NCBI GenBank assembly: GCA_964505975.1
Contig: CAZDLW010000002.1
Coordinates: forward strand, 2,915 to 66,914
Length of the DNA stretch: 64,000 bases
From: an uncultured Bifidobacteriaceae bacterium
GTDB lineage: Bacteria; Acidobacteriota; Vicinamibacteria; Vicinamibacterales; UBA2999
Reading direction: 5' to 3'
Program-made: the position numbers and the translations under genes
In this document: positions 1-64,000 of the stretch, in pieces
How positions within the stretch are numbered: position 1 is the stretch's first letter
Layout of the letters: the number at the start of each line of letters is the position of its first letter
Notes under the pieces: model-generated
What the model saw: only the letters and a program-made list of their open reading frames with translations
Told to the model about the DNA's origin: nothing
Databases searched by the model: none

Positions 1-1
1 C

Positions 2-502
2 GCCGCTGAAGGTCCTCCGACCAACGGGTCGTCGCACCGGCGCTGGGGATCGCGCGAGGCGGAAATCGTCCACGTGGAGCTGCAGCGGGCCGATGGATCG
101 GTCTCTCACGTCTTTCAATCGGGGGAACCGATGGAGATCGTCGTGGGAGTGCATGCTCACCAACCGCTCCGCGATTTCGTGTTCGGCATCGGTCTGTTCA
201 ACGCTGATGGCGTGTGCTGCTACGGCAGCAACACGTCGATCGAAGGTGGCCAGCCCGGGGAGCTGAGGGGGGAGGCCGAGGTGCGTGTCCGCATCGATCG
301 GCTCGACCTCGTTGCCGGCACGTATCGCCTGGACGTGGCCGTGCACCGTGAGAACGGTGTGCCGTACGATTACCACCGCCTCATGTATACGTTTCGCGTG
401 ACGTCGCCGGTGAAGGACACGGGCATCTACAGGCCCCAACACCGGTGGACGTTCTCGGGCAACGTCCGCATGCTGGTGGCCCCCCCTGACACCAAGGAGT
501 AG
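2..502 (+). CDS. Polysaccharide/O-antigen-type ABC exporter ATP-binding protein, C-terminal fragment (5' end outside window)
   Basis: The frame is open from nt 2 to the stop at 502. The tail 'RRWGSREAEIVHVELQRADG...FGIGLFNADGVCCYGSNT...YRLDVAVH' resembles the Wzt/TagH-type C-terminal beta-sandwich domain. The listed GTG at 74 is probably internal. Confidence 0.55.
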   Translation, partial: AAEGPPTNGSSHRRWGSREAEIVHVELQRADGSVSHVFQSGEPMEIVVGVHAHQPLRDFVFGIGLFNADGVCCYGSNTSIEGGQPGELRGEAEVRVRIDRLDLVAGTYRLDVAVHRENGVPYDYHRLMYTFRVTSPVKDTGIYRPQHRWTFSGNVRMLVAPPDTKE

Positions 503-518
503 CGCGTACCGAGGTTGC

Positions 519-1025
519 ATGGTTCGGAACACCAGCCGTCCGCAAGTGCTGACCTCGAGCCAGGTTGCCGACTTCGTCCAATCCGTGCGGGCGAGCCGCC
601 ATACAGTGGTGTTCACCAATGGAGTGTTCGACGTGCTCCACACTGGTCACGTCAGGTATCTGCAGCGCGCCCGGGCGCTCGGAGACGCGCTCGTCGTGGC
701 GGTCAACTCCGATCGGTCCGTGCGTGCCACCAAGGGACCGGACAGACCGATTACTCCGGATCGGGAGCGGGCCGAGGTGCTTGCCGCCCTCGCGTGCGTT
801 GATGCCGTCGTGATTTTCGACGAAGACACACCTTACGGGATCATCGACCGGCTCCAACCGGACGTGCTGGTGAAAGGCGCTGACTGGGGGCCGGACGAGA
901 TCGTGGGCCGCGACCTGGTCGAAGCGCGTGGTGGGCGTGTCGCTCGCATTCCGGTCGTGCAGGGGCTCTCGACGACCGAAATCGTGCGTCGTGTCAGGGG
1001 AAACGAAACGGGACGCGGCTCCTGA
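519..1025 (+). CDS. hldC: D-glycero-beta-D-manno-heptose 1-phosphate adenylyltransferase (RfaE domain II / HldC-type cytidylyltransferase fold)
   Basis: 'VVFTNGVFDVLHTGHVRYLQRARALGDALVVAVNSDRSVR...KGADW' carries the HxGH nucleotidyltransferase motif and has stand-alone RfaE-II length (168 aa). Confidence 0.85.
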   Translation: MVRNTSRPQVLTSSQVADFVQSVRASRHTVVFTNGVFDVLHTGHVRYLQRARALGDALVVAVNSDRSVRATKGPDRPITPDRERAEVLAALACVDAVVIFDEDTPYGIIDRLQPDVLVKGADWGPDEIVGRDLVEARGGRVARIPVVQGLSTTEIVRRVRGNETGRGS

Positions 1026-1221
1026 CGTGAATGTCGTACGCGTGGTGAGCCTGGCGCGGGGCGCTCATGTTGCGTACACACCCGTCCTGTACAGCGGCCC
1101 GTCGCGGGGCGTGGCAGAGACGCTGGTCCTGACGAGTTGCCGTCCCAAGCGTTGGCCCGCCCCGTGCGGGCACCCTCAACTCGCGGAACCCATGTCAAAA
1201 TAGACAGTTGCTCCGGGCTCG

Positions 1222-4200
1222 ATGACCACCGCTACATCCCTGACCCTTCGGGCACTGTTCAGCCGCGCGGCGTTTGCCGCCGGGCTGGATCGCCTCGGTC
1301 CCGTGACGGCCGGGCTCGTACCGGCCGCCAAGGCGCTGGCGGCCGTGGCGAGCGCGAAGGCGGTGGCCGGCCTGACCGTCCTGGTGGTGCCGACGGACCG
1401 CGACGTCGAGCACATGACTGCTGATGCCCGCTTCTTCTACGGGGCGCTCGAGGGAGCGTCGGAGACGGACGTCGAGCGAGCGGTACTGCCCTTTCCATCG
1501 CTCCAGGTGGACCCTTACCGAGGGATGACACCGCACTTCCGCGTCTCCGCCGCTCGGGCGCGCGCCTTGTATGGGGTGGCCGCACGATCGGCCCACCTGC
1601 TCGTGGCATCGGCCGCTGCGTTGTTGCCGCGCGTCAGTCCGCCAGGACGGTTGCTGGCAGCCTCGCACGAGATTCACACCGGTACCGAGATCGCCCCCCA
1701 GGATCTGGCAGAGCTGCTCGCGGACGGCGGTTTCACCCGCGAGGATCCGGTGGACGAGCATGGTGCCTTCACGATTCGTGGGGGGATCGTCGACATTTTC
1801 CCCGCACACGATGCCGAGCCGGTCCGGGTGGAGTTCGTCGGCGACATCGTGGAGTCGTTGCGCCGCTTCGACCCGGCCACGCAGCGTTCCACCGGCGTGA
1901 TCGATCAGGTCCTGATCGTTCCTGTACGCGAGCGCTTCGATGTGGAAGACGGCAATGGATACCGAGGTGCGTCGCGACCGACAATCTCGGTCCTGGAGTT
2001 CCTGTCCCTCGCTGGCGGTGTCCGGGTGCTCGTGTCGGAGTTCGACCAGGTGGACGAGCAGGCGCGCAGGGTGCGGACCGCCCTCGAGGCGAGTCATGCC
2101 GATGCGACGGCACGTGGGCATGTTGCCGTCCCTCCACTGGTCGAGGCCTTCGTCGAGTGGAGCGATCTGCTGCCTCGTCTCGCCGCGGCCGAGCGGTTGG
2201 AGGAGTTGGCCATCGATGGGCAACCGGAGGCCGCCCCCGCGAGATATGTCCGATGCCAGCCCGCAATGGACGTTCACGGCCGCATCGGGGATTGGATCGC
2301 CGATATCCGGCTGGCGCGTGAACGCGGCGATTCCGTGCTCTTCATCGCGGGGAGCGCGGGTCGTGCCGAACGGACGCTGGAGATCCTGCAGGATTACGAG
2401 ATTGTCGCCGTCCCCGTAGAACGCTGCGAGGATGCCCATGCCGCGTCCGTGCTCGTGGCGGTGGGCTCCCTCTCACGGGGGTTCCGCCTGGCGGATGCCG
2501 CCCTGCAGATCTACGCCGAGACGGACGTCTTCGACGAGGAACGTCGAGCACCCGATCAGCGCCGCAGTCTGACGAAGGCGTTTCTGTCGGATCTCCGGGA
2601 TTTGCGGGTCGGCGATCTCGTCGTGCACGTGGACCACGGGATCGGCGAGTTCGTAGGACTGAAGCAGCTGAGCACCCGGACCTCTGTGGGAGCCGGCGGT
2701 GAATTGCAGGAGTTTCTCGAGCTGCGTTATCACGGCGACGACAAGCTCTTCGTGCCCGTGGAGCGCCTCGATCTCATTCAGAAGTACACCGGCGGTGCCC
2801 GCCCGACGGTCGATCGCCTTGGCGGCACCACATGGGAGAAGGCCAAGTCGCGCGTCAAGAAGGCCATGCGCGACATGGCGGAGGAACTGCTGAAGCTCTA
2901 TGCGCAGCGAAGGTCGATTGCCGGCCACGCCTTTGCACCAGACACCCATTGGCAAGAGGAGTTCGAAAGCGCGTTCCCCTACGAATTGACGCCCGATCAG
3001 GCAACGGCGACCGCCGATATCAAGCGCGACATGGAAGCACCTGTGCCCATGGATCGACTGCTGTGCGGGGACGTCGGCTATGGCAAGACCGAGGTGGCCA
3101 TGCGCGCTGCGTTCAAAGCCGTCATGGATGGGAAGCAGGTGGCCATTCTGGCGCCCACGACCGTCCTGGCCTTTCAGCACATGAAGACGCTGCGCGAGCG
3201 CTTCGCAGGGTTCCCGGTTGCCGTCGAGATGGTGAGCCGCTTCCGGACGAAGCAGGAGATAGCGGACGTGCTCGAGGGTCTGCGGGCCGGCAAGGCGGAC
3301 ATCATCGTCGGCACCCACCGGCTCTTGTCCAGGGACGTGCACTTCAAGGACCTTGGCCTGCTCGTTGTGGACGAGGAGCAGCGGTTCGGTGTCGCCCACA
3401 AAGAGCGCATCAAGCAGATGCGTAAGAAGGTGGACGTCCTGACAATGACCGCGACGCCCATTCCGAGGACGTTGAACATGTCGCTCGTGGGCATTCGCGA
3501 CATGTCGATCATCGAGACCCCACCGAAGGACAGGCTCTCAATCCAGACCAACGTCGTCAAGTTCGACGCTCCCGTCATCGAGCGGGCGATTCGAAACGAA
3601 CTGGCGCGCGGCGGGCAGATATATTTCGTGCACAACCGGGTCGAGTCGATATTTTCGATCGGCAGCTTGCTTCAACGCCTCGTGCCCGAAGCCCGTATCG
3701 TGGTCGGGCATGGACAAATGGAGGAGGATGCGCTGGAACGGGCCATGTTGGGGTTCGTCGAGCGCAAGTACGACGTCCTGCTTGCCACCACGATCGTCGA
3801 AAACGGGCTGGACATTCCCAACGCGAACACCATCATCATCAACCGCGCAGACCGGTATGGCCTGTCCCAGTTGTACCAGCTGCGAGGCCGCGTGGGACGC
3901 TCGGATCGGGCCGCGTATGCGTATCTCCTGATCCCGCCGCAGGAGTCGTTGTCGCCGGTCGCTCGGAAGCGCCTCGCGGCGATTCGTGAGTTCAGCGATC
4001 TCGGCAGCGGCTTTCGGGTGGCCGCGCTGGACCTCGAGATCCGTGGCGCGGGCAACCTGCTGGGTGGCGAGCAGAGCGGCCACATCGATGCGGTCGGGTT
4101 CGAGATGTACATGAAGTTGCTCGAGGAGACGGTCCGCGAGCTGAAGGGCGAAGAGCTCGAGGACGATCGTCGGGCGGCCGTGAACCTCGGCGTGGATCTC

Positions 4201-4755
4201 AAGATCGACGAGCGCTATGTCCCGGACATGAACCAGCGGCTCATGGTGTACCGGAAAATCGCTGCCGCCAGAACGCCCCAGGAGCTCGATACAGCCGTTG
4301 GCGAGATCCGCGACCGTTACGGGGTGCCGCCGCCGTCATTCCTGAATCTTGCCGAGTACGGTCGGATCCGCATCATGGCCGACCGACTCGGTGTGGAGGC
4401 CATCGACCGGAACGGACGGCTCATCGTCATCAGGTTCCGGCCCAGCGCGAACGTGGACCCGGTGCGGCTCGTGAAGGTGGTGAGCACCTGGCCAGGAACC
4501 ATGCTCGTTCCACCAGTGTCCCTCAAACTGGATCTCGAAGCCGTGCCCGACCCGCCAGCGCGCGCGCGACGTTCTGGAGCGGGCGGTGACCGCACACATG
4601 CGGGAAGCAGCTGGTGGACAACGCGCGCCACAGCGGGGCACGTGAGCCCGGGGTTCTCGAAGGCCGAGATCTTACGCAGACCTCAGGAGGACCCGAGGGC
4701 GGAAGGGGGGATGTTCGAGCGGCTGGGAGGATTGCTGGGCGCTCTTGGCCAGTGA
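1222..4755 (+). CDS. mfd: Transcription-repair coupling factor Mfd
   Basis: 1177 aa with a UvrB-homology N-terminus and a CarD-like segment ('VGDLVVHVDHGIGEF'). It also has the superfamily-2 helicase motifs 'GDVGYGKTEVAMRAAF', 'VVDEEQRFGV', 'TATPIPRT' and 'QLRGRVGRS', plus a TRCF C-terminal domain. Confidence 0.95.
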   Translation: MTTATSLTLRALFSRAAFAAGLDRLGPVTAGLVPAAKALAAVASAKAVAGLTVLVVPTDRDVEHMTADARFFYGALEGASETDVERAVLPFPSLQVDPYRGMTPHFRVSAARARALYGVAARSAHLLVASAAALLPRVSPPGRLLAASHEIHTGTEIAPQDLAELLADGGFTREDPVDEHGAFTIRGGIVDIFPAHDAEPVRVEFVGDIVESLRRFDPATQRSTGVIDQVLIVPVRERFDVEDGNGYRGASRPTISVLEFLSLAGGVRVLVSEFDQVDEQARRVRTALEASHADATARGHVAVPPLVEAFVEWSDLLPRLAAAERLEELAIDGQPEAAPARYVRCQPAMDVHGRIGDWIADIRLARERGDSVLFIAGSAGRAERTLEILQDYEIVAVPVERCEDAHAASVLVAVGSLSRGFRLADAALQIYAETDVFDEERRAPDQRRSLTKAFLSDLRDLRVGDLVVHVDHGIGEFVGLKQLSTRTSVGAGGELQEFLELRYHGDDKLFVPVERLDLIQKYTGGARPTVDRLGGTTWEKAKSRVKKAMRDMAEELLKLYAQRRSIAGHAFAPDTHWQEEFESAFPYELTPDQATATADIKRDMEAPVPMDRLLCGDVGYGKTEVAMRAAFKAVMDGKQVAILAPTTVLAFQHMKTLRERFAGFPVAVEMVSRFRTKQEIADVLEGLRAGKADIIVGTHRLLSRDVHFKDLGLLVVDEEQRFGVAHKERIKQMRKKVDVLTMTATPIPRTLNMSLVGIRDMSIIETPPKDRLSIQTNVVKFDAPVIERAIRNELARGGQIYFVHNRVESIFSIGSLLQRLVPEARIVVGHGQMEEDALERAMLGFVERKYDVLLATTIVENGLDIPNANTIIINRADRYGLSQLYQLRGRVGRSDRAAYAYLLIPPQESLSPVARKRLAAIREFSDLGSGFRVAALDLEIRGAGNLLGGEQSGHIDAVGFEMYMKLLEETVRELKGEELEDDRRAAVNLGVDLKIDERYVPDMNQRLMVYRKIAAARTPQELDTAVGEIRDRYGVPPPSFLNLAEYGRIRIMADRLGVEAIDRNGRLIVIRFRPSANVDPVRLVKVVSTWPGTMLVPPVSLKLDLEAVPDPPARARRSGAGGDRTHAGSSWWTTRATAGHVSPGFSKAEILRRPQEDPRAEGGMFERLGGLLGALGQ

Positions 4756-4820
4756 CGTGCGGCCACGGATGGAGGCGCCGCATGACGCTGGGGTAAGATA
4801 CTGACGTCCAAGGAATTGTT

Positions 4821-5900
4821 ATGTTCAAGCGAGGCCGAGTCGGCGTCGGAGTGTTGTTCGTCGTTGGGGTGCTCTTGCTGCCGCTTTCGAGGAGTGTGAG
4901 TGCTCAGACTGAGATTCTCGAGCAGGTGCTCGTCCGGGTGAATGGGGAAATCATCACCAAGAGCGAGTTCGAGAGCCGACAGGTGTCCGAGCTGCGCCAG
5001 CGTCCCGAGCTGGCCGGTGCGGCGCTTGGAGGCCTCGAGTTGCAGCGGGCGATTGCCGAGATTACGCCGGAGCTCATTCTCGAGGTCGTGGACGAGATGC
5101 TGCTCGTGCAGCGGGGCCGCGAACAGGGCTGGGCGCTTGGTGACGAGCAGTTCAATCAGATTGTCACGAACATCAAGACCGCGAACAACCTCGAGGATGA
5201 GGAACGCTTCCGGGAAGCCCTCCGCCAGGAGGGCATGTCGATGGCGGACCTGCGCCGCAACCTCGAACGGCAGATGCTGGCCTCACAGGTCCAGCGGCAG
5301 GAAGTCTTCGACAAGGTGAGCGTGAACGAGGAAGAATCGCGCCAATATTACCAGTCCCACCAAGCGGAGTTCACGACGCCCTCGGAGATCACGCTGCGGG
5401 AGATTTTTTTGGAGGTTCCGACGACCGACCGGGGCGTGAACGTGGCGGTGGACGACGAAGTCAGGGCGGTGGCGGGGGAGTTGCACAAGAGACTGCAGGC
5501 CGGGGAGCCCTTCCCCCGCCTGGCCGGCGAGTATTCGGCGGCGCCATCGAAAGCGAATGGAGGTCTCATTGGCCCGCTGAGCAGCGAGGACCTGGCGCCG
5601 CAGCTCCGGACCATGCTCGACGCCATGCGAGTGGGCGATGTAACCGACGTGCTCCGCACACCCCGCGGCTATCAGATCCTGAAACTCGAGTCGCGTACCG
5701 ACACCATCGTGCGTTCGTTCGATGACGCGCGCAACGACATCAGCCGGCGGGTGGCCGAGCAGAAGGCCACCGGTGAGCTGCTGAAGTACCTCGACCGGCT
5801 GCGCGAACAGGCCTCCATCGTCTGGCGGAACGATGAGTTGAAGAAGGCGTACGACCAGGCATTGTCGAAGCGGCGTCAGACCGAGATGAAGACGGAATAG
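4821..5900 (+). CDS. SurA-like periplasmic chaperone / PpiC-type peptidyl-prolyl isomerase
   Basis: Signal peptide 'VGVLFVVGVLLLPLSRSVSAQ', a SurA_N-like helical N-terminus, and a parvulin domain ('ITLREIFLEVP...GGLIGPLSSEDLAPQL...GDVTDVLRTPRGYQILKLE'). Confidence 0.8.
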   Translation: MFKRGRVGVGVLFVVGVLLLPLSRSVSAQTEILEQVLVRVNGEIITKSEFESRQVSELRQRPELAGAALGGLELQRAIAEITPELILEVVDEMLLVQRGREQGWALGDEQFNQIVTNIKTANNLEDEERFREALRQEGMSMADLRRNLERQMLASQVQRQEVFDKVSVNEEESRQYYQSHQAEFTTPSEITLREIFLEVPTTDRGVNVAVDDEVRAVAGELHKRLQAGEPFPRLAGEYSAAPSKANGGLIGPLSSEDLAPQLRTMLDAMRVGDVTDVLRTPRGYQILKLESRTDTIVRSFDDARNDISRRVAEQKATGELLKYLDRLREQASIVWRNDELKKAYDQALSKRRQTEMKTE

Positions 5901-5903
5901 CGC

Positions 5904-6446
5904 ATGGTTGTCCGACAGCCAGAGCGCCCTCGACTGGAGCAGCCCGCACGTCAGACAGGACCGGAGTGGTTTGCGCTGTGGACGCGGTCGCGCCACGAAC
6001 AGGTCGTGCGCGAGCAGCTCGAGCAGAAGAACATCGAGACCTTTCTCCCCACGATCGCCCGCTGGAGCCGCTGGAAGGATCGCAAGAAGCGAATCGAGTG
6101 GCCGTTGTTTCCAGGATACTGTTTCGCGCGCTTCGTGGGGCGAGATCGGCTGCCTGTGCTCACGTGCACCGGGATTGTCACGATTGTGTCGGTTGAAGGA
6201 GAGCCCGCACCGATTCCTGAGCACGAGATCGAGAGTATCCGGCGCCTCGTCCAGAGCGAGCTGGCCTTCGACCCCTGCCCGATGATCAAGGAGGGCATGC
6301 TGGTTGAGGTCGTTCACGGCCCGTTGAAGGGAGTGATCGGCCGTTTGGTGCGGAAGAACGAGAAGGCGCGGTTGGTCTTGTCGGTGGATTTGATTGGACA
6401 GGCGGTCAGTGTCGAGGTCGACGCCGCCGACGTGCGGGCGTATTGA
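5904..6446 (+). CDS. NusG-family transcription antitermination paralog (RfaH/UpxY-like; NGN + KOW)
   Basis: 'WFALWTRSRHEQVVREQLEQKNIETFLP...PLFPGYCFARF' is an NGN domain. 'KEGMLVEVVHGPLKGVIGRLV' is a KOW motif. Confidence 0.75.
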   Translation: MVVRQPERPRLEQPARQTGPEWFALWTRSRHEQVVREQLEQKNIETFLPTIARWSRWKDRKKRIEWPLFPGYCFARFVGRDRLPVLTCTGIVTIVSVEGEPAPIPEHEIESIRRLVQSELAFDPCPMIKEGMLVEVVHGPLKGVIGRLVRKNEKARLVLSVDLIGQAVSVEVDAADVRAY

Positions 6447-6471
6447 AGGCCTGGAGCCACGCGAACTGGTC

Positions 6472-7626
6472 ATGAAGATTGGCAGCGTCGAGTTGGAGAC
6501 CCCGTTTGCGGTGGCACCGATGGCCGGAATGACGGACACCTCGTTTCGGCGATTGGTCAAGCGTCATGGGGGCTGTGGACTGGTCGTCACCGAGATGGTG
6601 TCGTCCGAGGGTCTCGTGCGCGGCATCGACCGGACATTGGAGTACGCGGAGTACACCGAAGAAGAGCGTCCTGTATCCATCCAGATCTTCGGTGGCAATC
6701 CCGAGACGATGGCGGCAGCCGCCGTCGTCGTCGAAGGCATGGGCGCCGACATTGTCGATGTCAACATGGGCTGCCCGGTGCCGAAGATCTCCAGGCACAA
6801 CGCCGGATGCAGTCTCATGCGCGAACCGAAGCACGCCGCCAGCGTCGTGGCAGCGATGGCGAAGGCTGTGAAGATTCCGGTGACTGTCAAGATGCGGGCC
6901 GGGTGGAACGACGGTTCGCTAAATGCGCCGGAGCTGGCGCAGATGGTTCAGGACGCGGGTGCCGCAGCCGTCAGCATCCACGGCCGAACTGCCGAGCAGG
7001 CCTATTCCGGCCGCGCGGACTGGGATCTGGTCGCGCACGTGGCCGAGACGCTTCGAATCCCGGTCTTTGGGAGTGGAGACTGCATTGAACCCGGTCAGGT
7101 GGTCGAGAAGTTGAACTGCGTATCGCCCGTCCGCCGCACAACGCCCAGTCCAGCCGGTGGCGGCGTTCTCGTGGGGCGCGGCGTACTCCGCAATCCGTGG
7201 ATACTCGCGCAGGCCGCCGATCTCGCCGCCGGCCGTGCGCCGCGCACGGTGACGCAGCGGGATCGTGCCCGGTTCTTACTCGAGTACATCGACCTGCTGC
7301 TCAACGAACGGATAGACGAGGCGGAGGGGTTCCGACACACAGCCGTCCTTACCGGCCTCGAGCCGGGGTCGAGCCGTGCGTCTGATGAGCCGGCTGACGC
7401 CTTCCGGACGGGGTCGGTATGTACGCCAGCGCGTGTTGCCGTGGGGCGTCAGCGCTGGGTGATCAACAAGCTTCGCGCCCTGTGCGCCTGGTACTCCAAA
7501 GGGCTCGTCGACGGCTCTCATCTTCGCGTACGCGTGAACGCCGCGCAGAGCATCGCTGAACTGCGGGAAATCATCGATGAGTTCTTCGTGTACAGCGAAA
7601 CTGCCTCTGCCGTCGGGCTCGCCTGA
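6472..7626 (+). CDS. dus: tRNA-dihydrouridine synthase (DusB/NifR3 family)
   Basis: 'FAVAPMAGMTDTSFRRLVKRHG...VDVNMGCPVPKI...GAAAVSIHGRT' are hallmark Dus motifs. Start placed at the ATG at 6472, because the listed ORF start at 6394 overlaps the previous gene. Two apparent insertions relative to the canonical Dus layout. Confidence 0.85.
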   Translation: MKIGSVELETPFAVAPMAGMTDTSFRRLVKRHGGCGLVVTEMVSSEGLVRGIDRTLEYAEYTEEERPVSIQIFGGNPETMAAAAVVVEGMGADIVDVNMGCPVPKISRHNAGCSLMREPKHAASVVAAMAKAVKIPVTVKMRAGWNDGSLNAPELAQMVQDAGAAAVSIHGRTAEQAYSGRADWDLVAHVAETLRIPVFGSGDCIEPGQVVEKLNCVSPVRRTTPSPAGGGVLVGRGVLRNPWILAQAADLAAGRAPRTVTQRDRARFLLEYIDLLLNERIDEAEGFRHTAVLTGLEPGSSRASDEPADAFRTGSVCTPARVAVGRQRWVINKLRALCAWYSKGLVDGSHLRVRVNAAQSIAELREIIDEFFVYSETASAVGLA

Positions 7627-7777
7627 CCCTTCCCTGTGCCTCGTGCGCCCGGCCCTACAGGCTGGGCGCGAACCTCCGATACAACATTTCAGGCCACTTC
7701 ACCGCAACTGAATGGCTGGCGTCGTGCCCGGGCGAACCGCCACCTTCGCGGCACGTGCCATCTCAGGAGTAGACAAG

Positions 7778-8824
7778 ATGACGCCTCGCCGGCGCCAGCA
7801 TGGGAGTGCCCGATCCCAAGCCATGCAGGAAGCCCTGCGGGCCCTGCGGGCCGCGATCGCGCAGCCCGGCGGTGTCCTGATCACGGGTGAACCGGGCAGC
7901 GGCCACGAGGTGTTCGCGCGCGCGGTCCACCTGGGCGCGCGCCTGCACTCGGATGTGCCGGTCGAGCACCTGATCAGGCAGTCGATGCGAGCCGTCGCCG
8001 ATCCCGGGTTCGTGGTCGTGGAGTGCACCGAGGGCGACGCCCTGGACGAGCGCCTGTTTGGTGGGATGGACGCAGGCGCCAGCGGCTGCGAAGCTGTTGC
8101 CGAACGAGTGACTGAGAAGTCCGCGTTCAGCCTGGCACTCGGCGGCACACTTCTCGTCAGGCATGTGTCGGAGATGCCCTCCTCCGTTCGGGCACGCCTG
8201 GCTCGTATGCTGCGGAGCGGACATGTGTGCGTGCATCGTCGCGACGGAATGTCGAATCTGAGGGGCGTCGACGTACGGGTCATTGCAACACTGGAGACTG
8301 GTCACGGCAGGATTGCTCCGGAGCTCTCTCCATACCTGTCGCAGGCGGTGATCGAGGTGCCGCCGCTTCATCGGAGGCGCGAGGATATTCCCGCTCTCGT
8401 TCAGGTGCTGGCGGCGGACCTGTGCGATGCACGCAAGCTGGCCCGAAAAGTCGTGTCCGCGCAGGCCGTCGAGCTGCTGGCGGCATTGCCGTGGCGCGGC
8501 AACATCCGGGAACTGGTCGGGTTTCTGCGTCCGCTCGTCGAGAAGGTGCCCGGCAAGCTGATACGCCTTGCCGATGTGCTCTCGCACGTCCGGTTGGATG
8601 GACCGCACGACGCATTCATTGACGGCGGCACGTTGAAGGAAGCGCGTCGTCGCTTCGAGCGCGAGTACGTGATGCGCGTGATCGATCAGCACCGTGGCCG
8701 CATGTCCGAAGCGGCGAAGGCGCTGGGCATTCAGCGGACGAATCTGTATCGCAAGGTTCGGCAGCTCTCTGTCTCGCGTCAGCTTACTGTGCCTGGGCAC
8801 AGCGACCGAACCGCCGACGCGTAA
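7778..8824 (+). CDS. Sigma-54 activator-like protein with degenerate AAA+ motifs and a Fis-type HTH (probable pseudo-ATPase DNA-binding regulator)
   Basis: EBP-like layout, but Walker A reads 'GEPGSGHE' (Lys to His) and the Walker B position reads 'GTLLVRHVSEM' (no DE). The GAFTGA loop is absent ('FGGMDAGASG'). The C-terminus 'GRMSEAAKALGIQRTNLYRKVRQL' is a Fis/NtrC HTH. Start is uncertain (7712, 7778 or 7823). Confidence 0.7.
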   Translation: MTPRRRQHGSARSQAMQEALRALRAAIAQPGGVLITGEPGSGHEVFARAVHLGARLHSDVPVEHLIRQSMRAVADPGFVVVECTEGDALDERLFGGMDAGASGCEAVAERVTEKSAFSLALGGTLLVRHVSEMPSSVRARLARMLRSGHVCVHRRDGMSNLRGVDVRVIATLETGHGRIAPELSPYLSQAVIEVPPLHRRREDIPALVQVLAADLCDARKLARKVVSAQAVELLAALPWRGNIRELVGFLRPLVEKVPGKLIRLADVLSHVRLDGPHDAFIDGGTLKEARRRFEREYVMRVIDQHRGRMSEAAKALGIQRTNLYRKVRQLSVSRQLTVPGHSDRTADA

Positions 8825-8863
8825 AGAGGCCCGCCGAGGCAGCAGCGTCGCTGGCGCTCGGCA

Positions 8864-9535
8864 GTGGGCACCCGCACCCCCCTGCTACAATTGGCGCGGA
8901 GGCACGACGTGGCCGGAGCCGTGAAGAATCCGCTGCCCAGCAGGCGCGGCGAGCCCGTCTGGGAGCTCGCACTGCTGTATCCCCCCCAGGGCCTGTGGGA
9001 CGAGGGCGACTACCTGGGCCTCGACACGAACCAGCTCATAGAGTTCACCGGCGGCAATCTGGAATTTCTGCCGATGCCCACGGATGAACACCAGACCATC
9101 GTCGATCGGCTGGTCGACATGTTGAAGGCGTACATCGCAAAGCATGGCGCCGGCCTCGTGCGCTACGCGCCCATGCGCCTGAAGGTCGCCGAGGGCAAGT
9201 ACCGCGAGCCGGACATCATGTACCTGCACGACGCCGATGACCCCCGCCGGCGCAATGACGCCTGGACCGGCGCCGATGCAGTCTTCGAGGTCGTCAGCGA
9301 GGGTGGCGAGAATCGTCGACGCGACATCGAGCTCAAGCCAGCGCTCTATGCGGCCGCCGGCATCCCCGAATACTGGATTGTGGACCCGGAGCTCCGGGAG
9401 ATTCGCGTGCTGGCCCTTGCAGGCCATAGCTACGTGGAACACTCCGTCGCGCGGCCGGACCAGGTCGCGGAGTCGCGCCTGCTGACGGGATTCAGTGCCG
9501 CCGCGGCCGACCTGTTTCGAAACATCAAGCGTTAG
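8864..9535 (+). CDS. Uma2-family (DUF820) putative endonuclease
   Basis: 'EFLPMPTDEHQTIVDRL...REPDIMY...ADAVFEVVSEG...DIELKPALYAAAGIPEYWIVDP' follows the typical Uma2 PD-(D/E)xK-like pattern. Start is uncertain. Confidence 0.75.
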   Translation: MGTRTPLLQLARRHDVAGAVKNPLPSRRGEPVWELALLYPPQGLWDEGDYLGLDTNQLIEFTGGNLEFLPMPTDEHQTIVDRLVDMLKAYIAKHGAGLVRYAPMRLKVAEGKYREPDIMYLHDADDPRRRNDAWTGADAVFEVVSEGGENRRRDIELKPALYAAAGIPEYWIVDPELREIRVLALAGHSYVEHSVARPDQVAESRLLTGFSAAAADLFRNIKR

Positions 9536-9997
9536 CGTGACCTGCCGCCAGATCGTGGGTTCCACGCGTCAACGCCGGTTCCAGATGGTGCCGCGTCGTG
9601 ATCGCGCATGTCCGACGACCCCATGAATGCCAGGAGCAGTACTGCTCTCATCCGGGGACATCGCAACGATCGGGAGCGTTCCAGGGTCTGGTCCAGCGTG
9701 AGCACGGCTCGAGTGAACGGGTAGACGTTACGTCGCAGAACAGGCAGCCACGCGGTCGTTACAACGAACGGGGACGTACCGGCCACGACCACGGCAGGCG
9801 CAACCCATCGTCGCCCTCCGCACACGCTACTCCGGGCGTGGATCCGCTCGCTCATCGCGGGCGCAGAATCGAATAACAGGGCCACCGATGTCCTTGCAGA
9901 CAGCCGCCACAGTTGCATATCCTCTCGCATTCGTTTCTCGTACATAGGCGGTGAGAATTTGTTGTCCAAGCGTGTCACGCCCACTCAGGAGAATCAC

Positions 9998-10249
9998 ATG
10001 GCAACTGCTGTATCGACGGCCACACGTCGTGTGGGATTCCTCCTGGCCGGAAGCTATGTGGTCCTGGCAGTGAGCGGTCCGATGAACCCCCTGCTGTCTG
10101 ATCCGTTCGTCTTCCTCCTGTACCTCGTCGGCATGATCGGGCTCGGCCTCACGACCATCACGTACGGGGTGACGCGCGGCTGGCCACCGGAGATCGACGG
10201 GGTGCTCCCTGGCACCGGCGAAGCCGATCGCAAGCGCCAGGACGGCTGA
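9998..10249 (+). CDS. Small two-TM membrane protein (hypothetical)
   Basis: ATG preceded by AGGAG ('actcaggagaatcacATG'). Two hydrophobic helices, GC-rich third codon positions, and a position immediately upstream of a solute symporter. Confidence 0.5.
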   Translation: MATAVSTATRRVGFLLAGSYVVLAVSGPMNPLLSDPFVFLLYLVGMIGLGLTTITYGVTRGWPPEIDGVLPGTGEADRKRQDG

Positions 10250-10389
10250 AAACATCGACTGAGCGGTGCTCCGGCTGTCGCACATCCGTCGCATCCGCGA
10301 GAACATTCGACGTGGCGAGATCCGGCACGGCCGGCGCGCTGGCGTGGCCCGCATCACGCGGCCCGTTCGTGCGCCGAGGAGACAGACCG

Positions 10390-11925
10390 GTGGAGATTGA
10401 GGAGATTGCAGGCACGTGGCAACCGTGGCAGCCGCTGCTGATCATCGGGTTGTACATCGTGGTCGTACTCGGGATCGCTCTCGCAGCCCGCCGCAAGCAG
10501 GTCGACAAGTCCGCGCACGACTTCTTCGTCACCAACTGGAAGACCGGCTGGGTGGGCATCTCTTTTTCCATTGCGGCCACCTCCGGCTCTGCGGGCTTCG
10601 TGATGGGCACGATCGGCGTGTTCTACACCAATCCGCCCGCATTGAGCGGGTACGTCTTCGGGATGCTCTTTGCGCCGCTCATCCTCTGGTTCGTCGGCCG
10701 CCGGCTCTGGCCACTCGGCCGTCGTGACGGGTTCATCACGTACACCGATTTCATCGGGGACTTCTACCAATCGGAACGATTGCGGGTGGTCGTGTCGGTT
10801 CTCGTGGTCACCTTCTTCGCCCCGTACTTCGCCGTGAACCTCATGGCGCCCGGTCTGCTGCTGCAGGCGCTGACGGGCGGCGCCATTCCTTACTGGGCGG
10901 GTGTTCTGTTGATGGCGGTGATCGGCACCGGGTACGTGTTGCTGGGCGGCATGCGAGCCGTGATCTGGACGGACATCGCGCAGGCGCTCGTCATCTACAT
11001 CACGTTCCTCACGCTCATTCCGGTGGTCGTCTATGCGGCAGGCGGTGTCGACGGTATCGTTGCGTCCATCCCGGCACAGTCCCTGACCTACGATTTCAGC
11101 TGGAACATGTGGATGCTGGTCATCTCCTGGATGGTGCTGTTGGGCCTGATGCAGCCGTCGAATCCTGACCGCGCGTTCCGACTCCTGGCGGCGAACTCGC
11201 TGGCGACGATTCAGCGCGGCGCGATCGCCTCGTGCGTCCTCCTGGGCCTTTCCGCCACCATCGCGATGAGTCTGGCCTGGACCTTCCGCGCGCTGCTCCC
11301 GGGAGTGGGGAACCCCGATCTCGTGATGCCCTTGGGGATTGCACAGCATGCGATGTACCTCATGCCGCTCTTCATCGTGGCCGTCTGGGCGGGAGGGATG
11401 TCCACGTTGGATTCCGGACTGATGGCCTGTACCGCGATGCTCACGCAGGACGTGTACAAGCGCAACATCAACCCGGAGGCGACTTCGGCCCGTGTGATGA
11501 TGCTGTCGCGGATCCTCGTCGTGCTGTTCGGCGTTTTCGCGACATTCGTAGCGCTCGCCGAACCGCCCTTCCTCTGGTACTTGATTGGGGCTGCGGGTGG
11601 GGTGGCGATGCAGTGGCTTCCGGCGATGCTGTTTGGCCTGTACTGGAGGCGAGCGAACGCGCCGGCGGCATGGGCGGGCATCATGAGCGGCATGGCCGTT
11701 ACGGTCCTCTTCCAGTACGTGTTCACCTCACCGTGGCCAGGTCCCGGTGGTCCCGCGATCATGGGGTTCGGCGTGCAGTTGCCGCTGTACGTGACCGTCG
11801 CCCTGCTCACGAGACCCCAGCCGGAGGCACATCTCGAGCGGTACCAGGGAATCTTCCGCAAAGCTGAGCCGGCATTGCCACGCGCCAGCGGCGCGGCGGC
11901 CCGGCAGGAAAGCCCGCTCACGTGA
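10390..11925 (+). CDS. Sodium:solute symporter family (SSF) transporter
   Basis: About 12-13 predicted TM helices. 'ARRKQVDKSAHDFFVTNWKTGWVGISFSIAATSGSAGFVMG' is an SSF-type N-terminus. Start set at the GTG at 10390, which follows AGGAG. The listed ORF starts at GTG 10312. Confidence 0.8.
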   Translation: MEIEEIAGTWQPWQPLLIIGLYIVVVLGIALAARRKQVDKSAHDFFVTNWKTGWVGISFSIAATSGSAGFVMGTIGVFYTNPPALSGYVFGMLFAPLILWFVGRRLWPLGRRDGFITYTDFIGDFYQSERLRVVVSVLVVTFFAPYFAVNLMAPGLLLQALTGGAIPYWAGVLLMAVIGTGYVLLGGMRAVIWTDIAQALVIYITFLTLIPVVVYAAGGVDGIVASIPAQSLTYDFSWNMWMLVISWMVLLGLMQPSNPDRAFRLLAANSLATIQRGAIASCVLLGLSATIAMSLAWTFRALLPGVGNPDLVMPLGIAQHAMYLMPLFIVAVWAGGMSTLDSGLMACTAMLTQDVYKRNINPEATSARVMMLSRILVVLFGVFATFVALAEPPFLWYLIGAAGGVAMQWLPAMLFGLYWRRANAPAAWAGIMSGMAVTVLFQYVFTSPWPGPGGPAIMGFGVQLPLYVTVALLTRPQPEAHLERYQGIFRKAEPALPRASGAAARQESPLT

Positions 11926-12295
11926 CGTGACACGCAGCGATTGGTGCAGCAACTGTGTGCGGCAGCCAGGAGCAACGCAGCCTGGCCCGGTTTCGCCTGT
12001 CTGAGTTGCAGCAGCGCTGCTGCCGCACGGTCGCGCAGCCCTCGACACACCGGAACGACGCGCGGGGCAGAGCGTACCTGCATCGGGTCATTGACACGGC
12101 GGGATCGCCAAGCCAGAATCTGCGTCTTCTGCAGGCGGGCGGCGGGATCCGGGAGCAGGAGCTCAGCAGTGCCAGGCAGACTCTCCAGCAGGCGGCGAAC
12201 GAGCGGGAGCGCCTGGCGGGACACGCCGCCGTGCGCGGTCCGCCGCACGTTCGACGGTTTCGATGCTGGTCGACATTCGACCGCGAGGTGCCCTC

Positions 12296-15199
12296 ATGAG
12301 AACGGTAATCCGAATGTATGCGATGGCGGCGCTGCTGCTGGTGCCATCGACGGCGTGGTCTCAATCCGCGGCCATTCTCGGTACGGTTACGGATGCCACC
12401 GGCGGTGCGCTTCCGGGCGTGCTCGTGGAAGTCACGAGTCCCGCGCTCATCGAGGGGATGCGGACGGCGGTGACCGACGAACGGGGCACGTACCGGTTCA
12501 TCGAGCTGAGGCCCGGAACCTATGACGTGACCTTTGCGCTGCAGGGATTCACCACTGAGCGGCGGCAGGGAGTGGTGCTGACCACCGGGTTCACCGCAAC
12601 CGTCAACAGCACCCTGCAAATCGGTACGTTCGAGGAGAACGTGGTCGTCACGCGGCAGGCGTCGCAGGTCGACACGGTGAGCAGCGCCGTGCAGACGGTC
12701 CTCAGCCAGGAAACGTTGAACGCGCTGCCGCTCGGCCAGAGCCTCGGCATGGTACGGTCGCTGCTGCCGGGTGCCACGGCCGCCGCCAACGCCCAGGACG
12801 TGGGCGGAAACCAGGGTGAGTCCACGCAGGGCTTCAGCGTACACGGGAGCCGCGCAGGCGATTTTCAGCAGTATCGCGACGGCATGCTCACCAACTCGCT
12901 CATCGCCGCCGGCAACTGGGTCTCCAGCCAGAACCTGGCCACCGTCGCGGAGGTCGTCGTCACGTCGGGCGGCTTCGGCGCGCTGGCGCAGACCGGCGGC
13001 GGCATCGTCAACATCGTCCAGCGGGAGGGCGGCAACACGTTCGGAGGCACGTTCCAGGGGGACTTTGCCACCCGACATCTGCAGTCGAGCAATCTGACCG
13101 ACGCGCTGCGGGCGCGCAACGCCCGGACGGAGGCCGAGATCAGGCAGCGATACGACGTGGGCGGGGGCGTCGGAGGCCCCATCCTCCGCAGCAAGCTGTG
13201 GTTCTACGCCGGCGTGCGCCGCTGGGAAACGTCATCGTACCAGCCGAACAACTATTTCAACGCCACGCAAGGCACCATGCTCTACATGCCGGACCTGAAC
13301 CGGCCTGCGTACGACCTCGCCTACTACACCGAGGTCAACGCCAAGCTCACGTGGCAGGCCACACAGAAGCAGAAGGTGACGTTCACGTACGTCACGGAGC
13401 GGAACTGTAACTGCTTCTTCCAGATCAACACGGGCACGCTGGCGCCGGAGGCGGCCGGCAGCAACCTGTACGATCCCAACTATCGGATTCAGAGCACGTG
13501 GACGTATCCCCTGAGCAATCGGCTCCTCCTATGGGCAGGCATCACCCACCAGTTCAATCGGGCGAATCGCATGACGGAAGGAGATGGTCTGGAATCGCAT
13601 CGGTCGATCCTCGAGCTGTCGAACAACTACCGCTACAACGCGCCGGGCTCGAGCCTCATCCTGCCGTTCTCGTGGGGCACGCAGGACAGCCTGCAGTCGA
13701 ACCAGAACTTCTCGCTCTCGTACACGCCGGGCCGCCATCTCTTCAAGGTCGGTTTCACCACGATACAGGGCATCCAGGAGAAGGATTCGCGGATTGCCGA
13801 CTCCATGACGTTCACCTTCCGGAGCGGCGTGCCCCAGTCGATCACGCTCTGGGCGACGCCGTACTACTGGAAGAACCGAGTGGACTACTACTCCGTGTAC
13901 GCAGAAGATCAGTGGACGTTCGACCGGCTGACGCTGAACCTGGGCCTCCGGTATGACGGCCTTCGCGGAAGTGTCCCGGCGCAGGAGCTTCCCGCCGGCC
14001 CGTTCGTGCCGGCCCGAAGCTTTGACCCAGTGAGGAACACGCCGAGCTTCAATGACCTGAACCCACGTCTGGGTGGGGCGCTGGACGTCTTCGGCACAGG
14101 TCGCACCGCACTCAAGGGCTCGGTTTCGCGCACCGTTGTCTTCCAGGCTCCTGGAGGGTTGACCCAGGCGAACAACCCGGTCAACGCCATGGTGACGAGT
14201 GCGACGCGCACATGGAACGACGTGAATGCCGATTACGTACCGCAGGAGAGCGAGCTCGGTCCGCTCTCGAACGCCAACTTCGGTGACATCGTGCGTAACA
14301 CGTTCTACGACGACGATGTGATCAGGGGATGGCACAACCGAGAGTACAGCTGGCAGGTATCCGCGTCGATCGCGCACGAGTTCAGCCGCCGTTTGTCCGC
14401 TGTCTTCTCCTATCATCGGACGTGGTACGGCAATTTCACCGTCACGCGCAACCAGGCCGTCGATCCCTCCACCGACTTCGCGCCCTATTGCGTAACGGCT
14501 CCAGCCGATTCCCGACTACCGGTGAGCGGCCAGGAGATCTGCGGCCTGTACGACGTGAACCCCAACAGGTTCGGCCAGGTGAGCAACCTCGTGATGCCCA
14601 CATCGCAGTTTGGGGATCAGAGCGAGGTCTACAACGGTATCTCGCTCTCGCTCACGGGCACCGCCAGGGGCTTGTTCTATGGTGGAGGCGTCAGCACCGG
14701 CGCCACGACGACCGAGGCCTGTTTCATCGTCAACTCGCCGCAGGATCTCTACCAGTGCCGGAACGAGCAATCCTGGTACGCGAGGACGCAGTTCAAGGGG
14801 CACCTGGTGGCGCCGCTGCCCGGCCAGTTCCAGGTGAGCGGCGTGCTGCAGGTGCTCCCCTCCATTCCGTTGCTCGCCAACTACGTCGTTGGCAACGCGC
14901 AGGTCGCCGCGTCGCTCGGGCGGAACCTGTCGGGCGGAGCCACTGCGACGCGCACCATTCCGTTGATTCAGAACAACAACCAGTTCGCCGAGGGCTGGAA
15001 CCACCAGGTCGACTTCCGGGTGTCCCGCGCCTTCAACCTCGGCGCGGGTGTGCGTTTGCATCCGGAGCTGGCCGTGTTCAACCTCTTCAATGCGAACGCG
15101 GTCCTTGGCACGGTGAACACGTATGGAGCGCTCTGGCAGAATGTCACGACCGTGCTCGGCTCGCGCGTGGTGAAGTTTGGCGCGCAGCTGCACTTCTGA
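12296..15199 (+). CDS. TonB-dependent outer-membrane receptor with N-terminal carboxypeptidase-regulatory-like domain
   Basis: Signal peptide, then 'AAILGTVTDATGGALPGVLVEVTSP...TDERGTYRFIELRPGTYDVTFALQGF' (CarboxypepD_reg). A long beta-barrel follows, ending in the aromatic terminus 'VVKFGAQLHF'. Confidence 0.85.
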   Translation: MRTVIRMYAMAALLLVPSTAWSQSAAILGTVTDATGGALPGVLVEVTSPALIEGMRTAVTDERGTYRFIELRPGTYDVTFALQGFTTERRQGVVLTTGFTATVNSTLQIGTFEENVVVTRQASQVDTVSSAVQTVLSQETLNALPLGQSLGMVRSLLPGATAAANAQDVGGNQGESTQGFSVHGSRAGDFQQYRDGMLTNSLIAAGNWVSSQNLATVAEVVVTSGGFGALAQTGGGIVNIVQREGGNTFGGTFQGDFATRHLQSSNLTDALRARNARTEAEIRQRYDVGGGVGGPILRSKLWFYAGVRRWETSSYQPNNYFNATQGTMLYMPDLNRPAYDLAYYTEVNAKLTWQATQKQKVTFTYVTERNCNCFFQINTGTLAPEAAGSNLYDPNYRIQSTWTYPLSNRLLLWAGITHQFNRANRMTEGDGLESHRSILELSNNYRYNAPGSSLILPFSWGTQDSLQSNQNFSLSYTPGRHLFKVGFTTIQGIQEKDSRIADSMTFTFRSGVPQSITLWATPYYWKNRVDYYSVYAEDQWTFDRLTLNLGLRYDGLRGSVPAQELPAGPFVPARSFDPVRNTPSFNDLNPRLGGALDVFGTGRTALKGSVSRTVVFQAPGGLTQANNPVNAMVTSATRTWNDVNADYVPQESELGPLSNANFGDIVRNTFYDDDVIRGWHNREYSWQVSASIAHEFSRRLSAVFSYHRTWYGNFTVTRNQAVDPSTDFAPYCVTAPADSRLPVSGQEICGLYDVNPNRFGQVSNLVMPTSQFGDQSEVYNGISLSLTGTARGLFYGGGVSTGATTTEACFIVNSPQDLYQCRNEQSWYARTQFKGHLVAPLPGQFQVSGVLQVLPSIPLLANYVVGNAQVAASLGRNLSGGATATRTIPLIQNNNQFAEGWNHQVDFRVSRAFNLGAGVRLHPELAVFNLFNANAVLGTVNTYGALWQNVTTVLGSRVVKFGAQLHF

Positions 15200-15239
15200 C
15201 AGCGGTGTGGGACGTCGCATTCATGGTGGAGACCAAGTC

Positions 15240-16907
15240 ATGTGGCATATGCGAATGATGGCCCTCGCGGGCGGCGCCCTCGCGGGAGCGACACTGGTGC
15301 TGGTGTTGCTCCAGTCACCGGCGGGCGCGCAGTCGGAGACCTGTCCCGGCGGGCGGTTCCTGCTGCTGACGAACGGACGCATCCACACGATGGACGCGCA
15401 GCGATCCGTCGTCTCGCGCGTGCGGATCGCGAACGGGAGGTTCGTCGAGGTGGGCGACGCCGCCAGCGACGCGGGCGGCTGCACTGACACGATCGACCTG
15501 CGCGGGCGCACGGTCGTCCCCGGGATGATCGATAACCACTTCCACGTGCAGCTGGTGGGGAGCCGGCCCGGGTACGAGACGCGCACGATCGAGACGGCGT
15601 TCTCGATCGCGGACGTGCAGCAAATCGTTCGCGAGCGGGCGCAAGAGGTTCCCGAGGGCGCCTTCATCACGGCGATCGGCGGGCTGCAGCCCCGGCAATT
15701 CGCGGAGAACCGCCTGCCGACGCTGGCGGAACTGGACGCGGCGGCGCCGCGCCATGCCGTATACATCCATTCCGGGTTCAACGGCCCCGCCGTGACGAAC
15801 ACGCTCGGCCGGAAGTTCTTCGACAGCAAAGGCGTGCCGGTGGGGGCGGACGGTTCCATCGCGCAGAACGACCCGACATGGGACGCGCTGGATGCGCTGC
15901 GCTCGGTCTGGACGCACGAGGATACCAAGCGGACGATGCAGCAGGTGTTCAGCTATTTCAACAGCGTGGGGCTGACGACGGTGCACTCGGTGCTGGGATC
16001 GCAGGAGCGCGGGCCAGCCCAGTACTTCGGGACGCGCGAACAACGGCCGATGATGGATCTGATGCGGGAGGACAAGCTCACGCTGCGGCTGCGGTTGTAC
16101 TTCAATACCGGCCCACGCGTGGACGGCAAGCCGGGGAACGGCACGGTGCGGGAGTTGGTCGATCACCAGCTGCCCGATCTCGGCAACGATATGGTGAAGG
16201 TGGCCGGCCTTGGCGAGCACATCGTGGACTGGCCGCTCGAGGGAGCGGTGCCGCTCGGGGAAGAGTATTACGAGTCGGTGCGGTTGCTGGCCGAGCGCGG
16301 GTGGCAACTGATGGAACACAGCTTCAACGACACGAACCACCGGACCCGTGCCGATATCTGGGAGCGGGTGCACCGCGAGGTTCCGATTACCGGCCTTCGC
16401 TGGTCCATCGACCACGTGTCGAGCATCGAGCCGGCGACCATCGAGCGGATGAAGAAACTGGGCGTCGGCGTGCGGGCTCACGGGTGGCGCGTGCTGGGCG
16501 GTGCGCCGGGGCCGCAACCGGCCGGCCCTCCCTACCGGCAGCTCCTGGACAGCGGAATTCGCGTGGGAACCGGGCTGGATGGCGCACAGGCGGCGCCGAT
16601 CAACCCGTGGCTGAACGTGTACTACATGGTGACCGGACGCAACGTGCGTGGGGAGCTGATCAATGACGGGCAGCAGATCTCGCGGGGGGAGGCGGTCTGG
16701 CTGTACACGGGCGCGAACGGCTGGTTTTCCCGTGAGGAGCACACGCTCGGCACGATCGAGCCGGGCCGGCACGCGGATCTCGTGGTGTTGAGTGCAAACG
16801 TGTTCGATCCGCAGGCGGTGCCCGACGAGGAGATCCGGCGCGTCCGCTCGGTGATGACCCTGCTGGGCGGAAGAATCGTGTACGGCAACGCCGAGGCGCT
16901 GCGGTAA
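15240..16907 (+). CDS. Amidohydrolase-family metallohydrolase (Amidohydro_3-like), secreted
   Basis: Signal peptide 'MMALAGGALAGATLVLVLLQSPAGAQ'. 'VVPGMIDNHFHV' is the HxH metal motif. The C-terminus 'GTIEPGRHADLVVLS' is typical of this family. Confidence 0.8.
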   Translation: MWHMRMMALAGGALAGATLVLVLLQSPAGAQSETCPGGRFLLLTNGRIHTMDAQRSVVSRVRIANGRFVEVGDAASDAGGCTDTIDLRGRTVVPGMIDNHFHVQLVGSRPGYETRTIETAFSIADVQQIVRERAQEVPEGAFITAIGGLQPRQFAENRLPTLAELDAAAPRHAVYIHSGFNGPAVTNTLGRKFFDSKGVPVGADGSIAQNDPTWDALDALRSVWTHEDTKRTMQQVFSYFNSVGLTTVHSVLGSQERGPAQYFGTREQRPMMDLMREDKLTLRLRLYFNTGPRVDGKPGNGTVRELVDHQLPDLGNDMVKVAGLGEHIVDWPLEGAVPLGEEYYESVRLLAERGWQLMEHSFNDTNHRTRADIWERVHREVPITGLRWSIDHVSSIEPATIERMKKLGVGVRAHGWRVLGGAPGPQPAGPPYRQLLDSGIRVGTGLDGAQAAPINPWLNVYYMVTGRNVRGELINDGQQISRGEAVWLYTGANGWFSREEHTLGTIEPGRHADLVVLSANVFDPQAVPDEEIRRVRSVMTLLGGRIVYGNAEALR

Positions 16908-16940
16908 ACCACGGGTCTCCTCGGGCGCCAGAGGACAGAT

Positions 16941-17720
16941 ATGGCACTCCGCCTCGCCTGCGATCTCGACGGCACGCTGGCCGACATGGAGAAGGCCTTA
17001 CAGCAGGAAGCCGAGCGTCTGTTCGGGCCTGATGTCGATCTGCGGGCGCGCGGGCACGTAGTGGCGGAGCGTGACGACGAAGGAGGGCACTTTCGGGCGG
17101 CGCCCGCCGACTCGGGGTCTCCCAGTGAGACGGAGTCCTCGTCCGATCAGGAGGGAGCGAGGCCACCGGCTGTCGAGTCACCTCATGCGCCCAGAAGGGC
17201 TTTGACGGACTCGCAACTTCGTTCGCTCTGGGCGCACGTCCGGGGGCTGGAGAACTTCTGGACGACGCTCGATGAGATCGAGCCAGGAGTCGTGGCGCAT
17301 CTGGCTCGGCTGGCGGCGGCGCACCGCTGGGAGGTGCTGTTCGTGACGCAGCGCCCATCGACAAATGGCGACACCGCGCAGCGGCAGTCGCAGCAGTGGC
17401 TCGTGCGGCATGGGTTCGAGTATCCCTCCGTCTATGTGATGAACGGTTCGCGCGGCAGATTGGCGGATGCGCTGGGACTGCATGCCGTCGTGGACGATCG
17501 CACTGAAAACTGCCTCGACGTGAAGACCGACTCGCGCGCGCGGCCCTTGCTGGTCTGGCGAGACGCCCCGGAAGCCGTGCCGCCGGCCCTCCCTGGTTTG
17601 GGGATCGACGTCGTCTTTTCGATGACCGACGCGTTGAGTGCCCTCGAAGCCATGACGCACACGATGAACAGGCCGGGCGGCTTGTTCGCCCGGATACGCC
17701 AGAAGATTGGTGCCTGGTAG
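16941..17720 (+). CDS. HAD-superfamily hydrolase-like protein (5'-nucleotidase-like) with an acidic/low-complexity insertion
   Basis: N-terminal 'LACDLDGTLAD' is a DxDGT HAD motif I. The later 'VLFVTQRPS...VVDDRTENCLD' is consistent with HAD motifs II-IV. Confidence 0.45.
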   Translation: MALRLACDLDGTLADMEKALQQEAERLFGPDVDLRARGHVVAERDDEGGHFRAAPADSGSPSETESSSDQEGARPPAVESPHAPRRALTDSQLRSLWAHVRGLENFWTTLDEIEPGVVAHLARLAAAHRWEVLFVTQRPSTNGDTAQRQSQQWLVRHGFEYPSVYVMNGSRGRLADALGLHAVVDDRTENCLDVKTDSRARPLLVWRDAPEAVPPALPGLGIDVVFSMTDALSALEAMTHTMNRPGGLFARIRQKIGAW

Positions 17721-17858
17721 CGCAACCTCCGACAAGCACCTCACCGCCCGTGACTGATATCGACGCTCAGTGGAGGACTGACGAGCACCGGCGCGGAGCA
17801 CGCCGCGAACAGGGAGCTGCGACTCGATGATACCCGCGAGAGAAGGCCCGGGCCCCAG

Positions 17859-18824
17859 ATGGCGAAGACCGGCAGAATCCTCGTAACCGGTGGCGCGGGA
17901 TTCATCGGCAGCCACCTGGTCGACGCCTTGCTGACGGAGGGGTGGCAGGTGGAGGTGGTCGACAATTTCGATCCCTTCTATGACGTGTCGACCAAGGAAG
18001 CCAACATCGCTTCGCATCGCCACCGCCCTGCGTACGCGTTGGTGAACGTGGACATCGCCGACTCTGACGCTCTCCGCGCACGCGTGTCGGGCACCTTCGA
18101 CGCGGTGGTGCACCTGGCGGCCAGGGCCGGCGTGCGTCCATCCATCGCCGATCCGCTCGCTTACCAACGTACGAATGTCAACGGGACCCAGAATCTGCTG
18201 GAGCTCGCTCGCGAGCGGGGCGTGCCGCGTTTCGTCTTTGCGTCCTCCAGTAGCGTCTACGGGATCAACCCGCGCGTGCCATGGAGTGAAGACGACCACG
18301 TGCTCAGACCCATCAGTCCGTACGCGAGCACCAAGGTAAGCGGCGAGCTGCTCGGCCATGTGTATGCACACTTGTACGGGATCCGGTTCATCGGTCTGCG
18401 ATTCTTCACGGTGTACGGGCCTCGTCAACGGCCGGACCTCGCCATTCACGCGTTTGCGAAGCGGATGCTCGCAGGACGACCCATTCCGGTGTTCGGGGAC
18501 GGAAGCACCAGGCGCGACTACACGTTCATCGACGACATCATCGTCGGGCTGCGGCGTGCCATCGACTACGACGGCTCCGGCTACGAGATTGTGAATCTGG
18601 GAAACAATCGGACGGTGAGTCTGAGCGAAATGGTCGCGCAGCTCGAACGGGCACTCGGCGTCGCCGCCATTGTCGATCGACTCCCCGAGCAGCCCGGCGA
18701 CGTGCCGCAGACATGGGCGCGCATCGACAAGGCCCGTGCGCTGTTTGATTATCGACCGCAGACGACGTTCGAGGAGGGACTAGCCGAGTTCGTCGAATGG
18801 CTTCGCTCGACAGGCAGCGTGTAG
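17859..18824 (+). CDS. NAD-dependent nucleotide-sugar epimerase/dehydratase (extended SDR; UDP-glucuronate 4-epimerase-like)
   Basis: 'ILVTGGAGFIGSHLVDAL' is the Rossmann motif. 'SPYASTKVSGE' is the YxxxK catalytic motif. 321 aa. Confidence 0.85.
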   Translation: MAKTGRILVTGGAGFIGSHLVDALLTEGWQVEVVDNFDPFYDVSTKEANIASHRHRPAYALVNVDIADSDALRARVSGTFDAVVHLAARAGVRPSIADPLAYQRTNVNGTQNLLELARERGVPRFVFASSSSVYGINPRVPWSEDDHVLRPISPYASTKVSGELLGHVYAHLYGIRFIGLRFFTVYGPRQRPDLAIHAFAKRMLAGRPIPVFGDGSTRRDYTFIDDIIVGLRRAIDYDGSGYEIVNLGNNRTVSLSEMVAQLERALGVAAIVDRLPEQPGDVPQTWARIDKARALFDYRPQTTFEEGLAEFVEWLRSTGSV

Positions 18825-18862
18825 CCACCCTGGTTCATTCGACGTTGGCAGCATGCCGCCGC

Positions 18863-18883
18863 GCGTCCCGACGACCGGGACGC
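18863..18883. terminator. Hairpin between convergent genes (candidate bidirectional terminator)
   Basis: GCGTCCCG-acgac-CGGGACGC, an 8-bp perfect stem. It lies in the 149-nt gap between the epimerase stop and the PilT-like gene stop. No U-tract. Confidence 0.35.
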
Positions 18884-18973
18884 TGAAACCAGGCTCGGCA
18901 CCTTCATGGCCCGCCGGGCGGTGCACGTGCTCCGAACGGACCGCCTCAAAGCAGTGAGGGAATATTACCGGCT

Positions 18974-20659
18974 TCACATCGTTCGAGAGAGTCGTTCGTC
19001 TCCGATGTTGTCGTACGCGGCGACGCTGGCAAGATGCGACGCGCTGATGTGCCGGTCGAGGACCCGTGCGCGACGGGCGGTTCTCACGAGTGCGACGAGT
19101 TGTTGCCGATCCGTGGCATGGGCGCTCGCCTGACGGAGTGTCAGCCGGCGGCGTCCGACTGCCGCGGCCAGTGCCTGGTCGAGCGTGCGCATCCGTTCAG
19201 CGCCGCTGCCCTGAAGGCGAGCGATTCCGGTGAAGTCGCCTTTGCCGAGAAGTGAGCCCACTTCGACGGATCCGACGACCACATCCTGCACCGGGACCAG
19301 GCCACCACCAAGGCCTCTCAGCGCACGATAGGTGAATGCCGCTCGCAGCACCTTGCCCAGCGCGATGCGGCCTTCGGCGCCCGCGTGCGTGGTCGCGCCC
19401 GAGGCCATCATGCGCAGTGCGGCTAGGGTGGTCGGCGCGACAACGCCCACGACGACGATTCGATGACCCGCGGCGGCGCGGAGTACTTCGTGCACCACGC
19501 CGGCTGGTTGTGGCGCGACGATGAGCAGCACGTCCGGAGCCTCGGCTGCTGCCAGCCTGATTGCATCTGCAGGGTTGCTGTCCGCGTCGAGCGCTCGTTG
19601 GCTGACGAACTCGCCGGTAAGGTCATGATCGGGAATGCTGCCCGGTGCCAAGGCGATGACGTAGCCGCCGCGCCGGCGGCCTGCGAAATCCGCAACCGCC
19701 GAAGCCAGCTCCGACATGTCCGTTTCAGTGGGTGCCGACACGACAATCAGGCCCTCGCCATCGCATGTCTCGCGAACCTGCCGGGGGATATGCTTGTGAA
19801 GGTGCTGCAGGGTTCGCTGGCGGTGGAACCGAAGCACAATCCCGGGACCGCAGCGATCCCTGAATGAACGACACGTGACTTCTCCAAGTTCCTCTGTCAG
19901 CAGGACCCAGTCGCCGTCTGTGCCGGCTCGCCAGCCGTTGCCCTCGCCGTTGGCAATCGTGGCGTTCAGTTGATCCAGCGTCGCAGCGTCGAGCGGCTCT
20001 GTGTCTAGCGGCTCTATCCGCTCGTTGATGCGCGCGGCCGCGGGACGTCCCGCCCGCAGGTATGCGGCCGTGGCTCCCCTGGCCATCGCACGGGCGATGA
20101 GTTCGGTCAGTTCCACTGGAGCTCCTTTGCCGCTCGAGGCGTCCACATGCTCGACACGGGTCGGCGACGTTCCTTGGGCGGCTGTAACCGAGCGTGTCGG
20201 TCCCGCGCTGTCATACAAGGATGACTGCGGCCCTGTCTCGAACGGAGCGACAGCGCTCTGGGGCATCAGACTCGCGCTGTGAGCTGGATCACCGGACTGT
20301 TCGTTCTGGGTTGTCGGGGGCGGAATGAGAACGGGGGCATCCGTGGTTTCCCGGACGTCGCGTCGCAGCTCGATGTAGAGCGCGTCGCTCTGCCGTGCGG
20401 CCATCGCGGTCAGTGCCCCCGTCGTTCCGGCGCCGGGCACGCTCTCCACGACGGTCCCGCCTTCCTGCAGCGTGTGCCGGCCGGCCTCTGACAGGACCTC
20501 CTGCGCGAGGGCGTCCAGTGCCGCACGCGTCAGCGTAGCCCTGGCTACGTCTTGTCTCTGGGATCCGACGAGCACGTGAGGTCTTTCGCCTTCCCGAAGC
20601 ACGAGGCGGTCACCGCCAACGCGCTCGAGCGCTGCCCAGAGGGAGGGAAGCACACTCAT
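18974..20659 (-). CDS. PilT/PilU-family protein with duplicated N-terminal domain and degenerate ATPase motifs (pseudo-ATPase)
   Basis: The core is collinear with PilT, but the P-loop position reads 'SAPTETDMS' and the Walker B region reads 'APDVLLIVAPQP'. The His-box region reads 'GHRIVVVGVVAPT'. The C-terminus 'RMRTLDQALAAAVGRRRLTLRQA' is PilT-like. Two PilT-N-like segments lie at aa ~1-100 and ~185-280. Confidence 0.7.
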   Translation of the reverse strand: MSVLPSLWAALERVGGDRLVLREGERPHVLVGSQRQDVARATLTRAALDALAQEVLSEAGRHTLQEGGTVVESVPGAGTTGALTAMAARQSDALYIELRRDVRETTDAPVLIPPPTTQNEQSGDPAHSASLMPQSAVAPFETGPQSSLYDSAGPTRSVTAAQGTSPTRVEHVDASSGKGAPVELTELIARAMARGATAAYLRAGRPAAARINERIEPLDTEPLDAATLDQLNATIANGEGNGWRAGTDGDWVLLTEELGEVTCRSFRDRCGPGIVLRFHRQRTLQHLHKHIPRQVRETCDGEGLIVVSAPTETDMSELASAVADFAGRRRGGYVIALAPGSIPDHDLTGEFVSQRALDADSNPADAIRLAAAEAPDVLLIVAPQPAGVVHEVLRAAAGHRIVVVGVVAPTTLAALRMMASGATTHAGAEGRIALGKVLRAAFTYRALRGLGGGLVPVQDVVVGSVEVGSLLGKGDFTGIARLQGSGAERMRTLDQALAAAVGRRRLTLRQASAHATDRQQLVALVRTARRARVLDRHISASHLASVAAYDNIGDERLSRTM

Positions 20660-21105
20660 CGATCACACTCCGGAAGCCTACATGGATCTTCGAACTGTAG
20701 AGCCGCCCGGAATAGAGGTCGTGGTGACACGGCATGCACAGAACAGCGAACCACCCGCGCACGGACGACGCGCCGCACTCCGTTGAAACGCAAGAAGAGG
20801 TCGACAACGCGCCCGGGGCACAGGCGTTGGGTGGTCTCTGTCAGGACGCCGGTAGCCGACAGATTGATGGTCTTGGCTTCGGCCGCTCCTGCGACAGTCA
20901 GGCGAAGATCCGCGGCGAATTCCTCCGGCGTCAGGCGCCGAGCCTGTCGGCGCTCAACCGGGTCGTCTTCGACAATCGTGGCCGGCACGACGACCGCGTC
21001 GTCACCGGGCGACACGGTTGCGGCTTGCCAGTCCGCCTCGAGGCGGGCGATGAGGTCATCGAGCCCGTCGGCCGGAGCCATCGTCATCTCGTCGGAGGAA
21101 GTCAT
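20656..21105 (-). CDS. PilZ-domain (c-di-GMP receptor-type) protein
   Basis: 'ERRQARRLT' is the RxxxR motif and 'INLSATGVL' is the (D/N)xSxxG motif, with normal PilZ spacing. Its stop overlaps the downstream PilT-like start as ATGA (20656-20659). Confidence 0.7.
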   Translation of the reverse strand: MTSSDEMTMAPADGLDDLIARLEADWQAATVSPGDDAVVVPATIVEDDPVERRQARRLTPEEFAADLRLTVAGAAEAKTINLSATGVLTETTQRLCPGRVVDLFLRFNGVRRVVRARVVRCSVHAVSPRPLFRAALQFEDPCRLPECDR

Positions 21106-21500
21106 GTCGTTGCTCCAGGTCGCCGAGGGTGCAACTGCCCTGCCGGTGGGCGGCGTCGCACCGGGTCATTCCCCCGTGCGCCCAAGCTCCGTGGAGTGCT
21201 CGGATTGGCGAGCAGATCGGGCTCGGCCTCTCATCCCCTTTGGGGAGAATTCTCGCCGCATGAGAGAGTCTGAAAAGTCCCAGGTTCTCAATCGGGAGGC
21301 AGTCGAAGATCTTCACCCGATACACCTGAAGCATCGCAACGGCGTGCAACCATGGGCAGGTTCTGTCATGGTGACCGATCCTGTGCCACGACGCATCGAA
21401 CGTGCGGTCGCGCCACGGCCATGTGCCTGCACAGGTTTGCGTCCCTGTGATAATCTCCCCCGGGCGACGTTCCCGTCTCCCCGGGGCCACGCCCCGATCC

Positions 21501-22880
21501 ATGCTGTCGAGAGTGACGCCGCTCGAAAGGGTAAGCGCCAGATTGATTGATGAGTTGCCCGGTTCATCGGCGGCCGCGCCCGGAGCGCGCGCCTCTCGGG
21601 GAACCGGGCCTGGCGATCCTTCGCAAGCGTGTGAAGCCAGCGCGTTTGCAAGGGCGGTGTGGGGGCGCTCCTGGGACTGGCTGTTCGCCCTTCGTCACCG
21701 ACTACGCGCGGAAGTGCAACTGGTCGATGACGAGCTGCGATTCCTGTTGCACGAGGCGCGGCAAGGCTCGGACCTCTCGCGGGTGTTGGTAGCGGGGGAG
21801 TCCGTGCTGCGCGCAGCTGCCTCTCTCAGCCTGCGAACTCGAACGACGCGCGTTACCACGGTCCGACAGGCACACGTGATCTGCGTTCCAATTGCGACGC
21901 GCAGCGGCGCGCGCGGGGCACTGCTCGTTGCGTGTGCTGCCAGCGACGAGGAGTTGACGGATGCCGATCGCGCGCGGTTGGAGCTCCTGGGAGGATGGTT
22001 GGCTGGCGCCGTCGAGGCACATCTCGACAGTCCCGCCTTGTCGGACATCGGCGTGTACAACGGCGTGCCGATGTGGCGACTGTTGTCCAGCGTCGCCGAA
22101 ACAGGGCATGATCGCGATCTGGTGGCGGCGTTCATCGAGGCGCTGGCGATTTGGCACGACCTCGATGTCACGTCCTACGTCGAGACGAAGCCCCAGCTGT
22201 TCATTCGAGACGTCTCGACCGGCGGTCGTCTCGCATCCGGTCGTCCGGTGTCTCTGCCGCGGGAGAGCGTCCCACGGTCGCTGGAGTTCCGCCGACTGCC
22301 CCGAGCTCACATGGACGAGCCGGACGCTCGAACCCATGAGGACGTTCTCGTCACCAGCGTGCGCGGAGCCGGGTCTCGGGCCTGGCTGCTCGTGTTGCCG
22401 GACTGTCTCGAGGTGCAGTGCGATGTTCGAGTGCTTGCGCTCTATGCCGCGATGCTCGACTTCGCCATCGCATTTGTCAGCGAGGCAGCCGTGCGGCGTG
22501 TGCAGGCCGACCTCTCGGAGTGCCTCGCAGCCGGGCTTCATTCGGACACAACCGCAAAGGTGGCAGTCGAGCGGGTGTGTCGCGCGGTGGGTGGTGCTGC
22601 CGGCCGCCTGGTCATCGAATCGCCATCGGGCGCAGTGCTGGTGGACGTCCAGGCGTTCGGCGATTCGAGGAGCGCGAAGGATCTGGACGGCGCGGGTCGG
22701 ACGCTGAGCGTCAGACGGAGCGGTCGTGGACGCGGTGGATTCACACTGGATCTGTGGCAACCGGGCCAACGGACGTTCACTCCACAGGACCGGCTTCTCG
22801 TCGAAGCGGTCGCCGCGCTGTTTCAGACAGGGGTAGCCGCTCATCCGATATTCCACACTCTCGCGAACCAGCCACGTTGA
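21501..22880 (+). CDS. Hypothetical protein built of three GAF-like modules with no output domain
   Basis: GAF-like C-terminal strands and helices recur three times: 'ICVPIATRSGARGALLVACAASDEELTDADRARLELLGGWLAGAVE', 'AWLLVLPDC...LALYAAMLDFAIAF' and 'GGFTLDLWQPGQRTFTPQDRLLVEAVAALF'. Start set at the ATG at 21501 and is uncertain. Confidence 0.5.
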   Translation: MLSRVTPLERVSARLIDELPGSSAAAPGARASRGTGPGDPSQACEASAFARAVWGRSWDWLFALRHRLRAEVQLVDDELRFLLHEARQGSDLSRVLVAGESVLRAAASLSLRTRTTRVTTVRQAHVICVPIATRSGARGALLVACAASDEELTDADRARLELLGGWLAGAVEAHLDSPALSDIGVYNGVPMWRLLSSVAETGHDRDLVAAFIEALAIWHDLDVTSYVETKPQLFIRDVSTGGRLASGRPVSLPRESVPRSLEFRRLPRAHMDEPDARTHEDVLVTSVRGAGSRAWLLVLPDCLEVQCDVRVLALYAAMLDFAIAFVSEAAVRRVQADLSECLAAGLHSDTTAKVAVERVCRAVGGAAGRLVIESPSGAVLVDVQAFGDSRSAKDLDGAGRTLSVRRSGRGRGGFTLDLWQPGQRTFTPQDRLLVEAVAALFQTGVAAHPIFHTLANQPR

Positions 22881-23123
22881 CATCCGCGTCGAGCCCCCGG
22901 CTGGTTGCCAGTCCAGGGTGGCTGTTTCGAAGACCCTGAAGTGTACGTTTGATTTGTCGCGGAAATTGCGGAGAAAGTCTGAATCGCCCGGCGCCTTTAC
23001 CCACCAACGACCAGACTTTTGCGAGTATCCTAAATCTTCAATGACGTCGATCCAGACTGCAATGATCGCGTAACTTTCGGAAGAGTCACTAGTTGCGATG
23101 GCAGACAAACATCTGCCGAAATA

Positions 23124-23139
23124 TGGCGACTTGATTGCA
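23124..23139 (+). promoter_or_regulatory. Candidate sigma-54 (-24/-12) promoter upstream of EBP gene 23316
   Basis: TGGCGAC-TTGA-TTGCA against the consensus TGGCACG-N4-TTGCW, with correct GG-N10-GC spacing. It lies in an AT-rich intergenic region about 177 nt upstream of the ATG. Confidence 0.4.
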
Positions 23140-23315
23140 GCTCCACAAGTAGACGCCGTCAAGGGTCGACTTGGCGGGTGTTCCCCCTGGGGTACGCGGG
23201 CCACTGCTCAACCTGACGGGAGAACGTATCTCGTGCTCGAAAGTTGACAAGTTCCGTCGGCTGACGAGAGCAGGGCGAGTACCGAGAACACTCTAATTGA
23301 AACGGTTGAGAGACC

Positions 23316-24434
23316 ATGATTGAGGCAGTTGCCGAGGGCGCTCGCATCCCCCCCCCGATGTCCCCGATGCGGCCGAAAGGCCACGTCCAGCTGACGGGCC
23401 GGAGCCCCGAGATTCTCGCGCTGGACGAGGAGATCTCGCGGGTCGCCCGCTCCGACGCGAAGGTGCTGATCACGGGCGAAAGCGGCGTCGGAAAAGAGAT
23501 CGTCGCACGGAGCATTCACACGCGTGGACCTCGTGCTGCCCATGTCTTTGCGCCCGTCAACTGCGCTGGCCTGCCCGAGACACTGCTCGAGTCGGAGCTG
23601 TTCGGGCACGTGAAGGGAAGTTTCACAGGAGCCTACCGCGACAAACCCGGCAAGCTCGAGACTGCCCACATGGGCACGATCTTCCTCGACGAGGTCGGCG
23701 AGATGACGCTGCGCATGCAGGGGCTCCTGCTGCGCTTCCTCGAGACGGGCGAGCTCCAGAAAGTCGGGGCGGACGGAAGCGGGCGAATCGTCAACGTGCG
23801 AGTCGTGGCTGCGACCAATCGCGATCTCAGGGAGATGATCCGGCAGGGAAGCTTCCGGGAGGATCTGTTCTACCGCCTCAACGTGATCCACATTGTCGTG
23901 CCGCCTCTTCGCACACGGCGGCAGGACATCCCGGTGCTCATCGAACAGTTTTTGGCGCAGTTCGCGCACGCGAACCGGACTTCCATTGAAGCGGTCTCCC
24001 CGGATGCCATGAAGGCGCTGATGGAGTACTCGTGGCCCGGCAATGTCCGTGAGCTCGAGAACGTCATTGAGAGGCTGGTCGTCACCGTACAGGGTGCGCG
24101 GATCGAATACGAACATCTTTCGGCAGAGATCCGTGCGCAGGATTCAATCTCGTTCAGGCCGAAGCGTGAGCGTCGGCGGACTGTTGCGGACGACCTGTAC
24201 AAGCGGATGACCGAGCAGCACGAATCGTTCTGGGCGACTGTCTATCCGCTCTTCATGGACCGGGAGATCACGCGCGCGAACGTGCGCGAGGTCGTGCGCC
24301 GTGGTCTCGAGGAGGCGCGCGGCAACTACAAGATCGTTGCGCGGCTATTCAATATGGAAGCGCGCGATTACAAGCGCTTTCTCAACTTCCTTCGCAAACA
24401 CGACTGTCAGGTGCCGTTCAAGGAGTATCGCTAG
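23316..24434 (+). CDS. Sigma-54-dependent transcriptional activator lacking an N-terminal sensory domain (AAA+ plus variant C-terminal HTH)
   Basis: 'VLITGESGVGKEIVARSIH' is Walker A, 'GSFTGA' is the sigma-54 contact loop and 'GTIFLDEVGEM' is Walker B. 'WPGNVRELENV' is also present. Only about 25 aa precede the AAA+ core. The C-terminus is 'GNYKIVARLFNMEARDYKRFLNFLRKH'. Confidence 0.85.
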   Translation: MIEAVAEGARIPPPMSPMRPKGHVQLTGRSPEILALDEEISRVARSDAKVLITGESGVGKEIVARSIHTRGPRAAHVFAPVNCAGLPETLLESELFGHVKGSFTGAYRDKPGKLETAHMGTIFLDEVGEMTLRMQGLLLRFLETGELQKVGADGSGRIVNVRVVAATNRDLREMIRQGSFREDLFYRLNVIHIVVPPLRTRRQDIPVLIEQFLAQFAHANRTSIEAVSPDAMKALMEYSWPGNVRELENVIERLVVTVQGARIEYEHLSAEIRAQDSISFRPKRERRRTVADDLYKRMTEQHESFWATVYPLFMDREITRANVREVVRRGLEEARGNYKIVARLFNMEARDYKRFLNFLRKHDCQVPFKEYR

Positions 24435-24464
24435 CTGGCAATCTCTCCTGTCCGAACTCTGTGC

Positions 24465-24505
24465 GGGCGAGACGGTCTACAACGGCCGCTCGTCCCTTTC
24501 TTTCT
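24465..24505 (+). terminator. Rho-independent terminator after EBP gene
   Basis: GGGCGAGACGG...CCGCTCGTCCC is a stem with single-base bulges, followed directly by TTTCTTTCT. Confidence 0.55.
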
Positions 24506-24634
24506 GGGTCGATCCACGCTGATAACGCAATCGTAAGCCCGAAGACGAGAACGTCGCACGCCCTCACCTGCCGTCTCAGCGGCCTCAGCCTGTAATTGCT
24601 TTCCTGTCAGCACGATGACCGCCACTGGCGGACC

Positions 24635-24650
24635 CGGCGTCGCGGTTGCA
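24635..24650 (+). promoter_or_regulatory. Candidate sigma-54 promoter upstream of the FN3/Ig-repeat protein gene
   Basis: cGGCGTC-GCGG-TTGCA with GG-N10-GC spacing, about 58 nt upstream of the ATG at 24708. The -24 half is weak. Confidence 0.3.
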
Positions 24651-24707
24651 CCACCGTGACGCCGAACCGAAGCCCGAGTCGTCCCCACCACACTTCACGG
24701 CGAGACG

Positions 24708-27095
24708 ATGATGCAATACCGATCCAACGGCGTGCGGTCAATCGCGCGCGCGGCTGTCTGTGTGACACTGGTGCTTGCCCCCGCTCATGCGGCGCATGCT
24801 GACGCGATCGCGCTGATGTGGGACGCCAGTACCGATGTCAACGTCGCTGGATACGTCGTATATGTCGGGACCGAGTCGGGGACGTACGTGCAGAATTTCA
24901 ACGTCGCCAATGCAACCAGTTTCACGTTCCAGAACGCTGTTGCAGGACAGCAGTACTGCTTTGCCGTCTCCGCGTACGCGGACGGGCCGATCGAGGGGCC
25001 AAAATCGCCTGCGGTGTGCGGATACAGCAATGCGCCGCCCACACTCGTAAACCCGGGCAACCAGACGAGCGTTGTCGGGCAGCAGGCTGGGTTGCAGCTC
25101 GCCGGAACGGATCCGTACGGTGATCCACTCACGTACAGCGCCACTGGATTGCCACCGGGTCTCTCGGTGGTTCCCACGACCGGCTTCGTCTCGGGCACGG
25201 CCACGACCGCTGGAACGTTCAATGTGACTGCCGTCGTGTCGGATGGCGTGCTGAGTGCCGTGCAGTCGTTCGTCTGGACGATCCAGACGGGGTTGCCCGC
25301 GGCGGCGGTGCTCGTGAGCCCGTCTGGGTCCCTGTCGACGACGACGCCGGCGTTCGTGTGGCATGCCGTGGCCGGTGCGACGAGATACCGGTTGTGGGTG
25401 GACGATGCCAGCACCATCGACCCGCGCATCCAAGTCGACTACACGCCGGCACAGGCAGGATGTGCCTCTGGCTCCGGCAGTTGTCAGGTGACACCCGGCG
25501 TGGCCCTTGCTGTGGGTCCGGGCACGTGGTCGATCCGTGCGGCAAGTGGGGCCGGCGACGGCCCCTGGAGTGGCGCGCGTGATTTCGTCGTGCCCGATCG
25601 CACACCGCCCGTTGTTGCCATCACGTCACCGGTGAGTGGTGCAAGCCTCACCACCACGAACAGCAGCATCAGCCTCGCCGGCACGGCCTCGGATGACGTG
25701 CAGGTGACCCAGGTGATCTGGACGAACAGCAAAGGTGGCGGTGGAACGGCGACAGGGACCTCGAATTGGAACATCGCGTCGGTTCCGCTCCAGATTGGGA
25801 CGAACGCGATCACCATCACGGCGCGGGATGCTGGCGGCAATACGGCACTGGCCGTGCTCACTGTCCATCGCGCCGACGTCCGTATCCCGACAGTCACGAT
25901 CACGTCTCCCACGATGGCACCCGCTCACGTGACAACGGCAAGTCAGGTCGCGATCGCGGGAATGGCAAGTTCTACCGCAGGGGTGACGCACGTGACGTGG
26001 ACGAACGCTGCCGGTGGTTCCGGCACGGCCGTCGGGAACACGCAGTGGAACGTCCCCTCGGTCCCGCTGCAGGTCGGGAACAACGTCATCACCGTGATGG
26101 CACACGACGCTGCGGGTCGGACCATGCTTGCCGCGCTGACCGTGACGCGTACGGGTGCTCAGGGGAACGGCCCCCGGCCCACAGTGGTCATCACGGCGCC
26201 AACGCTGGCAGACACCTGGGAGACCCAGGCGCGCGTGATCACTGTCGCCGGAACGACCGCCGGCAACGGCGGCATCACTGAGGTCACATGGGTGACGGAC
26301 CGTGGTCACAGCGGGATGGCCATGGGCACGTCGTCGTGGAACGCAGCCGGTATCACACTCGAGCCGGGAGCGAACGTCATTACGGTGACCGCTCGGGACG
26401 CTGCTGGAATCACGGCCAGCGATACGCTGATGGTGAACTACCGCGCACAGACCGGCGCTGGCGTGTTCGGTCGATCCGCGACCCCAGCCCTGGCGGCTCC
26501 TCAGGGTGCCACTTCCACGAGTGACATACGAACGGCGGTTCCCAGGCAGATGACGCCGCCTCCCCAAGCCACGACCGCGGGGGCTCAAGGCGCGCAACCG
26601 AAAGCCGCCGACTCTACGCTCGTGAGGCAGGGTGGCGAACAGCGAAGTGCCAGCCCGACGTGGGTTGGTCCGGTCGGTGGTGGCGCCTCGATCACGACTG
26701 ACGCGCCTCCGTCGGCGCCGACGCGAACACTGAGGCCACCGGAGACCGTCCGCCAGCCGGATGGGACCAGTGAGGTTGATGCACTGCCAGAAGTCGGGAC
26801 GGACGGGACACCTGGAGACGAGCCCACGATCACTGTGGCGGCGCCAAGGGCCGGTCACGTCCATGTGACCGACGCGGCCACCGTGACATTGGCTGGCTCA
26901 GGGAGCGAGAAGATACGCGTGATCCGATGGGTGTCAGATCGGGGCGGCAGCGGCGTCGCCGCAGGAACGACTGTGTGGCAGATTCCAGACGTTCAACTCG
27001 AGGCTGGCGTCAATGTCATCGATGTGACCGCCGAAAGTGTCGATGGCCGGACGAGTCGAAGGCAGGTGCTGATCCGGTACGAGCCGAGCCAGTAA
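24708..27095 (+). CDS. Secreted multi-domain surface/adhesin-like protein (FN3, cadherin-like 'putative Ig' domain, four Ig-like repeats)
   Basis: Signal peptide 'AAVCVTLVLAPAHAAHA' and an FN3-like 'VAGYVVYVGTESGTY...YCFAVSAY'. 'GDPLTYSATGLPPGLSVVPTTGFVSGTATTAGTFNVTAVVSDG' is a He_PIG/dystroglycan-type Ig domain. Repeated 'PTVxITSP...W..P.VPLQ.G.N.ITV.A.DAAG' units follow. Confidence 0.8.
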   Translation: MMQYRSNGVRSIARAAVCVTLVLAPAHAAHADAIALMWDASTDVNVAGYVVYVGTESGTYVQNFNVANATSFTFQNAVAGQQYCFAVSAYADGPIEGPKSPAVCGYSNAPPTLVNPGNQTSVVGQQAGLQLAGTDPYGDPLTYSATGLPPGLSVVPTTGFVSGTATTAGTFNVTAVVSDGVLSAVQSFVWTIQTGLPAAAVLVSPSGSLSTTTPAFVWHAVAGATRYRLWVDDASTIDPRIQVDYTPAQAGCASGSGSCQVTPGVALAVGPGTWSIRAASGAGDGPWSGARDFVVPDRTPPVVAITSPVSGASLTTTNSSISLAGTASDDVQVTQVIWTNSKGGGGTATGTSNWNIASVPLQIGTNAITITARDAGGNTALAVLTVHRADVRIPTVTITSPTMAPAHVTTASQVAIAGMASSTAGVTHVTWTNAAGGSGTAVGNTQWNVPSVPLQVGNNVITVMAHDAAGRTMLAALTVTRTGAQGNGPRPTVVITAPTLADTWETQARVITVAGTTAGNGGITEVTWVTDRGHSGMAMGTSSWNAAGITLEPGANVITVTARDAAGITASDTLMVNYRAQTGAGVFGRSATPALAAPQGATSTSDIRTAVPRQMTPPPQATTAGAQGAQPKAADSTLVRQGGEQRSASPTWVGPVGGGASITTDAPPSAPTRTLRPPETVRQPDGTSEVDALPEVGTDGTPGDEPTITVAAPRAGHVHVTDAATVTLAGSGSEKIRVIRWVSDRGGSGVAAGTTVWQIPDVQLEAGVNVIDVTAESVDGRTSRRQVLIRYEPSQ
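25605..26441 (+). repeat. Three tandem ~88-aa Ig-like coding repeats (aa 300-388, 394-481, 491-578; period 94-97 aa)
   Basis: Hand alignment of the units starting PPVVAITSPVSG / PTVTITSPTMAP / PTVVITAPTLAD. The shared core is 'TxVxWTN..GGxGTAxGTxxWNxxxVPLQxGxNxITxxAxDAAGxT'. Confidence 0.75.
26823..27080 (+). repeat. Fourth, more divergent Ig-like repeat, separated by a 127-aa Pro/Thr/Ala/Gly-rich linker
   Basis: 'PTITVAAPRAGHVHV...IRWVSDRGGSGVAAGTTVWQIPDVQLEAGVNVIDVTAESVDGRT' aligns to repeats 1-3. The linker spans aa 579-705 (nt 26442-26822). Confidence 0.7.
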
Positions 27096-27142
27096 GGAAT
27101 GAGGTCCATGCACTGACGCGCGCATCACAGAACACAACTCAG

Positions 27143-27158
27143 CGGTACGTTTGTTGCC
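27143..27158 (+). promoter_or_regulatory. Candidate sigma-54 promoter upstream of the GAF-GGDEF gene
   Basis: cGGTACG-TTTG-TTGCc against TGGCACG-N4-TTGCW, with GG-N10-GC spacing. It lies 48 nt after the upstream stop in an AT-rich gap. A 7-bp hairpin (27168-27186) follows it. Confidence 0.4.
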
Positions 27159-27406
27159 ATGCCCTCTCGACTGACGGCTTCAGTCGGAAGGATAGAGTTG
27201 AGTGTAATCTGCAGAAATTTCAGGATGCGGCGATAATGATCGCCCCAAAACCAGGAATTTCTGGAGAAAATCTGCCCATCGGCGAACTTCGTTCGACGAA
27301 TTCGTCAACAAATCAATTTGAGTCTCCATTTCCTGTCTCCATTTCCATTCTGACCCCGAAGCAAGCGGCACAGCTTGGGACCGCACATGCAGTCGCGACC
27401 CCTGCG

Positions 27407-28783
27407 ATGCGACCGGACGAGCGCGTGCAGATGGTGGTTTCGCGTCTTGCCGAGATTGTGGGAGTCGCGGTGGCGTTCGTCGGCCGACGCGGCGAGACAT
27501 GGACCATCCTTGCGGAGTCGCCCAGTGGCGGGTTGCCGTTCTCGTCAGGGGCCGTACCGCGTGCTTTCATCCGTACGGCTGAGGCGCTCGGCACCGGTGT
27601 CACCGCCTGGCCCTGCCAGGACCGCGAGTGGACGCTGGTCGGATTGACAAGGAAACCGGATTCGCCCGTCGTGCTCGTACTCGAAAACGACTGGACGCTC
27701 TGTGCGTCGGCTCTCGCAGATCTCGGGCGCTCGTTGCTCTCGGGAAGTACGCAACCAATCGAGTGGTTCCCTCCTGAGGCCGGTATTGCGGCGCACACTC
27801 TGACGCGGGCGCTGGCGGAGAGCGGCGGGTTGAGGGACACGTGCGAGACGGTGCTGCGCCACGTCGTTCGCGCCGTCCCCAGCCGACTTGGTGCGATCGC
27901 CCTTCCGACGCCACACGGCGACCTGTCAGTGGTCGCTACGCACGGGTACCCGCTCGCCCTGGTGGAGCATCTCCGCATCCCCCCCGGCTCTGGAGTCATT
28001 GGGGCGGTATTCCAGTCGGGTTCGCCGATGGTTGTCGCGGACGTCACCCAGGTCTCTGCGATCCGGCGCAAGCGGCATCGTTATCGAACGGGCTCGTTCG
28101 TCGCGATGCCCATCACGGCTGAAGCCGGAGTTCTCGGCGTCGTCTGTCTCACCGATCGGGTGGATGATGGTGCGTTCTCGCTCGAACAAGTAGGAACGCT
28201 GCGCCTGCTGCTGATATCAGCCGGAATGGCGTTGGAGCGGGAGCGGGCCCGACGGCAGGCTCACGCGTATGCGCAGGCCGCGATCGTCGACCCCGTGAGC
28301 ACGCTCTTCAACAGGCGCTACTTCGAAATGCGCCTCGACGAGGAACTGCAACGGGCCGCACGGCAGGGAACAGACGTGGCGCTGCTGATGATCGACATCG
28401 ACGAGTTCAAAGGGATCAACGACACCTTCGGCCACGTAACTGGGGACACCGTGATCAAGGATGTCGCACAGTTGCTGCGCGGGTCCGTCCGCGTCTTCGA
28501 CGTCTGCGCGCGATACGGCGGCGAGGAGTTCTCGGTGGTCATGCCGGGCAGCAGCGCGGAAAGCGCGGCATTGATTGCCGAACGCATCCGCCAGCGGATA
28601 GCCGCGTACCGACCGGCAGATCACCGGTTGCGCGATCTTCGGGTGACGGCCAGCCTTGGTGTCGCGAAGTCATGGGCGGGTGTAACCGCCCTGGACCTGA
28701 TCGAGCGTGCTGACCGAGCGCTGTATGCGGCCAAGCGCGCGGGCAGCAATCGAGTGGTGGTCAGCGGGTCAGCGGACCAGTAG
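27407..28783 (+). CDS. Diguanylate cyclase with N-terminal GAF-like modules (GAF-GGDEF), intact active site and I-site
   Basis: 'RYGGEEFSVVMPG' is the GGEEF active site. 'RVFD' lies five residues upstream and forms the RxxD inhibition site. 'IDIDEFKGINDTFGH' is present, and the GAF segment is 'GSGVIGAVFQSGSPMVVADV...SFVAMPITAEAGVLGVVCL'. Start moved to the ATG at 27407. The in-frame stretch 27236-27406 has GC3 of about 46% by hand count and looks non-coding. Confidence 0.85.
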   Translation: MRPDERVQMVVSRLAEIVGVAVAFVGRRGETWTILAESPSGGLPFSSGAVPRAFIRTAEALGTGVTAWPCQDREWTLVGLTRKPDSPVVLVLENDWTLCASALADLGRSLLSGSTQPIEWFPPEAGIAAHTLTRALAESGGLRDTCETVLRHVVRAVPSRLGAIALPTPHGDLSVVATHGYPLALVEHLRIPPGSGVIGAVFQSGSPMVVADVTQVSAIRRKRHRYRTGSFVAMPITAEAGVLGVVCLTDRVDDGAFSLEQVGTLRLLLISAGMALERERARRQAHAYAQAAIVDPVSTLFNRRYFEMRLDEELQRAARQGTDVALLMIDIDEFKGINDTFGHVTGDTVIKDVAQLLRGSVRVFDVCARYGGEEFSVVMPGSSAESAALIAERIRQRIAAYRPADHRLRDLRVTASLGVAKSWAGVTALDLIERADRALYAAKRAGSNRVVVSGSADQ

Positions 28784-29114
28784 CAGCGACGCCTGAATCA
28801 GCCCGCCCCATCGAGACGCAAGACATCCCATCGAGAATCGTCAGCGAACCCGCGGCCACGGGCGCCCAGCGCTGCAGGAGGGCCATCGCGTGATCCGTGG
28901 TCGCGAAACGCGAGCACCGGACCACGACCGATGCCGTCGCGTCATCGGAACGGGCGACCTGGATCCACCAACTGTGTTGATCGTCGTGCACGCCATGAAC
29001 AGCCGCAATCCAGTCCATGGCGTCGCCATTGACGTGGCGTCCGTCGAGGGCGGACGCAAGCGTGTGCAGTCCGAGCTCCGGGGGAGGAAGGTGGGGGGTG
29101 GAGAGAGACCGCAT
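28761..29114 (-). CDS. Hypothetical small protein (117 aa)
   Basis: It has the best coding-like frame in this gap, with GC3 of about 75% by hand count. The sequence 'DAMDWIAAVHGVHDDQHSWWIQVARSDDATASVVVRCSRFATTDHAMALLQRW' looks like a real fold. Its 3' end overlaps the cyclase gene by 23 nt. No family recognised. Confidence 0.4.
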   Translation of the reverse strand: MRSLSTPHLPPPELGLHTLASALDGRHVNGDAMDWIAAVHGVHDDQHSWWIQVARSDDATASVVVRCSRFATTDHAMALLQRWAPVAAGSLTILDGMSCVSMGRADSGVAATGPLTR

Positions 29115-29358
29115 GCGTTCCGATGTACCAGGACTCGTGCCAGATGCGGGGGCGGCGTAGTGACTTGGGCTAAGCTGTTGGTGAGACGAAATTTGTGCGT
29201 GCAGACCCGAACCTGCGCGTATCCACCGACACGGGGAAATCGCAAAATTGTAATAATTCGCCCGACTTTTTGTGATTTTCTTGTTGAGTTTCTTCTGCTT
29301 CGTACGGCAGACTATCGTCTCTCCCATCTACAAGCATTGCTACTACTCAGCATCTAAA

Positions 29359-30561
29359 ATGGGGAATCCGCTGTTGACAAACGGGCTTGCGCGGTCGCGC
29401 CCTCAGCCAGTTCTGATCGGCGAGAGCCAAGCCGTTTGCGAGTTGCGCAAGGACATCGACGCTGCGGCCCGGACCGACGCCAAGGTCTTGGTTCTCGGGG
29501 AGACAGGCGCGGGCAAAGAGGTCGTTGCGCAACTGATTCACGCGCAGAGCGCGCGGATGCGGCGGCCCTTCGTTGCCGTGAATTGCAGTGGCATTCCGGA
29601 AACGCTGCTCGAGTCGGAGCTGTTCGGTCACATGCGAGGGAGCTTCACGGGGGCGTACCGCGACAAGCCAGGCCTCGTGCGGCAGGCCGATCATGGAACG
29701 TTGTTTCTCGACGAACTCGGGGAGATGAGCCTCCGAATGCAGGCCGTACTGCTCCGGTTTGCCGAAACGGGTGAGATTCAGCCTATCGGAGCCGATGCCG
29801 TAACCGGGCGAACGGACGTCCGCCTCATCACGGCCACCAATCGAGACCTCCGGAAGCAGATCGAACTGGGTGTGTTTCGGGAGGATCTGTATTATCGACT
29901 CAATATCATCCAGATCTACGTGCCGCCGCTGCGCGAACGGGGCGACGACGTCCTGATCCTGGTGCGGCACTACCTCAGGCAGGCGAGTGAAGCCCACGGA
30001 TTGTCGACGCCCGAGGTGACCGCCGATGCCGAGCAGTTGTTGGTCGCCTACCCTTGGCCGGGAAACGTTCGCGAACTGAAGAATATCGCCGAGAGGCTTG
30101 TCGTACGTGCCTCCGAGGCCGCGATCGGGCCCGACGATCTGCCGCGCGAACTCCGTGGCGAGCGACAGATGGTTTCTCCGTCCCGTTGGATGCCCGACAC
30201 GGTGCCGCCGCGTCCGACCGTCCCGGGACCGCCCTCCGAACAGACCTCGGCAACCGTCGACCGTCTGTGGGAGCGCCTGTTGGCAGGGGAGGATTTCTGG
30301 ACGGTTGTCCACCAGCCCTTCAAGGCGCATGAATTGACGCGCGACGATCTGGCCGCGCTGATTCATCGCGGCCTAGAGCACACGCGCGGCAGTTATCGGG
30401 CGCTCCTCACGGTCTTCGGGCTGCCGGCTACCGATTACAAAAGGCTTCACGCGTTCTTGTACCAGCAGAATTGCAACCTTCCCGTAGGTCCGTATCGTGC
30501 GGCGAAGGCCGGCCTGAATCGCTACACACGGGGCTCGTCGACCTACTCGTCCGCCTCGTGA
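29359..30561 (+). CDS. Sigma-54-dependent transcriptional activator lacking a sensory domain (paralog of 23316..24434)
   Basis: 'VLVLGETGAGKEVVAQLIH', 'GSFTGAYRDKPG', 'GTLFLDELGEM' and 'WPGNVRELKNI' match the paralog. The C-terminus 'GSYRALLTVFGLPATDYKRLHAFLYQQNC' parallels the other copy. Start at the ATG at 29359, after an AT-rich stretch. Confidence 0.85.
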   Translation: MGNPLLTNGLARSRPQPVLIGESQAVCELRKDIDAAARTDAKVLVLGETGAGKEVVAQLIHAQSARMRRPFVAVNCSGIPETLLESELFGHMRGSFTGAYRDKPGLVRQADHGTLFLDELGEMSLRMQAVLLRFAETGEIQPIGADAVTGRTDVRLITATNRDLRKQIELGVFREDLYYRLNIIQIYVPPLRERGDDVLILVRHYLRQASEAHGLSTPEVTADAEQLLVAYPWPGNVRELKNIAERLVVRASEAAIGPDDLPRELRGERQMVSPSRWMPDTVPPRPTVPGPPSEQTSATVDRLWERLLAGEDFWTVVHQPFKAHELTRDDLAALIHRGLEHTRGSYRALLTVFGLPATDYKRLHAFLYQQNCNLPVGPYRAAKAGLNRYTRGSSTYSSAS

Positions 30562-30711
30562 ACGATGCGGCGCTGGAGCGTGCGGCGTACGGGTCGGGAT
30601 CGCCGCCCGAGATCGCAGCCCATACCGCCGAGCCGCAGGTCCGTGCCCGGAGGCGTTCCCCCCCGCATCGAGGCGTTGGACCCGCACGCCTCTTGCCGTG
30701 TGCGCACCGTC

Positions 30712-31293
30712 ATGGACGCTGAGCTTGCCGCCGCGTTTCGACAGGTTGCGGCCAACATGGAGCGAATTGCCAGCGACCCCTATGTCGAGTCGTTGTCCCG
30801 CGCCATTGATCTGTTCGAGCGCACGTTTCGAACGGGACACAAATTGCTCGTGTTTGGAAACGGAGGGTCCGCAGCAGACGCGCAACACCTGACCGCGGAG
30901 CTCGTGGGGCGCTTCTTGGCGTTTCGTCGTCCGCTCCCCGCGATCGCCTTGACAACGAATCAGGCGCTCCTCACGGCGTGGAGCAACGACCGATCCTTCG
31001 AGGAGATCTTCAGCCGCCAGGTAGAGGCCCTTGGCGAGCCAGGGGACCTCGCATGTGCACTCTCCACGAGTGGCCTGTCACGAAATGTCACGAACGGGCT
31101 GCGTGCGGCGCGGGAGATGGGGCTCAGCACGATTGCGTTGACGGGCCACGGGGGCGGAGAGCTCGGCGGCCTGTGCGACGTGTTGCTCGCGGTTCCCCTG
31201 AGCGACACGCCACGAATCCAGGAAGTCCACCTGGTCACATACCATCTGATTTGCGCCGCCCTGGAGCAACGGATTGTGGCTCGGGGAACTTGA
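30712..31293 (+). CDS. gmhA: D-sedoheptulose 7-phosphate isomerase (SIS domain)
   Basis: 'LLVFGNGGSAADAQHLTAELVGRF...ALTTN...ALSTSGLSRNV...ALTGHGGGEL...PRIQEVHLVTYHLIC' shows the GmhA hallmarks. Confidence 0.85.
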   Translation: MDAELAAAFRQVAANMERIASDPYVESLSRAIDLFERTFRTGHKLLVFGNGGSAADAQHLTAELVGRFLAFRRPLPAIALTTNQALLTAWSNDRSFEEIFSRQVEALGEPGDLACALSTSGLSRNVTNGLRAAREMGLSTIALTGHGGGELGGLCDVLLAVPLSDTPRIQEVHLVTYHLICAALEQRIVARGT

Positions 31294-31630
31294 GTGCGGC
31301 CACTCCCTTCTCTCCTTCCACAACCAGATAGTCGTACATCAGGGCTTCGTCGAACACCTCGTAAAATCGCGCGGCGAGCGGCTCGTGCGCCGGGTGTCGA
31401 AGGTATGCCTCGAGACCGACAACGTCGTCGAACTCCAGAAACGCGGCGTACGAGTAATCGGTGGACATGCGGTGTTCGTAATCGCGTCCGTGCGTGACCC
31501 GGTGCCCTACGCGTACGCGCCGGATTGAGGGGATCTCCTGGAGGGCTGTGACGAGCGTGTCAGCCAACGCCCCGCGCTGTTCGAGTGAGACGTCGGCGCG
31601 GGGGCGAAAGAGAACGAGATGCACGATCAC
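31235..31630 (-). CDS. Dabb-family (stress-responsive alpha/beta barrel) protein
   Basis: 'MIVHLVLFRPRADVS...IPSIRRVRVGHRVTHGRDYE...YSYAAFLEFDDVVGLEAYLRHPAHEPL' is the typical Dabb pattern. The tail overlaps the gmhA 3' end by 59 nt. Confidence 0.75.
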   Translation of the reverse strand: MIVHLVLFRPRADVSLEQRGALADTLVTALQEIPSIRRVRVGHRVTHGRDYEHRMSTDYSYAAFLEFDDVVGLEAYLRHPAHEPLAARFYEVFDEALMYDYLVVEGEKGVAALKFPEPQSVAPGRRKSDGM

Positions 31631-31723
31631 AGGAAGAATCTCTCGGCCGAGAAGTCCGCCGCAAGGGACACACGAATGGGACGACGCCCAAGGCGCCGTT
31701 CGTCATGCCCCCGCGCCTGACCG

Positions 31724-32332
31724 CTACCGGCGGAAACGTGTTCGTGGGCGATCGGCCCTTCCTCGAGGTGCCGACGACGACGGCGCGGTCGCGTTGCGAG
31801 AGCGTGGTCCGGCATCCCGCGTGCGAGGACGCTGCCGAGGTTCCTGTTCCCCGCCGGCGTGCGATGAGCGTTCTGGTCGTTCACGCTCGACCGGCACGTT
31901 CGGAGCCCCCCTGCGCGAGCGTGCCGCGTATTCGGTGGCTGACGGGTCGCCATGCTGGCGAACGAACTTGCTCCGGCGTCGGTCGATATTCCGCTGCCGT
32001 TTGGCGTCCTTATATCGTTGCCGCGGATCGCGATGGTCACCGCCTGGTCGCCAATCACGATGACCGGATTGCGAGGGACCACCGCTCATCGATCTCGGGC
32101 CCGATCGTCCCGATCGTCGCTGGTCCGTGGGGTTCCGTCGGGACATCAACTCTTCTCGTGCGGCGTCGGGCGACTCCCACAGCCGGCCGCGGGCGAACCA
32201 CTTCATCACCGCGTCCGGATGCTTCTCCTTGAGTCGCCGGAATGTCGGCACCAGCTCATCGCGTCTGGCGGAGCGAAACGCCGTAGGGAGGTTACCTGCG
32301 ATGATCGTCCAATATGCGTAGCGCGGAGGCAT
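31724..32332 (-). CDS. Hypothetical protein: ~65-aa globular N-terminus plus ~135-aa extremely Arg-rich tail
   Basis: It starts 6 nt after the stop of the upstream response-regulator gene. The N-terminus is 'YWTIIAGNLPTAFRSARRDELVPTFRRLKEKHPDAVMKWFARGRLWESPDAARE'. About 45 of 202 residues are Arg by hand count. Confidence 0.5.
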   Translation of the reverse strand: MPPRYAYWTIIAGNLPTAFRSARRDELVPTFRRLKEKHPDAVMKWFARGRLWESPDAAREELMSRRNPTDQRRSGRSGPRSMSGGPSQSGHRDWRPGGDHRDPRQRYKDAKRQRNIDRRRSKFVRQHGDPSATEYAARSRRGAPNVPVERERPERSSHAGGEQEPRQRPRTRDAGPRSRNATAPSSSAPRGRADRPRTRFRR

Positions 32333-32338
32333 AGTCTC

Positions 32339-33799
32339 TCAATCGTACGCGAAGTTCCTCGACCGTCTGAGCTTCTCCACGAGAGTGGTTCGTTTCAGCC
32401 CCAGGAGGTCCGCAGCCTTGTTGCGATTGCCGGCGGTAAGTTCGAGCGCCCGCCGTATCAGGTCGCGTTCGATCGTTGCCAGGTAGCGGGGCATGTCCAG
32501 ACCGCTTTCCGGAAACTCCACGGGTGGAGCGGCCGTCGCTCGAGCGACCGGCTGTGTTTCCGCGGGCAGATCCCCCACGTCGATCTCTCGGCGCCCGCCG
32601 TTCAGGGCAACTGCTCGTTCGATTGCGTTCTCGAGCTGCCGCACGTTGCCCGGCCACTGGTAGGCCATCAGGGCACGCATTGCGCCCTGCGAGAGCTGCA
32701 TCGGCATCCCGGGCGCAAACTTCTCCAGGAAGTGTTTCACCAGGACTGGAATGTCGTCCCGACGGTCGCGAAGCGGTGGCAGTCGAACAGGAATCACGTT
32801 GAGCCGGTAGTACAGATCCTCGCGGAAGGTGCCCTCGCTCACCATTCGTGTGAGGTCGGAGTTCGTAGCGGCAATCACTCGGACATCGACCTTGACCGTA
32901 TTGCTGTCCCCGACGCGCTCGAACTCCCGTTCCTGGAGCGCACGCAGCAACTTCATCTGCAAGCCAGGACTCATCGTCCCGACCTCGTCGAGAAAGAGCG
33001 TGCCCCGATGGGCCTGCTCGAATCGCCCCTGACGTGCGCCAACGGCACCGGTGAAGGCACCGCGCACGTGGCCAAACAGTTCAGCTTCGAGGAGGGTTTC
33101 GGGAATCGCACTGCAGTTCAGCGCGACGAACCGGTGCGCACGGCGAGGGCTGTTGTGGTGTATCGCCCGGGCTACTATCTCCTTACCCGTGCCTGTCTCG
33201 CCGGTGATCAGGATGGTACTGTTCGAACGGGCCACGGTCTCGAGGAGCTGAAATAGCGCCTGCATAGGCTGACTGCGGCCGAGGATTCCTCCGAACTGAT
33301 AGCGCTCTTCGAGTTGCCGGCGCAAGTAGGCGTTTTCCGATTTGAGATGGCGCTGTTCCATGGCCTTGTGCAGGACGTGCATCAACTCGTCGAACTGGAA
33401 CGGCTTGGCGATGAAGTCCGACGCCCCCCGCTTGATGGCGTCGACCGCGTCCTTGACAGTCCCATACCCGGTGATGACCAGGGCGATGATGCTGGGGTAT
33501 CGTCCGCGCGCGGCTTCGATGACGCGTGTGCCGTCGATCCCGGGCATGCGCAGGTCCGTGATGACGATGTCGAAGGCGAACTGATCCAGCAGGACGAGTG
33601 CTCGCTCGCCGCTGTCGGCCTCGACTACCTCGAAGCCCCGATCCGCCAGCCGTTCGGCCATCAATCCCCTCAGCGCCGGCTCGTCATCGACGAACAGGAC
33701 ATGAGGCCTGGTTTCAGCGTTCTGTAACAATCGCCAATATATTGACACTCTTGGCGATTGTTGGCCAGACACGTCATCGATCTTTTCGATGGATGTCAT
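32339..33799 (-). CDS. NtrC-family sigma-54-dependent response regulator (REC + AAA+ + Fis HTH)
   Basis: 'HVLFVDDEPALRGL...FDIVITDLRMPGIDG' is the REC domain. 'ILITGETGTGKEIVARAIH', 'GAFTGA' and 'GTLFLDEVGTM' are the AAA+ motifs. 'GNRNKAADLLGLKRTTLVEKLRR' is the HTH. Start at the ATG at 33799. Confidence 0.9.
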   Translation of the reverse strand: MTSIEKIDDVSGQQSPRVSIYWRLLQNAETRPHVLFVDDEPALRGLMAERLADRGFEVVEADSGERALVLLDQFAFDIVITDLRMPGIDGTRVIEAARGRYPSIIALVITGYGTVKDAVDAIKRGASDFIAKPFQFDELMHVLHKAMEQRHLKSENAYLRRQLEERYQFGGILGRSQPMQALFQLLETVARSNSTILITGETGTGKEIVARAIHHNSPRRAHRFVALNCSAIPETLLEAELFGHVRGAFTGAVGARQGRFEQAHRGTLFLDEVGTMSPGLQMKLLRALQEREFERVGDSNTVKVDVRVIAATNSDLTRMVSEGTFREDLYYRLNVIPVRLPPLRDRRDDIPVLVKHFLEKFAPGMPMQLSQGAMRALMAYQWPGNVRQLENAIERAVALNGGRREIDVGDLPAETQPVARATAAPPVEFPESGLDMPRYLATIERDLIRRALELTAGNRNKAADLLGLKRTTLVEKLRRSRNFAYD

Positions 33800-33945
33800 G
33801 GGTTCATCGAGACGGTGTAGCGCTCGAGCCGCTAACGCGTCGCCAGGATGAGCCGATACAGCCTTATGTAGCGGCTGACGCGGAGATACCGGTGGCAGCC
33901 CTGGTCCCACCCAGAACATCCTGGGCTCTGAGGAGCAAGCGTTTT

Positions 33946-34161
33946 ATGGACCGCCAGACCCTCTCGATCATGAAGGCGTGCGAAGTCGTCGGCGTGAGCC
34001 GCCGAACCATCTATAACTGGATTTCTGCGGGCAAAGTCGAGTACGTTCGTACGGCGGGTGGCTCTATCCGCATCTTTGCCGATTCACTGTGGCGCGATCC
34101 TTCTGCGCCCGCGCAGGATGCCGGCGCAGGCCCGAACGGCGTCGTGCGGTCGCACATGTGA
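33946..34161 (+). CDS. Excisionase/MerR-like HTH_17 small DNA-binding protein
   Basis: 'LSIMKACEVVGVSRRTIYNWISAGKVEYVRTAGGSIRIF' is the typical helix-turn-helix (excisionase-family) signature. 71 aa. Confidence 0.65.
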   Translation: MDRQTLSIMKACEVVGVSRRTIYNWISAGKVEYVRTAGGSIRIFADSLWRDPSAPAQDAGAGPNGVVRSHM

Positions 34162-34174
34162 AGTCGCGCGGGGA

Positions 34175-34384
34175 ATGACGGACGCTGCCGAGCGCGATCC
34201 CGCCCTGCGGGACCTCTTCCACCGGTTGAACAACCAGCTCGGGATCATCCTGGCACATGCGGAGATCCTGGAGGCGAAAGCCGGTGACGACGTGGGTCGG
34301 GCCCGCGCGGCCCAGATGGTGGCCGCGGCGCTGGACGCCATGGGTACCGCCCGAGAGATCCGGCAGCGAACAGATCCCCTGTGA
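34175..34384 (+). CDS. DHp-only (histidine-kinase H-box-like) two-helix miniprotein, 69 aa
   Basis: 'LFHRLNNQLGIILAHAEILEAK' parallels the H-box 'VAHELNNPLGTILSWAERLSER' of the nearby hybrid kinase. A second helix, 'RARAAQMVAAALDAMGTAREI', follows. There is no catalytic domain. A hairpin follows the stop. Confidence 0.45.
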   Translation: MTDAAERDPALRDLFHRLNNQLGIILAHAEILEAKAGDDVGRARAAQMVAAALDAMGTAREIRQRTDPL

Positions 34385-34391
34385 ACCCAAG

Positions 34392-34410
34392 CGGCCCCGC
34401 CAAGGGGCCG
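34392..34410 (+). terminator. GC hairpin directly after the DHp-like ORF
   Basis: CGGCCCC-gccaa-GGGGCCG, a 7-bp stem located 8 nt after the stop. No clear U-tract. Confidence 0.4.
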
Positions 34411-34665
34411 TAGAGCCCTGTGGGCGCCGGTCACCGCCCGAAGGCTGACCACCCACCCCCACCGCATCCTGATGGCCACCGACGCACGGCGTGGTCAGCT
34501 TCCCCGGGTCGAGTTTCCCACAACGCACGGAATGGTCCCAGGGGCGGCTCGCCCAGGGCCCTGGTGCCCCATCGAGTGGTGTGAGCTGCCGGTCACTATC
34601 GGGGACATTTCGAGTCTGGAATCCGATAGGATTTTCCTCGACTGCCCAAGATCGTAATCCATTGC

Positions 34666-34712
34666 GTCATGCCGTTGACGATCTGGCGCGCCATTGTCGT
34701 CAACGTGATGAC
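34666..34712. promoter_or_regulatory. Extended interrupted inverted repeat upstream of the sigma-factor gene
   Basis: GTCAT-gcc-GTTGACGA-(15 nt including GGCGCGCC)-TCGTCAAC-gtg-ATGAC. It lies in an AT-rich intergenic region of about 480 nt, about 175 nt upstream of the ATG at 34888. Confidence 0.3.
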
Positions 34713-34887
34713 GATTCGGACTGTCGGCGAATCCGATCGACGTGCAGAAGTTGCCTCTTCTGAGCATGTAAAGCCAGTCAAATTTAGCAACTTAGGTCGG
34801 TCGACCCCGATGAGATTTCCCAGCATTGACCGAAGCCTCGGCTGTTTGGTATCCCAGTTGCCTTATGGTACAGCCGGAGGTCACCGA

Positions 34888-35901
34888 ATGCGTCCGCGCC
34901 CCGTCTCACAGCACCCCCGCGTTGTTGCCACACTTCCGTTCGTGGAGCAGCTGGCTCGTCGTGTTGCCGCGACGATGCCACACTCGATTGACATTGGCGA
35001 TCTTGTGCAAGATGGCGTCATTGGCTTGATTGACGCGGCCCACCGATTCGATGAGGGCCGGGGCATCAAGTTCGAGACGTTTGCCGAGCGGCGGATTCGT
35101 GGCGCGATGATCGACGCCCTCCGCAAGGACGCCTGGCCACGCGGTGTCCGCCGCCAGCGCCGGGAGCTGGAGGCCGCACGCGAGGAGCTGCGTCGCGAAC
35201 TGGGGTGCGAACCGTCGCTGGCCGACCTGGCCGCCAAGGTGGGGTGCGATGAGAAGCGCTTGGGGCGCACCATCGTGCGCATCAACGCGATCGAGTCGAC
35301 ATCGCCGCTCGCCAATACGGATCACCTGGACGAAGCGACGCTGCCGGCGGCGCTCATTCCCTCGGAGCCGGAACAGCCGGATGTCGCGTACGAACGCGAG
35401 GAGACCAAGGAGCGCGTGCGCACGGCGATTGCCTCGTTGCCGCCGCGAGAGCAGAAAGTGATTGGGCTCTACTACTACGGAGAAGCGACGATGAAGCAGA
35501 TTGGCGCCGAGATCGGCGTCAACGAATCTCGCGTCTCCCAGCTTCACGCCCGTGCCATTCGGCGGTTGCGCGAGCGCCTCGAGGCGATGATGCCCGTGCA
35601 CGAAGCCCGCGAAGCGCTGCGCGGTGCCATTCTTGCCTTCCAGCAGAAACCGCGAATGGTCAAAGCGATGCTCGAGAGTGGGGACGGGAGTCGCGCCGGT
35701 GTCAAATCGCCAGGCGTGGTGGTGAATCACCCGAGCGTCTCACGCACCGCGAGCATGAGCTCGGCGAGCCGAAACGGTTTGGCCAACCAGCGGCAGCCGC
35801 TGTCGTCGAGAAATCGTTCGGCGTCCGCGCCCCCCACGTCACCCGTGACGAAGATGACCCGGCGTGCGAGCGCCGGTGTGGCGGCCGCGATCGCGCGATA
35901 G
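34888..35901 (+). CDS. fliA: FliA/WhiG-type (sigma-28 family) RNA polymerase sigma factor with ~95-aa C-terminal extension
   Basis: 'DLVQDGVIGLIDAAHRFDEGRGIKFETFAERRIRGAMIDALRKDAWPRGVRR' covers region 2. 'REQKVIGLYYYGEATMKQIGAEIGVNESRVSQLHARAIRRLR' is region 4.2. There is no in-frame stop before 35901. Confidence 0.8.
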   Translation: MRPRPVSQHPRVVATLPFVEQLARRVAATMPHSIDIGDLVQDGVIGLIDAAHRFDEGRGIKFETFAERRIRGAMIDALRKDAWPRGVRRQRRELEAAREELRRELGCEPSLADLAAKVGCDEKRLGRTIVRINAIESTSPLANTDHLDEATLPAALIPSEPEQPDVAYEREETKERVRTAIASLPPREQKVIGLYYYGEATMKQIGAEIGVNESRVSQLHARAIRRLRERLEAMMPVHEAREALRGAILAFQQKPRMVKAMLESGDGSRAGVKSPGVVVNHPSVSRTASMSSASRNGLANQRQPLSSRNRSASAPPTSPVTKMTRRASAGVAAAIAR

Positions 35902-37298
35902 AGCATCATCCCGTCGACGCGGGGCATCTTGAGATCACAGATGACCGCGTCGTACGTGTGTCGCCGAACGCCGGCGAGCGCCTCTTCGCCGTCGATCGCG
36001 TGGTCGACGTGCAAACCGGCATCGGTAAGGGCATCGACCACGGCGGCGGCGAGCGCCCGCTCGTCTTCGACCAGTAGTATCCGCGCTCCGCGTACAGCTT
36101 CCATGGAAGGGTGGGCGGCGCGCGGCGTGCTCGTGGACGGCGCGACCGGGGTGAGAGGCAACTCCATGATGAACGTAGCGCCGCGATCCCGGCAATCCAT
36201 GCTGTCCGCGACCGGCGATTCGACGCGAATCCGTCCGCCATGCTCCCGGACGATGGCGTAGGCGACGGTGAGCCCCAGCCCGGTTCCCTGGCCAACCTCC
36301 TTCGTGGTGAAGAACGGATCGAAGATCTTGTTCTTGACCTCTGGTCTCACGCCCGGCCCGTCATCGGTGACCTCGAGAGCGACCATCTGCCGCGGGGCGT
36401 CATGCCAGGTCCGCACGACGATGGTGCCGCGACCATTGGCAGACAGCATCGCCTGTTCGGCATTGATCAGGAGGTTCAGCAGCACCTGCTGGATCTGATG
36501 CGGGTCGGCCAGCACGCGTGGCAGTCCCGATGCAAGCGCCGTCACCACTTCGATATTCGCTGCCCGCTGCTCGTACTCGCGTAACGCGAGTGTCTGAAGC
36601 GCGACCTGATTGAGATCGATCATCGAGCGCGTGCTCTGGCGTTTTCGCGCGAACATCAGCAGGTTCCGCACGATCCGCGCGGCGCGTTCCGCCTCTGCGA
36701 GGATCACGCTGACGCCGCGCCGCGAACCGGCGTCCAGACGCCGCTCGGAGAGCCGCTCGGCCCAGCTCAGAATGGTGCCGAGCGGGTTGTTCAGTTCGTG
36801 TGCGACGCCCGAGATCGTCTGGCCGAGCGCGGCCATCTTCTCCGCCTGTAACAACTGCTGGTACAGGTCGCGCGACCGGTCGTCGAGCTTCTTGCGCTCA
36901 CTGACGTCCCGCACCAGCGCCTCGATGTGCGTGGGTCCGGAATCGCCCGCCAGTTCGGCACGCGCCGTCACCTCGACCCACACGGTCGTGCCGTCCAGAC
37001 GAAGCATGCGAAGCAGATAGTCGGTGACGGCGCCCTGCGTGATGAGTCGATCGAGAAACGCAGCCCGCCCGGCCTGGTCGGCGAAGCGCGCCGGGGAAAA
37101 CGGTGCGACGGCAGATTCCGGAGTGTCGCGGGCGTAGCCGAAGATCAATCGGAGATGCGGATTGGCCGCGATGGTGCTCCCGGCGTCGATCTCGCTCGTG
37201 CTGATCGCGCCAATGTAGACGCCTTCATGCACCGCCTCGAGAAGACGGGCAAACGCGCTCGCGCGCCGGACGCGTGCCGAACGGGTCGACGGGTGCAC
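35727..37298 (-). CDS. PAS-sensor hybrid histidine kinase (PAS-HisKA-HATPase_c-REC)
   Basis: The H-box is 'GVAHELNNPLGTI'. The N box is 'QQVLLNLLINAEQA', and the G boxes are 'VTDDGPGV' and 'GTGLGLTVAYAIV'. The C-terminal receiver is 'ILLVEDERAL...AVICDLKMPRVDG'. Confidence 0.9.
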   Translation of the reverse strand: MHPSTRSARVRRASAFARLLEAVHEGVYIGAISTSEIDAGSTIAANPHLRLIFGYARDTPESAVAPFSPARFADQAGRAAFLDRLITQGAVTDYLLRMLRLDGTTVWVEVTARAELAGDSGPTHIEALVRDVSERKKLDDRSRDLYQQLLQAEKMAALGQTISGVAHELNNPLGTILSWAERLSERRLDAGSRRGVSVILAEAERAARIVRNLLMFARKRQSTRSMIDLNQVALQTLALREYEQRAANIEVVTALASGLPRVLADPHQIQQVLLNLLINAEQAMLSANGRGTIVVRTWHDAPRQMVALEVTDDGPGVRPEVKNKIFDPFFTTKEVGQGTGLGLTVAYAIVREHGGRIRVESPVADSMDCRDRGATFIMELPLTPVAPSTSTPRAAHPSMEAVRGARILLVEDERALAAAVVDALTDAGLHVDHAIDGEEALAGVRRHTYDAVICDLKMPRVDGMMLYRAIAAATPALARRVIFVTGDVGGADAERFLDDSGCRWLAKPFRLAELMLAVRETLG

Positions 37299-37409
37299 GT
37301 GCAGCCCATTATAGGGAAATGCAGGAACTGGAAAAGGACTCTTTCGTTCCGTGACCCGCGAAACGGGGAGGAGCAGCGGCGTTCCACTGACTCCCCCGAT
37401 CGTCCGTCG

Positions 37410-37559
37410 TCAGACAACCCGCCGACCACTCACCAGCCGCACGAGGAACAGCACCACGGCGATGACCAGCAGGATCCAGATGAAATTTCCGAGCGTGTAC
37501 CCGCTGACCATCCCAAGCAGCCAGAGGATGATCAAGATGATCGCAATAGTCTCCAGCAC
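37410..37559 (-). CDS. lmo0937-family small membrane protein (49 aa; absent from the ORF track)
   Basis: The minus strand reads GGAGGTAGAGAC-GTG, then 'VLETIAIILIILWLLGMVSGYTLGNFIWILLVIAVVLFLVRLVSGRRVV', then TGA. It has a strong RBS, two TM helices and a basic C-terminus, which is the characteristic family pattern. Confidence 0.7.
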   Translation of the reverse strand: MLETIAIILIILWLLGMVSGYTLGNFIWILLVIAVVLFLVRLVSGRRVV

Positions 37560-37685
37560 GTCTCTACCTCCTGTACCTCCGCTTCCTATTCCCGGAACGC
37601 GAGGCGGTCCGGGATTTCCGCCCTGCGACTGTGCAACATGAGTACCGGAACAGAGGATCGGACGGGGTACAGACGAGCTGGGGCC

Positions 37686-38138
37686 TTAGCGAGAGGTCGT
37701 TCCGAGTGCGAACGTCATGGTACCCTCGACGACGAGAGTGCCGGCGACACGTGCACAGCCGTAGAGCTGCCCCACGCGGCTCCGCAGCCGCTTGACCCTG
37801 GCCTCGAACTCGACGACGTCGCCGGGATGAACCGGACGACGATACCGAACGCGCTCGATACCGGCGAAGAACGGCAGCTTCTCTCGATTTTCGGGCTTGG
37901 ACAAGATGAGGATGGCCCCGACCTGTGCAATGCATTCCGTCAGAATCGTGAAAGGCAACGTCGGCACCTCGCCAGGCTGCTGCGACAGATACCGCTCGTT
38001 GAGTGAGACGTTCTTGATCCCGACGATCCGCTTGTCCGGCTCGAGTTCGGTGATGCGGTCGACGAGCAGGAACGGATATCGGTGCGGAAGGATGCGCTCG
38101 ATCGCGCGATAGTCCAGTGGAAGCGTCAAAGGGTCCAT
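37686..38138 (-). CDS. fabZ: 3-hydroxyacyl-ACP dehydratase FabZ
   Basis: 'ILPHRYPFLLVDRITELEP...IVGIKNVSLNE...PGEVPTLPFTILTECIAQVGAIL...FFAGIERVRYRRPVHPGD' shows the hotdog-fold FabZ hallmarks. Start at the ATG at 38138. Confidence 0.9.
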   Translation of the reverse strand: MDPLTLPLDYRAIERILPHRYPFLLVDRITELEPDKRIVGIKNVSLNERYLSQQPGEVPTLPFTILTECIAQVGAILILSKPENREKLPFFAGIERVRYRRPVHPGDVVEFEARVKRLRSRVGQLYGCARVAGTLVVEGTMTFALGTTSR

Positions 38139-38178
38139 CGGCGGGCCAGTATAATTCGTTCGACGCGGTCCAGCACCC

Positions 38179-39981
38179 ATGAGTGAGTTGTCGCCGTCCC
38201 ATAGGCCGGAGGTGCAGCCCGCCGCCGGCGTGCGGCCCCCGACCGATACGGAACTGCTGTCGACGCTGTTCGAGCTCGGGCGCGAGGTGACGTCGGTGCT
38301 CGCCCTCGAGGAGCTTCTCGCCAAGATTCCGCAGCTGATTGCGCGGTTGACGAGGTTTACCGCCTTCTCGGTCTATCTGCTCGACGAGAGACGGGAGGAG
38401 TTGCGCATCGCGTACGCAGTGGGCTATCCGGAAAGCGTGCTGTCGGATCACCGATTACGCGTGGGTCAGGGTGTCGTGGGCGCGGCCGTCCAGCAGGATC
38501 GGCCGATTCTCGTGAACGACATTCGAAAGGAGCCGCGCTACCGGGGGCCGTTGCGCAGCATGCTCTCGCAGCTGGCCGTCCCCCTCCGCCGGAAAGGAAG
38601 GGTCATCGGCGCCCTCAATTTGCTGAACGACACGGAGGGTGCGTTCACCAACCAGGATCTGGCCCTGCTCCGACAGTTCGGCGCGCATGTGGCGGTGGCG
38701 CTCGAGAATGCGCGACTGTTCGAGTCGGAGCGGCAGTACGTGGCGACACTGGCCACACTTGCCGAGATCGGCCGCGAGATGTCGTCCATTCTCGATCTCG
38801 ATGCGTTGCTGACGCGCATCGCCAGCCTCACCAAGCGCCTGGTCGACTATCGCACGTTCGGCATCCTGCTCCTGGACCCGACGACGCAGCTGCTGGAGAT
38901 GAAGCTGGCCGTCCGATACGGGCAGGGGGCGGAGTCGAAGCAGGTGAGACTCGGCGAAGGGCTGGTCGGCTGGTCGGCGTTGCACAAGGAGCCCGTGCTC
39001 GTTGCGGACGTCTCGCAGGATCCGCGTTACATCAACCTGGTGGAGGATGTTCGATCGGAGCTGGTCATTCCGATGCTCATCAAGGATCGCTGCATCGGCG
39101 TCTTCGATCTCGAAAGTCCCGAGCTCGACGCCTTCACCAAGGAACACCAGGAACTGCTCACGCTCCTGGCCAGCCAGGCCGCCGTCGCCATCGACAACGC
39201 GCGCCTGTACGAAGAGCTTCGACGCAAGGAGGAGCGGATCGAGAAGGAGCTGCGCTTCGCCCAGCGGGTCCAGCTGGCGCTGCTTCCGACGGAGCTCCCG
39301 AAGACGCATCGAGATGTCGACGTTGCAGGCCGGTTTGCTCCCGCGCGGGAACTGGGGGGAGACATTCACGACTACCTGGCCCCGGATGCCGACACTCTGG
39401 TGGTCGCTGTTGGCGACGTGTCCGGCAAAGGTGCGCCCGCCGCGCTCTATGGGGCCTTCGCCGCCGAGCTCGTGCGCTCCCGGACGATGCGCCGCCGATT
39501 CACTCCCGAGCGCTTCAGCGTCGGTGGTGTCCTCCAGGCGATGAACACCATTCTCCACGAGCGCCAGCTCGAAGAGTACTACTGCACGCTTTGCTACACC
39601 TTCTTCGACTTCACTCGACGCACGGTAACCCTCTCGAATTCCGGTCTCCCGTATCCCGTCCGCTGCTCGGTGAGTGGCTGCGGGCAAATCGAGCTGCCTG
39701 GTGTGCCGTTGGGGTCGTTTCCGGGCGTCACCTATGACGAGATCACGCTGGACCTGCACCCGAGCGACACCTATGTCTTCTGCACGGACGGGATCTTCGA
39801 AGCGGTCGACGAGGACGGGGCGGAGTTCGGGGCCCGCCGGCTGTGCGAAGTGGTCGAGGCTCATCGGCGCGAGCCGGCGCGCGTGATCGTGGATGCCATC
39901 TTCGAGGCGGTGACGGCGTTCCGGCGCGGCGGGCCTCAAACCGACGACATGACCGCCGTCGCAGTCAAGATAGGGCGCTGA
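38179..39981 (+). CDS. GAF-GAF-PP2C (SpoIIE/RsbU-type) serine phosphatase
   Basis: Two GAF domains ('VGQGVVGAAVQQDRPILVNDI...LAVPLRRKGRVIGALNL' and 'LGEGLVGWSALHKEPVLVADV...LVIPMLIKDRCIGVFDL'). The PPM core is 'GGDIHDY...VAVGDVSGKG...FCTDGIFEA...DDMTAVAVKI'. Confidence 0.85.
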   Translation: MSELSPSHRPEVQPAAGVRPPTDTELLSTLFELGREVTSVLALEELLAKIPQLIARLTRFTAFSVYLLDERREELRIAYAVGYPESVLSDHRLRVGQGVVGAAVQQDRPILVNDIRKEPRYRGPLRSMLSQLAVPLRRKGRVIGALNLLNDTEGAFTNQDLALLRQFGAHVAVALENARLFESERQYVATLATLAEIGREMSSILDLDALLTRIASLTKRLVDYRTFGILLLDPTTQLLEMKLAVRYGQGAESKQVRLGEGLVGWSALHKEPVLVADVSQDPRYINLVEDVRSELVIPMLIKDRCIGVFDLESPELDAFTKEHQELLTLLASQAAVAIDNARLYEELRRKEERIEKELRFAQRVQLALLPTELPKTHRDVDVAGRFAPARELGGDIHDYLAPDADTLVVAVGDVSGKGAPAALYGAFAAELVRSRTMRRRFTPERFSVGGVLQAMNTILHERQLEEYYCTLCYTFFDFTRRTVTLSNSGLPYPVRCSVSGCGQIELPGVPLGSFPGVTYDEITLDLHPSDTYVFCTDGIFEAVDEDGAEFGARRLCEVVEAHRREPARVIVDAIFEAVTAFRRGGPQTDDMTAVAVKIGR

Positions 39982-40017
39982 TCGTGAGCCACGGTGGCGG
40001 CGCATCCGGGCGAGGCC

Positions 40018-40356
40018 TCACCGCCGGGTCGGGCGATCGTGCTCCTGTACGTGCAGGCCGATGAACCGGCCGCCCAACACCGCGATCTCATCGATGCGGC
40101 CCGTTACCCGGACGAGCGCCCCACTTCTCGGCGCGCGTCGTCCGGAGCGCGCGACGACGGTAATCTCGCCCGTTCCATCGTCGACGCTGTAGATGTGAAC
40201 GGGGAGCAGCGGCACACCCCAGCTGGTCGTCACCATTCCAGACAGGCGTATCGTCCGCTCGTGATAGCGATGCGGATTGTCCTTCAGATCGGCAATCCGA
40301 ACCGCCCGCGCGCCGCACCCAGTCAACAGGAGCGCGAGCACGAGGCCCGCTATCAT
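40018..40356 (-). CDS. Small lipoprotein (OB-fold-like, hypothetical)
   Basis: 'MIAGLVLALLLTGCG' is a lipobox. The rest is beta-rich ('IRLSGMVTTSWG...ITVVARSGRRAPRSGALVRVTGRI'). Start placed at the internal ATG at 40356. Confidence 0.55.
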   Translation of the reverse strand: MIAGLVLALLLTGCGARAVRIADLKDNPHRYHERTIRLSGMVTTSWGVPLLPVHIYSVDDGTGEITVVARSGRRAPRSGALVRVTGRIDEIAVLGGRFIGLHVQEHDRPTRR

Positions 40357-40767
40357 TGGTCCAGACGTCCGCACAGTCCTCAATCTCCAGTGCCGCAGGT
40401 GCTGGAATGGAGATGCGCCCCGCGCCACTCCGGGGCGCGAGGCGGAACGACGAGCAGCCACGCCGAATCGCGAACGAGTCGTGTCAGGGACCCGGGATGC
40501 GGCGATGCCAGCGCCTACCTGATGTTACGCACCCCGGTGATCCGACGTGGCCGCTTACCAGGCGATCAAATCCTGTGCCTCTCGCGAATGCATCGGAACC
40601 CGTTGCTTTGGCTGGATTGGAGCCGAGATCGTCCTCGCCAGGGGGCAGCGGCACAGGTGCACGTAGCGGGCTTGTCTCATGAAGGTGGCACTGTCATCGG
40701 TCACGGACTGCGTGCAACAACAGACTCGAAGATCGCATCGATGACATCGACGATCGGGGCTGGCGCT

Positions 40768-42105
40768 TTAGTACGTGCTGAGATACCTCTCGATTTCCCA
40801 CCCGGATACGTGCCTGATGTAGCTGTCCCACTCGGCACGCTTGGCCTCGAGAAAGTGATGGAAGATGTGGTCGCCAAGCGTGTCCCGGACCAGGTCGTTC
40901 TTGGCGAGCTGATCGAGCGCTTCGCTCAGATTTCCCGGCAATTCATCGATGCGCAGGTGTCGGCGCTCGCGGTGACTCATTTTGTAGATGTTCTTGTTGA
41001 CCGGAGGGCCCGGATCGAGAGCCGCGTCGATGCCATCCAGGCCCGCGCGCAGCATGACCGCGAAAGCCAGGTACGGGTTGCAGGAGGGATCCGGCATCCG
41101 GAGCTCGATGCGCGTTCCGGCGCCGCGGGCCGCGGGCACACGCACGAGAGGGCTGCGGTTCCTTGTCGACCAGGCGATCGCCGTGGGGGCCTCATAGCCG
41201 GGCACGAGCCGTTTGTACGAGTTGACGAGGGGGTTGGTGATCGCACAGAAGCTCTTCGCGTGTTTGAGCAGGCCTCCGATGTAGTGCAGGCAGGTGGCGC
41301 TCAACGCGCCATCCGCCGCCGCGTCGTGAAAGGCGTTGCGCCCATCGGCGAAGAGCGCCTGGTGCGTATGCATGCCGCTGCCGTTGACACCGAACACCGG
41401 CTTCGGCATGAACGTGGCGTGCACGCCGTGCCGGCTGGCGACGTTCTTGACAACGAACCGGAACGTGGTGACGTTGTCCGCGGTGACCAGCACGTCATCG
41501 TGGCGGAAGTCGATCTCATGCTGGCCTGGCGCGACCTCGTGATGAGCCGTCTCCACGTGGAAGCCCATCTGCTCGAGCGTGCGGATGATGTCCCGGCGGA
41601 CGTCTTCCCCGAGGTCGACCGGTGTCAGATCGAAGTACCCGCCCGAGTCGTGCGTGTTTGTCGTGGGCTCGCCGTCGGGACGGCGCTGAAACAGGAAGAA
41701 CTCTGCCTCCGGCCCGGCGGTCATGGAGAACCCCTGTGCCGCCGCGAGCACGATCGCCCGCTTGAGGGTCGAGCGTGGGCATCCTGCGAACGGCGTCCCA
41801 TCGGGATTACTGACGTCGCAGATGATGCGACCGACGCGGTCGGCGCTGCCGCAGGTCCACGGAAGCACCTCGAACGTGCCCAGGTCGGGCTTCAGATACA
41901 TGTCCGATTCCTCAATCCGGACGAAACCTTCTATCGAGGATCCGTCGAAGAGGATTCCGCCGTCGAGCGCTTCCTCGAACTGGCAGTCGGGGACCTCCAC
42001 GCTCTTGATGACGCCCAGGATGTCGGTGAACTGGAGTCGCATGAACTTCACTTTTTCCCGTTCGGCACGCTCCAGCACCCGAGCCTTCAGGTCGTCTGTA
42101 TGCAT
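40768..42105 (-). CDS. glnA: Glutamine synthetase, type I
   Basis: 'KFMRLQFTDILGVIKSVEVP', 'GPEAEFFLF', 'HHEVAPGQHEIDF', 'TFMPKPVFGVNGSGMHTH' and 'NRSPLVRVP' are canonical GSI motifs. 445 aa. Confidence 0.95.
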   Translation of the reverse strand: MHTDDLKARVLERAEREKVKFMRLQFTDILGVIKSVEVPDCQFEEALDGGILFDGSSIEGFVRIEESDMYLKPDLGTFEVLPWTCGSADRVGRIICDVSNPDGTPFAGCPRSTLKRAIVLAAAQGFSMTAGPEAEFFLFQRRPDGEPTTNTHDSGGYFDLTPVDLGEDVRRDIIRTLEQMGFHVETAHHEVAPGQHEIDFRHDDVLVTADNVTTFRFVVKNVASRHGVHATFMPKPVFGVNGSGMHTHQALFADGRNAFHDAAADGALSATCLHYIGGLLKHAKSFCAITNPLVNSYKRLVPGYEAPTAIAWSTRNRSPLVRVPAARGAGTRIELRMPDPSCNPYLAFAVMLRAGLDGIDAALDPGPPVNKNIYKMSHRERRHLRIDELPGNLSEALDQLAKNDLVRDTLGDHIFHHFLEAKRAEWDSYIRHVSGWEIERYLSTY

Positions 42106-42315
42106 GGGGCTGATTATGCCAACTTTTCCCGAATGCCCTCCGTCTAGGTTCTCGAGAGGAGCCGGGAGGCAGACTCACGTGCCGCGTTCACGGCTCTGGC
42201 AGGAGAGAACGTGTGACCGCACCCGATCTCGTCGGATCCTCGAGGCCGTCGGACTGCTTTCGGGGAAGGGAGTGAGCAGTCGGCCACGGTCGCGTCCGAA
42301 CAGGATGAGGCAACC

Positions 42316-43173
42316 ATGACAAAGACAATCATCAGTACAGCTCTGACGGCAGTGTTTGTGACGGTCGGAGTATTCGCCCCCGCTGCAGGTGCGCAAGTGC
42401 GCGTTCAATCCGGTCAAGGGTCTCAGGCGGTGACGGTCTTCACGGGGACCGGGTCCGTATTGGGCGTCTCCGTGCGGGATCTGAGCGCCGAGGAGATCGC
42501 AGCGGCCCGGTTGCCGCAGCCGGGCGGTGCGGTGGTCGAGGAGGTGCGAGAGGAAAGCCCGGCCGCTCGCGGGGGACTCCAGCGAGCCGATATCGTGGTG
42601 GAGTTCGATGGCGAGCGGGTGCGGAGTCGGCAGCACCTTGCGCGTCTGGTGCAAGAGACGCCGCCGGGTCGCACAGTTGCCGCCGTGGTGCTTCGGGACG
42701 GCTCGAGACGCACGCTGAACATCACGCCAGAGGCTCGTACGGGGATGACCATCGATGCCTTGTCGGATCTCGGGCGGGACATCGAGCGGAGTCTGCGGAC
42801 GCTCCCCCGTGCGTTCTCCATGGAGCTCGATGTGCCCCGCAGTGTGGTACTGATGACGCCGGGAAGGTTGGGTGCCACCCTGCTCCCGCTCGATCGGCAA
42901 TTGGCGCAGTACTTCGGGGCTGCGGAGGGTGTTCTGGTGTCGTCGGTCGACCCGGACACGCCCGCGTCCCGCGCGGGGCTGAGGGCGGGGGACGTGATTA
43001 CCGCGGTGAACCAGCGTCAGGTGTCCAGGGTCAGCGATGTGAGCGACGAGGTCCGAAAAGCGCCAGCCGAGTCGGCGCTCGAGTTCAGAGTGACACGCGA
43101 GAAGACGGAAACCGCGCTCGTGGTCACGCTGCCGCCGCCACGCCGCCCGGCCGCGCGTGCGCCGTCGATCTAG
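42316..43173 (+). CDS. Secreted tandem-PDZ domain protein (no protease domain)
   Basis: Signal peptide 'ALTAVFVTVGVFAPAAGAQ'. Two PDZ units ('GGAVVEEVREESPAARGGLQRADIVVEFDGERV' and 'EGVLVSSVDPDTPASRAGLRAGDVITAVNQRQV'). Confidence 0.75.
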   Translation: MTKTIISTALTAVFVTVGVFAPAAGAQVRVQSGQGSQAVTVFTGTGSVLGVSVRDLSAEEIAAARLPQPGGAVVEEVREESPAARGGLQRADIVVEFDGERVRSRQHLARLVQETPPGRTVAAVVLRDGSRRTLNITPEARTGMTIDALSDLGRDIERSLRTLPRAFSMELDVPRSVVLMTPGRLGATLLPLDRQLAQYFGAAEGVLVSSVDPDTPASRAGLRAGDVITAVNQRQVSRVSDVSDEVRKAPAESALEFRVTREKTETALVVTLPPPRRPAARAPSI

Positions 43174-43276
43174 AGATCACCGCCCGCGCTTCTGGCACGT
43201 GTCCCGGGCGCGCGGTTCGAGCACAGTGCGGGCCCCGGGCTGCTCGGCTCGCACCGGACGCGCGCACCCGGCCGCG

Positions 43277-45097
43277 TCACTCGACGGGCCTGAGAGGAAT
43301 GTGCGTACCGATGCCGGGCGCATTCTCCATCTGCACGTTGTGTCCTTTCACCGGCGGCAGATCCTGGAACATGAAGTCCCACTTCCACCGCTCCGACGGA
43401 TTCGACGCCTGCAACCAGGTACGCGCTGGAACCGGACGCGCGAACGCGAGTTGATCCGCTTGCGCGTACGGCGTATTGGGCAGAGCCGCGGCGATGGCCC
43501 GCCGCACATCGGTGGAGGTCTGATACGCGAGCGGCAATCCCAACGCCCGCGCCAGGCTCGCCAGAATCTCCCAATCCTCTCGCGCATCGCCAACGGGCGC
43601 GATCGCGCGGGAGGCACCCTGGACCCGGCCCTGATCGTTCGTGTAGGTGCCGTCTTTCTCGACGAACGTGGCTCCAGGGAGCACGATGTCCGCAACCGAC
43701 ACGAGCGGTGTCGTCACCACGCCTTGCGCGATCAGCAGAGGCAGGACGCCGTTCCGGCGGGCCTCGACCAACCATGACACCTCGCCAAGCGAGCCTTCGG
43801 GGCCGGGGTCGATCACGTACACGGCTCTGACCCGTCCCGATTCGACGACGGCCCGGAGGGCCGAGAGATTAGGCTCCCCGCCTTCGTTTCCATCGCCCAC
43901 GGCGTAACCGAGGTCGCGGGCCCCAGTCACATTGGGAGCGTTCGTGGGTGGAATGGAAAACGCCGTCTGAGCGGGCTGAGATTTACTCGAATGGGTCCAA
44001 CCGATCGTGACGACAGCGAGGCCGTCCTGGCCGAGCAGGCCCTGCACGGTCTCCCGGAGCACGAACAGTTCCTCGGTGGCTGCGTGTGCGGAAACCAGGA
44101 ATCGCACCGACCCGGGGTCGGCCGATCCCGCCTCCCGAAGACGATCGCGGAGGATCACTTCGACATCGCGCCACGGCATCGCCTCGAGACGCCCTTCCCG
44201 CCGCAGCATCGGAGCGCGCAGGCGCGTGTCGCCCTCAATCCATCGGTACCCGAACCGGCCGATGTCGCACATCCAGTAGCTGTTGACGTCAGGGTTGAAT
44301 CGTGGGGTGATCCGCACGAGCTGTGAGGCCTTGGCCCACTCGGGTTTGGCCTTCAACCACACACTCGTGTTGCAGCCCTTCGAGCACAGTGTGCAGACGG
44401 TATCCACGACACCCGGGTTGTCCCAGGGACGGCTCTTGAACCGGTAGTCCCGCGTCGTAATGGCGCCGACCGGGCAAACGTCCATGAGGTTGCCCGACAG
44501 CAGCGAGTGCACGCCCTCCTCGCGAAACGTGGCAATCTCGCTCCCGTACCCGCGATCGACGATGTTGATCTGTGCATCACCGTCGATCTCGCGCATGAAA
44601 CGCACGCACCGCGTGCACAGAATGCAACGGTTTCGATTCAGCATCAGGGTGGGCCCGAAATCGACATCGGCTTTCACCCCTTCACCGTCGAACACCCGGC
44701 GTGGAAAGTCCATTCGACTTTCGGCCGGACCGAAGGAATACGAGAAGTCCTGAAGGGGGCATTCGCCACCTTTGTCGCAGACCGGGCAGTCCAAGGGATG
44801 GTTCAACAGGAGGAACTCGAACACGCTCGCGCGCGCCTGCACGACGTCGGGCTCACGCGTCAGTACGACCATGCCGTCGGTGCACACTGTCGAGCAGGAC
44901 GTTTGGAGCTTGGGCATCTTCTCGATCCGGACGATGCAGACTCGACAGGACCCATCGACGCCAAGGCCGGGGTGATAGCAGTAGTAGGGGAGCGAGATAC
45001 CAGCTTCAATGGCTGCCTGCAGCACGGTCTTGCCCTTTGCGACCGTGATCTGCCGACCGTCGATGGTCAGTGGGACCGTTTCCATAGCCGCCATCAT
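43277..45097 (-). CDS. nuoG: NuoG-like NADH dehydrogenase 75-kDa-type subunit (2Fe-2S/4Fe-4S + truncated molybdopterin-oxidoreductase domain)
   Basis: 'PYYCYHPGLGVDGSCRVCIVRIEKMPKLQTSC' is the 2Fe-2S site. 'LLNHPLDCPVCDKGGECPLQD', 'RCILCTRCVRF' and 'VCPVGA' are also present. No other nuo genes are adjacent. Confidence 0.8.
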   Translation of the reverse strand: MMAAMETVPLTIDGRQITVAKGKTVLQAAIEAGISLPYYCYHPGLGVDGSCRVCIVRIEKMPKLQTSCSTVCTDGMVVLTREPDVVQARASVFEFLLLNHPLDCPVCDKGGECPLQDFSYSFGPAESRMDFPRRVFDGEGVKADVDFGPTLMLNRNRCILCTRCVRFMREIDGDAQINIVDRGYGSEIATFREEGVHSLLSGNLMDVCPVGAITTRDYRFKSRPWDNPGVVDTVCTLCSKGCNTSVWLKAKPEWAKASQLVRITPRFNPDVNSYWMCDIGRFGYRWIEGDTRLRAPMLRREGRLEAMPWRDVEVILRDRLREAGSADPGSVRFLVSAHAATEELFVLRETVQGLLGQDGLAVVTIGWTHSSKSQPAQTAFSIPPTNAPNVTGARDLGYAVGDGNEGGEPNLSALRAVVESGRVRAVYVIDPGPEGSLGEVSWLVEARRNGVLPLLIAQGVVTTPLVSVADIVLPGATFVEKDGTYTNDQGRVQGASRAIAPVGDAREDWEILASLARALGLPLAYQTSTDVRRAIAAALPNTPYAQADQLAFARPVPARTWLQASNPSERWKWDFMFQDLPPVKGHNVQMENAPGIGTHIPLRPVE

Positions 45098-45151
45098 ATC
45101 AAGGGGGGAGGGGGGAGGTGGAAGCAGGGGAGGGCGAGGGCGATGCGTCTC

Positions 45152-47830
45152 CTATCGTATCTCCGAGAATTCGCCCAGTGCAGCCGAGTCGTTGTTGACT
45201 TGCACCCGGCGTACCTGCCCTGATGTGGGAATCGACTGCTCGACGACCGACTCGGTGATCTTCACGACGATGTCCTCCGTACGACCGTCGGTGTACGTCA
45301 GCGTGACGGTGACGGGTACGTCGAACACGAGGTCCCCGATCTGGTGGAAGCGCACGTGCACGGCTCCGCTCCCAATGGTCGTGCTGTACCGAAGGCGAGG
45401 GATTCCTGTCCCGTGAATCCAGCGCTCGAAGAACCGGTCGAGCTCGAGACCGGACACGCGTTCGAACGCACGCTGAAGGTCGTCGGTCCCGGCTTTCTGA
45501 TATCGCCGATCTTCATAGAATGCGCGAAGCCCGCTGAAGAACATGTCGTCGCCGACGAGACGACGGAGCATATGGAGCACAGCCGCGCCCTTGTTGTAGA
45601 CGAGGGCCCGGTAGGTGCGGAGATCCTCCTTGATGTGTCCGAGCCGGTACCCCAGATGGACGGGCCCCTGGTCCGACTGCGACAGCGCCCAGCGGCGGAA
45701 CTGCCGGAGCATGTCGTGGAAGACTCGGTCGCCGCGGGTCTCGTGTGCGTAGAGCGCCGCGAAGTACTGCGCGAAGCCCTCGCTGATCCATTGCTCGTGG
45801 TAATTCTTCCAGCCAACCGCCTGCCCCCACCACTGATGGGCGAGTTCGTGCGCCAGAAAGAACTCCGGGAAGTTGTCGAACGCGGCCGGATCGTTTCGCC
45901 AGGTGATGTTGGGATTCGGAATCGGATCGTAGAGCATGACGAAGAAAGCAGGAGCGTGTCCGCCAGGCAGTTCGCTCTCCACGACCGCCACCGTCAACGC
46001 CCGGTACGGCGCCTCCCCCATCAGCCGCGAGTAGAACCGCATGATGTCTTCGGTTGGCTGCACGAGCGACCGCGCCCGCCCCTGCTGCCGGGGGGTCGAC
46101 TCGATCAGGATATCCACCCGGACCGTCTCCGCACCCGTGCCATCTTCGTCGTGCAGCGACACGACAGTCTCGGCTACGCGCACGAACCGGCTCACGATCA
46201 GGGCGAGATACCGCACGGGCTGGTTGGTCCGGAATACGAACGCGTTGCCCTCCGGCAACGTCAGCAGATCGCGAAGGGTGACGGCGTCACTCCCGGTGAC
46301 GGGCTCGCCCGAGGCGACGCAGCCGTAGCCGCGGGGCACGGTGATGCGCATGGTCGCCGTCGCGTAATCGGAGACAGGATTCTGCGGGTACCAGAACGAA
46401 CGGCTGCTGAGCAGATAGTGAGGCTCCAGTCGGGCGGGTGCGAATTCGTTCGGGGGCCGGGGACTGTCCTGCGCCACGGCCAAGGTGTCGATGTCGGCTT
46501 GGTGGGAGGGCAGCTGACCGGAGTAGGTGACGACGAGCGTCACATCCGAGTCCTGCATGGCGGGTCGCGGCAAGTTGACCAGAATCATGTTCTGGTTCCT
46601 GATGCGCAGATGCAGCAGCCGCCCGTACTCGACGCTCGTGACCCCCGACACGGCGAGGGGCTCCGCCAGGCGCAGCAGAATCGTGGAGATCATCGGTGCC
46701 CGGACACGCAGCATCAGCCGCACGCGGCCCTGGAGTAGCTGCCGATCGGGGACGATTGAGGCCTCGATGTTGTAATCGAGGACATCGTAGTCTCGCAGCG
46801 CGTCATCGCTGTAGAAGCGCCCTCGCGCCTCGATCTTCGGCAACGATGCGTACAGAGCAATCGTTCGACGCCGGTCGCGTTGATAGAGGCTGATGTCTTC
46901 CGCCTGCGAGGCAGACAGCGAGTACGTCAGCGTATCGTAACGACGTGTCCGCACCTCGGCGAGGAAGTCCCCGGCGGGGGGCAACAGATGCCAGGGATCG
47001 CGGCTCAGATCCTGCAGGTCGACGTGGAACGACTTCGGCGATTCACGATCGAAGACCTGCTGCGCCTGTCGAATCGACCGCTGATCGGGCGTGGTGGGCG
47101 TCAGGCGTTCAATCGACGTGCGGCGTCGATAGTCGGATGGACCGATGCGTACAAATGCGTGCTCGAACGGCGTGACGAGCGTCTGATTGCCCGAGAAGAT
47201 TCGCAACTGGACCTGCTCGGCTTCGGGCCGCGGCGAGAAGCGCATCTGTCCCCGACCGAGGAGCACGAGCCCGGTGACCCCATCGTCGCTCTCCACGTGA
47301 AACACCGTTCCATCGAGCGTCAGACGCAGATCCTCTGAGGTCAGTTCGAAGTCCCGTGCTTCATACGCCGTAGACGTATTGAGCCGCAGCCGGTGCAACC
47401 CTTCCACCGCGCTCATCCCTTCCATCCGGACAATCCGCCAGGAGTCGGCGTCGCCGTTCGAGGGTCGTTGCACTTCCATGCCGGCCGTCACGATACGCGC
47501 AGTTCCAGAGCGCTCCGCGAACACTTCCACGACAACCTGATAGCCGTCGCCCTCTGGCACTCCCTCGAGCATGGCCCGATCGCGCTCGCGTAGAACCGAT
47601 CGGATGGCGCCCGCGGTGAAGAGCTCGCGCTCGTAACGTTCGAGTTGCTCCTCGGTGACCGCCGAGAACAGGGAGGGAAACGCAGCCCGATCGTCTGCGC
47701 TCAGGATCAACTCGAGGCGGGTCAGGAGGCGCGCGACCGGATCGTCGAGCGCAGTCTGCGCGCCGAGCTGGGCCGCTGGGCCCAGGACGAGGAGAACGCA
47801 CACGACAGATGTGAGTAGTCGCAGAAACAC
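45152..47830 (-). CDS. M1-family zinc metallopeptidase (aminopeptidase N-like), secreted
   Basis: Signal peptide, then 'FLAHELAHQWWGQAVGWKNYHEQWISEGFAQY'. This is the HExxH-(18)-E gluzincin motif. Confidence 0.85.
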   Translation of the reverse strand: MFLRLLTSVVCVLLVLGPAAQLGAQTALDDPVARLLTRLELILSADDRAAFPSLFSAVTEEQLERYERELFTAGAIRSVLRERDRAMLEGVPEGDGYQVVVEVFAERSGTARIVTAGMEVQRPSNGDADSWRIVRMEGMSAVEGLHRLRLNTSTAYEARDFELTSEDLRLTLDGTVFHVESDDGVTGLVLLGRGQMRFSPRPEAEQVQLRIFSGNQTLVTPFEHAFVRIGPSDYRRRTSIERLTPTTPDQRSIRQAQQVFDRESPKSFHVDLQDLSRDPWHLLPPAGDFLAEVRTRRYDTLTYSLSASQAEDISLYQRDRRRTIALYASLPKIEARGRFYSDDALRDYDVLDYNIEASIVPDRQLLQGRVRLMLRVRAPMISTILLRLAEPLAVSGVTSVEYGRLLHLRIRNQNMILVNLPRPAMQDSDVTLVVTYSGQLPSHQADIDTLAVAQDSPRPPNEFAPARLEPHYLLSSRSFWYPQNPVSDYATATMRITVPRGYGCVASGEPVTGSDAVTLRDLLTLPEGNAFVFRTNQPVRYLALIVSRFVRVAETVVSLHDEDGTGAETVRVDILIESTPRQQGRARSLVQPTEDIMRFYSRLMGEAPYRALTVAVVESELPGGHAPAFFVMLYDPIPNPNITWRNDPAAFDNFPEFFLAHELAHQWWGQAVGWKNYHEQWISEGFAQYFAALYAHETRGDRVFHDMLRQFRRWALSQSDQGPVHLGYRLGHIKEDLRTYRALVYNKGAAVLHMLRRLVGDDMFFSGLRAFYEDRRYQKAGTDDLQRAFERVSGLELDRFFERWIHGTGIPRLRYSTTIGSGAVHVRFHQIGDLVFDVPVTVTLTYTDGRTEDIVVKITESVVEQSIPTSGQVRRVQVNNDSAALGEFSEIR

Positions 47831-47897
47831 AGCACTCCGGTCCTGACAAAGTACTACGACGCGGACGGCCTACGTTCGTACTGTCAATTAGACGCGA

Positions 47898-49133
47898 TCA
47901 GGCGAGGGGGGGAAAGGGGGAGCGCCCGGTCCGCTCCCGCGCGCGGTCCCCGGTCAGCAGAGCCAGCTCGCGCCCGATCCTGGCGAAACAGTCCAGTGCG
48001 AACTGGAGCTGCTCACGTGTGTGCGTGGCCGTGACAATCGTGCGGACCCGCGCCTTCCCGCGCGGCACCGTCGGAAAGGCGATGCCCTGGGCGAACACGC
48101 CTTCCTCGAAGAGGCGATCCGACAGCTTCATGGCCAGAGCCTCGTCTCCCACAATCACCGGGGTAATCGGGCTCTCGCTCGCACCCGTGTCGAATCCGAG
48201 CGCCTCGAGGCCGGCCTTGAAGAATCGTGTGTTCTCCCACAGCCGCTCCATCCATTGCGGCTCGGTCTGCAGCACGTCCAGTGCCGCCAGGCAGGCGGCG
48301 GTGACCGAGGGCGGATGGGATGTCGAGAACAGGAATGGCCGAGCGCGGTGGTGCAAGAACTCGATCAGCGAGGTCGATCCAGCCACATAGCCCCCGAGCG
48401 CGCCGAGGGCCTTGGACAGCGTGCCGACCTGGACATCGACGCGACCGTGCAGGCCGAAGTGATCCACGGTGCCGCGCCCATATCTGCCGAAGACTCCGCT
48501 CGCGTGTGCATCGTCCACCATCATGATGCAGCCGAATTCGTCGGCCAGATCACACAGCGCCGGCAGGGCACCGAGGTCGCCGTCCATACTGAACACCCCG
48601 TCGGTGATGATGAGCGCGCGCCGGCTCCGGGGTAGGCCCTCCAGGATTCGGCGTGCGGCATCGACGTCCCGATGGGGAAACACCTTGATTGCGGCCCGGC
48701 TCAGCCGTGCACCGTCGATGATGCTGGCATGATTCAGCTCGTCCGAGATGATGACATCCTCACGCCCCAGCAGGGCGGCGACCGTGCCGGCGTTGGCCGC
48801 AAAGCCGCTCTGAAAGACCACGGCCGCCGGGGTCTGTTTGAACAGCGCCAGACGACGCTCGAGCTCCATGTGAAGGCGCATCGTGCCGGCGATTGGGCGG
48901 ACCGAGGCGGTTCCGACACCCAGTGCCTGAAGCGCCTCCGCTGCGCGCTGACGCAGCATCGGATGCGTGGTCAGTCCCAGGTAGTTGTTCGAGGAAAGGT
49001 TGACGACGGAGTGATGATCGATCGTGGCTGCGGCTGTCTGTTCGCCGTCGAGCACACGGAGCTGGCGAAACAGCCCGTCCTTTCGCAGCAGCGCCAGCTC
49101 GGCATCCAGGTAGGCAAGCGGGTCGTTGCGCAT
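47898..49133 (-). CDS. kbl: Glycine C-acetyltransferase / 2-amino-3-ketobutyrate CoA ligase (alpha-oxoamine synthase family)
   Basis: 'NNYLGL', 'SDELNHASIIDG', 'TDGVFSMDGD', 'VDDAHASG', 'GTLSKALG' (PLP lysine) and 'FPTVPRGKARVRTIVTATHT' are Kbl-like motifs. BioF cannot be excluded by eye. Confidence 0.75.
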   Translation of the reverse strand: MRNDPLAYLDAELALLRKDGLFRQLRVLDGEQTAAATIDHHSVVNLSSNNYLGLTTHPMLRQRAAEALQALGVGTASVRPIAGTMRLHMELERRLALFKQTPAAVVFQSGFAANAGTVAALLGREDVIISDELNHASIIDGARLSRAAIKVFPHRDVDAARRILEGLPRSRRALIITDGVFSMDGDLGALPALCDLADEFGCIMMVDDAHASGVFGRYGRGTVDHFGLHGRVDVQVGTLSKALGALGGYVAGSTSLIEFLHHRARPFLFSTSHPPSVTAACLAALDVLQTEPQWMERLWENTRFFKAGLEALGFDTGASESPITPVIVGDEALAMKLSDRLFEEGVFAQGIAFPTVPRGKARVRTIVTATHTREQLQFALDCFARIGRELALLTGDRARERTGRSPFPPLA

Positions 49134-49154
49134 GGCGCGGGATACGCTGCAAGC

Positions 49155-49823
49155 CTACGACTGCCCGATGACCGGTTCGCGAAATCCAAACACCAGGTAG
49201 GCACGGGCATCGACCGACTCACCGTTCCAACGCGCCGGTTCGAATTGCCACCGGGAGGCGGCTTCGAGTGCGGCCGCGTTGAACCCGGATCCGGACGAAT
49301 ACGCCACGGAAGTCGCCTGCACTTCACCATTGCCCCTCACGAGAACCTCCACGATCACCACACCATCGCCACGTGCACGCGGGGGATACGCCGGCGGCGA
49401 AGTCGTCACGGGCCAGAGCGGCTGTTCGGAGCCAGCCGGGCTTCGTGAAGGCGGTCGTGCACCGAAGGCCGGCGTGTCGTAGAGCATGGCAGGTCGGTAG
49501 ATCGCGGCCACCAGAACCTGCGAGCTCGTCGGAGCCTCGTCGACAGTGGCAGGCGCGAATCGCCAGCTCGAGATGGCGCTGCGGAGCAGGCCGGCGAGCG
49601 GCTCGGTGCCGCGAGTCATCTGGATTGCCGTGACGGTTCCCGAAGGGCCGACGGTCGCGCTCAGCAGGGCTTCCGACCAGCCAACCACCTGCGGTGGAGG
49701 AAGCGGAGCTGGCCCGTCGAGGAGCCGCGCGGGAACGAAGTGAAGAGTGGACTCGAGCAGCGCCAAGCCGAGCACGCCGGCGAGCGCCGGGGCCCTCAGC
49801 GTTCGGCCACGTCGAGGCCGCAT
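49155..49823 (-). CDS. TonB-C-terminal-domain protein with two TonB_C-like units
   Basis: 'PPAYPPRARGDGVVIVEVLVRGNGEVQATSV...AALEAASRWQFEPA' is canonical TonB_C. A weaker upstream copy reads 'GTVTAIQMTRGTEPLAGLLRSAISSWRFAPA'. Start at the internal ATG at 49823, which precedes the TM segment 'LAGVLGLALL'. Confidence 0.6.
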   Translation of the reverse strand: MRPRRGRTLRAPALAGVLGLALLESTLHFVPARLLDGPAPLPPPQVVGWSEALLSATVGPSGTVTAIQMTRGTEPLAGLLRSAISSWRFAPATVDEAPTSSQVLVAAIYRPAMLYDTPAFGARPPSRSPAGSEQPLWPVTTSPPAYPPRARGDGVVIVEVLVRGNGEVQATSVAYSSGSGFNAAALEAASRWQFEPARWNGESVDARAYLVFGFREPVIGQS

Positions 49824-50208
49824 CCATCCGCCGTTGCCTCCGGAGTGAGACGAGGATGGACGGGCGCCCGCTATGAGTCGTGCAGAAGTGGGCTGATCGA
49901 TGACCGGCGGTGGATGCCCAACGCACTGATCCGGCGCCTCGCAGTAGCGCATAATCTCCTCCGCAGCCGGTCGAGGCTCTGATGTTCTCGTCGCGACCGA
50001 GTCCTCGATCGGTCTCCAGCGCTTCTTGCGTGCGTGCGCGCCGGACCGCACTGAGGGACCGGCAACGAGTCCCGGATCCGCGTTTCGCGCCGCAGAGCGG
50101 TCCAGACGTGTGCCTGCGTTGCCTCGCTGAGCGTTTATAGCATGTTCCCCGGCGGTACTGCCTCAGGATCGCCGTTCGAAGGACGTTATCTGCAGAGTAA
50201 GATGAAGC

Positions 50209-51429
50209 ATGACCACCAGGAGCTCTCGACCGATGCCGGTTGCCGACAGGGTCAGCCGGTTCTCCTACGCCATTCGCAACATCGTGGTGGAGGCGAAGGC
50301 GGTCGAGGCTCGCGGTCTTCCCGTGCGCTATCTGAATGTTGGTGACCCGGTCGCGTTCGGGTTCAGCACGCCCGCGCACCTGGTGGACGCGGCGGTCCGG
50401 GCGATGCGAGAGGGACGAAACGGGTACCTTCCGTCTGCAGGAATTCAGTCGGCGCGCGAGGCTGTTGCCGCCAATTCGGCGTCGCGGGGTGTGCCCATCT
50501 CGCCCGACCGTGTGCTCATCACGACAGGCACGTCCGAGGGCATCGAGCTCGCGTTGAGCGCGCTCGTGGACGAAGGAGACGAGGTTCTCGTTCCCTTACC
50601 GACATATCCGCTTTATACGGCCGTGCTCGCGAAGATCGGCGGAGAACCCCGCTATTACCGGACTGACCCGGGTCGGGACTGGCTCCCGGACGTGGACCAC
50701 CTGCGGAGCCTCATTACGAGCCGCACGCGCGCACTGGTGGTGATCGATCCGAACAACCCAACAGGCACCACCTATCCGCCGTCGATCCGGCGGGCCGTCA
50801 TCGAGATTGCCGATCGTCACGACCTGACGATTCTGGCCGACGAAGTGTACGGCGATCTCGTCTTCGAACACCCGGTCCCGCCCCTGGCGACACTCGACCT
50901 GGATGCTCCCATCATCTCCTTTTCCAGCTTGTCCAAGGCGTACCTCGCCCCGGGATGGCGAGCGGGATGGATGGTGGTGGGTTCGACGCCACGGCTGGAT
51001 GACGCGTTGGCCGCAATCCGCAAGCTGGCCGATGGCCGGCTGTGCAGCCCGGGCCCGATGCAGTATGCGATTACAGCGGCTCTGACGGGCGACCGCTCGC
51101 ACCAGGCCGCCTTTCGGGCGGCGCTGGCCGAACGTGCGCGTGTCACCACGCAGATGCTCAATGCGATTCCGGGGATGCAGTGCACGCCACCGCGGGCCGC
51201 ATTCTACGCGATGCCGCGGGTGAGCCTGCCGCCGGGTCAGACGGACGAGGACTACGTTCTTGCGCTACTGCGAGCGACGGGTATCTTGTGCGTGTACGGT
51301 TCCGGGTTCGGGATGTCCCCTGAGGACGGATTTTTCCGGGTCGTGTTCCTGGCGGAACCACGTCAGCTGGCCGAGATCTACCGAGATATTGGAGCATTCA
51401 CCGAGCACTATCTCGAGAGGAATCGGTGA
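50209..51429 (+). CDS. PLP-dependent aminotransferase class I/II (AlaA/AspC-like)
   Basis: 'NVGDP...GY..S.G...RE', 'VVIDPNNPTG', 'ADEVYGDLVF' and 'FSSLSKAYLAPGWRAGW' (PLP lysine) are the typical motifs. Confidence 0.85.
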   Translation: MTTRSSRPMPVADRVSRFSYAIRNIVVEAKAVEARGLPVRYLNVGDPVAFGFSTPAHLVDAAVRAMREGRNGYLPSAGIQSAREAVAANSASRGVPISPDRVLITTGTSEGIELALSALVDEGDEVLVPLPTYPLYTAVLAKIGGEPRYYRTDPGRDWLPDVDHLRSLITSRTRALVVIDPNNPTGTTYPPSIRRAVIEIADRHDLTILADEVYGDLVFEHPVPPLATLDLDAPIISFSSLSKAYLAPGWRAGWMVVGSTPRLDDALAAIRKLADGRLCSPGPMQYAITAALTGDRSHQAAFRAALAERARVTTQMLNAIPGMQCTPPRAAFYAMPRVSLPPGQTDEDYVLALLRATGILCVYGSGFGMSPEDGFFRVVFLAEPRQLAEIYRDIGAFTEHYLERNR

Positions 51430-51603
51430 CTTGCTGAGAAAGATATGCACGCGCGACAATCGCTTCGCCCGATTCGCGGGTCCATTCTCATGGCCGGCAG
51501 GTAATATTTACACGCATGTCGATGCGATCCAGTGGAATGAATTCTGTAAGTTATTGATAGAACAGAACATACTTGATGGCAAGCGCATTGAATTAGCCCA
51601 GGC

Positions 51604-52698
51604 GTGCGACGAATGATGGCTCGAATCCTGACGACCGTGGGAGTGGTCGCGGTATGTGGTGTGGGTCTTCTTGCCGCCCCCCGCGTATGCCTCTCGTGCA
51701 TAGGATCCGTCGAGTGGTCGACGGCGCATCCGGGCTCCGTGATTCGTGAGGCCGCGAGGAGGCTGCAGCCGTCGCCCGCATCCCAGACCGACACGCCCAC
51801 GCCGACGTTCAGGGCGCAGGTGGAAGCGGTGACCGTTGCGGCCTCCGTCCGTGATCGCCGAGGTCGGATTGTCCGCGGCCTCGGGAAGTCGGACTTCCAG
51901 GTCAGGGAGAGCGGAATCAGACGGCACATTCTCGATGTCTACAGCGGCGACGCTCCCATCAGTCTTGGCGTGCTGCTCGACATCAGCGGCAGCATGGGCA
52001 TCGGCGGCAACATGGATCGGGCGCGAGATGCCGTCGCCACGGCCATGAGGAGTCTCCGTGCCGGCGGTGATGAGGCGGCACTCTTTACGTTTGATTCCAT
52101 CCTCGAGGAAGTCGTACCGTTCACGATGGACTTGGATCGTGTTCGGCGAGTGGGTCTCGAGGGGACGCCGTGGGGGAGAACATCGCTCTTCGACGCCACT
52201 GCCCTCACGGCGCGGCGCGTGGCGGAACGGACGAACCGCCATCGCGCGGTGCTCGTCATTACCGACGGTGTCGATACCGGGAGCACGATGACCGCCGTGG
52301 ACGCCGCCAGGGTTGCCAGTTCCATCGATGTCCCCGTGTACTTGCTGGCGGTAGTGCATCCCATCGATCATCGGGGTGGACGCGTCGCGATGCTCCAGAC
52401 CGACGCGGAGACCGCAGACGTGGCGACGCTGGCGGATCTCGTCCGTCTGACCGGTGGCGATCTGCGCGTATCGAGTACCCCAGCGCACACGGCGACGGCG
52501 CTGCGGGATTTGTTTACGGAGCTGCGGTATCAGTATTTGATCACGTTCGAGCCGGGTCTGCGCCTTGGGTGGCACCCGCTCGACATTCGAGGGCCGAAGA
52601 ATCTGGTCGTGCACGCGCGCAGCGGGTACATGGCTGGGCCGTCGCCGCAAGCCGTGAGCGAGCGGCGTCTGCCGAATGCAGTCCAGGGCGGCTCGTGA
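51604..52698 (+). CDS. VWA-domain protein of the 'VWFA-related acidobacterial' type
   Basis: N-terminal 'FRAQVEAVTVAASVRDRRGRIVRGLGKSDFQVRESG' followed by 'LGVLLDISGSMG' (MIDAS DxSxS) and 'VLVITDGVDTGS'. Confidence 0.8.
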   Translation: MRRMMARILTTVGVVAVCGVGLLAAPRVCLSCIGSVEWSTAHPGSVIREAARRLQPSPASQTDTPTPTFRAQVEAVTVAASVRDRRGRIVRGLGKSDFQVRESGIRRHILDVYSGDAPISLGVLLDISGSMGIGGNMDRARDAVATAMRSLRAGGDEAALFTFDSILEEVVPFTMDLDRVRRVGLEGTPWGRTSLFDATALTARRVAERTNRHRAVLVITDGVDTGSTMTAVDAARVASSIDVPVYLLAVVHPIDHRGGRVAMLQTDAETADVATLADLVRLTGGDLRVSSTPAHTATALRDLFTELRYQYLITFEPGLRLGWHPLDIRGPKNLVVHARSGYMAGPSPQAVSERRLPNAVQGGS

Positions 52699-52723
52699 GC
52701 CGCCAGTGAGGAGAGAGGTCATC

Positions 52724-53410
52724 ATGCAAAAGAGCTTGTTCGTCGTGTCGATGCTCGCGCTCACGGTCGCAGTTGCGCCGGCGTGCGCCAGCAAGGGTTT
52801 CGTTCGGACCGAGGTCGGCAACGTGAACGACAAGGTGGATACGTTGGCCGGTACGCTCGAGGACACACAGGAGCGGACGCGCCGCAACGAAGAGCGCATT
52901 GGTCAGGTCGACCAGAAGGCTGAAGCGGCCGGTCAATCCGCCCAGGAGGCGCGCTCAGCTGCCGACAAGGCCCAGGCAGGAGTGAGCCAGGCACAGGCCG
53001 GTGTGAAAGAGGTGGGGGGCCGCGTGGATGAAGTCGTCGCCGCTTCGCGACGCCTGATCTACGAGGTGACCCTCAATGAAGACCAGGGCAACTTCGGATT
53101 CGGCCAGGCCACGCTCCCGGATGATGCCAAAGCGGCGCTCGACCGGCTGGTGGAACGGTTGAAGGCAAATCCGCAGAACATCTGGATCGAGATCGAGGGA
53201 CATACCGACAACGTCGGCCCCCGTGAGCTCAATCAGCGCCTGGGTCTCGAGCGCGCCGAGGCCGTCAAGCGATACCTGTACGAGCAGCACCAGCTGCCGC
53301 TGCACAAGATGAATGTGATCAGCTACGGCCCCGAGAGGCCGGTGGCGCCGAACAACACCCGTGACGGCCGCTCGCAGAACCGCCGTGTGGTCGTGAAAGT
53401 CCTGGCGTAG
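52724..53410 (+). CDS. OmpA-family peptidoglycan-associated lipoprotein with coiled-coil N-terminal region
   Basis: The RBS GAGGAGAGAGG precedes the start. 'VSMLALTVAVAPACAS' is lipobox-like. The OmpA_C domain is 'IEIEGHTDNVGPRELNQRLGLERAEAVKRYL...NRRVVVKV'. Confidence 0.85.
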   Translation: MQKSLFVVSMLALTVAVAPACASKGFVRTEVGNVNDKVDTLAGTLEDTQERTRRNEERIGQVDQKAEAAGQSAQEARSAADKAQAGVSQAQAGVKEVGGRVDEVVAASRRLIYEVTLNEDQGNFGFGQATLPDDAKAALDRLVERLKANPQNIWIEIEGHTDNVGPRELNQRLGLERAEAVKRYLYEQHQLPLHKMNVISYGPERPVAPNNTRDGRSQNRRVVVKVLA

Positions 53411-53493
53411 GAACCTGCGGCCGAGGTTCTTCCTCAGCCGGCAGGGGAGCGCCCGATTCTCTTGCCGGCTCCGTCCGCGTTTAGACCACTGTT

Positions 53494-53519
53494 CCCTCAT
53501 CCGGTTCAGCGGATGAGGG
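53494..53519. terminator. 10-bp perfect hairpin at convergent gene ends
   Basis: CCCTCATCCG-gttcag-CGGATGAGGG. The loop contains the stop codon (53506-53508) of the minus-strand gene. Two further hairpins (53413-53440 and 53441-53475) lie just upstream. Confidence 0.5.
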
Positions 53520-54135
53520 CGAATGCGAGGGGGGCTCGCGCGAGGGGCGTTGTGCCCTCTCTGAGCGCGGCGACGTACGTCCCGTCGCTGAGGATCCGCC
53601 CGTCGAACTCCGCCACGACCGTACCTCCGACGAGGGGTGTGGCAGGTCGTGTGGGCACGGGCCCAGGAAAGGGCCCCTCGACGCGCGGTCCGTGGCGTGG
53701 AATGCGTGTCACGAGTTCTGGCTCGATTCGTGTGCCATCGGCCCGCATCAAGTCGAGTGTGTAATCCGGAACCCCCACGAAGGTGTGCAGCGGGTGGAAC
53801 GTCAGTTCGACGTGGAGATCGACGCGCGCTTCTCGTCCAAGGAGCATCTCGAGGGCCTGCTTCTGGGTCAATCCCCCGCTGCCAGCTCGCGCCCGCTCTT
53901 CCGCCGCCATGGCGACGCGCCGAAATGGCGTCACGATGTCGATATGGTCCACTGGCGCCTGAGCCACGATCACACGGTACTGTGCGTGGAAACGTGCGCG
54001 TTGGCTGTCGAGACGCGACTGTCCGATGATGATGGCGTCCTGGATGGCCTGAAGATCCAACGTGGGTTGCAGGCAGACCGGGGTCGCGTGCCAGAGGGAC
54101 ACGAGAGCGCCCACGATGAGGAAACGGACGGCCAC
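53506..54135 (-). CDS. Hypothetical secreted protein
   Basis: N-terminal hydrophobic segment 'FLIVGALVSLWHA' and coding-like composition. No family recognised. Confidence 0.5.
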   Translation of the reverse strand: MAVRFLIVGALVSLWHATPVCLQPTLDLQAIQDAIIIGQSRLDSQRARFHAQYRVIVAQAPVDHIDIVTPFRRVAMAAEERARAGSGGLTQKQALEMLLGREARVDLHVELTFHPLHTFVGVPDYTLDLMRADGTRIEPELVTRIPRHGPRVEGPFPGPVPTRPATPLVGGTVVAEFDGRILSDGTYVAALREGTTPLARAPLAFALIR

Positions 54136-54257
54136 ACTCGAATAGTACCGCTGAAGATGGATTCGCTCAAACCCGCGGGCACCGATCGACCCACAGGAAT
54201 GGCGGCTCGATGTCGCGGGTCACCAGACGCCGACGCCTGGGTCCGCTGTCGTGAAGT

Positions 54258-54288
54258 GTGTGCGTCGCGGCGGGGACGCGACGCACAC
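54258..54288. other. Very stable intergenic hairpin (12-bp perfect stem)
   Basis: GTGTGCGTCGCG-gcgggga-CGCGACGCACAC. No U-tract. It lies in the 548-nt gap between divergent genes. Confidence 0.5.
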
Positions 54289-54495
54289 GTCCGGGCTTCG
54301 CTGACGGACTGCCAGCTGACCGCGGATCTCAGAGACGGACTGCCCTGCGCGGCTGGCGCCGCGCAGCGTGTCGATATTCCCTTCGTGCCCCAGTTCTCGG
54401 GGACGTCTCGCTCACTGGAAACAGGCGTGGCACTTCGCCAATGAAGCGATTCGCAAAGCAGATTTCAGACCATTTCAAGTGATGCAGAATGTGCG

Positions 54496-54537
54496 CGAAT
54501 TGTTCCTCTATATGACAATTCGATTACCAGAATCGAA
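54496..54537. promoter_or_regulatory. Two overlapping inverted repeats in an AT-rich island upstream of the SDR gene
   Basis: CGAATTGT-(11 nt)-ACAATTCG at 54496-54522, and TTCGATT-accag-AATCGAA at 54519-54537. Both lie about 150 nt upstream of the ATG at 54684. Confidence 0.3.
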
Positions 54538-54683
54538 AATGGATTTCGTGACGAGAACATCTGCACGGACGTGCCTAGAAAAGAGCCGGGCTGGCCTATC
54601 TGCACAGAAGCGTCTGCGCCCGCCGATCGGAACCGGGATGGTCAGTCACCGGTCGCACATGAGCTCCGGAGTAATATCCGCCA

Positions 54684-55424
54684 ATGGATGTTCGGGGAAA
54701 AGTCGCGCTCCTGACCGGTGGGCGGCGAATCGGGGCCGTGGTTGCGACCGAGCTCGGTCGGCATGGCGCTCACACGGCGCTGCTGTATTTTCGCGAACGG
54801 GCCAAGGCCGAGGAGACTGCCGACGCCGTGCGTGGTTTCGGCCCGCGTGCCCTTACGATGCAGGCGGACCTGCGCCAGCCGGATGAATGCAGACGCGTGG
54901 TCGAGCAGACGGTGGATACCTTCGGACGGCTCGACATCCTCATCCACATGGCGTCGATCTATGCGGCGAAGCCGTTCGACGAGCTGACGCTCTCCGACTG
55001 GGAGGATCAAATGGCGGTGGACCTCCGCGCGGCCTGGTTGTGCGCCCGTGCGGCGGTGCCGCACATGCGCCGCTCGCGTGGCGGGCGCATCATCACCTTC
55101 TCGGACTGGGTGGCTGGAAGCGGTCGCCCGAGATATCCGGGATACCTCGCCTACTACGTTGCAAAAGCCGGCGTAATTGCCTTGAGCGAGGGACTGGCGC
55201 TGGAGTTGGCGGCTGATGGCATTCTCGTCAATGCCATTGCCCCTGGGCCAATCGTAGCTCCGGAGGGTACGACCGCCGAGGAGATCGCAAAGATCGAGCG
55301 CGCCACGCCGCTCGGGCGGTGGGGTGGCGAACGCGAGATTGCCAAGGTCGTGCTGGCTCTCATCGACAGCGACTTCATTACCGGAGAGACGATCCGAGTG
55401 GACGGCGGGAGACACGTCAAGTAG
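54684..55424 (+). CDS. Short-chain dehydrogenase/reductase (FabG-like)
   Basis: 'KVALLTGGRRIGAVVA' is the TGxxxGxG-like motif. 'YYVAKAG' is YxxxK. 'NAIAPGPI' is also present. Confidence 0.85.
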   Translation: MDVRGKVALLTGGRRIGAVVATELGRHGAHTALLYFRERAKAEETADAVRGFGPRALTMQADLRQPDECRRVVEQTVDTFGRLDILIHMASIYAAKPFDELTLSDWEDQMAVDLRAAWLCARAAVPHMRRSRGGRIITFSDWVAGSGRPRYPGYLAYYVAKAGVIALSEGLALELAADGILVNAIAPGPIVAPEGTTAEEIAKIERATPLGRWGGEREIAKVVLALIDSDFITGETIRVDGGRHVK

Positions 55425-55485
55425 CGACGTTCCCGGCTGCTGGTCGGCACCCATGTCGTACCGCGGATCGGTCGAGGCGACCGCG

Positions 55486-57720
55486 CTACCGGGTGCCGGT
55501 GGATAGAGTGTCTCCGCTCAGTACACGCATGACGAAATCGAACATCAGTTGCCGCACGTGCAGGTTGAGCGCCGGGTCGGTGATGGAATGACGTGACCGC
55601 GGGTATAGCATCATCTCGAATGGCTTGCCGGCTTTCTGCAGCGCATGGGCGAATTGCAGGGAGTTCTGCATGTGCACGTTGTCGTCGAGCGTGCCATGGA
55701 TGAGAAGTATCCGGCCGTGCAGTCGATCGGCCGCGAGGTACGGAGACGTGCGGTGATATCCATCGGCATTGTTCTGCGGCATCTTCATGTACCGCTCGGT
55801 GTAGATCGTGTCGTAATCGCGCCAGTCGGTGACTGGCGCCCCCACGATGCCCGCGGCCCAGCTCGTGCTGTGTGTGAGCGCGTAGGCGGTCATGAAGCCG
55901 CCATAACTCCAGCCGCTCAGAACGATGCGCGATGCGTCGACATACGACTGCTGCCGCAGCCAGGTCACACCGTCCTCGAGGTCCTGCAGTTCCAGTTCGC
56001 CGAGCCGGCCGTATACCGGCCATTGCGATTCGACACCCCGGCCGCTGGCGCTGCGGTTGTCGAGAATCCACACGAGGATTCCCTGCTGGGCCAGCAACTG
56101 GTGAAACATGTACTGCACGCCGCCCCACTGGTTCCGCACCTGAGCCGCTCCCGGTCCTGCGTACGTGGACTGATAGACGGGATAGCGCCGTGAGGGATCG
56201 AAATCAGGCGGCGTGATCAGCATGCCGTCCATCACGAAGCCGTCGCGGGTCGGAACCTGCACGAACTCAGGTACGGACAGGCGGTATTCGGCGAGGGCGG
56301 GAACCGCGTTCCGATCGATCGTGCGGAGCTCGGTTCCGTCCGCACGGTGCAGCCGTACCTGCGTCGGAGTGTGGAGGTCACTCCAGATGCCAACGTATTG
56401 TGTGAAGGTCGGATTGAAGACGGCGCGGTGTGTGCCGTCCCGTTGTGAGAGTCGGGTGAGGCCGCTGCCGTCCAGGCGGATACGATAGATGTCGGTGCCG
56501 ATCGGCGCGCGCTCGGTCGCCGCGACGTAGATCCAGCCAGTGGCTTCGTCGACGCCGTACAGCGTCCGTACGTCCCAGCTCCCGCGGGTCACGTGATGGA
56601 GCAGGTGTCCATCCGGCTGGTACCGGTAGAGATGTTTGAACCCGCTGCGCTCGCTGAACCAGAGAAACGACCCGTCTTCCAGCCAGATCGGATTGCCGTT
56701 CTCGTTCACCCACGCCGGACTGGTCTCGCGCAGTACGGGGCGCGTACGCCCCGTGGATGCGTCGGCCAGGTGCAGGTCCAGCCAGGTCTGTTCGCGATCC
56801 TGGACCTGGTGCACAACCTGGCGTGAATCGCGTGTCCAGTCGACGTTCACAATGAGATAGTCGAGCGCGGAGTATGTGCTGAGATCGACCCATGACGGGC
56901 TGCCGCCCGCGACCCGGGAGATGCCGAGCTTCACACCCGGATTCGGATCGCCCGCTTTCGGGTAACGCATCACTTCCACGTCCGGGCGATACGGGATGTG
57001 GTCCACGATCGTGTACGTCGGCACTCGACGTTGATCGAGCTGGAGAAACGCAAGTCGCGTCGAATCCGGGCTCCACCAGAAGGCCCGGAATCGACCCCGT
57101 CCGTAGATCTCTTCCTGGTAGAGCCAGTCCAGCTTGCCATTCAGGATTTCGTCATCGCCGTCGGTGGTCAGCGCGCGTTCGATCCGCGTGTCGATATCCA
57201 CGACGTAGAGGTTGTTGGCACGGACGAACGCGACGATACGCCCATCAGGGCTGAACATCGCCTCTTCTTCGCTTCCAACCGTACTGGTGAGGCGTGCGGC
57301 TCGCGAGGTGGTGAAGTCGTAGTAGTAAAGATCGTCGGCGATCGTCAGAAGGGCACCCGTTCTCGGGGGACTGACGGTGATCCGGTTGGACCAGGCGAGC
57401 TGACCGGCCTCCTCCCGGGTAACGCCCGGGAGCGCCGCGAGGGCGGTCTCGAAACGGGCCTGATCGAACAACGGCGCCGTCTGGCCCGATGACGCGTCGA
57501 CCCGCAGCCACTGCACGCCGCGCCCGTCTCGGCGGACCACCGTGTACGTATCCGCATCGAGCCAGGTGATGCCTGTCTCCGGTGTGCCGCTGAAGTCGAC
57601 ACGGCGCTGAGGGTCGTAGAGTGTTTCGAGGGTCAGCGGGCGTTGCCCCTGGGCGGCGGCTCCGATTCCGAGCAGGATCAGGCCGAGACAGAGTCCGGTC
57701 GATCGCAGGCGCTTCTGCAT
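55486..57720 (-). CDS. S9-family serine peptidase, dipeptidyl-peptidase IV-like (beta-propeller + alpha/beta hydrolase)
   Basis: Signal peptide 'GLCLGLILLGIGAAAQGQ', a DPPIV_N-like propeller, the 'LSGWSYGGFMTAY' nucleophile elbow, and 'LLIHGTLDDNVH'. Start at the ATG at 57720. Confidence 0.85.
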   Translation of the reverse strand: MQKRLRSTGLCLGLILLGIGAAAQGQRPLTLETLYDPQRRVDFSGTPETGITWLDADTYTVVRRDGRGVQWLRVDASSGQTAPLFDQARFETALAALPGVTREEAGQLAWSNRITVSPPRTGALLTIADDLYYYDFTTSRAARLTSTVGSEEEAMFSPDGRIVAFVRANNLYVVDIDTRIERALTTDGDDEILNGKLDWLYQEEIYGRGRFRAFWWSPDSTRLAFLQLDQRRVPTYTIVDHIPYRPDVEVMRYPKAGDPNPGVKLGISRVAGGSPSWVDLSTYSALDYLIVNVDWTRDSRQVVHQVQDREQTWLDLHLADASTGRTRPVLRETSPAWVNENGNPIWLEDGSFLWFSERSGFKHLYRYQPDGHLLHHVTRGSWDVRTLYGVDEATGWIYVAATERAPIGTDIYRIRLDGSGLTRLSQRDGTHRAVFNPTFTQYVGIWSDLHTPTQVRLHRADGTELRTIDRNAVPALAEYRLSVPEFVQVPTRDGFVMDGMLITPPDFDPSRRYPVYQSTYAGPGAAQVRNQWGGVQYMFHQLLAQQGILVWILDNRSASGRGVESQWPVYGRLGELELQDLEDGVTWLRQQSYVDASRIVLSGWSYGGFMTAYALTHSTSWAAGIVGAPVTDWRDYDTIYTERYMKMPQNNADGYHRTSPYLAADRLHGRILLIHGTLDDNVHMQNSLQFAHALQKAGKPFEMMLYPRSRHSITDPALNLHVRQLMFDFVMRVLSGDTLSTGTR

Positions 57721-58046
57721 GCGGGCAAGATTACCATTCAGCAGCGGCCGGCCCATACAGCGGTCGACACGGACCCACAGGGTCACGGTCGCGCATCGAC
57801 CGGGGACGGCGAGGTGACGGACATCGGCGGGCTGAATGGCTGAGTTGACGTTCTGGGGCGCCGCTCGCACGGTGACGGGGTCCAAGGTTCACGGTGAAAC
57901 TGGCCCGATGGAGGCATCGAAGGCACTCATCGAGGCCCCCTGGGTTGGGTCCCACGCATGCCGGTGCATGGAGAGACCATTGCGCTCGGTGGGTCCGCGC
58001 CGTCGCCGTCCTGACACGGGGGGTTCGCGCTGTCGGGGCGCCAATC

Positions 58047-58085
58047 TTGACTTTCCGGTTAGTTGGATTAACTATACGGTTAGTT
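58047..58085 (+). promoter_or_regulatory. Candidate promoter plus TetR operator (direct and inverted repeats)
   Basis: TTGACT at 58047-58052. CGGTTAGTT occurs twice, at 58056-58064 and 58077-58085, with a 21-bp spacing. TAGTT-ggatt-AACTA is an inverted repeat between the two copies. The element ends 4 nt before the TetR ATG. Confidence 0.45.
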
Positions 58086-58088
58086 ATC

Positions 58089-58793
58089 ATGCTGACCACG
58101 CGCCCGGCGCGCCCCCGCTCCGGTCCTCACCGTCGCACGACGGCGGTCCGGTCCAGCCGCGCACGCAGACGCCCCTCGGTTCCGGCCTCCGACACTCGCA
58201 CGGCGATCTTCGCCGCTGCCGCCAATGGCTTTTCTGCTCGAGGCTTCGACGGTGTCACCGTCGGCAACATCGCACGCGAGGCGGGCGTCAACAAGGCGAT
58301 GATCTACTACCACTTTCCCGACAAGCTTGCTCTGTATCGTGGGGTGGTCGCCGAGATGCTCGCGGCGGCGAGTGCCCACATGGCCGAGATTGCCGCCGCG
58401 CCCGAGACTCCCGACGTCAAGGTGCAACGCATCGTCGACATGTTCATTGGTCTGACGGCCGAGCGCCCCTGGGGTCCTCCCTTGATGCTGCGGGAGATCG
58501 CCGAGGGCGCGCCACACCTCGACCTCGCGACCCTGGGGCTCATGCGCAGTGTCTTCCTGTCGTTTCGCCGGATCCTGGCCGAAGGGGAGACGCTGCGGAT
58601 GTTCCGAACGCTCAACCCCGTCCTGGCGTATGTCAGCGTGGTTGGGCCACTGCTGCTCAACGCCGCTCGCGAGCGTGCGGCGGCGCTGCCAGGCCGCCGG
58701 CAGCTGCCGATGTTCGCCGAGGTCTCACGGGACGAACTGGCCGCCCACATGCGAACAGCCATCGGACGCCTGTTCGCGAAGGACGAGAGATGA
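58089..58793 (+). CDS. TetR/AcrR-family transcriptional regulator
   Basis: 'IFAAAANGFSARGFDGVTVGNIAREAGVNKAMIYYHFPDKLALY' is the TetR_N HTH. Confidence 0.85.
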   Translation: MLTTRPARPRSGPHRRTTAVRSSRARRRPSVPASDTRTAIFAAAANGFSARGFDGVTVGNIAREAGVNKAMIYYHFPDKLALYRGVVAEMLAAASAHMAEIAAAPETPDVKVQRIVDMFIGLTAERPWGPPLMLREIAEGAPHLDLATLGLMRSVFLSFRRILAEGETLRMFRTLNPVLAYVSVVGPLLLNAARERAAALPGRRQLPMFAEVSRDELAAHMRTAIGRLFAKDER

Positions 58794-59809
58794 CTCGCGT
58801 TGCGGTCGTGCCGCTGCTCGTACTGGTCGCCGCGTGTAGTAACAGCCCGTCAGACACGATGATTCGCGTATCGGGCCATGTCGACGCCACGGAGATTCGG
58901 CTGGCCCCCGATGTCGGTGGCCGCGTCCTCGAGATGGGGCCGCGCGAGGGCGCTCGCATCTCGGTCGGTGATGAGATCCTTCGACTCGACCCCCGCGACA
59001 CCGAGTTGGCCCTGCGGCGCGTTCGTGCAGAACTGGCGCAGGCGGAGGCACAGCTCGCGCTCGTGCGTGCAGGCGCACGGGCCGAAGAGATTCGTCAGGC
59101 GGAGGCCGAGATCGACGCTGTCCGAGCAGAGCTGGCCGCAGGTCGGGCGGAACTCGCCTCGGCCGATCAGGATCTCACCCGGTTCGAGACCCTGCTCGCG
59201 ACCAACGCCGGCTCGGTGAAGCAGCGGGACGACGCTGCCACGCGACGTGATGTCGCGCGCGACCGTCTGGCGGCGGGCGAGGCTCGGCTGCAGGCGGCAC
59301 AGGCGGCGCTGGATCGCCTTCTGGCGGGTGCCCGCGCACAGGAGATTCTCGCCGCGCGTGCGCGTGTCGAGGCCGCCCGGGCCGGGGTCGCCATGCTCGA
59401 GAAGAGCCTGGCCGATACGACTCTCGTATCCCCGGTCGACGGCATTGTCACCGAGCAGCTCGCTCACGTCGGCGAAATCGTTGCGCCGCGTGCACCGGTG
59501 ATCGTGCTGGTCGATCTGGATCGCGCATGGGCCGATGTATTCGTGGCGGGCCCGACCGTACCGCGCATTCGACTGGGACAGACGGCGACGCTCTTCACCG
59601 ATGCGGGCGGTCCCGGTATCGCGGGTACGGTTACGTATGTATCTCCGATCGCCGAGTTCACTCCTCGCAATGTGCAGACGGCCGACGAGCGCGCCCGCCT
59701 CGTCTACCGCATTCGCATCAGTGTGGACAATCGCGATGGCGTGCTGAAGCAGGGGATGGCGGTCGAGGCCGAGATTCCGCTCCTGGCCATGCCGGCACAT
59801 ACATCATGA
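58790..59809 (+). CDS. HlyD-family periplasmic adaptor (membrane fusion) protein
   Basis: The ATGA overlaps the TetR stop. Lipobox-like 'LLVLVAACS'. A coiled-coil hairpin ('AELAQAEAQLALVRAGARAEEI...') and a beta-barrel ('PVDGIVTEQLAHVGEIV') follow. Confidence 0.85.
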   Translation: MTRVAVVPLLVLVAACSNSPSDTMIRVSGHVDATEIRLAPDVGGRVLEMGPREGARISVGDEILRLDPRDTELALRRVRAELAQAEAQLALVRAGARAEEIRQAEAEIDAVRAELAAGRAELASADQDLTRFETLLATNAGSVKQRDDAATRRDVARDRLAAGEARLQAAQAALDRLLAGARAQEILAARARVEAARAGVAMLEKSLADTTLVSPVDGIVTEQLAHVGEIVAPRAPVIVLVDLDRAWADVFVAGPTVPRIRLGQTATLFTDAGGPGIAGTVTYVSPIAEFTPRNVQTADERARLVYRIRISVDNRDGVLKQGMAVEAEIPLLAMPAHTS

Positions 59810-60735
59810 CCGCGCTGGCGTTCGACCGTGTCGTGAAGCGCTTCGGTGCGGTGGCGGCCGTTCAGCAGCTCTCGCTGACGGTTGGTCGTGGCGAGCTCTT
59901 CGGTCTCATCGGTCCGGATGGCGCCGGCAAGACCACCGCCATCCGGTTGTTGTGCGGCCTGCTCCGTCCCGATGCAGGCGCCGTGCGTGTGCTGGGGCAC
60001 GACCCGGCGCAGGACCATCGGGCCATCACGGCGCGGGTGGGCTATCTCTCGCAGCGGTTCAGCCTCTACGGGGACCTCAGCGTCGACGAGAACATCGCGT
60101 TCTTTGCCGAGATCCACGGCGTCCGCGATCACCGATCGCGCAGCGCCCGTCTGCTCGATCTGACCCGGCTCACGCCCTTCCGGGGCCGACTGGCGGATCA
60201 GCTGTCGGGTGGAATGAAACAGAAGCTGGCACTGGCGTGCACGCTGGTGCACGAGCCGGAGGTCTTGCTGCTCGACGAGCCGACGACCGGAGTGGATCCC
60301 GTGTCGCGTCGTGAATTCTGGAGAACGCTGTCCGAATTCCTCGCCGCTGGCGTCACGGTGCTGCTGTCGACGCCATATCTCGACGAGGCGGAGCGGTGCT
60401 CGCGCGTGGCGTTGCTTCACGAAGGTCGGTTGCTCGCACTCGACGAGCCGGAGCGGCTACGGGGCAGTCTCCGCGGCACGCTTCTGGAGGTCACCACGGC
60501 GGATCCCGCGCGTGCGGTGAACGCGTTGCGCGAGTGGGGTCACGGCGACGCGCAGGTGTTTGGCGATCGCGTGCATGTGTTCTCGTCGTGCACCGATAAG
60601 GACGAGGCGATTCGCCACTTCACGAGGGACGCCAGCCGGGCTGGAGTCGAGCCGACGAGCGTTCGCCCGATCCTGCCGTCGCTGGAGGATGTCTTCATTG
60701 CGCGATTGGGTGGCGCCGAGAGGAGTTCTCTGTAG
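59806..60735 (+). CDS. ABC transporter ATP-binding protein
   Basis: ATGA overlap with the upstream stop. 'GLIGPDGAGKTT', 'LSGGMKQKLALAC' and 'LLLDEPTTGVD'. Confidence 0.9.
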   Translation: MTALAFDRVVKRFGAVAAVQQLSLTVGRGELFGLIGPDGAGKTTAIRLLCGLLRPDAGAVRVLGHDPAQDHRAITARVGYLSQRFSLYGDLSVDENIAFFAEIHGVRDHRSRSARLLDLTRLTPFRGRLADQLSGGMKQKLALACTLVHEPEVLLLDEPTTGVDPVSRREFWRTLSEFLAAGVTVLLSTPYLDEAERCSRVALLHEGRLLALDEPERLRGSLRGTLLEVTTADPARAVNALREWGHGDAQVFGDRVHVFSSCTDKDEAIRHFTRDASRAGVEPTSVRPILPSLEDVFIARLGGAERSSL

Positions 60736-60809
60736 GCCGCGAACGGTGCGGTGCCCATTTGGACCAGGCCTGCCGGCCCGAATGCTTCAAGTCGTTGATG
60801 GACACAAAC

Positions 60810-62153
60810 ATGCTGGTCACACGAGAATTGCGGCTCTGTGCCTGTGCACTGGTCGTGCTGGTGTTGCCGCACACGGCAGCGGCGCAGCCGGCGCCGCCCG
60901 CGTTGACCCTGGACGACGCCATCACCCGTTCCTTCGAAACGAGTCATCGGCTCGCCCAGATGCGAGCACACGGCGAGGCCGCAGAAGCAGCCATCCGAGG
61001 CCGTCAGGCTGAGCGACGGCCCGAAATCACGACGGTCGCCGGGTATACACGAACGAATCACGTGGACGAGTTCGGTGTTCCATTGCCGGATGGCCGGCTT
61101 CGTGTCATCTACCCCGACATCCCGAGCAACGTGCACACGCGAATGGCCTTCCGCTGGCCCATCTACACAGGGGGACGACTCGACGCGCTCGAGCGTGCGG
61201 CTCAGGCGGAGGCCGGCGTGCGAGCAGCGGAGATCCGGATCGCGCGTGCAGACTTGCGTTTCGAGGTCGTACGGAGCTACTGGGGGCTCGCGACGGCAGA
61301 AGAGGCCGTGAAGGTGCTGGAGAGTGCGCTCGTCCGTGTCGAGGGGCACCTCGCGGCGGTGCGCAGCCGGTTCGAAACCGGCCTGGTCCCGCCCAACGAT
61401 GTATTGAGTGTCGAAGCTCAGCACTCGCGGCAACGGATGCTGCTCATCGAGGCGCGGAACCAGCGTGAGGCGTCGAGCGCCGGGCTCCGCCGGCTTATCG
61501 GAGCGGAGCCGGACGAGGCGCTGGCGCTCGCGGACAGGTTCGACTCGCGAACCCCGTCCGACGACGCCGCTGTCACGACGCCCGGTGCTCTGGTGGAGGC
61601 AGCGCTCGCGCAGCGCCCTGAACGGGAGGCCCTGCTTCTCGGGCTGGCGAGCGCGATACAGCGACATGAGGCGACTGCCGCCGGGCGATGGCCCACCGTG
61701 ACCGCTGCCGGCGGGGTGGACTATGCGAATCCGAATCCGCGGCTCTTCCCTCGGCGTGATGTGTGGCGGGAATCGTGGGACGTGAGTGTGCATGTCGGCT
61801 GGATATTGTGGGATGGTGGTCGGACGGCTGCCGCACGCGCGGAGGCTGTGGCGGGCATTGCGGCGTCGCGCGCACGTCTGGCGGACTTCGACGAAGGCGT
61901 GTCAACCGAGGTCCGCCTGCGACTGCTGGATCTGGACTCGTCTCAGGCCGCGGTTGCGGCTTCGGCCGATGGTATGAGAGCTGCAGCCGAAGCGCGCCGC
62001 GTCGTGGACGAGCGTTTCGCCGTTGGAATCGCGGTGACGACGGATGTGCTCGACGCACAGATCGCGTTGCTCCAGGCGGAGCTCGATCGTACCCGCGCCC
62101 TGGCCAGCGTGCGTCTGGCGGAGGCCCATCTCGAGCGCGCGCTGGGGCAGTGA
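60810..62153 (+). CDS. TolC-family outer-membrane efflux protein
   Basis: Signal peptide 'CACALVVLVLPHTAAAQ'. Two OEP repeats with the typical 'LTLDDAI...' start and coiled-coil segments. Start is uncertain (60759, 60798 or 60810). Confidence 0.85.
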   Translation: MLVTRELRLCACALVVLVLPHTAAAQPAPPALTLDDAITRSFETSHRLAQMRAHGEAAEAAIRGRQAERRPEITTVAGYTRTNHVDEFGVPLPDGRLRVIYPDIPSNVHTRMAFRWPIYTGGRLDALERAAQAEAGVRAAEIRIARADLRFEVVRSYWGLATAEEAVKVLESALVRVEGHLAAVRSRFETGLVPPNDVLSVEAQHSRQRMLLIEARNQREASSAGLRRLIGAEPDEALALADRFDSRTPSDDAAVTTPGALVEAALAQRPEREALLLGLASAIQRHEATAAGRWPTVTAAGGVDYANPNPRLFPRRDVWRESWDVSVHVGWILWDGGRTAAARAEAVAGIAASRARLADFDEGVSTEVRLRLLDLDSSQAAVAASADGMRAAAEARRVVDERFAVGIAVTTDVLDAQIALLQAELDRTRALASVRLAEAHLERALGQ

Positions 62154-62163
62154 GACTGGCACC

Positions 62164-63150
62164 GTGCAGATCGCAACCAACCCGCCGTCACCGTCGGATC
62201 CACGCCTGATCTCGACGCCCCTTGCCATCCAGGTTCGCGGCCTCACCCGCCGGTTTGGCAGCTTCGTTGCCGTGGACCAGCTTTCGTTCGACGTGCGTCG
62301 AGGGGAGGTTTTCGGCTTTCTCGGTGCCAATGGCGCCGGCAAGTCGACCACCATCCGCATGCTGTGCGGGCTGCTGCGGCCCAGTGGCGGCACGGCGCTC
62401 GTGGATGGAGTCGACGTGGCCGGCGACCCGGAGGGGGTGAAGCGGCGCATCGGGTACATGTCCCAGAAGTTCTCGCTGTACGAGCATCTGACCGTCGATC
62501 AGAACATCCGCTTTTTCGCGGGAATCTATGGCCTCCGGGGGTCGCACCTCGATCAGCGCCGCCGTTTTGTCCTCGATATGGCGGGGCTGGCCGGGCGCGA
62601 GCACATGCTCGCCCGACAGCTGTCGGGCGGCTGGCGCCAGCGGCTGGCGCTCGGATGCGCGATTCTCCACGAGCCGCCGATTGTCTTCCTGGACGAGCCG
62701 ACCGGCGGCGTGGATCCGCTGTCACGCCGGCGGTTCTGGGATCTCATCGCCAACCTCTCGCACGCCGGCACGACCGTGCTGGTGACCACGCACTACCTCG
62801 ACGAAGCCGAACACAGTCATCGACTGGCAATCATCCACCGGGGACGATTGGCGGCTGTCGGTTCGGTGGCCCAGTTGAAGGAGAGGTTCGCCGCACGCCC
62901 GATCATCGAGGTGCACGCCGCACAACCCGTAGCCGTCATGGACGCGCTCGCGGACCTGCCCGGCGTGGAGAAGACCAGCATGTTCGGCACATCCGTGCAT
63001 GCGGTGGTGAGTTCGGCAGAGACGACGGCGGCCGTCCTGCAAGCAGCGCTCGTATCGAGGGGCCTGCCGGTGCGGTCGGTGACATCCGTGGCGCCGTCCC
63101 TGGAGGACGTGTTTCTCGACATCGTGGAGCGCGAGCGCGAGAGTGTATGA
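62164..63150 (+). CDS. ABC transporter ATP-binding protein (second ATPase of the efflux system)
   Basis: GTG start 10 nt after the TolC stop. 'GFLGANGAGKSTT', 'LSGGWRQRLALGC' and 'VFLDEPTGGVD'. Confidence 0.85.
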   Translation: MQIATNPPSPSDPRLISTPLAIQVRGLTRRFGSFVAVDQLSFDVRRGEVFGFLGANGAGKSTTIRMLCGLLRPSGGTALVDGVDVAGDPEGVKRRIGYMSQKFSLYEHLTVDQNIRFFAGIYGLRGSHLDQRRRFVLDMAGLAGREHMLARQLSGGWRQRLALGCAILHEPPIVFLDEPTGGVDPLSRRRFWDLIANLSHAGTTVLVTTHYLDEAEHSHRLAIIHRGRLAAVGSVAQLKERFAARPIIEVHAAQPVAVMDALADLPGVEKTSMFGTSVHAVVSSAETTAAVLQAALVSRGLPVRSVTSVAPSLEDVFLDIVERERESV

Positions 63151-64000
63151 CGCGTCCCCTCATTGCGGTCGCGCACAAGGAGCTGCGTCAGATCGTCCGG
63201 GATCGACGCACGCTTGTCATCCTTCTGTTCGTCCCGGCGACGTTCCTCCTGCTGTACGGCTATGCGCTGAACTTCGACATTCGCAACGTGCGACTGGCAG
63301 TGCGCGACGAGGATCGGTCATCGGCCAGCCGGGCGCTGGTGTCGGCGTTCGTCGATTCCGGGTACTTCGAGTTCGTCGACGCCGTCGACTCGGACGCGCA
63401 GCTGCACGCCCGCATCGACCGCGGGGACGTTCGCGCAGCGGTGATCATTCCTCGTGGCTTCGCACGGCATGTCGCCACTCACAGACCAGCCACCGTGCAG
63501 GTCATCATCGACGGCGACAACGCCAACACGGCCAGCCTCGTGCACGCGTACGTGGACGCGTTGATGGCGGAGTACGCTGCGGCGCGCGCGGCCGCGGGTG
63601 TTGGTACCGCGCGCGCGCCGATCGTCGTCGAGCCAAGGGTGTGGTACAACCCGCAGCTACGCAGCGCGCTTTTCCTCATTCCCGGGCTCATCGCATACAT
63701 CGCCATGATCACCGCCGTGACCTCGACGGCACTGTCCGTCGTGCGAGAAAAGGAGCGCGGAACGATGGAACAGATCCGGATGTCGCCGATCGGGCCGGCC
63801 TCCTACGTGCTCGGAAAGGCGCTGCCCTATCTGGCGATCTCGTTCGTGTCGGCCGCGATCATCATCGTGGTCGCCATGGCGTTCTTTGGCCTCCCGATGC
63901 GTGGGTCGTGGGCGGCACTGGCGCTCACGCTGGGTCTGTTCCTGGTGGGGGCCCAGGCGCAGGGACTCGTCATCTCCACGGTGTCGCAGTCGCAGCAGGT
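63147..64000 (+). CDS. ABC-2-type transporter permease (YbhS/YbhR-like), 3' end outside window
   Basis: ATGA overlap with the upstream stop. 'IAVAHKELRQIVRDRRTLVILLFVPATFLLLYGYA...' is followed by a periplasmic loop and 'SVVREKERGTMEQIRMSP'. The frame is open to the window edge and is not in the ORF track. Confidence 0.8.
   Translation, partial: MTRPLIAVAHKELRQIVRDRRTLVILLFVPATFLLLYGYALNFDIRNVRLAVRDEDRSSASRALVSAFVDSGYFEFVDAVDSDAQLHARIDRGDVRAAVIIPRGFARHVATHRPATVQVIIDGDNANTASLVHAYVDALMAEYAAARAAAGVGTARAPIVVEPRVWYNPQLRSALFLIPGLIAYIAMITAVTSTALSVVREKERGTMEQIRMSPIGPASYVLGKALPYLAISFVSAAIIIVVAMAFFGLPMRGSWAALALTLGLFLVGAQAQGLVISTVSQSQQ

Follow-up and report, generated by a model that had tools for sequence, protein, structure and literature searches.

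Within the window (the whole 64-kb stretch of DNA analysed), 12 kb make up a genuine regulatory gene cassette, so far undescribed, that is conserved among the Vicinamibacteria, a class of soil bacteria (Acidobacteriota). All nine genes that the original prediction had listed for this stretch were found, and its remark that the combination was not recognizable as a described system agreed with the literature searched, in which no description of the cassette was found. The functional reading that we favor, and hold to be somewhat better than an even guess, is a lineage-conserved and largely self-regulating sigma-54/c-di-GMP signalling cassette, in which the activity of two sigma-54 activators (EBP1 and EBP2) is set in trans.

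Gene content and conservation

Cassette loci were gathered via the pseudo-PilT gene (14-16 loci) and via EBP1 (80 loci). About 20 Vicinamibacteria genomes retained the PilZ and pseudo-PilT genes divergent from the gene of protein X, one or more PilZ genes with EBP1, the GAF-GGDEF cyclase gene and EBP2, and the layout in the close relative L099 was identical to that of the window. The genes were thus seen to travel together across many genomes of the class, co-localisation in related genomes having been set beforehand as a test. A PilZ-PilZ-EBP1 core was present in most of the 80 EBP1 loci; distant loci kept this core alone, with pseudo-PilT, the cyclase and EBP2 absent within 10 kb, indicating that the full cassette is not obligatory for EBP1 function. 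The dN/dS values of 0.04-0.31 for every gene compared pointed to purifying selection, the pseudo-ATPase included.

EBP1 (23316..24434, plus strand) and EBP2 (29356..30561, plus strand, within an ORF from 29272) matched Sigma54_activat with E~1e-64, and their ATPase and sigma-54-contact motifs were intact (GESGVGKE, GSFTGA and DE in EBP1). No N-terminal sensor was found in either protein, and the C-terminal DNA-binding domain, divergent and Fis-like in EBP1, was unmatched by Pfam HTH_8. The two shared 46% identity over the full length, C-terminal domain included, confirming the predicted pair of sensor-less paralogs. The identity of EBP1 across loci was 84-86%, as against 72-77% for Mfd, with a dN/dS of 0.037; EBP2 showed 73-75% identity in relatives and a dN/dS of 0.07.

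The GAF-GGDEF diguanylate cyclase (27407..28783, plus strand; 52-57% identity in relatives, dN/dS 0.11) had both the A-site (GGEEF) and the I-site (RVFD) intact, read as RVFD-x5-GGEEF in agreement with the prediction. The small orphan gene (28761..29114, minus strand, 117 aa), convergent to the cyclase gene and transcribed away from EBP2, also proved real, being conserved at the protein level in other loci (E=3e-28 to L032 by tblastx/tblastn; 38-44% identity in L038 and the type-B loci), where it always lay between the cyclase gene and EBP2. Its relatives include P0284; the dN/dS was 0.31, and the protein, with no match in Pfam or PDB, belongs to no known family. The envelope gene gmhA (phosphoheptose isomerase; 30565..31293, plus strand) was present as predicted, adjoining the cassette. 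Its assignment to the module did not hold, since gmhA adjoins pseudo-PilT on the opposite flank in type-A loci and is absent from the neighbourhood in type-B loci; judged from gene order, it is a movable neighbour rather than a fixed member.

PilZ, pseudo-PilT and protein X

PilZa (20656..21105, minus strand), a candidate c-di-GMP receptor, scored 25.7 bits against Pfam PF07238 (cut-off 22.5), and its motifs RRxxxR and NxSxxG (as NLSxTG) were invariant in 17 orthologs, which confirmed a canonical PilZ protein; the dN/dS was 0.13. Its reading frame shares 4 nt (an ATGA overlap) with that of pseudo-PilT (18974..20659, minus strand), indicating translational coupling. The latter had no Pfam match, resembled PilT 2ewv with E=2e-17 in phmmer and with E=3e-30 when the family profile was used, and the likeness to PilT was clear across approximately 350 residues. 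Every catalytic motif was replaced: the Walker A sequence GPTGSGKS reads APTETDMS, and the Asp box, the Walker B Glu and the His box were also substituted. The replacements were themselves conserved family-wide, and the dN/dS was 0.17 when compared with L001. The protein also has an extra conserved N-terminal domain of about 100 aa and a low-complexity Pro/Glu-rich linker; in the AF2 model this domain has the alpha-beta3-alpha2-beta3 order of the PilT N domain, and relatives gave weak in-register second matches. The PilT homology and the family-wide replacements upheld the predicted pseudo-ATPase, a catalytically dead PilT homolog from which, by its motifs, no ATP hydrolysis would be expected.

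Partnerships of PilZ with PilB/PilT-type ATPases are known from pilus systems, e.g., PilZ-FimX-PilB of Xanthomonas, and as in such pairs, the PilZ gene here is coupled to a gene of the secretion-ATPase fold. The genes might accordingly be mere neighbours, with PilZ/pseudo-PilT serving a type IV pilus or secretion machine encoded elsewhere, the cyclase acting as a general c-di-GMP source, the EBPs controlling unrelated genes, and the synteny reflecting a stable chromosomal region beside mfd-surA-nusG. Synteny in these genomes does extend past the cassette, from mfd through to the RR-EBP gene. We regard this explanation as quite improbable, as the cassette genes remain together while the flanking gmhA, epimerase and 9-kb insertion vary among loci, the motifs of pseudo-PilT are incompatible with ATP hydrolysis, and no type IV pilus genes were found in the 64-kb window. 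Moreover, a conserved sigma-54 promoter precedes each unit other than X, the small gene and EBP2, beside two sigma-54 activators. Unlike PilT/PilU, the pseudo-PilT family lacks nucleotide-hydrolysis motifs, and bears the extra N-terminal domain and linker; the protein of the window scores below the TIGR01420 cut-off (76 bits, cut-off 319), and its gene lies outside a pilus gene context with a predicted sigma-54 promoter.

Protein X (21501..22880, plus strand; dN/dS 0.31) had been described as made only of GAF-like modules. Such modules were present, with a weak match to GAF_3, and the AF2 model (pLDDT 71) resolved three tandem PAS/GAF-like modules, with phytochrome PAS-GAF-PHY structures as the best Foldseek matches; the start codon is uncertain, and residues 1-41 are of low confidence. 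Relatives add a degenerate GGDEF/I-site domain. The X protein of the window stops short of this C-terminal domain, which is still present in L099.

Sigma-54 elements and regulatory DNA

Four transcription units carried -24/-12 sigma-54 elements whose invariance set them apart from the weakly conserved intergenic DNA around them, as read from the ortholog alignments A2, A4, A5, A8 and A9. The bare GG-N10-GC pattern, noted in the original prediction for three gaps, is common in this GC-rich DNA; conserved elements were nonetheless real, at four sites, and the gap before EBP2 held none. The AT-richness ascribed to the gaps applied to those between X and EBP1 (GC 0.547), between the Ig-repeat and cyclase genes (0.521) and at 29100-29355 (0.516), when compared with 0.648 for the window, but not to the EBP1/Ig-repeat (0.630) and PilZ/X (0.643) gaps.

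The promoter of the (PilZ-)EBP1 operon (23124..23139, plus strand, TGGCGACTTGATTGCA) was among only four exact TGGC-N7-TTGC matches in 64 kb, and was found in all 14 loci of the first set and at a constant position in 47 of 77 EBP1 loci; lineages without PilZb also have a promoter directly 5' of EBP1. In the element of the PilZa/pseudo-PilT operon (21130..21145, minus strand, CGGCAGGGCAGTTGCA), located approximately 20-25 nt 5' of the PilZa ATG, CGGCAG....GTTGC was invariant in 10 aligned loci. The cyclase promoter (27143..27158, plus strand, CGGTACGTTTGTTGCC) showed invariant GG.AC..TTGTTGCCA across an alignment of 11 loci (mean identity 42%), was identical in L099, and was present in L038 too. 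The element before the Ig-repeat gene (24635..24650, plus strand, CGGCGTCGCGGTTGCA), about 60 nt 5' of the ATGCA start, showed GG and GTTGCA without variation when the window was aligned with L031, L034 and L037, and was kept in L099. No -24/-12 element or sigma-54 promoter was found in the gap upstream of EBP2, where a conserved non-coding region (29240..29330) includes GGCAGAC-TATC-GTCT (29306-29320). The conserved sigma-54 targets appear to lie chiefly within the module itself, in the operons of EBP1, the cyclase and PilZ/pseudo-PilT, which points to an autoregulatory circuit. The rpoN gene was not found in the 64-kb window.

An inverted repeat (22971..23021, GAAAGTCT ... AGACTTT), which precedes the -24 element of EBP1 by about 105-155 bp, stood out as invariant blocks when 13 loci were aligned (mean identity 47%), and is a putative enhancer (EBP-binding) site. 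Directly 5' of the same -24 element lies a proximal palindrome (23100..23117, GGCAGAC-AAAC-ATCTGCC), of which GGYAGACAAACGTCTRCC was kept in all aligned loci; both sequences were identical in L099. A motif in the divergent PilZ/X region (21262..21279, GAGAGAGTCTGAAAAGTC) has ARAGTCT in common with the EBP1 upstream repeat and may be regulatory; three of the four occurrences of A[AG]AGTCT/AGACT[CT]T in 64 kb fell in regulatory DNA of the module. An enhancer motif common to all four promoters was looked for and could not be demonstrated.

The Ig-repeat protein (24708..27095, plus strand; dN/dS 0.19) contained the expected FN3/He_PIG/Big_7 repeats and a signal peptide for secretion. Homologs stood directly after EBP1, promoter included, in the sub-clade of the window (L031, L034, L037 and L099, with 79% identity in the last). 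Some 15 other complete cassettes lacked the gene, and a sugar dehydrogenase gene occupied its slot in another locus. The proposal that sigma-54 drives a surface protein is supported by the conserved elements before the surface-protein and cyclase genes, but by gene content the Ig-repeat protein appears to be an output in one sub-clade only.

A reduced copy and the proposed circuit

Unlike its relatives, the window has no receiver and no PilZb or PilZc, and its X protein is without the degenerate GGDEF/I-site domain; by this comparison its copy is a reduced version of the cassette. These losses, with the truncated 67-aa remnant of PilZc in L099 that points to ongoing erosion, could mean a decaying remnant of a fuller cassette whose circuit no longer works. 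This is very improbable, as the remaining ORFs are all intact and under the constraint given above, the promoters, palindrome and upstream repeat are the same as in L099, and PilZb-less lineages elsewhere keep the promoter directly before EBP1.

Relatives had up to five PilZ proteins and the I-site-bearing domain of X within the cassette, tying the EBP operons to c-di-GMP sensing. The trans-regulators most conserved elsewhere are missing in the window; the EBPs are nonetheless strongly constrained.

PilZ/pseudo-PilT is certainly a target, because it has its own conserved sigma-54 promoter. It could be a downstream output, together with X, the small protein and the Ig-repeat protein, if the EBPs themselves sensed c-di-GMP via the AAA+ domain in the manner of FleQ, BerB and VpsR. 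The AAA+ core of EBP1 aligned well with the FleQ and VpsR structures, and the loss from the window of several PilZ genes, and of the I-site domain that X has elsewhere, was accompanied by no relaxation of the EBPs. We consider direct sensing unlikely, though a serious candidate: PilZb overlaps EBP1, on the same transcript by arrangement, in almost all loci, which is typical of a partner and not of a distant output, and it is hard to see what effector role a catalytically dead PilT would have, with no pilus genes nearby.

The preferred reading, control in trans, has parallels in PspF-PspA and HrpR/HrpS-HrpV, in which sensor-less EBPs are under such control. Like these, both EBPs of the cassette are built from an AAA+ core, preceded by only about 25 residues, and a C-terminal domain; EBP1 and the PspF model aligned over their full length, and the pair, like HrpR/HrpS, are adjacent paralogs. 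In contrast, no PspA or HrpV homolog was found here, where PilZ proteins, a dead PilT and a PAS/GAF array are candidates for the partner role. HTH_8 cannot be recognized in the C-terminal domain, and the system has a link to c-di-GMP. To our knowledge, a sigma-54 promoter on the EBP operon itself, as for EBP1, has no tested parallel in the Psp/Hrp systems. FleQ-FleN and VpsR share the homologous AAA+ core and the coupling of an EBP to c-di-GMP and surface/biofilm outputs, but have N-terminal REC-like and canonical HTH_8 domains absent from the cassette EBPs; the FleQ partner FleN is an ATPase-fold modulator of MinD type, whereas the putative partner here is a PilT-derived pseudo-enzyme. In Burkholderia cenocepacia, the sigma-54 activator BerB, which is tied to c-di-GMP, is proposed to be sequestered by RpfR, a multi-domain c-di-GMP-metabolising protein (PAS-GGDEF-EAL), and released when c-di-GMP rises (PMC9684580). 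Similarly, the EBPs here adjoin the GAF-GGDEF cyclase and, in relatives, an X protein that joins a PAS/GAF array to a GGDEF-like I-site domain. The cassette differs in phylum, in having no EAL domain, in its added PilZ and pseudo-PilT, and in the X of the window without the GGDEF-like domain.

In the proposed circuit, EBP2 would be the entry point because it has no sigma-54 promoter. EBP1, either by itself or in rings mixed with EBP2, would bind the AGAC/GTCT-type repeats and remodel sigma-54 RNA polymerase at the four promoters, raising c-di-GMP synthesis as well as the amounts of EBP1 itself, of the surface protein and of the receptor pair for c-di-GMP. As the EBPs lack a sensor, their activity would be set in trans, by analogy with PspF/PspA, HrpRS/HrpV and BerB/RpfR; candidate partners are the PilZ proteins, with a pseudo-PilT ring as scaffold, and/or X, reading c-di-GMP or another ligand via the GAF-like modules. 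We infer that c-di-GMP may feed back on the EBPs through PilZ, pseudo-PilT or X, or directly. Closure of this loop would commit the cell to a surface or envelope state in a switch-like manner, and the cassette probably switches surface proteins on.

Conservation of the cassette among Vicinamibacteria

The reading frames following the GC1/GC2/GC3 pattern of the genome (window GC, 64.8%) matched the nine genes at 18974-31293 listed in the original prediction, for which co-localisation in related genomes had been proposed as a check. A search with pseudo-PilT, the PilT-like protein with degenerate catalytic motifs, yielded more than 170 metagenomic relatives of approximately 42% identity. The single-protein scan of genome contigs with pseudo-PilT gave no match, and the profile scan of species-representative genomes identified 14 loci, all in Acidobacteriota/Vicinamibacteria MAGs. 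The tblastn comparison of the module proteins with the pseudo-PilT loci revealed one common architecture. In the type A loci, the genes for PilZa and pseudo-PilT, in this order, were divergent from those for a 120-aa receiver, protein X (568-673 aa) and the further PilZ protein PilZc, followed after a gap by PilZb and the sigma-54 activator EBP1, after a second gap by the GAF-GGDEF cyclase, and after a third gap by the second activator EBP2, a Dabb protein, a basic protein and an RR-EBP. The type B loci additionally contained two further PilZ-like proteins and a third EBP.

The search anchored on EBP1 returned 360 relatives. Among the best 80 of these 360, nearly all were labelled Vicinamibacteria, Vicinamibacterales, Luteitalea or gp6, the arrangement PilZc-PilZb-EBP1 was nearly universal, and about 20 loci, the closest ones, had the full cassette. 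An EBP1 ortholog (L049) was encoded in a Luteitalea MAG. EBP1 was 84-86% identical across loci where Mfd was 72-77% and pseudo-PilT approximately 41% identical. The locus of a close relative, L099, had exactly the gene order of the window (X, EBP1, Ig-repeat gene, cyclase, small gene, EBP2, gmhA and Dabb), with identities of 97% for EBP1, 92% for EBP2, 87% for the cyclase and 79% for the Ig-repeat protein. The Nei-Gojobori estimates of dN/dS against L001 and L099 were 0.04 for EBP1, 0.07 for EBP2, 0.11 for the cyclase, 0.13 for PilZa, 0.17 for pseudo-PilT, 0.19 for the Ig-repeat protein, and 0.31 for both X and the small gene. At the sequence level, the cassette was shown to be conserved and under selection.

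The minus-strand region at 31292-33919 encoded the Dabb protein (31292-31630), the basic protein of approximately 130-167 aa (31940-32332) and the RR-EBP with an HTH_8 domain (32339-33919). As this flank was syntenic in nearly all full-cassette loci, the conserved neighbourhood exceeds the range originally proposed. The region past the cassette was dense in regulators, as a sigma-70-family protein (410 aa), a PAS-HisKA-HATPase-REC hybrid kinase and a GAF-GAF-SpoIIE (PP2C) phosphatase were encoded at 34669-39981; the same set was found in L100. On the other side, a NusG paralog of 181 aa (5901-6446, plus strand) was located directly after surA and mfd, with 74-89% identity in all relatives whose loci include that flank. 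Among specialised NusG paralogs, the control of envelope or polysaccharide operons is a frequent role. A 370-aa EBP-like protein (7712-8824, plus strand), whose Sigma54_activat match was weak at 53 bits and which also had an AAA lid and a canonical HTH_8, was encoded between Dus and a Uma2 gene, had a homolog in L001, and is possibly a degenerate, non-activating EBP. The following region of approximately 9 kb (8825-17720), encoding a Uma2 nuclease-like protein, a Na+/solute symporter, a CarboxypepD_reg/beta-barrel outer-membrane protein, an amidohydrolase and an NT5C-like protein, was absent from this position in L002-L017 and lay upstream of the cassette in the window only; it was therefore regarded as specific to the lineage and inserted between the cassette and the nusG-dus region.

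Sensor-less activators and sigma-54-type promoters

EBP1 (23316-24434) and EBP2 (29356-30561) both matched Sigma54_activat (PF00158; E=4e-64 and 1e-63, respectively). Reading of the sequences identified intact Walker A (GESGVGKE in EBP1, GETGAGKE in EBP2) and Walker B motifs (FLDEVGE and FLDELGE), and the sigma-54 contact loop was GSFTGA in both, keeping the F-T-G-A of GAFTGA; Ser at the second position of this loop is a tolerated variant. As only about 25 residues in EBP1 and 20 in EBP2 preceded the AAA+ domain, with no N-terminal REC, GAF, PAS or V4R domain, the two proteins belong to the sensor-less class like PspF, as had been claimed. The claim that the second activator is a clear paralog of the first also held, as they shared 46% identity over the full length, including an unusual C-terminal domain. 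The isolated C-termini gave no HTH_8 match even at E<=10. The full-length models of PspF and NorR aligned through residues 355-362 of EBP1, and the EBP1 segment GLEEARGNYKIVARLFNM..DYKRFLNFL resembled a Fis-like HTH when judged by eye. The residue after Walker A is Arg in EBP1 (VARS) and Gln in EBP2 (VAQL), which we set against R144, R185/N186 and ExxxR, the residues we take to be the c-di-GMP contacts of the FleQ AAA+ domain.

The sigma-54 sites were searched as GG and GC 10 nt apart within TGGCAC-N5-TTGCW upstream of a gene. The bare GG-N10-GC pattern was frequent in this GC-rich DNA (110 matches scoring >=12 in the window under a simple weight scheme), so that conservation was taken as the deciding test. 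The candidate sites at 23124, 27143, 24635 and 21145 (minus) lay in invariant islands of the alignments of orthologous intergenic regions (A2, A4, A5, A8 and A9). The GG-N10-GC elements originally noted in the gaps are thus upheld as elements conserved at aligned orthologous positions, but not by the pattern itself.

The element preceding EBP1 (23124-23139, TGGCGACTTGATTGCA) was one of the four exact TGGC-N7-TTGC matches in the 64 kb. Its motif TGGCGACT...TTGCA was present in all loci of the first set, the element occurred at a constant distance in 47 of the 77 EBP1 loci, and it was invariant in a 13-locus alignment with a mean identity of 47%. An inverted repeat further upstream (22971-23021, GAAAGTCT...AGACTTTC) and a palindrome abutting the -24 element (23100-23117, GGYAGAC-AAAC-GTCTRCC) were likewise invariant across 13 loci. 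The cyclase promoter downstream of the Ig-repeat gene (27143-27158, CGGTACGTTTGTTGCC) matched GG.AC..TTGTTGCCA, invariant in 11 loci, and the minus-strand promoter of PilZa and pseudo-PilT (21145-21130) matched CGGCAG....GTTGC, invariant in 10 loci. The gap before EBP2 was conserved, yet had no -24/-12 element; it carried GGCAGAC-TATC-GTCT. The sigma-54 element before X, conserved in most relatives, was absent from the window and L001, and an extended -10-like sequence (TGTGATAAT; CCTGTGATAATCTCC, 21440-21460) approximately 50 nt before the X start was conserved in L001. This suggests sigma-54-independent expression of X in the sub-clade of the window. The k-mer search of all promoters detected AGACAAA/TTTGTCT, common to the EBP1 and X promoters, as the sole shared motif. 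GGCAGAC was not enriched in the window, and the Rfam search of the long 5' regions detected no riboswitch or leader RNA.

The fourth candidate precedes the Ig-repeat gene (24708-27095), which encodes a protein with a signal peptide and FN3, He_PIG and Big_7 repeats. As its homolog was absent from the first 16 loci, the gene was first taken for an unrelated lineage-specific insertion, a reading overturned by promoter-bearing homologs after EBP1 in L031, L034, L037 and L099. The first three of these loci carried at least one Ig/FN3-repeat gene directly 3' of EBP1. Upstream of the Ig genes, an aligned GG ... GTTGCA element was found approximately 60 nt ahead of a homologous ATGCA start (CGGCGTCGCGGTTGCA at 24635 in the window, TGGTTGTCCGGTTGCA in L034, TGGTCGTCTGGTTGCA in L037 and TGGTCAACTCGTTGCA in L031), and the sigma-54-type element was also retained in L099. 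The metagenome scan with the Ig-repeat protein detected one unlinked locus with strong -24/-12 matches just upstream of Ig homologs. In L038, the position of the Ig-repeat gene, after EBP1 and before the cyclase promoter, was taken by a nucleotide-sugar dehydrogenase gene (11131-12504). With this dehydrogenase in L038 and the Ig-repeat gene in the window, the position appears to carry variable envelope-related cargo, which in the sub-clade of the window is a surface protein gene with a sigma-54-type promoter. The proposed sigma-54 transcription of a surface protein therefore agrees with the conserved element in the four relatives, but does not extend to the first 16 loci. Sequence comparison showed that four conserved sigma-54-type promoters adjoin two intact sensor-less activators.

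The pseudo-PilT, PilZ and other signalling proteins

The 561-aa pseudo-PilT (18974-20659, minus strand) had no Pfam match and matched PilT structures, with E=2e-17 to 2ewv by single sequence and E=3e-30 by family profile; TIGR01420 scored 76 bits, with a cut-off of 319. Alignment to Aquifex PilT showed the replacement of GPTGSGKS by APTETDMS in Walker A, of IEDPIE by LAPGSI (within ALAPGS(I)) in the Asp box, of FVGE by IVAP (within PDVLLIVAP) at the Walker B Glu, and of GTLHT by GVVAP (within VVGVVAP) in the His box. Equivalent substitutions were fixed across the 18-member family alignment, so that the designation as a PilT-like pseudo-ATPase is correct. By these motifs the protein is a PilT homolog and not a functional PilT/PilU retraction ATPase. 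Neither pilus genes nor rpoN were found within the 64-kb window. Residues 1-100 (20360-20659, minus strand) were the best-conserved part of the protein, and this domain was present in 153 representative clusters, nearly always at the protein start. The AF2 model gave it the topology of the PilT N domain, and HMMER detected weak in-register second matches to that domain in pseudo-PilT relatives; BLASTP detected no duplication, and hhalign gave a non-significant E of 0.2. The domain is probably a diverged, ancient internal duplicate of the PilT N domain.

The pseudo-PilT gene overlapped the stop codon of PilZa (20656-21105, minus strand) by 4 nt. PilZa scored above the PilZ cut-off (PF07238), and its ERRxAxR and NLS(A/S)TG motifs were invariant in the ortholog alignment, making it a canonical PilZ by motifs and a candidate c-di-GMP receptor. 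The relatives encoded three to five small PilZ-like proteins within the cassette (L002 6601-6921 and equivalents; L008 8058-8707), of which PilZc of L002 had been overlooked by the gene caller, and PilZb overlapped the start codon of EBP1.

The cyclase (27407-28783, GAF-GGDEF) matched PF00990 with E=4e-45 and TIGR00254 with 169 bits (cut-off 37). Its sequence RVFDVCARYGGEEF contains RVFD-x5-GGEEF, with RxxD five residues upstream of GG(D/E)EF, confirming the intact GGEEF and RxxD sites. X (21501-22880, plus strand), described earlier as a GAF-only protein, gave only a weak GAF_3 match by sequence. In its AlphaFold model (pLDDT 71), three alpha/beta modules are linked by long helices, and the top Foldseek matches were phytochrome PAS-GAF-PHY arrays.

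The predicted small gene between the cyclase and EBP2 (28761-29114, minus strand, 117 aa) was initially dismissed, with a GC3 of 0.58-0.66, no Pfam match and the gap aligning as non-coding in type A loci. The dismissal was reversed because of minus-strand conservation in tblastx/tblastn: the correspondingly placed ORF of L032 showed 56% identity (E=3e-28), and homologs of 38-44% identity were encoded in L038 and nine further loci, in every case in the interval from the cyclase gene to EBP2. The small protein had no match in Pfam or PDB. The gmhA gene (30565-31293) adjoined EBP2 in the window and L099, and was located beside pseudo-PilT in type A loci. An intact cyclase, canonical PilZ motifs and a conserved dead PilT were shown by these comparisons to lie within the cassette.

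A putative c-di-GMP-linked sigma-54 circuit

EBP1, possibly with EBP2, would activate the four promoters via the conserved repeats, and the circuit would feed back on itself via EBP1 and c-di-GMP synthesis. As EBP1 and EBP2 lack sensors, control of their activity would come in trans, from the PilZ proteins, the PilZ-pseudo-PilT pair and/or X. Such control would be analogous to PspF/PspA, HrpRS/HrpV and especially BerB/RpfR (PMC9684580). The cassette may work like PspF/PspA, yet is not a member of that system; no PspA/IM30 or HrpV domain was found in any module protein.

The window copy is reduced in several of these parts. In relatives, X ends in a GGDEF domain that is degenerate and has an RxxD I-site at the correct spacing (e.g. 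RASD-x5-GEGEI); the window X ends just before this domain, which L099 retains. The receiver and PilZb were missing from the window, the former also from L001, L031, L034 and L037, and PilZc was reduced to 67 aa in L099 and absent altogether from the window. No remnant of PilZb or PilZc was detectable in the X-EBP1 gap of the window, and other lineages without PilZb also kept the promoter directly before EBP1. These losses fit somewhat better the main rival explanation, in which c-di-GMP is sensed by the EBPs themselves and the remaining cassette proteins are outputs. A further form of control in trans, which we consider unlikely, is that a PilT-derived pseudo-ATPase ring carrying a c-di-GMP-bound PilZ adaptor directly controls the sensor-less EBP rings as an anti- or co-activator and, together with the cyclase and a self-activated EBP1 promoter, forms a bistable master switch of the cell surface in Vicinamibacteria, which rank among the most abundant groups of soil bacteria. 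If true, a pseudo-ATPase ring with PilZ would be a novel way of controlling EBPs.

In full-text literature searches on PilZ, PilT, sigma-54, EBP, Acidobacteria, Vicinamibacteria and c-di-GMP, no description of the cassette was found, in agreement with the earlier view that the combination is not a described system. The cassette is built from known domain families, and its logic is similar to that of established EBP/c-di-GMP circuits; the pseudo-PilT family, the multi-PilZ/EBP operon and the small orphan protein are new. The parts are unusual, comprising EBPs without a sensor or canonical HTH, a conserved dead PilT and as many as five PilZ proteins. With four short conserved promoters, a defined repeat resembling an enhancer and few proteins, the system is testable in a heterologous sigma-54 host with no need for culturing.

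Vicinamibacteria (Acidobacteria subdivision 6) are abundant soil bacteria whose regulation has, to our knowledge, received little study. The cassette, joining sigma-54 and c-di-GMP, two major regulators of bacterial lifestyle, would give Vicinamibacteria a first defined regulatory circuit, and may more generally illustrate the recruitment of motor ATPases into signalling as pseudo-enzymes.

Follow-up and report, generated by a model that had tools for sequence, protein, structure and literature searches.

What can a protein with the fold of the PilT motor still do when its motifs for using ATP are gone, and what follows from the joining of its gene to one for a PilZ protein? The question is raised by two genes on the minus strand of a 64-kb stretch of DNA from a soil acidobacterium, here called the window (64,000 nucleotides in all). 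Both open reading frames lie where the first-pass annotation had placed them, all the peptide strings that it quoted are present in the translation, and the stop codon of the PilZ gene overlaps the start codon of the pseudo-ATPase gene in an ATGA that is visible in the DNA. The genes and their overlap are as follows.

18974-20659 (-): gene for the PilT-like pseudo-ATPase, 561 aa; open reading frame encoding an N-domain (N1), a disordered linker, a second N-domain (N2), a RecA-like C-domain and a C-terminal helix
20656-21105 (-): gene for the PilZ protein (PilZ149), 149 aa; open reading frame encoding a conserved N-terminal helix, a Pro-rich linker and a PilZ domain
20656-20659 (-): ATGA stop/start overlap of 4 bp, a site of translational coupling, read in the sequence as gatcgATGAgtg

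The window sequence has been seen as DNA in the soil metagenomes of two studies, and a transcript search listed it in no RNA run.

The likeness of the longer protein to PilT and PilU, which had been described as collinearity and which might have been spurious, lies far above chance, as family profile, solved PDB chains and Foldseek agree. The TIGR01420 profile aligns to the 561-aa protein over positions 2-342 of 343 (E=2.9e-21), the PilT chain 2ewv matches residues 182-530 in a HMMER comparison with solved PilT chains (E=2.1e-17), and a Foldseek search with the AF2 model (pLDDT 78) finds its best matches in PilU and PilT (E~1e-22, TM 0.63-0.69 over the whole target). The TIGR01420 score of 76.1 bits falls below the curated family cutoff of 319.1 bits, and the Pfam domain T2SSE (PF00437) has no match in the protein even at E<=1. 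Four parts can be told apart.

20351-20659 (-): N1, aa 1-103, an extra PilT N-terminal PAS-like domain by predicted fold, with many invariant columns
20114-20350 (-): linker, aa 104-182, of low complexity and variable length, predicted to be disordered (pLDDT 30-34)
19805-20113 (-): N2, aa 183-285, at the canonical position of the PilT N-domain and aligned to PilT residues ~2-105
19070-19804 (-): RecA-like C-terminal domain, aa 286-530, in which every catalytic motif has been replaced

The C-domain superimposes on that of Aquifex PilT (2eyu) with a TM of 0.84 and an rmsd of 2.9 A. Two PilT-N-like segments had been proposed, and the predicted structure bears them out at aa 1-103 and 183-280: N1 modelled in isolation reaches a pLDDT of 88, the top 30 PDB matches to its fold are all PilT or PilU (TMq 0.75-0.84, rmsd 1.7-2.6 A), and N1 and N2 have the same order of secondary-structure elements in the AF2 model. 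At the level of sequence profiles, hhalign gives a weak match between N1 and N2 that is in register (E=0.024), and the N1 profile finds no significant match among PDB sequences or in Pfam, so that the duplication can be demonstrated by predicted structure alone. N1 ranks among the two parts of the protein with the strongest constraint (dN/dS 0.05-0.10), while the linker, with a dN/dS of 0.14-0.53, differs in length across the family, whose proteins range from 533 to 696 aa.

All the signatures of catalysis have been replaced in this PilT-like frame. The motifs were placed by HMMER alignment to solved PilT chains, and their conservation was counted over 120 family proteins.

19709-19753 (-): degenerate Walker A, aa 303-317, GLIVVSAPTETDMSE where PilT has GLILVTGPTGSGKST
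19634-19663 (-): degenerate Asp box, aa 333-342, YVIALAPGSI where PilT has HIITIEDPIE
19505-19537 (-): degenerate Walker B, aa 375-385, PDVLLIVAPQP where PilT has PDVIFVGEMRD
19427-19468 (-): degenerate His box, aa 398-411, GHRIVVVGVVAPTT

The GPTGSGKS of PilT has become APTETDMS in the 561-aa protein, and the position of the Walker A lysine is held across the family by V (112 proteins), M (3), A (2), L (1) or T (1), in a P-loop region that now carries conserved acidic residues (E312 in 117/120, E316 in 114/120). In the Asp box, IEDPIE is changed to LAPGSI, with a family-wide replacement of E by Q in 112/120 and of D by R in 114/120. The catalytic glutamate of Walker B is replaced by G in 116 proteins, A in three and P in one. 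The His box, GH..LVFGTLHT in PilT, has turned into GHRIVVVGVVAP, with VVAP in the window protein; its second histidine is A in 119 of the 120 and G in the remaining one, and the first is not conserved, with G in 110/120. The loss of Walker A, Asp box, Walker B glutamate and His box that the first-pass annotation had read from a single protein is thus fixed in 120/120, and a search for an intact Walker A elsewhere in the protein ([AG]xxxxGK[ST]) found none throughout all 120. With a P-loop that has lost its lysine and glycines and become acidic, and with the Asp box, the Walker B glutamate and the His box gone, the 561-aa protein is predicted to have lost canonical ATP binding and hydrolysis.

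A remodelled pocket might still bind a nucleotide, either ATP or c-di-GMP, in which case the protein would be more than a pure scaffold. The pocket-lining residues D376, R355 and R368 and the GRxRGG segment at 327-332 are indeed invariant, and the substituted loop is conserved rather than random (SAPTEADVE). Against this, besides the missing Walker A pattern, stand the hydrophobic residue at the lysine position, the two conserved acidic residues of the loop, which should repel phosphates, and the disappearance of the catalytic Glu and His. The c-di-GMP-binding motif of MshEN domains, 24 residues long (RLGxx[LVI][LVI]xxG[LVI][LVI]xxxxLxxxLxxQ), was likewise found in 0/268 proteins examined. Residual nucleotide binding is therefore considered very improbable.

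Loss of catalysis on this scale raises the question of whether the gene is simply decaying. If it were a pseudogene or a mis-called open reading frame, its PilT likeness would be a relic and the ATGA overlap an accident. Reading frames are interrupted in the linker at three related loci (L014, L016 and L017), and these interruptions are confined to the low-complexity linker in a single MAG assembly series, which makes assembly errors the probable cause. Intact full-length open reading frames are found in >100 sequence clusters, dN/dS is about 0.1, the substituted motifs are themselves conserved, and so are the start and the overlap. In two unsaturated pairs, dN/dS was 0.06-0.10 for N1, 0.08-0.12 for the C-domain and 0.14-0.31 for the linker. 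The full-length clusters, the conserved substituted motifs and the dN/dS values together refute the pseudogene reading, to which we assign practically no probability. Catalytic residues absent from 120/120 proteins combined with low dN/dS in the folded domains mean that the pseudo-ATPase is under purifying selection and not in decay.

The place of the dead proteins becomes clearer from their relatives. A profile search returned 271 clusters at 50% identity (E<=1e-30), and the best 150 of these comprise members with an intact Walker A, members with a K->R variant of it and fully dead members, the dead clade. The intact members (representatives P0157, P0160, P0162, P0163 and P0181) share the architecture of the window protein: the dead-clade profile of N1 detects this domain in them, and a long linker leads from it to a core like that of PilT. 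They match the window protein at 190-275 bits, compared with 76 bits for the canonical PilT/PilU profile, the two figures coming from different searches. They differ in that they keep GPRxSGK[ST], ITIE and an acidic Walker B, are positive for Pfam T2SSE and are longer, with a median of 740 aa as opposed to 560; some of them have K->R in Walker A. Since relatives with an intact Walker A share N1, the duplication of the N-domain extends beyond the dead clade, and this clade falls within a wider family of PilT-like proteins with duplicated N-domains, newly described here. Like the dead clade, the intact members lie outside pilus gene clusters. No PilZ149-like gene was found near 4/4 intact relatives searched by DNA, and a fifth is without a PilZ call; two other conserved neighbours of ~140 aa, with no function assigned, flank 4/4 intact relatives whose DNA was read. 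As PilZ149 occurs with the dead clade and is missing from the intact relatives, partnering with PilZ tracks the loss of the motifs.

This partnership is well preserved. PilZ149 lies directly upstream of the pseudo-ATPase gene, next to it or overlapping it, in 21 distinct loci of Vicinamibacterales-type Acidobacteriota MAGs; the ATGA overlap is present in 17/21, the genes abut in two, and spacers of 5-6 nt separate them in the other two. Orthologs with 37-88% identity stand upstream of every PilZ-linked gene of the dead clade. Three elements of the protein are conserved.

20935-20952 (-): c-di-GMP-binding motif RRxxxR, R52-R57, RRQARR, read in the sequence
20848-20865 (-): c-di-GMP-binding motif [D/N]xSxxG, N81-G86, NLSATG, read in the sequence
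21025-21069 (-): N-terminal helix motif L[DE]xL[IF]AxLE, aa ~13-27, a candidate docking element

The PilZ motifs had been reported as intact, and so they are: R52, R53 and R57 as well as N81, S83 and G86 are invariant in 18/18 aligned orthologs, both motifs are also kept in L019, L020 and L022, and in total they are kept in all 21 orthologs read, of 22. The Pfam gathering score of PF07238 is passed by a small margin (25.7 bits against 22.5, aa 51-139), with orthologs at 24.1-24.9 bits, and a search of PDB sequences with the PilZ149 profile brought no solved PilZ within reach. By its motifs, PilZ149 is predicted to be a canonical c-di-GMP receptor. L15, L18, L22 and E23 of its helix do not vary among 18 orthologs, and a variable Pro-rich spacer follows them; this helix may serve to dock the protein.

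The reading that we favour is that the two genes probably form a conserved two-protein module, a c-di-GMP-gated non-catalytic scaffold. It is supported by the loss of motifs in 120/120 proteins, the purifying selection, the fold of N1 and the 21 PilZ-linked loci. The first-pass annotation had read the pair as a hexameric-ATPase scaffold repurposed as a c-di-GMP signalling adaptor, and each part of that reading open to computational checking was borne out and gained strength from the comparison of relatives. A precedent also counts in favour of the scaffold, as ATPase-deficient, nucleotide-free PilB acts in signalling in M. xanthus (PMC5544727). Several observations count against the module: the PilZ scores in Pfam are barely over threshold (24-26 bits against 22.5); a dead subclade of the P0149 type (locus L021) was found without a PilZ149 partner, which implies that the pseudo-ATPase is able to function without it; and searches for a sigma-54 promoter upstream of the operon and for a riboswitch, detailed below, revealed no element that would tie the pair to its neighbours.

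To place the module, its surroundings must be considered as well. The first-pass annotation had missed that the pair sits within a larger regulatory locus that is itself conserved. Beyond the pair lie genes of the opposite strand.

21402-22880 (+): GAFunk, a GAF-like protein of 492 aa and the divergent neighbour of the pair; GAF_3 E=1.8e-5, below GA
23316-24434 (+): sigma-54 activator EBP1; Sigma54_activat E=4e-64, AAA+ core from residue 27, no receiver-domain match
26927-28783 (+): GAF-GGDEF diguanylate cyclase; GGDEF E=3.8e-45, GAF_2 E=2e-15; mechanical open reading frame, with the true start probably near 27.3 kb
29272-30561 (+): second sigma-54 activator EBP2; Sigma54_activat E=1.3e-63, 73-85% identical in relatives

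The usual neighbours of the pair are GAF-GGDEF, PilZ and two sigma-54 activator genes. The GAF-GGDEF gene is conserved in related loci, and EBP1 is 82-86% identical in those of the main clade. At L019, L020 and the loci of the main clade a GAFunk homolog stands next to the pair in divergent orientation, and L021 and L022 have none, which makes GAFunk a frequent and not an obligate partner. A second small PilZ gene (PilZ103) and a small response regulator, both present in the loci of relatives, are absent from the window, whose locus has lost them. No gene of a pilus or secretion machine had been noticed nearby, and none is present among the window's open reading frames scanned against Pfam; about 25 related loci are equally free of pilus genes. 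The neighbourhood of c-di-GMP and sigma-54 signalling genes without pilus genes is a further point in favour of a signalling scaffold. The window has no FimX-like GGDEF-EAL gene next to the pair, and neither the pair nor GAFunk matches a PADLOC defence-system profile.

This setting invites the explanation that the pair belongs to a self-contained c-di-GMP/sigma-54 circuit unrelated to pili, in which it acts on EBP1, EBP2 or GAFunk and might sequester or release the activators or the GAF protein upon c-di-GMP. The order GAFunk-(PilZ103)-EBP1-GGDEF-EBP2 stands divergently adjacent in nearly all main-clade loci. In relatives, EBP1, in which no receiver domain is seen, is overlapped by the small PilZ gene, so that at this locus a PilZ protein is paired twice with a protein of ring-ATPase fold. 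Even the dead subclade without PilZ still abuts a gene for an RR-PAS-GGDEF-EAL protein and a kinase. Synteny alone is not interaction, however, and the loss of PilZ103 and the response regulator from the window, together with the absence of GAFunk at L021 and L022, weakens the case. No -24/-12 sigma-54 promoter occurs in the whole window at <=1 mismatch and none upstream of the operon in 18 loci, and between 17.5 and 32 kb no riboswitch or other RNA family was found apart from one sub-threshold chance match; any regulatory link to the neighbours is therefore putative, and action within such a circuit is judged unlikely. A wider version of this idea would make the N1-linker-PilT-like proteins an unrecognised PilT/VirB11 branch unrelated to pili and with small partners of its own, whose dead clade was exapted, through the co-translated PilZ, as a c-di-GMP-gated regulator of the sigma-54 circuit. 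We hold this to be a doubtful proposal; if true, a motor fold would have been turned into a switch of transcription signalling.

The target may also lie outside the locus. The dead PilT-like protein could mimic a motor and so regulate a genuine type IV pilus motor, or a related one, encoded elsewhere, either by joining the motor hexamer or by letting N1 or N2 occupy a docking surface on the C-domain of PilT/PilB or on the PilC/PilM platform; through PilZ149, such inhibition or recruitment would come under the control of c-di-GMP. In PilT hexamers, the N-domain packs against the C-domain of the adjoining subunit, and N1 repeats just this N-domain, tethered and highly conserved, in a protein whose best fold matches come from the PilT/PilU family only. 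PilZ-type proteins are also known as cofactors of pilus ATPases (PMC8389850, PMC11461919, review PMC11656802). The lack of pilus genes in the window and the related loci speaks against a mimic, as do the intact relatives, which are likewise orphans outside pilus clusters, and the AIRNLIRE motif of PilT, which is not conserved: the aligned segment reads EVGSLLGK and is variable within the dead clade. Regulation of a distant motor is thus regarded as possible but somewhat unlikely.

For the c-di-GMP-gated scaffold, a mechanism can be outlined. Both proteins would be made together from one coupled message, and PilZ149 and the dead PilT-like scaffold, putatively a stoichiometric pair of which the scaffold may be hexameric, would form a complex. 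c-di-GMP, plausibly from the neighbouring GAF-GGDEF cyclase, would bind PilZ149, which in its bound form could alter how the scaffold engages a target protein, via N1, its oligomeric state or both. The output of such an adaptor would be protein binding and not mechanical work, with the sigma-54 activators of the locus, its GAF protein or, at another place in the genome, a genuine motor of the PilT/PilB type as candidate targets.

These results suggest that the fold of a motor now serves as part of a signalling system. To our knowledge, the motors of the PilT family are seen as machines that cannot work without ATP, and we know of c-di-GMP control for active motors only, either through the N-domains of MshE/PilB or through PilZ/FimX cofactors. 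In the dead pair, nature has provided a clean test of the tasks that a secretion-ATPase scaffold can perform without ATP, and the intact, K->R and dead members together let the steps in the evolution of a pseudo-enzyme be followed. A sizeable uncharacterised family is thereby exposed and a conserved c-di-GMP/sigma-54 regulatory locus identified in Vicinamibacteria, a lineage abundant in soil that the literature searched mentions only in passing alongside c-di-GMP or type IV pili. Neither a PilT clade devoid of the P-loop nor a PilZ-PilT pair was found described in the same literature.

Among known systems, PilT/PilU (TIGR01420; PF00437; PDB 2ewv, 3jvv, 6ojx, 9n32) has the same two-domain fold and order and shares the PD of the Walker B strand, where D376 is invariant, the GGG loop and (M/R)TLD. 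The 561-aa protein differs from it in being without catalytic motifs and a conserved AIRNLIRE, in scoring below family cutoffs, in its added N-domain, disordered linker and C-terminal helix, and in its location outside a pilus cluster. The pilus systems of X. citri and P. aeruginosa likewise combine a small PilZ protein with a PilT/GspE-superfamily protein and a c-di-GMP signal. In X. citri, the ATPase is an active assembly motor within a pilus system, the PilZ protein is without c-di-GMP-binding motifs and it is FimX that senses c-di-GMP, whereas PilZ149 has canonical motifs, its partner is dead and PilT-like, the two genes are coupled and no pilus genes are nearby. The contact in X. citri PilB-PilZ-FimX is made by PilZ binding to the N-terminal domain of the ATPase (PMC8389850), and in P. 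aeruginosa PilB is under the control of PilZ/PlzR (PMC11461919). In the MshEN-domain ATPases MshE and PilB, which bind c-di-GMP (PMC4624772), a secretion-superfamily ATPase fold has also been made c-di-GMP-responsive, there by means of an extra N-terminal module; here, by contrast, N1 has the PilT N-domain fold, and c-di-GMP sensing would be delegated to a separate PilZ protein. A parallel in signalling without ATP hydrolysis by a pilus-ATPase fold is M. xanthus PilB, of which the nucleotide-free form is the signalling state, with the difference that this is a laboratory mutant or an alternative state of an active motor, while the loss of catalysis in the dead clade is natural, ancient and fixed.

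The two genes under study lie on the minus strand of the window, and all peptide strings quoted in the first-pass annotation are found in the ORF translations.

20656-21105, minus strand: PilZ149, a 149-aa PilZ protein (ORF call)
18974-20659, minus strand: the pseudo-ATPase, a 561-aa PilT-like protein (ORF call)

The junction reads gat cgA TGA gtg on the minus strand, with the claimed overlap of the PilZ149 stop codon TGA and the pseudo-ATPase start codon ATG visible as ATGA at 20656-20659, and GGAG stands about 8-9 nt ahead of the start codon in both genes. The window sequence is found again in soil metagenomes of two studies. No RNA-seq evidence was found for it; no riboswitch was seen in 17.5-32 kb and no defence-system profile match for the pair or the neighbouring GAF-like protein, and no sigma-54 promoter precedes the PilZ149/pseudo-ATPase operon in any locus examined.

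The large protein has no T2SSE match in Pfam, even at E ≤ 1. Its proposed collinearity with PilT and PilU is borne out by the NCBIfam model TIGR01420 (PilT/PilU), of which profile positions 2-342 of 343 align with residues 184-519 (E=2.9e-21), and by phmmer against PDB sequences, which returns only PilT and PilU chains, covering residues 182-530 (2ewv, E=2.1e-17; 3jvu, E=2.4e-15; PilU 9n32 also matched). The AlphaFold2 model (pLDDT 78, with a 40-sequence alignment as input) consists of confident blocks at residues 1-103 and 183-550 with a disordered linker (104-182) between them. In the Foldseek comparison with the PDB, PilU and PilT hexamer subunits rank first (E~1e-22, TM 0.63-0.69), followed lower down by DotB, PilB/PilF and GspE, and the Aquifex PilT C-domain alone reaches a TM of 0.84. 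In the alignments to PDB chains substituted residues face the PilT motifs, confirming that all ATPase motifs are degenerate.

Motifs of PilT and of the window protein in PDB-chain alignments
Walker A: PilT GPTGSGKS; window protein APTETDMS
Asp box: PilT IEDPIE; window protein LAPGSI
Walker B: PilT PDVIFVGEMRD; window protein PDVLLIVAPQP
His box: PilT GH--LVFGTLHT; window protein GHRIVVVGVVAP
AIRNLIRE motif: PilT AIRNLIRE; window protein EVGSLLGK

The protein shares the PilT/PilU fold but fails the curated score (76 bits on TIGR01420 against a family cutoff of 319), the catalytic motifs, the AIRNLIRE motif and the pilus context, as no pilus or secretion-machine protein is present among the window ORFs scanned against Pfam, in agreement with the first reading. 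It should not be classed as a PilT/PilU ATPase, the label given to such proteins by JGI automatic names.

The first database search returned at least 170 relatives of 533-696 aa, one of them 74% and the others 39-48% identical to the window protein, and none with a precomputed Pfam domain. Among the best 120 of these relatives, the Walker A Lys position holds V in 112 (M in 3, A in 2, L and T in 1 each), the first Walker A Gly position A in 118 (S in 2), the catalytic Glu position G in 116 (A in 3, P in 1) and the second His position of the His box A in 119 (G in 1). The Asp-box E is replaced by Q in 112/120 and the D by R in 114/120, and acidic residues are kept in the substituted loop (E312 in 117/120, E316 in 114/120). 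An intact Walker A elsewhere in the protein had been considered, and [AG]xxxxGK[ST] occurs nowhere in any of the 120 sequences. The substituted motifs are conserved in their own right, with the consensus GLVVVSAPTEADVES, PDILLVTGPQTE and GGRLVIVAVVAPTT. Selection can be read from the two pairs of loci with unsaturated dS, for which dN/dS is reliable; N1 denotes the extra N-terminal PilT-type domain (aa 1-103) and N2 the N-domain in canonical position (aa 183-285).

dN/dS by region
Window vs L019: N1 0.10, N2 0.16, C-domain 0.12, linker 0.31
L003 vs L012: N1 0.06, N2 0.14, C-domain 0.08, linker 0.14

Constraint in the two pairs is strongest on N1 and the C-domain. The family is maintained under purifying selection with its motif loss fixed, and a decaying gene is ruled out by the conserved substituted motifs together with the low dN/dS. 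In three MAG loci, all from one MFD-named assembly series, the frame is broken inside the low-complexity linker and resumed in another (L014 10360-10743, L016 10297-10765, L017 10294-10644); these breaks probably reflect misassembly of GC-rich repeat sequence, not real pseudogenes.

The two PilT-N-like segments claimed earlier are confirmed by predicted structure, the sequence evidence being weak: hhalign aligns residues 1-105 with 180-290 in register at E=0.024, and an N1 profile has no significant match among PDB sequences or in Pfam. Modelled by itself (pLDDT 88), N1 has the predicted element order of N2 (helix, three strands, two helices, three strands), and its top 30 PDB matches are all PilT or PilU (query-normalised TM 0.75-0.84, rmsd 1.7-2.6 Å, ~100 residues). 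Since the C-domain-only PilT entry 2eyu is absent among the 50 matches listed, the modelled N1 presumably matches the PilT N-domain. The MshEN c-di-GMP motif is not present.

An exhaustive profile search for the wider family gives 271 representative clusters (E ≤ 1e-30). In the core-profile alignment of the best 150 of the 271, all representatives above ~280 bits are motif-dead, and the majority of those at ~275 bits or lower retain GPRxSGK[ST], ITIE and an acidic Walker B (VIEDLR). Lower-scoring relatives still have N1 at the N-terminus and the long linker, with totals of 550-1236 aa, and some show Walker A K->R or other partial losses. On the intact branch, P0178, P0199, P0201, P0222 and P0168 carry K->R (GSGRST) or GSDLST in Walker A with the other motifs kept. 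Judged from these sequences, the wider family may have undergone more than one loss or weakening of catalysis. As an N1 core is common to the dead clade (GGxxLVLRxGExPHV) and the intact relatives (dGdALVmHVGEkPYV), the N-domain duplication is shared by both and probably arose before catalysis was lost.

Five intact relatives match Pfam T2SSE and are encoded away from pilus clusters. None of the four with readable DNA has a PilZ149-like gene, and the fifth carries no PilZ call; PilZ partnering tracks motif loss in this sample. In the four loci with readable DNA, intact relatives are flanked by two other conserved proteins of ~140 aa (L023 5554-5982 and 8215-8643, with equivalents in L024, L025 and L026), neither of which has a Pfam annotation on record or occurs in the window or the dead-clade loci. 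One reads WSGEG...RVEDAPATRSEADYNFISNE...PPYQTRGYKLVELVRIYE, the other VRQR...FTVFTP...EDYIEL...LTEEDVL...PFVER, and with the intact relative they may form an uncharacterised three-gene system.

PilZ149 passes the Pfam PilZ threshold (25.7 bits vs 22.5, residues 51-139; three orthologs, 24.1-24.9 bits), and R52-R53-x-x-x-R57 and N81-x-S83-x-x-G86 are invariant among 18 aligned orthologs, so the motifs described as intact are so; in sequence, PilZ149 qualifies as a c-di-GMP-binding PilZ protein. An N-terminal motif, L[DE]xL[IF]AxLE, is likewise invariant among the 18, with a variable Pro-rich spacer between it and the PilZ domain. Counting the window, 21 distinct loci have a PilZ149 ortholog immediately ahead of the pseudo-ATPase gene (ATGA junction in 17, abutting in 2, a spacer of 5-6 nt in 2). 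They include the loci of P0121 and P0131, two remote members of the dead clade, whose PilZ partners share 37-63% identity with PilZ149 over aligned parts. The dead subclade of the SAPFAEDVAA type (P0149, at locus L021) has no such partner. Beside P0149, a separate 244-aa gene (L021 11704-12438, minus strand) matches the pseudo-ATPase C-domain only (37% identity to aa 284-526), and the end of an RR-PAS-GGDEF-EAL gene (8139-10232, minus strand) overlaps the pseudo-ATPase gene end, with a histidine kinase next.

A scan of GTDB species genomes gives 15 loci; 14 belong to MAGs that carry the label Acidobacteriota, Vicinamibacterales or Vicinamibacteria, and the remaining one is labelled 'uncultured bacterium' only. 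Main-clade loci nearly all have a conserved gene set flanking the pair divergently: a small response regulator, a 570-600-aa GAF-like protein (GAFunk), a 103-aa PilZ protein (PilZ103) overlapping the receiver-less sigma-54 activator EBP1, a GAF-GGDEF cyclase and a second sigma-54 activator, EBP2. The window members are as follows.

21402-22880: GAFunk
23316-24434: EBP1
ending at 28783: GAF-GGDEF
29272-30561: EBP2

PilZ103 and the response regulator have no tblastn match in the window, which leaves a 436-bp gap ahead of EBP1 (22881-23315). In most relatives PilZ103 overlaps the EBP1 start and a 120-aa stand-alone response regulator adjoins PilZ149 (for comparison, L001 4022-4333 and 6867-7229); through this overlap the relatives' locus holds two pairs, each a PilZ and a ring-ATPase-fold protein. 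Main-clade GAFunk (L001 4918-6624; L003 2706-4505) extends further at its C-terminus, and the added part faintly matches a GGDEF domain. In it 'EGEIGLL' stands where the GGDEF signature might be expected, and this sequence suggests a degenerate cyclase or receptor. Window GAFunk (492 aa) stops short of the extension.

Four sigma-54-activator-type genes lie inside 27 kb of the window (7712-8824, 23316-24434, 29272-30561, 32339-33919). The first may be degenerate, because its AAA+ domain scores only 53 bits; the last is NtrC-type with a receiver domain, and a sigma-70 gene, a hybrid kinase and a GAF-SpoIIE phosphatase come next (34.6-40 kb). TGGCAC-N5-TTGCW occurs nowhere in the 64-kb window at ≤1 mismatch. 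In relatives SIS-Dus-NusG-SurA-Mfd directly follows the pseudo-ATPase gene. In the window ~11 kb (7700-18830) separates Dus from it, with sigma-54-activator-like, Uma2 endonuclease-like, SSF symporter, NT5C-like and NAD epimerase genes, a 576-aa ORF and a 978-aa protein that resembles an outer-membrane receptor, and the SIS gene is found at the opposite flank of the locus, beyond EBP2 (30565-31293). Between EBP1 and GAF-GGDEF, 24708-27095 encodes a 795-aa protein with Ig-like, He_PIG, Big_7 and fn3 repeats, possibly a sigma-54-controlled surface protein; a related, longer gene occupies the same place in L016 (~170-5060), and most relatives are without one.

The analysis establishes the fold, a motif loss that is fixed, purifying selection on the gene, PilZ motifs of canonical form, conservation of the coupling, and a neighbourhood of c-di-GMP and sigma-54 genes. 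In the mechanism proposed here PilZ149 and the dead scaffold would form a complex, and c-di-GMP bound by PilZ149 would alter the scaffold's engagement of a target, via the tethered N1 or the oligomeric state, so that the output of the module would be binding rather than work. The target may be the sigma-54 activators or the GAF protein of the locus, as synteny favours, or a true PilT/PilB-type motor or intact paralogue, as fold mimicry favours. The earlier interpretation, a hexameric-ATPase scaffold repurposed as a c-di-GMP signalling adaptor, is supported as far as sequence and predicted structure reach, and the adaptor function is a proposal.

Known systems offer two points of comparison: in X. 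citri the PilB N-terminal domain is the docking site of PilZ (PMC8389850), and in M. xanthus EPS production is signalled by ATPase-deficient, nucleotide-free PilB (PMC5544727). Neither a P-loop-less PilT clade nor a PilZ-PilT gene pair nor this locus was found described in the full-text literature searched, and the combination is rated as a PilT-family pseudo-enzyme joined with a PilZ adaptor.
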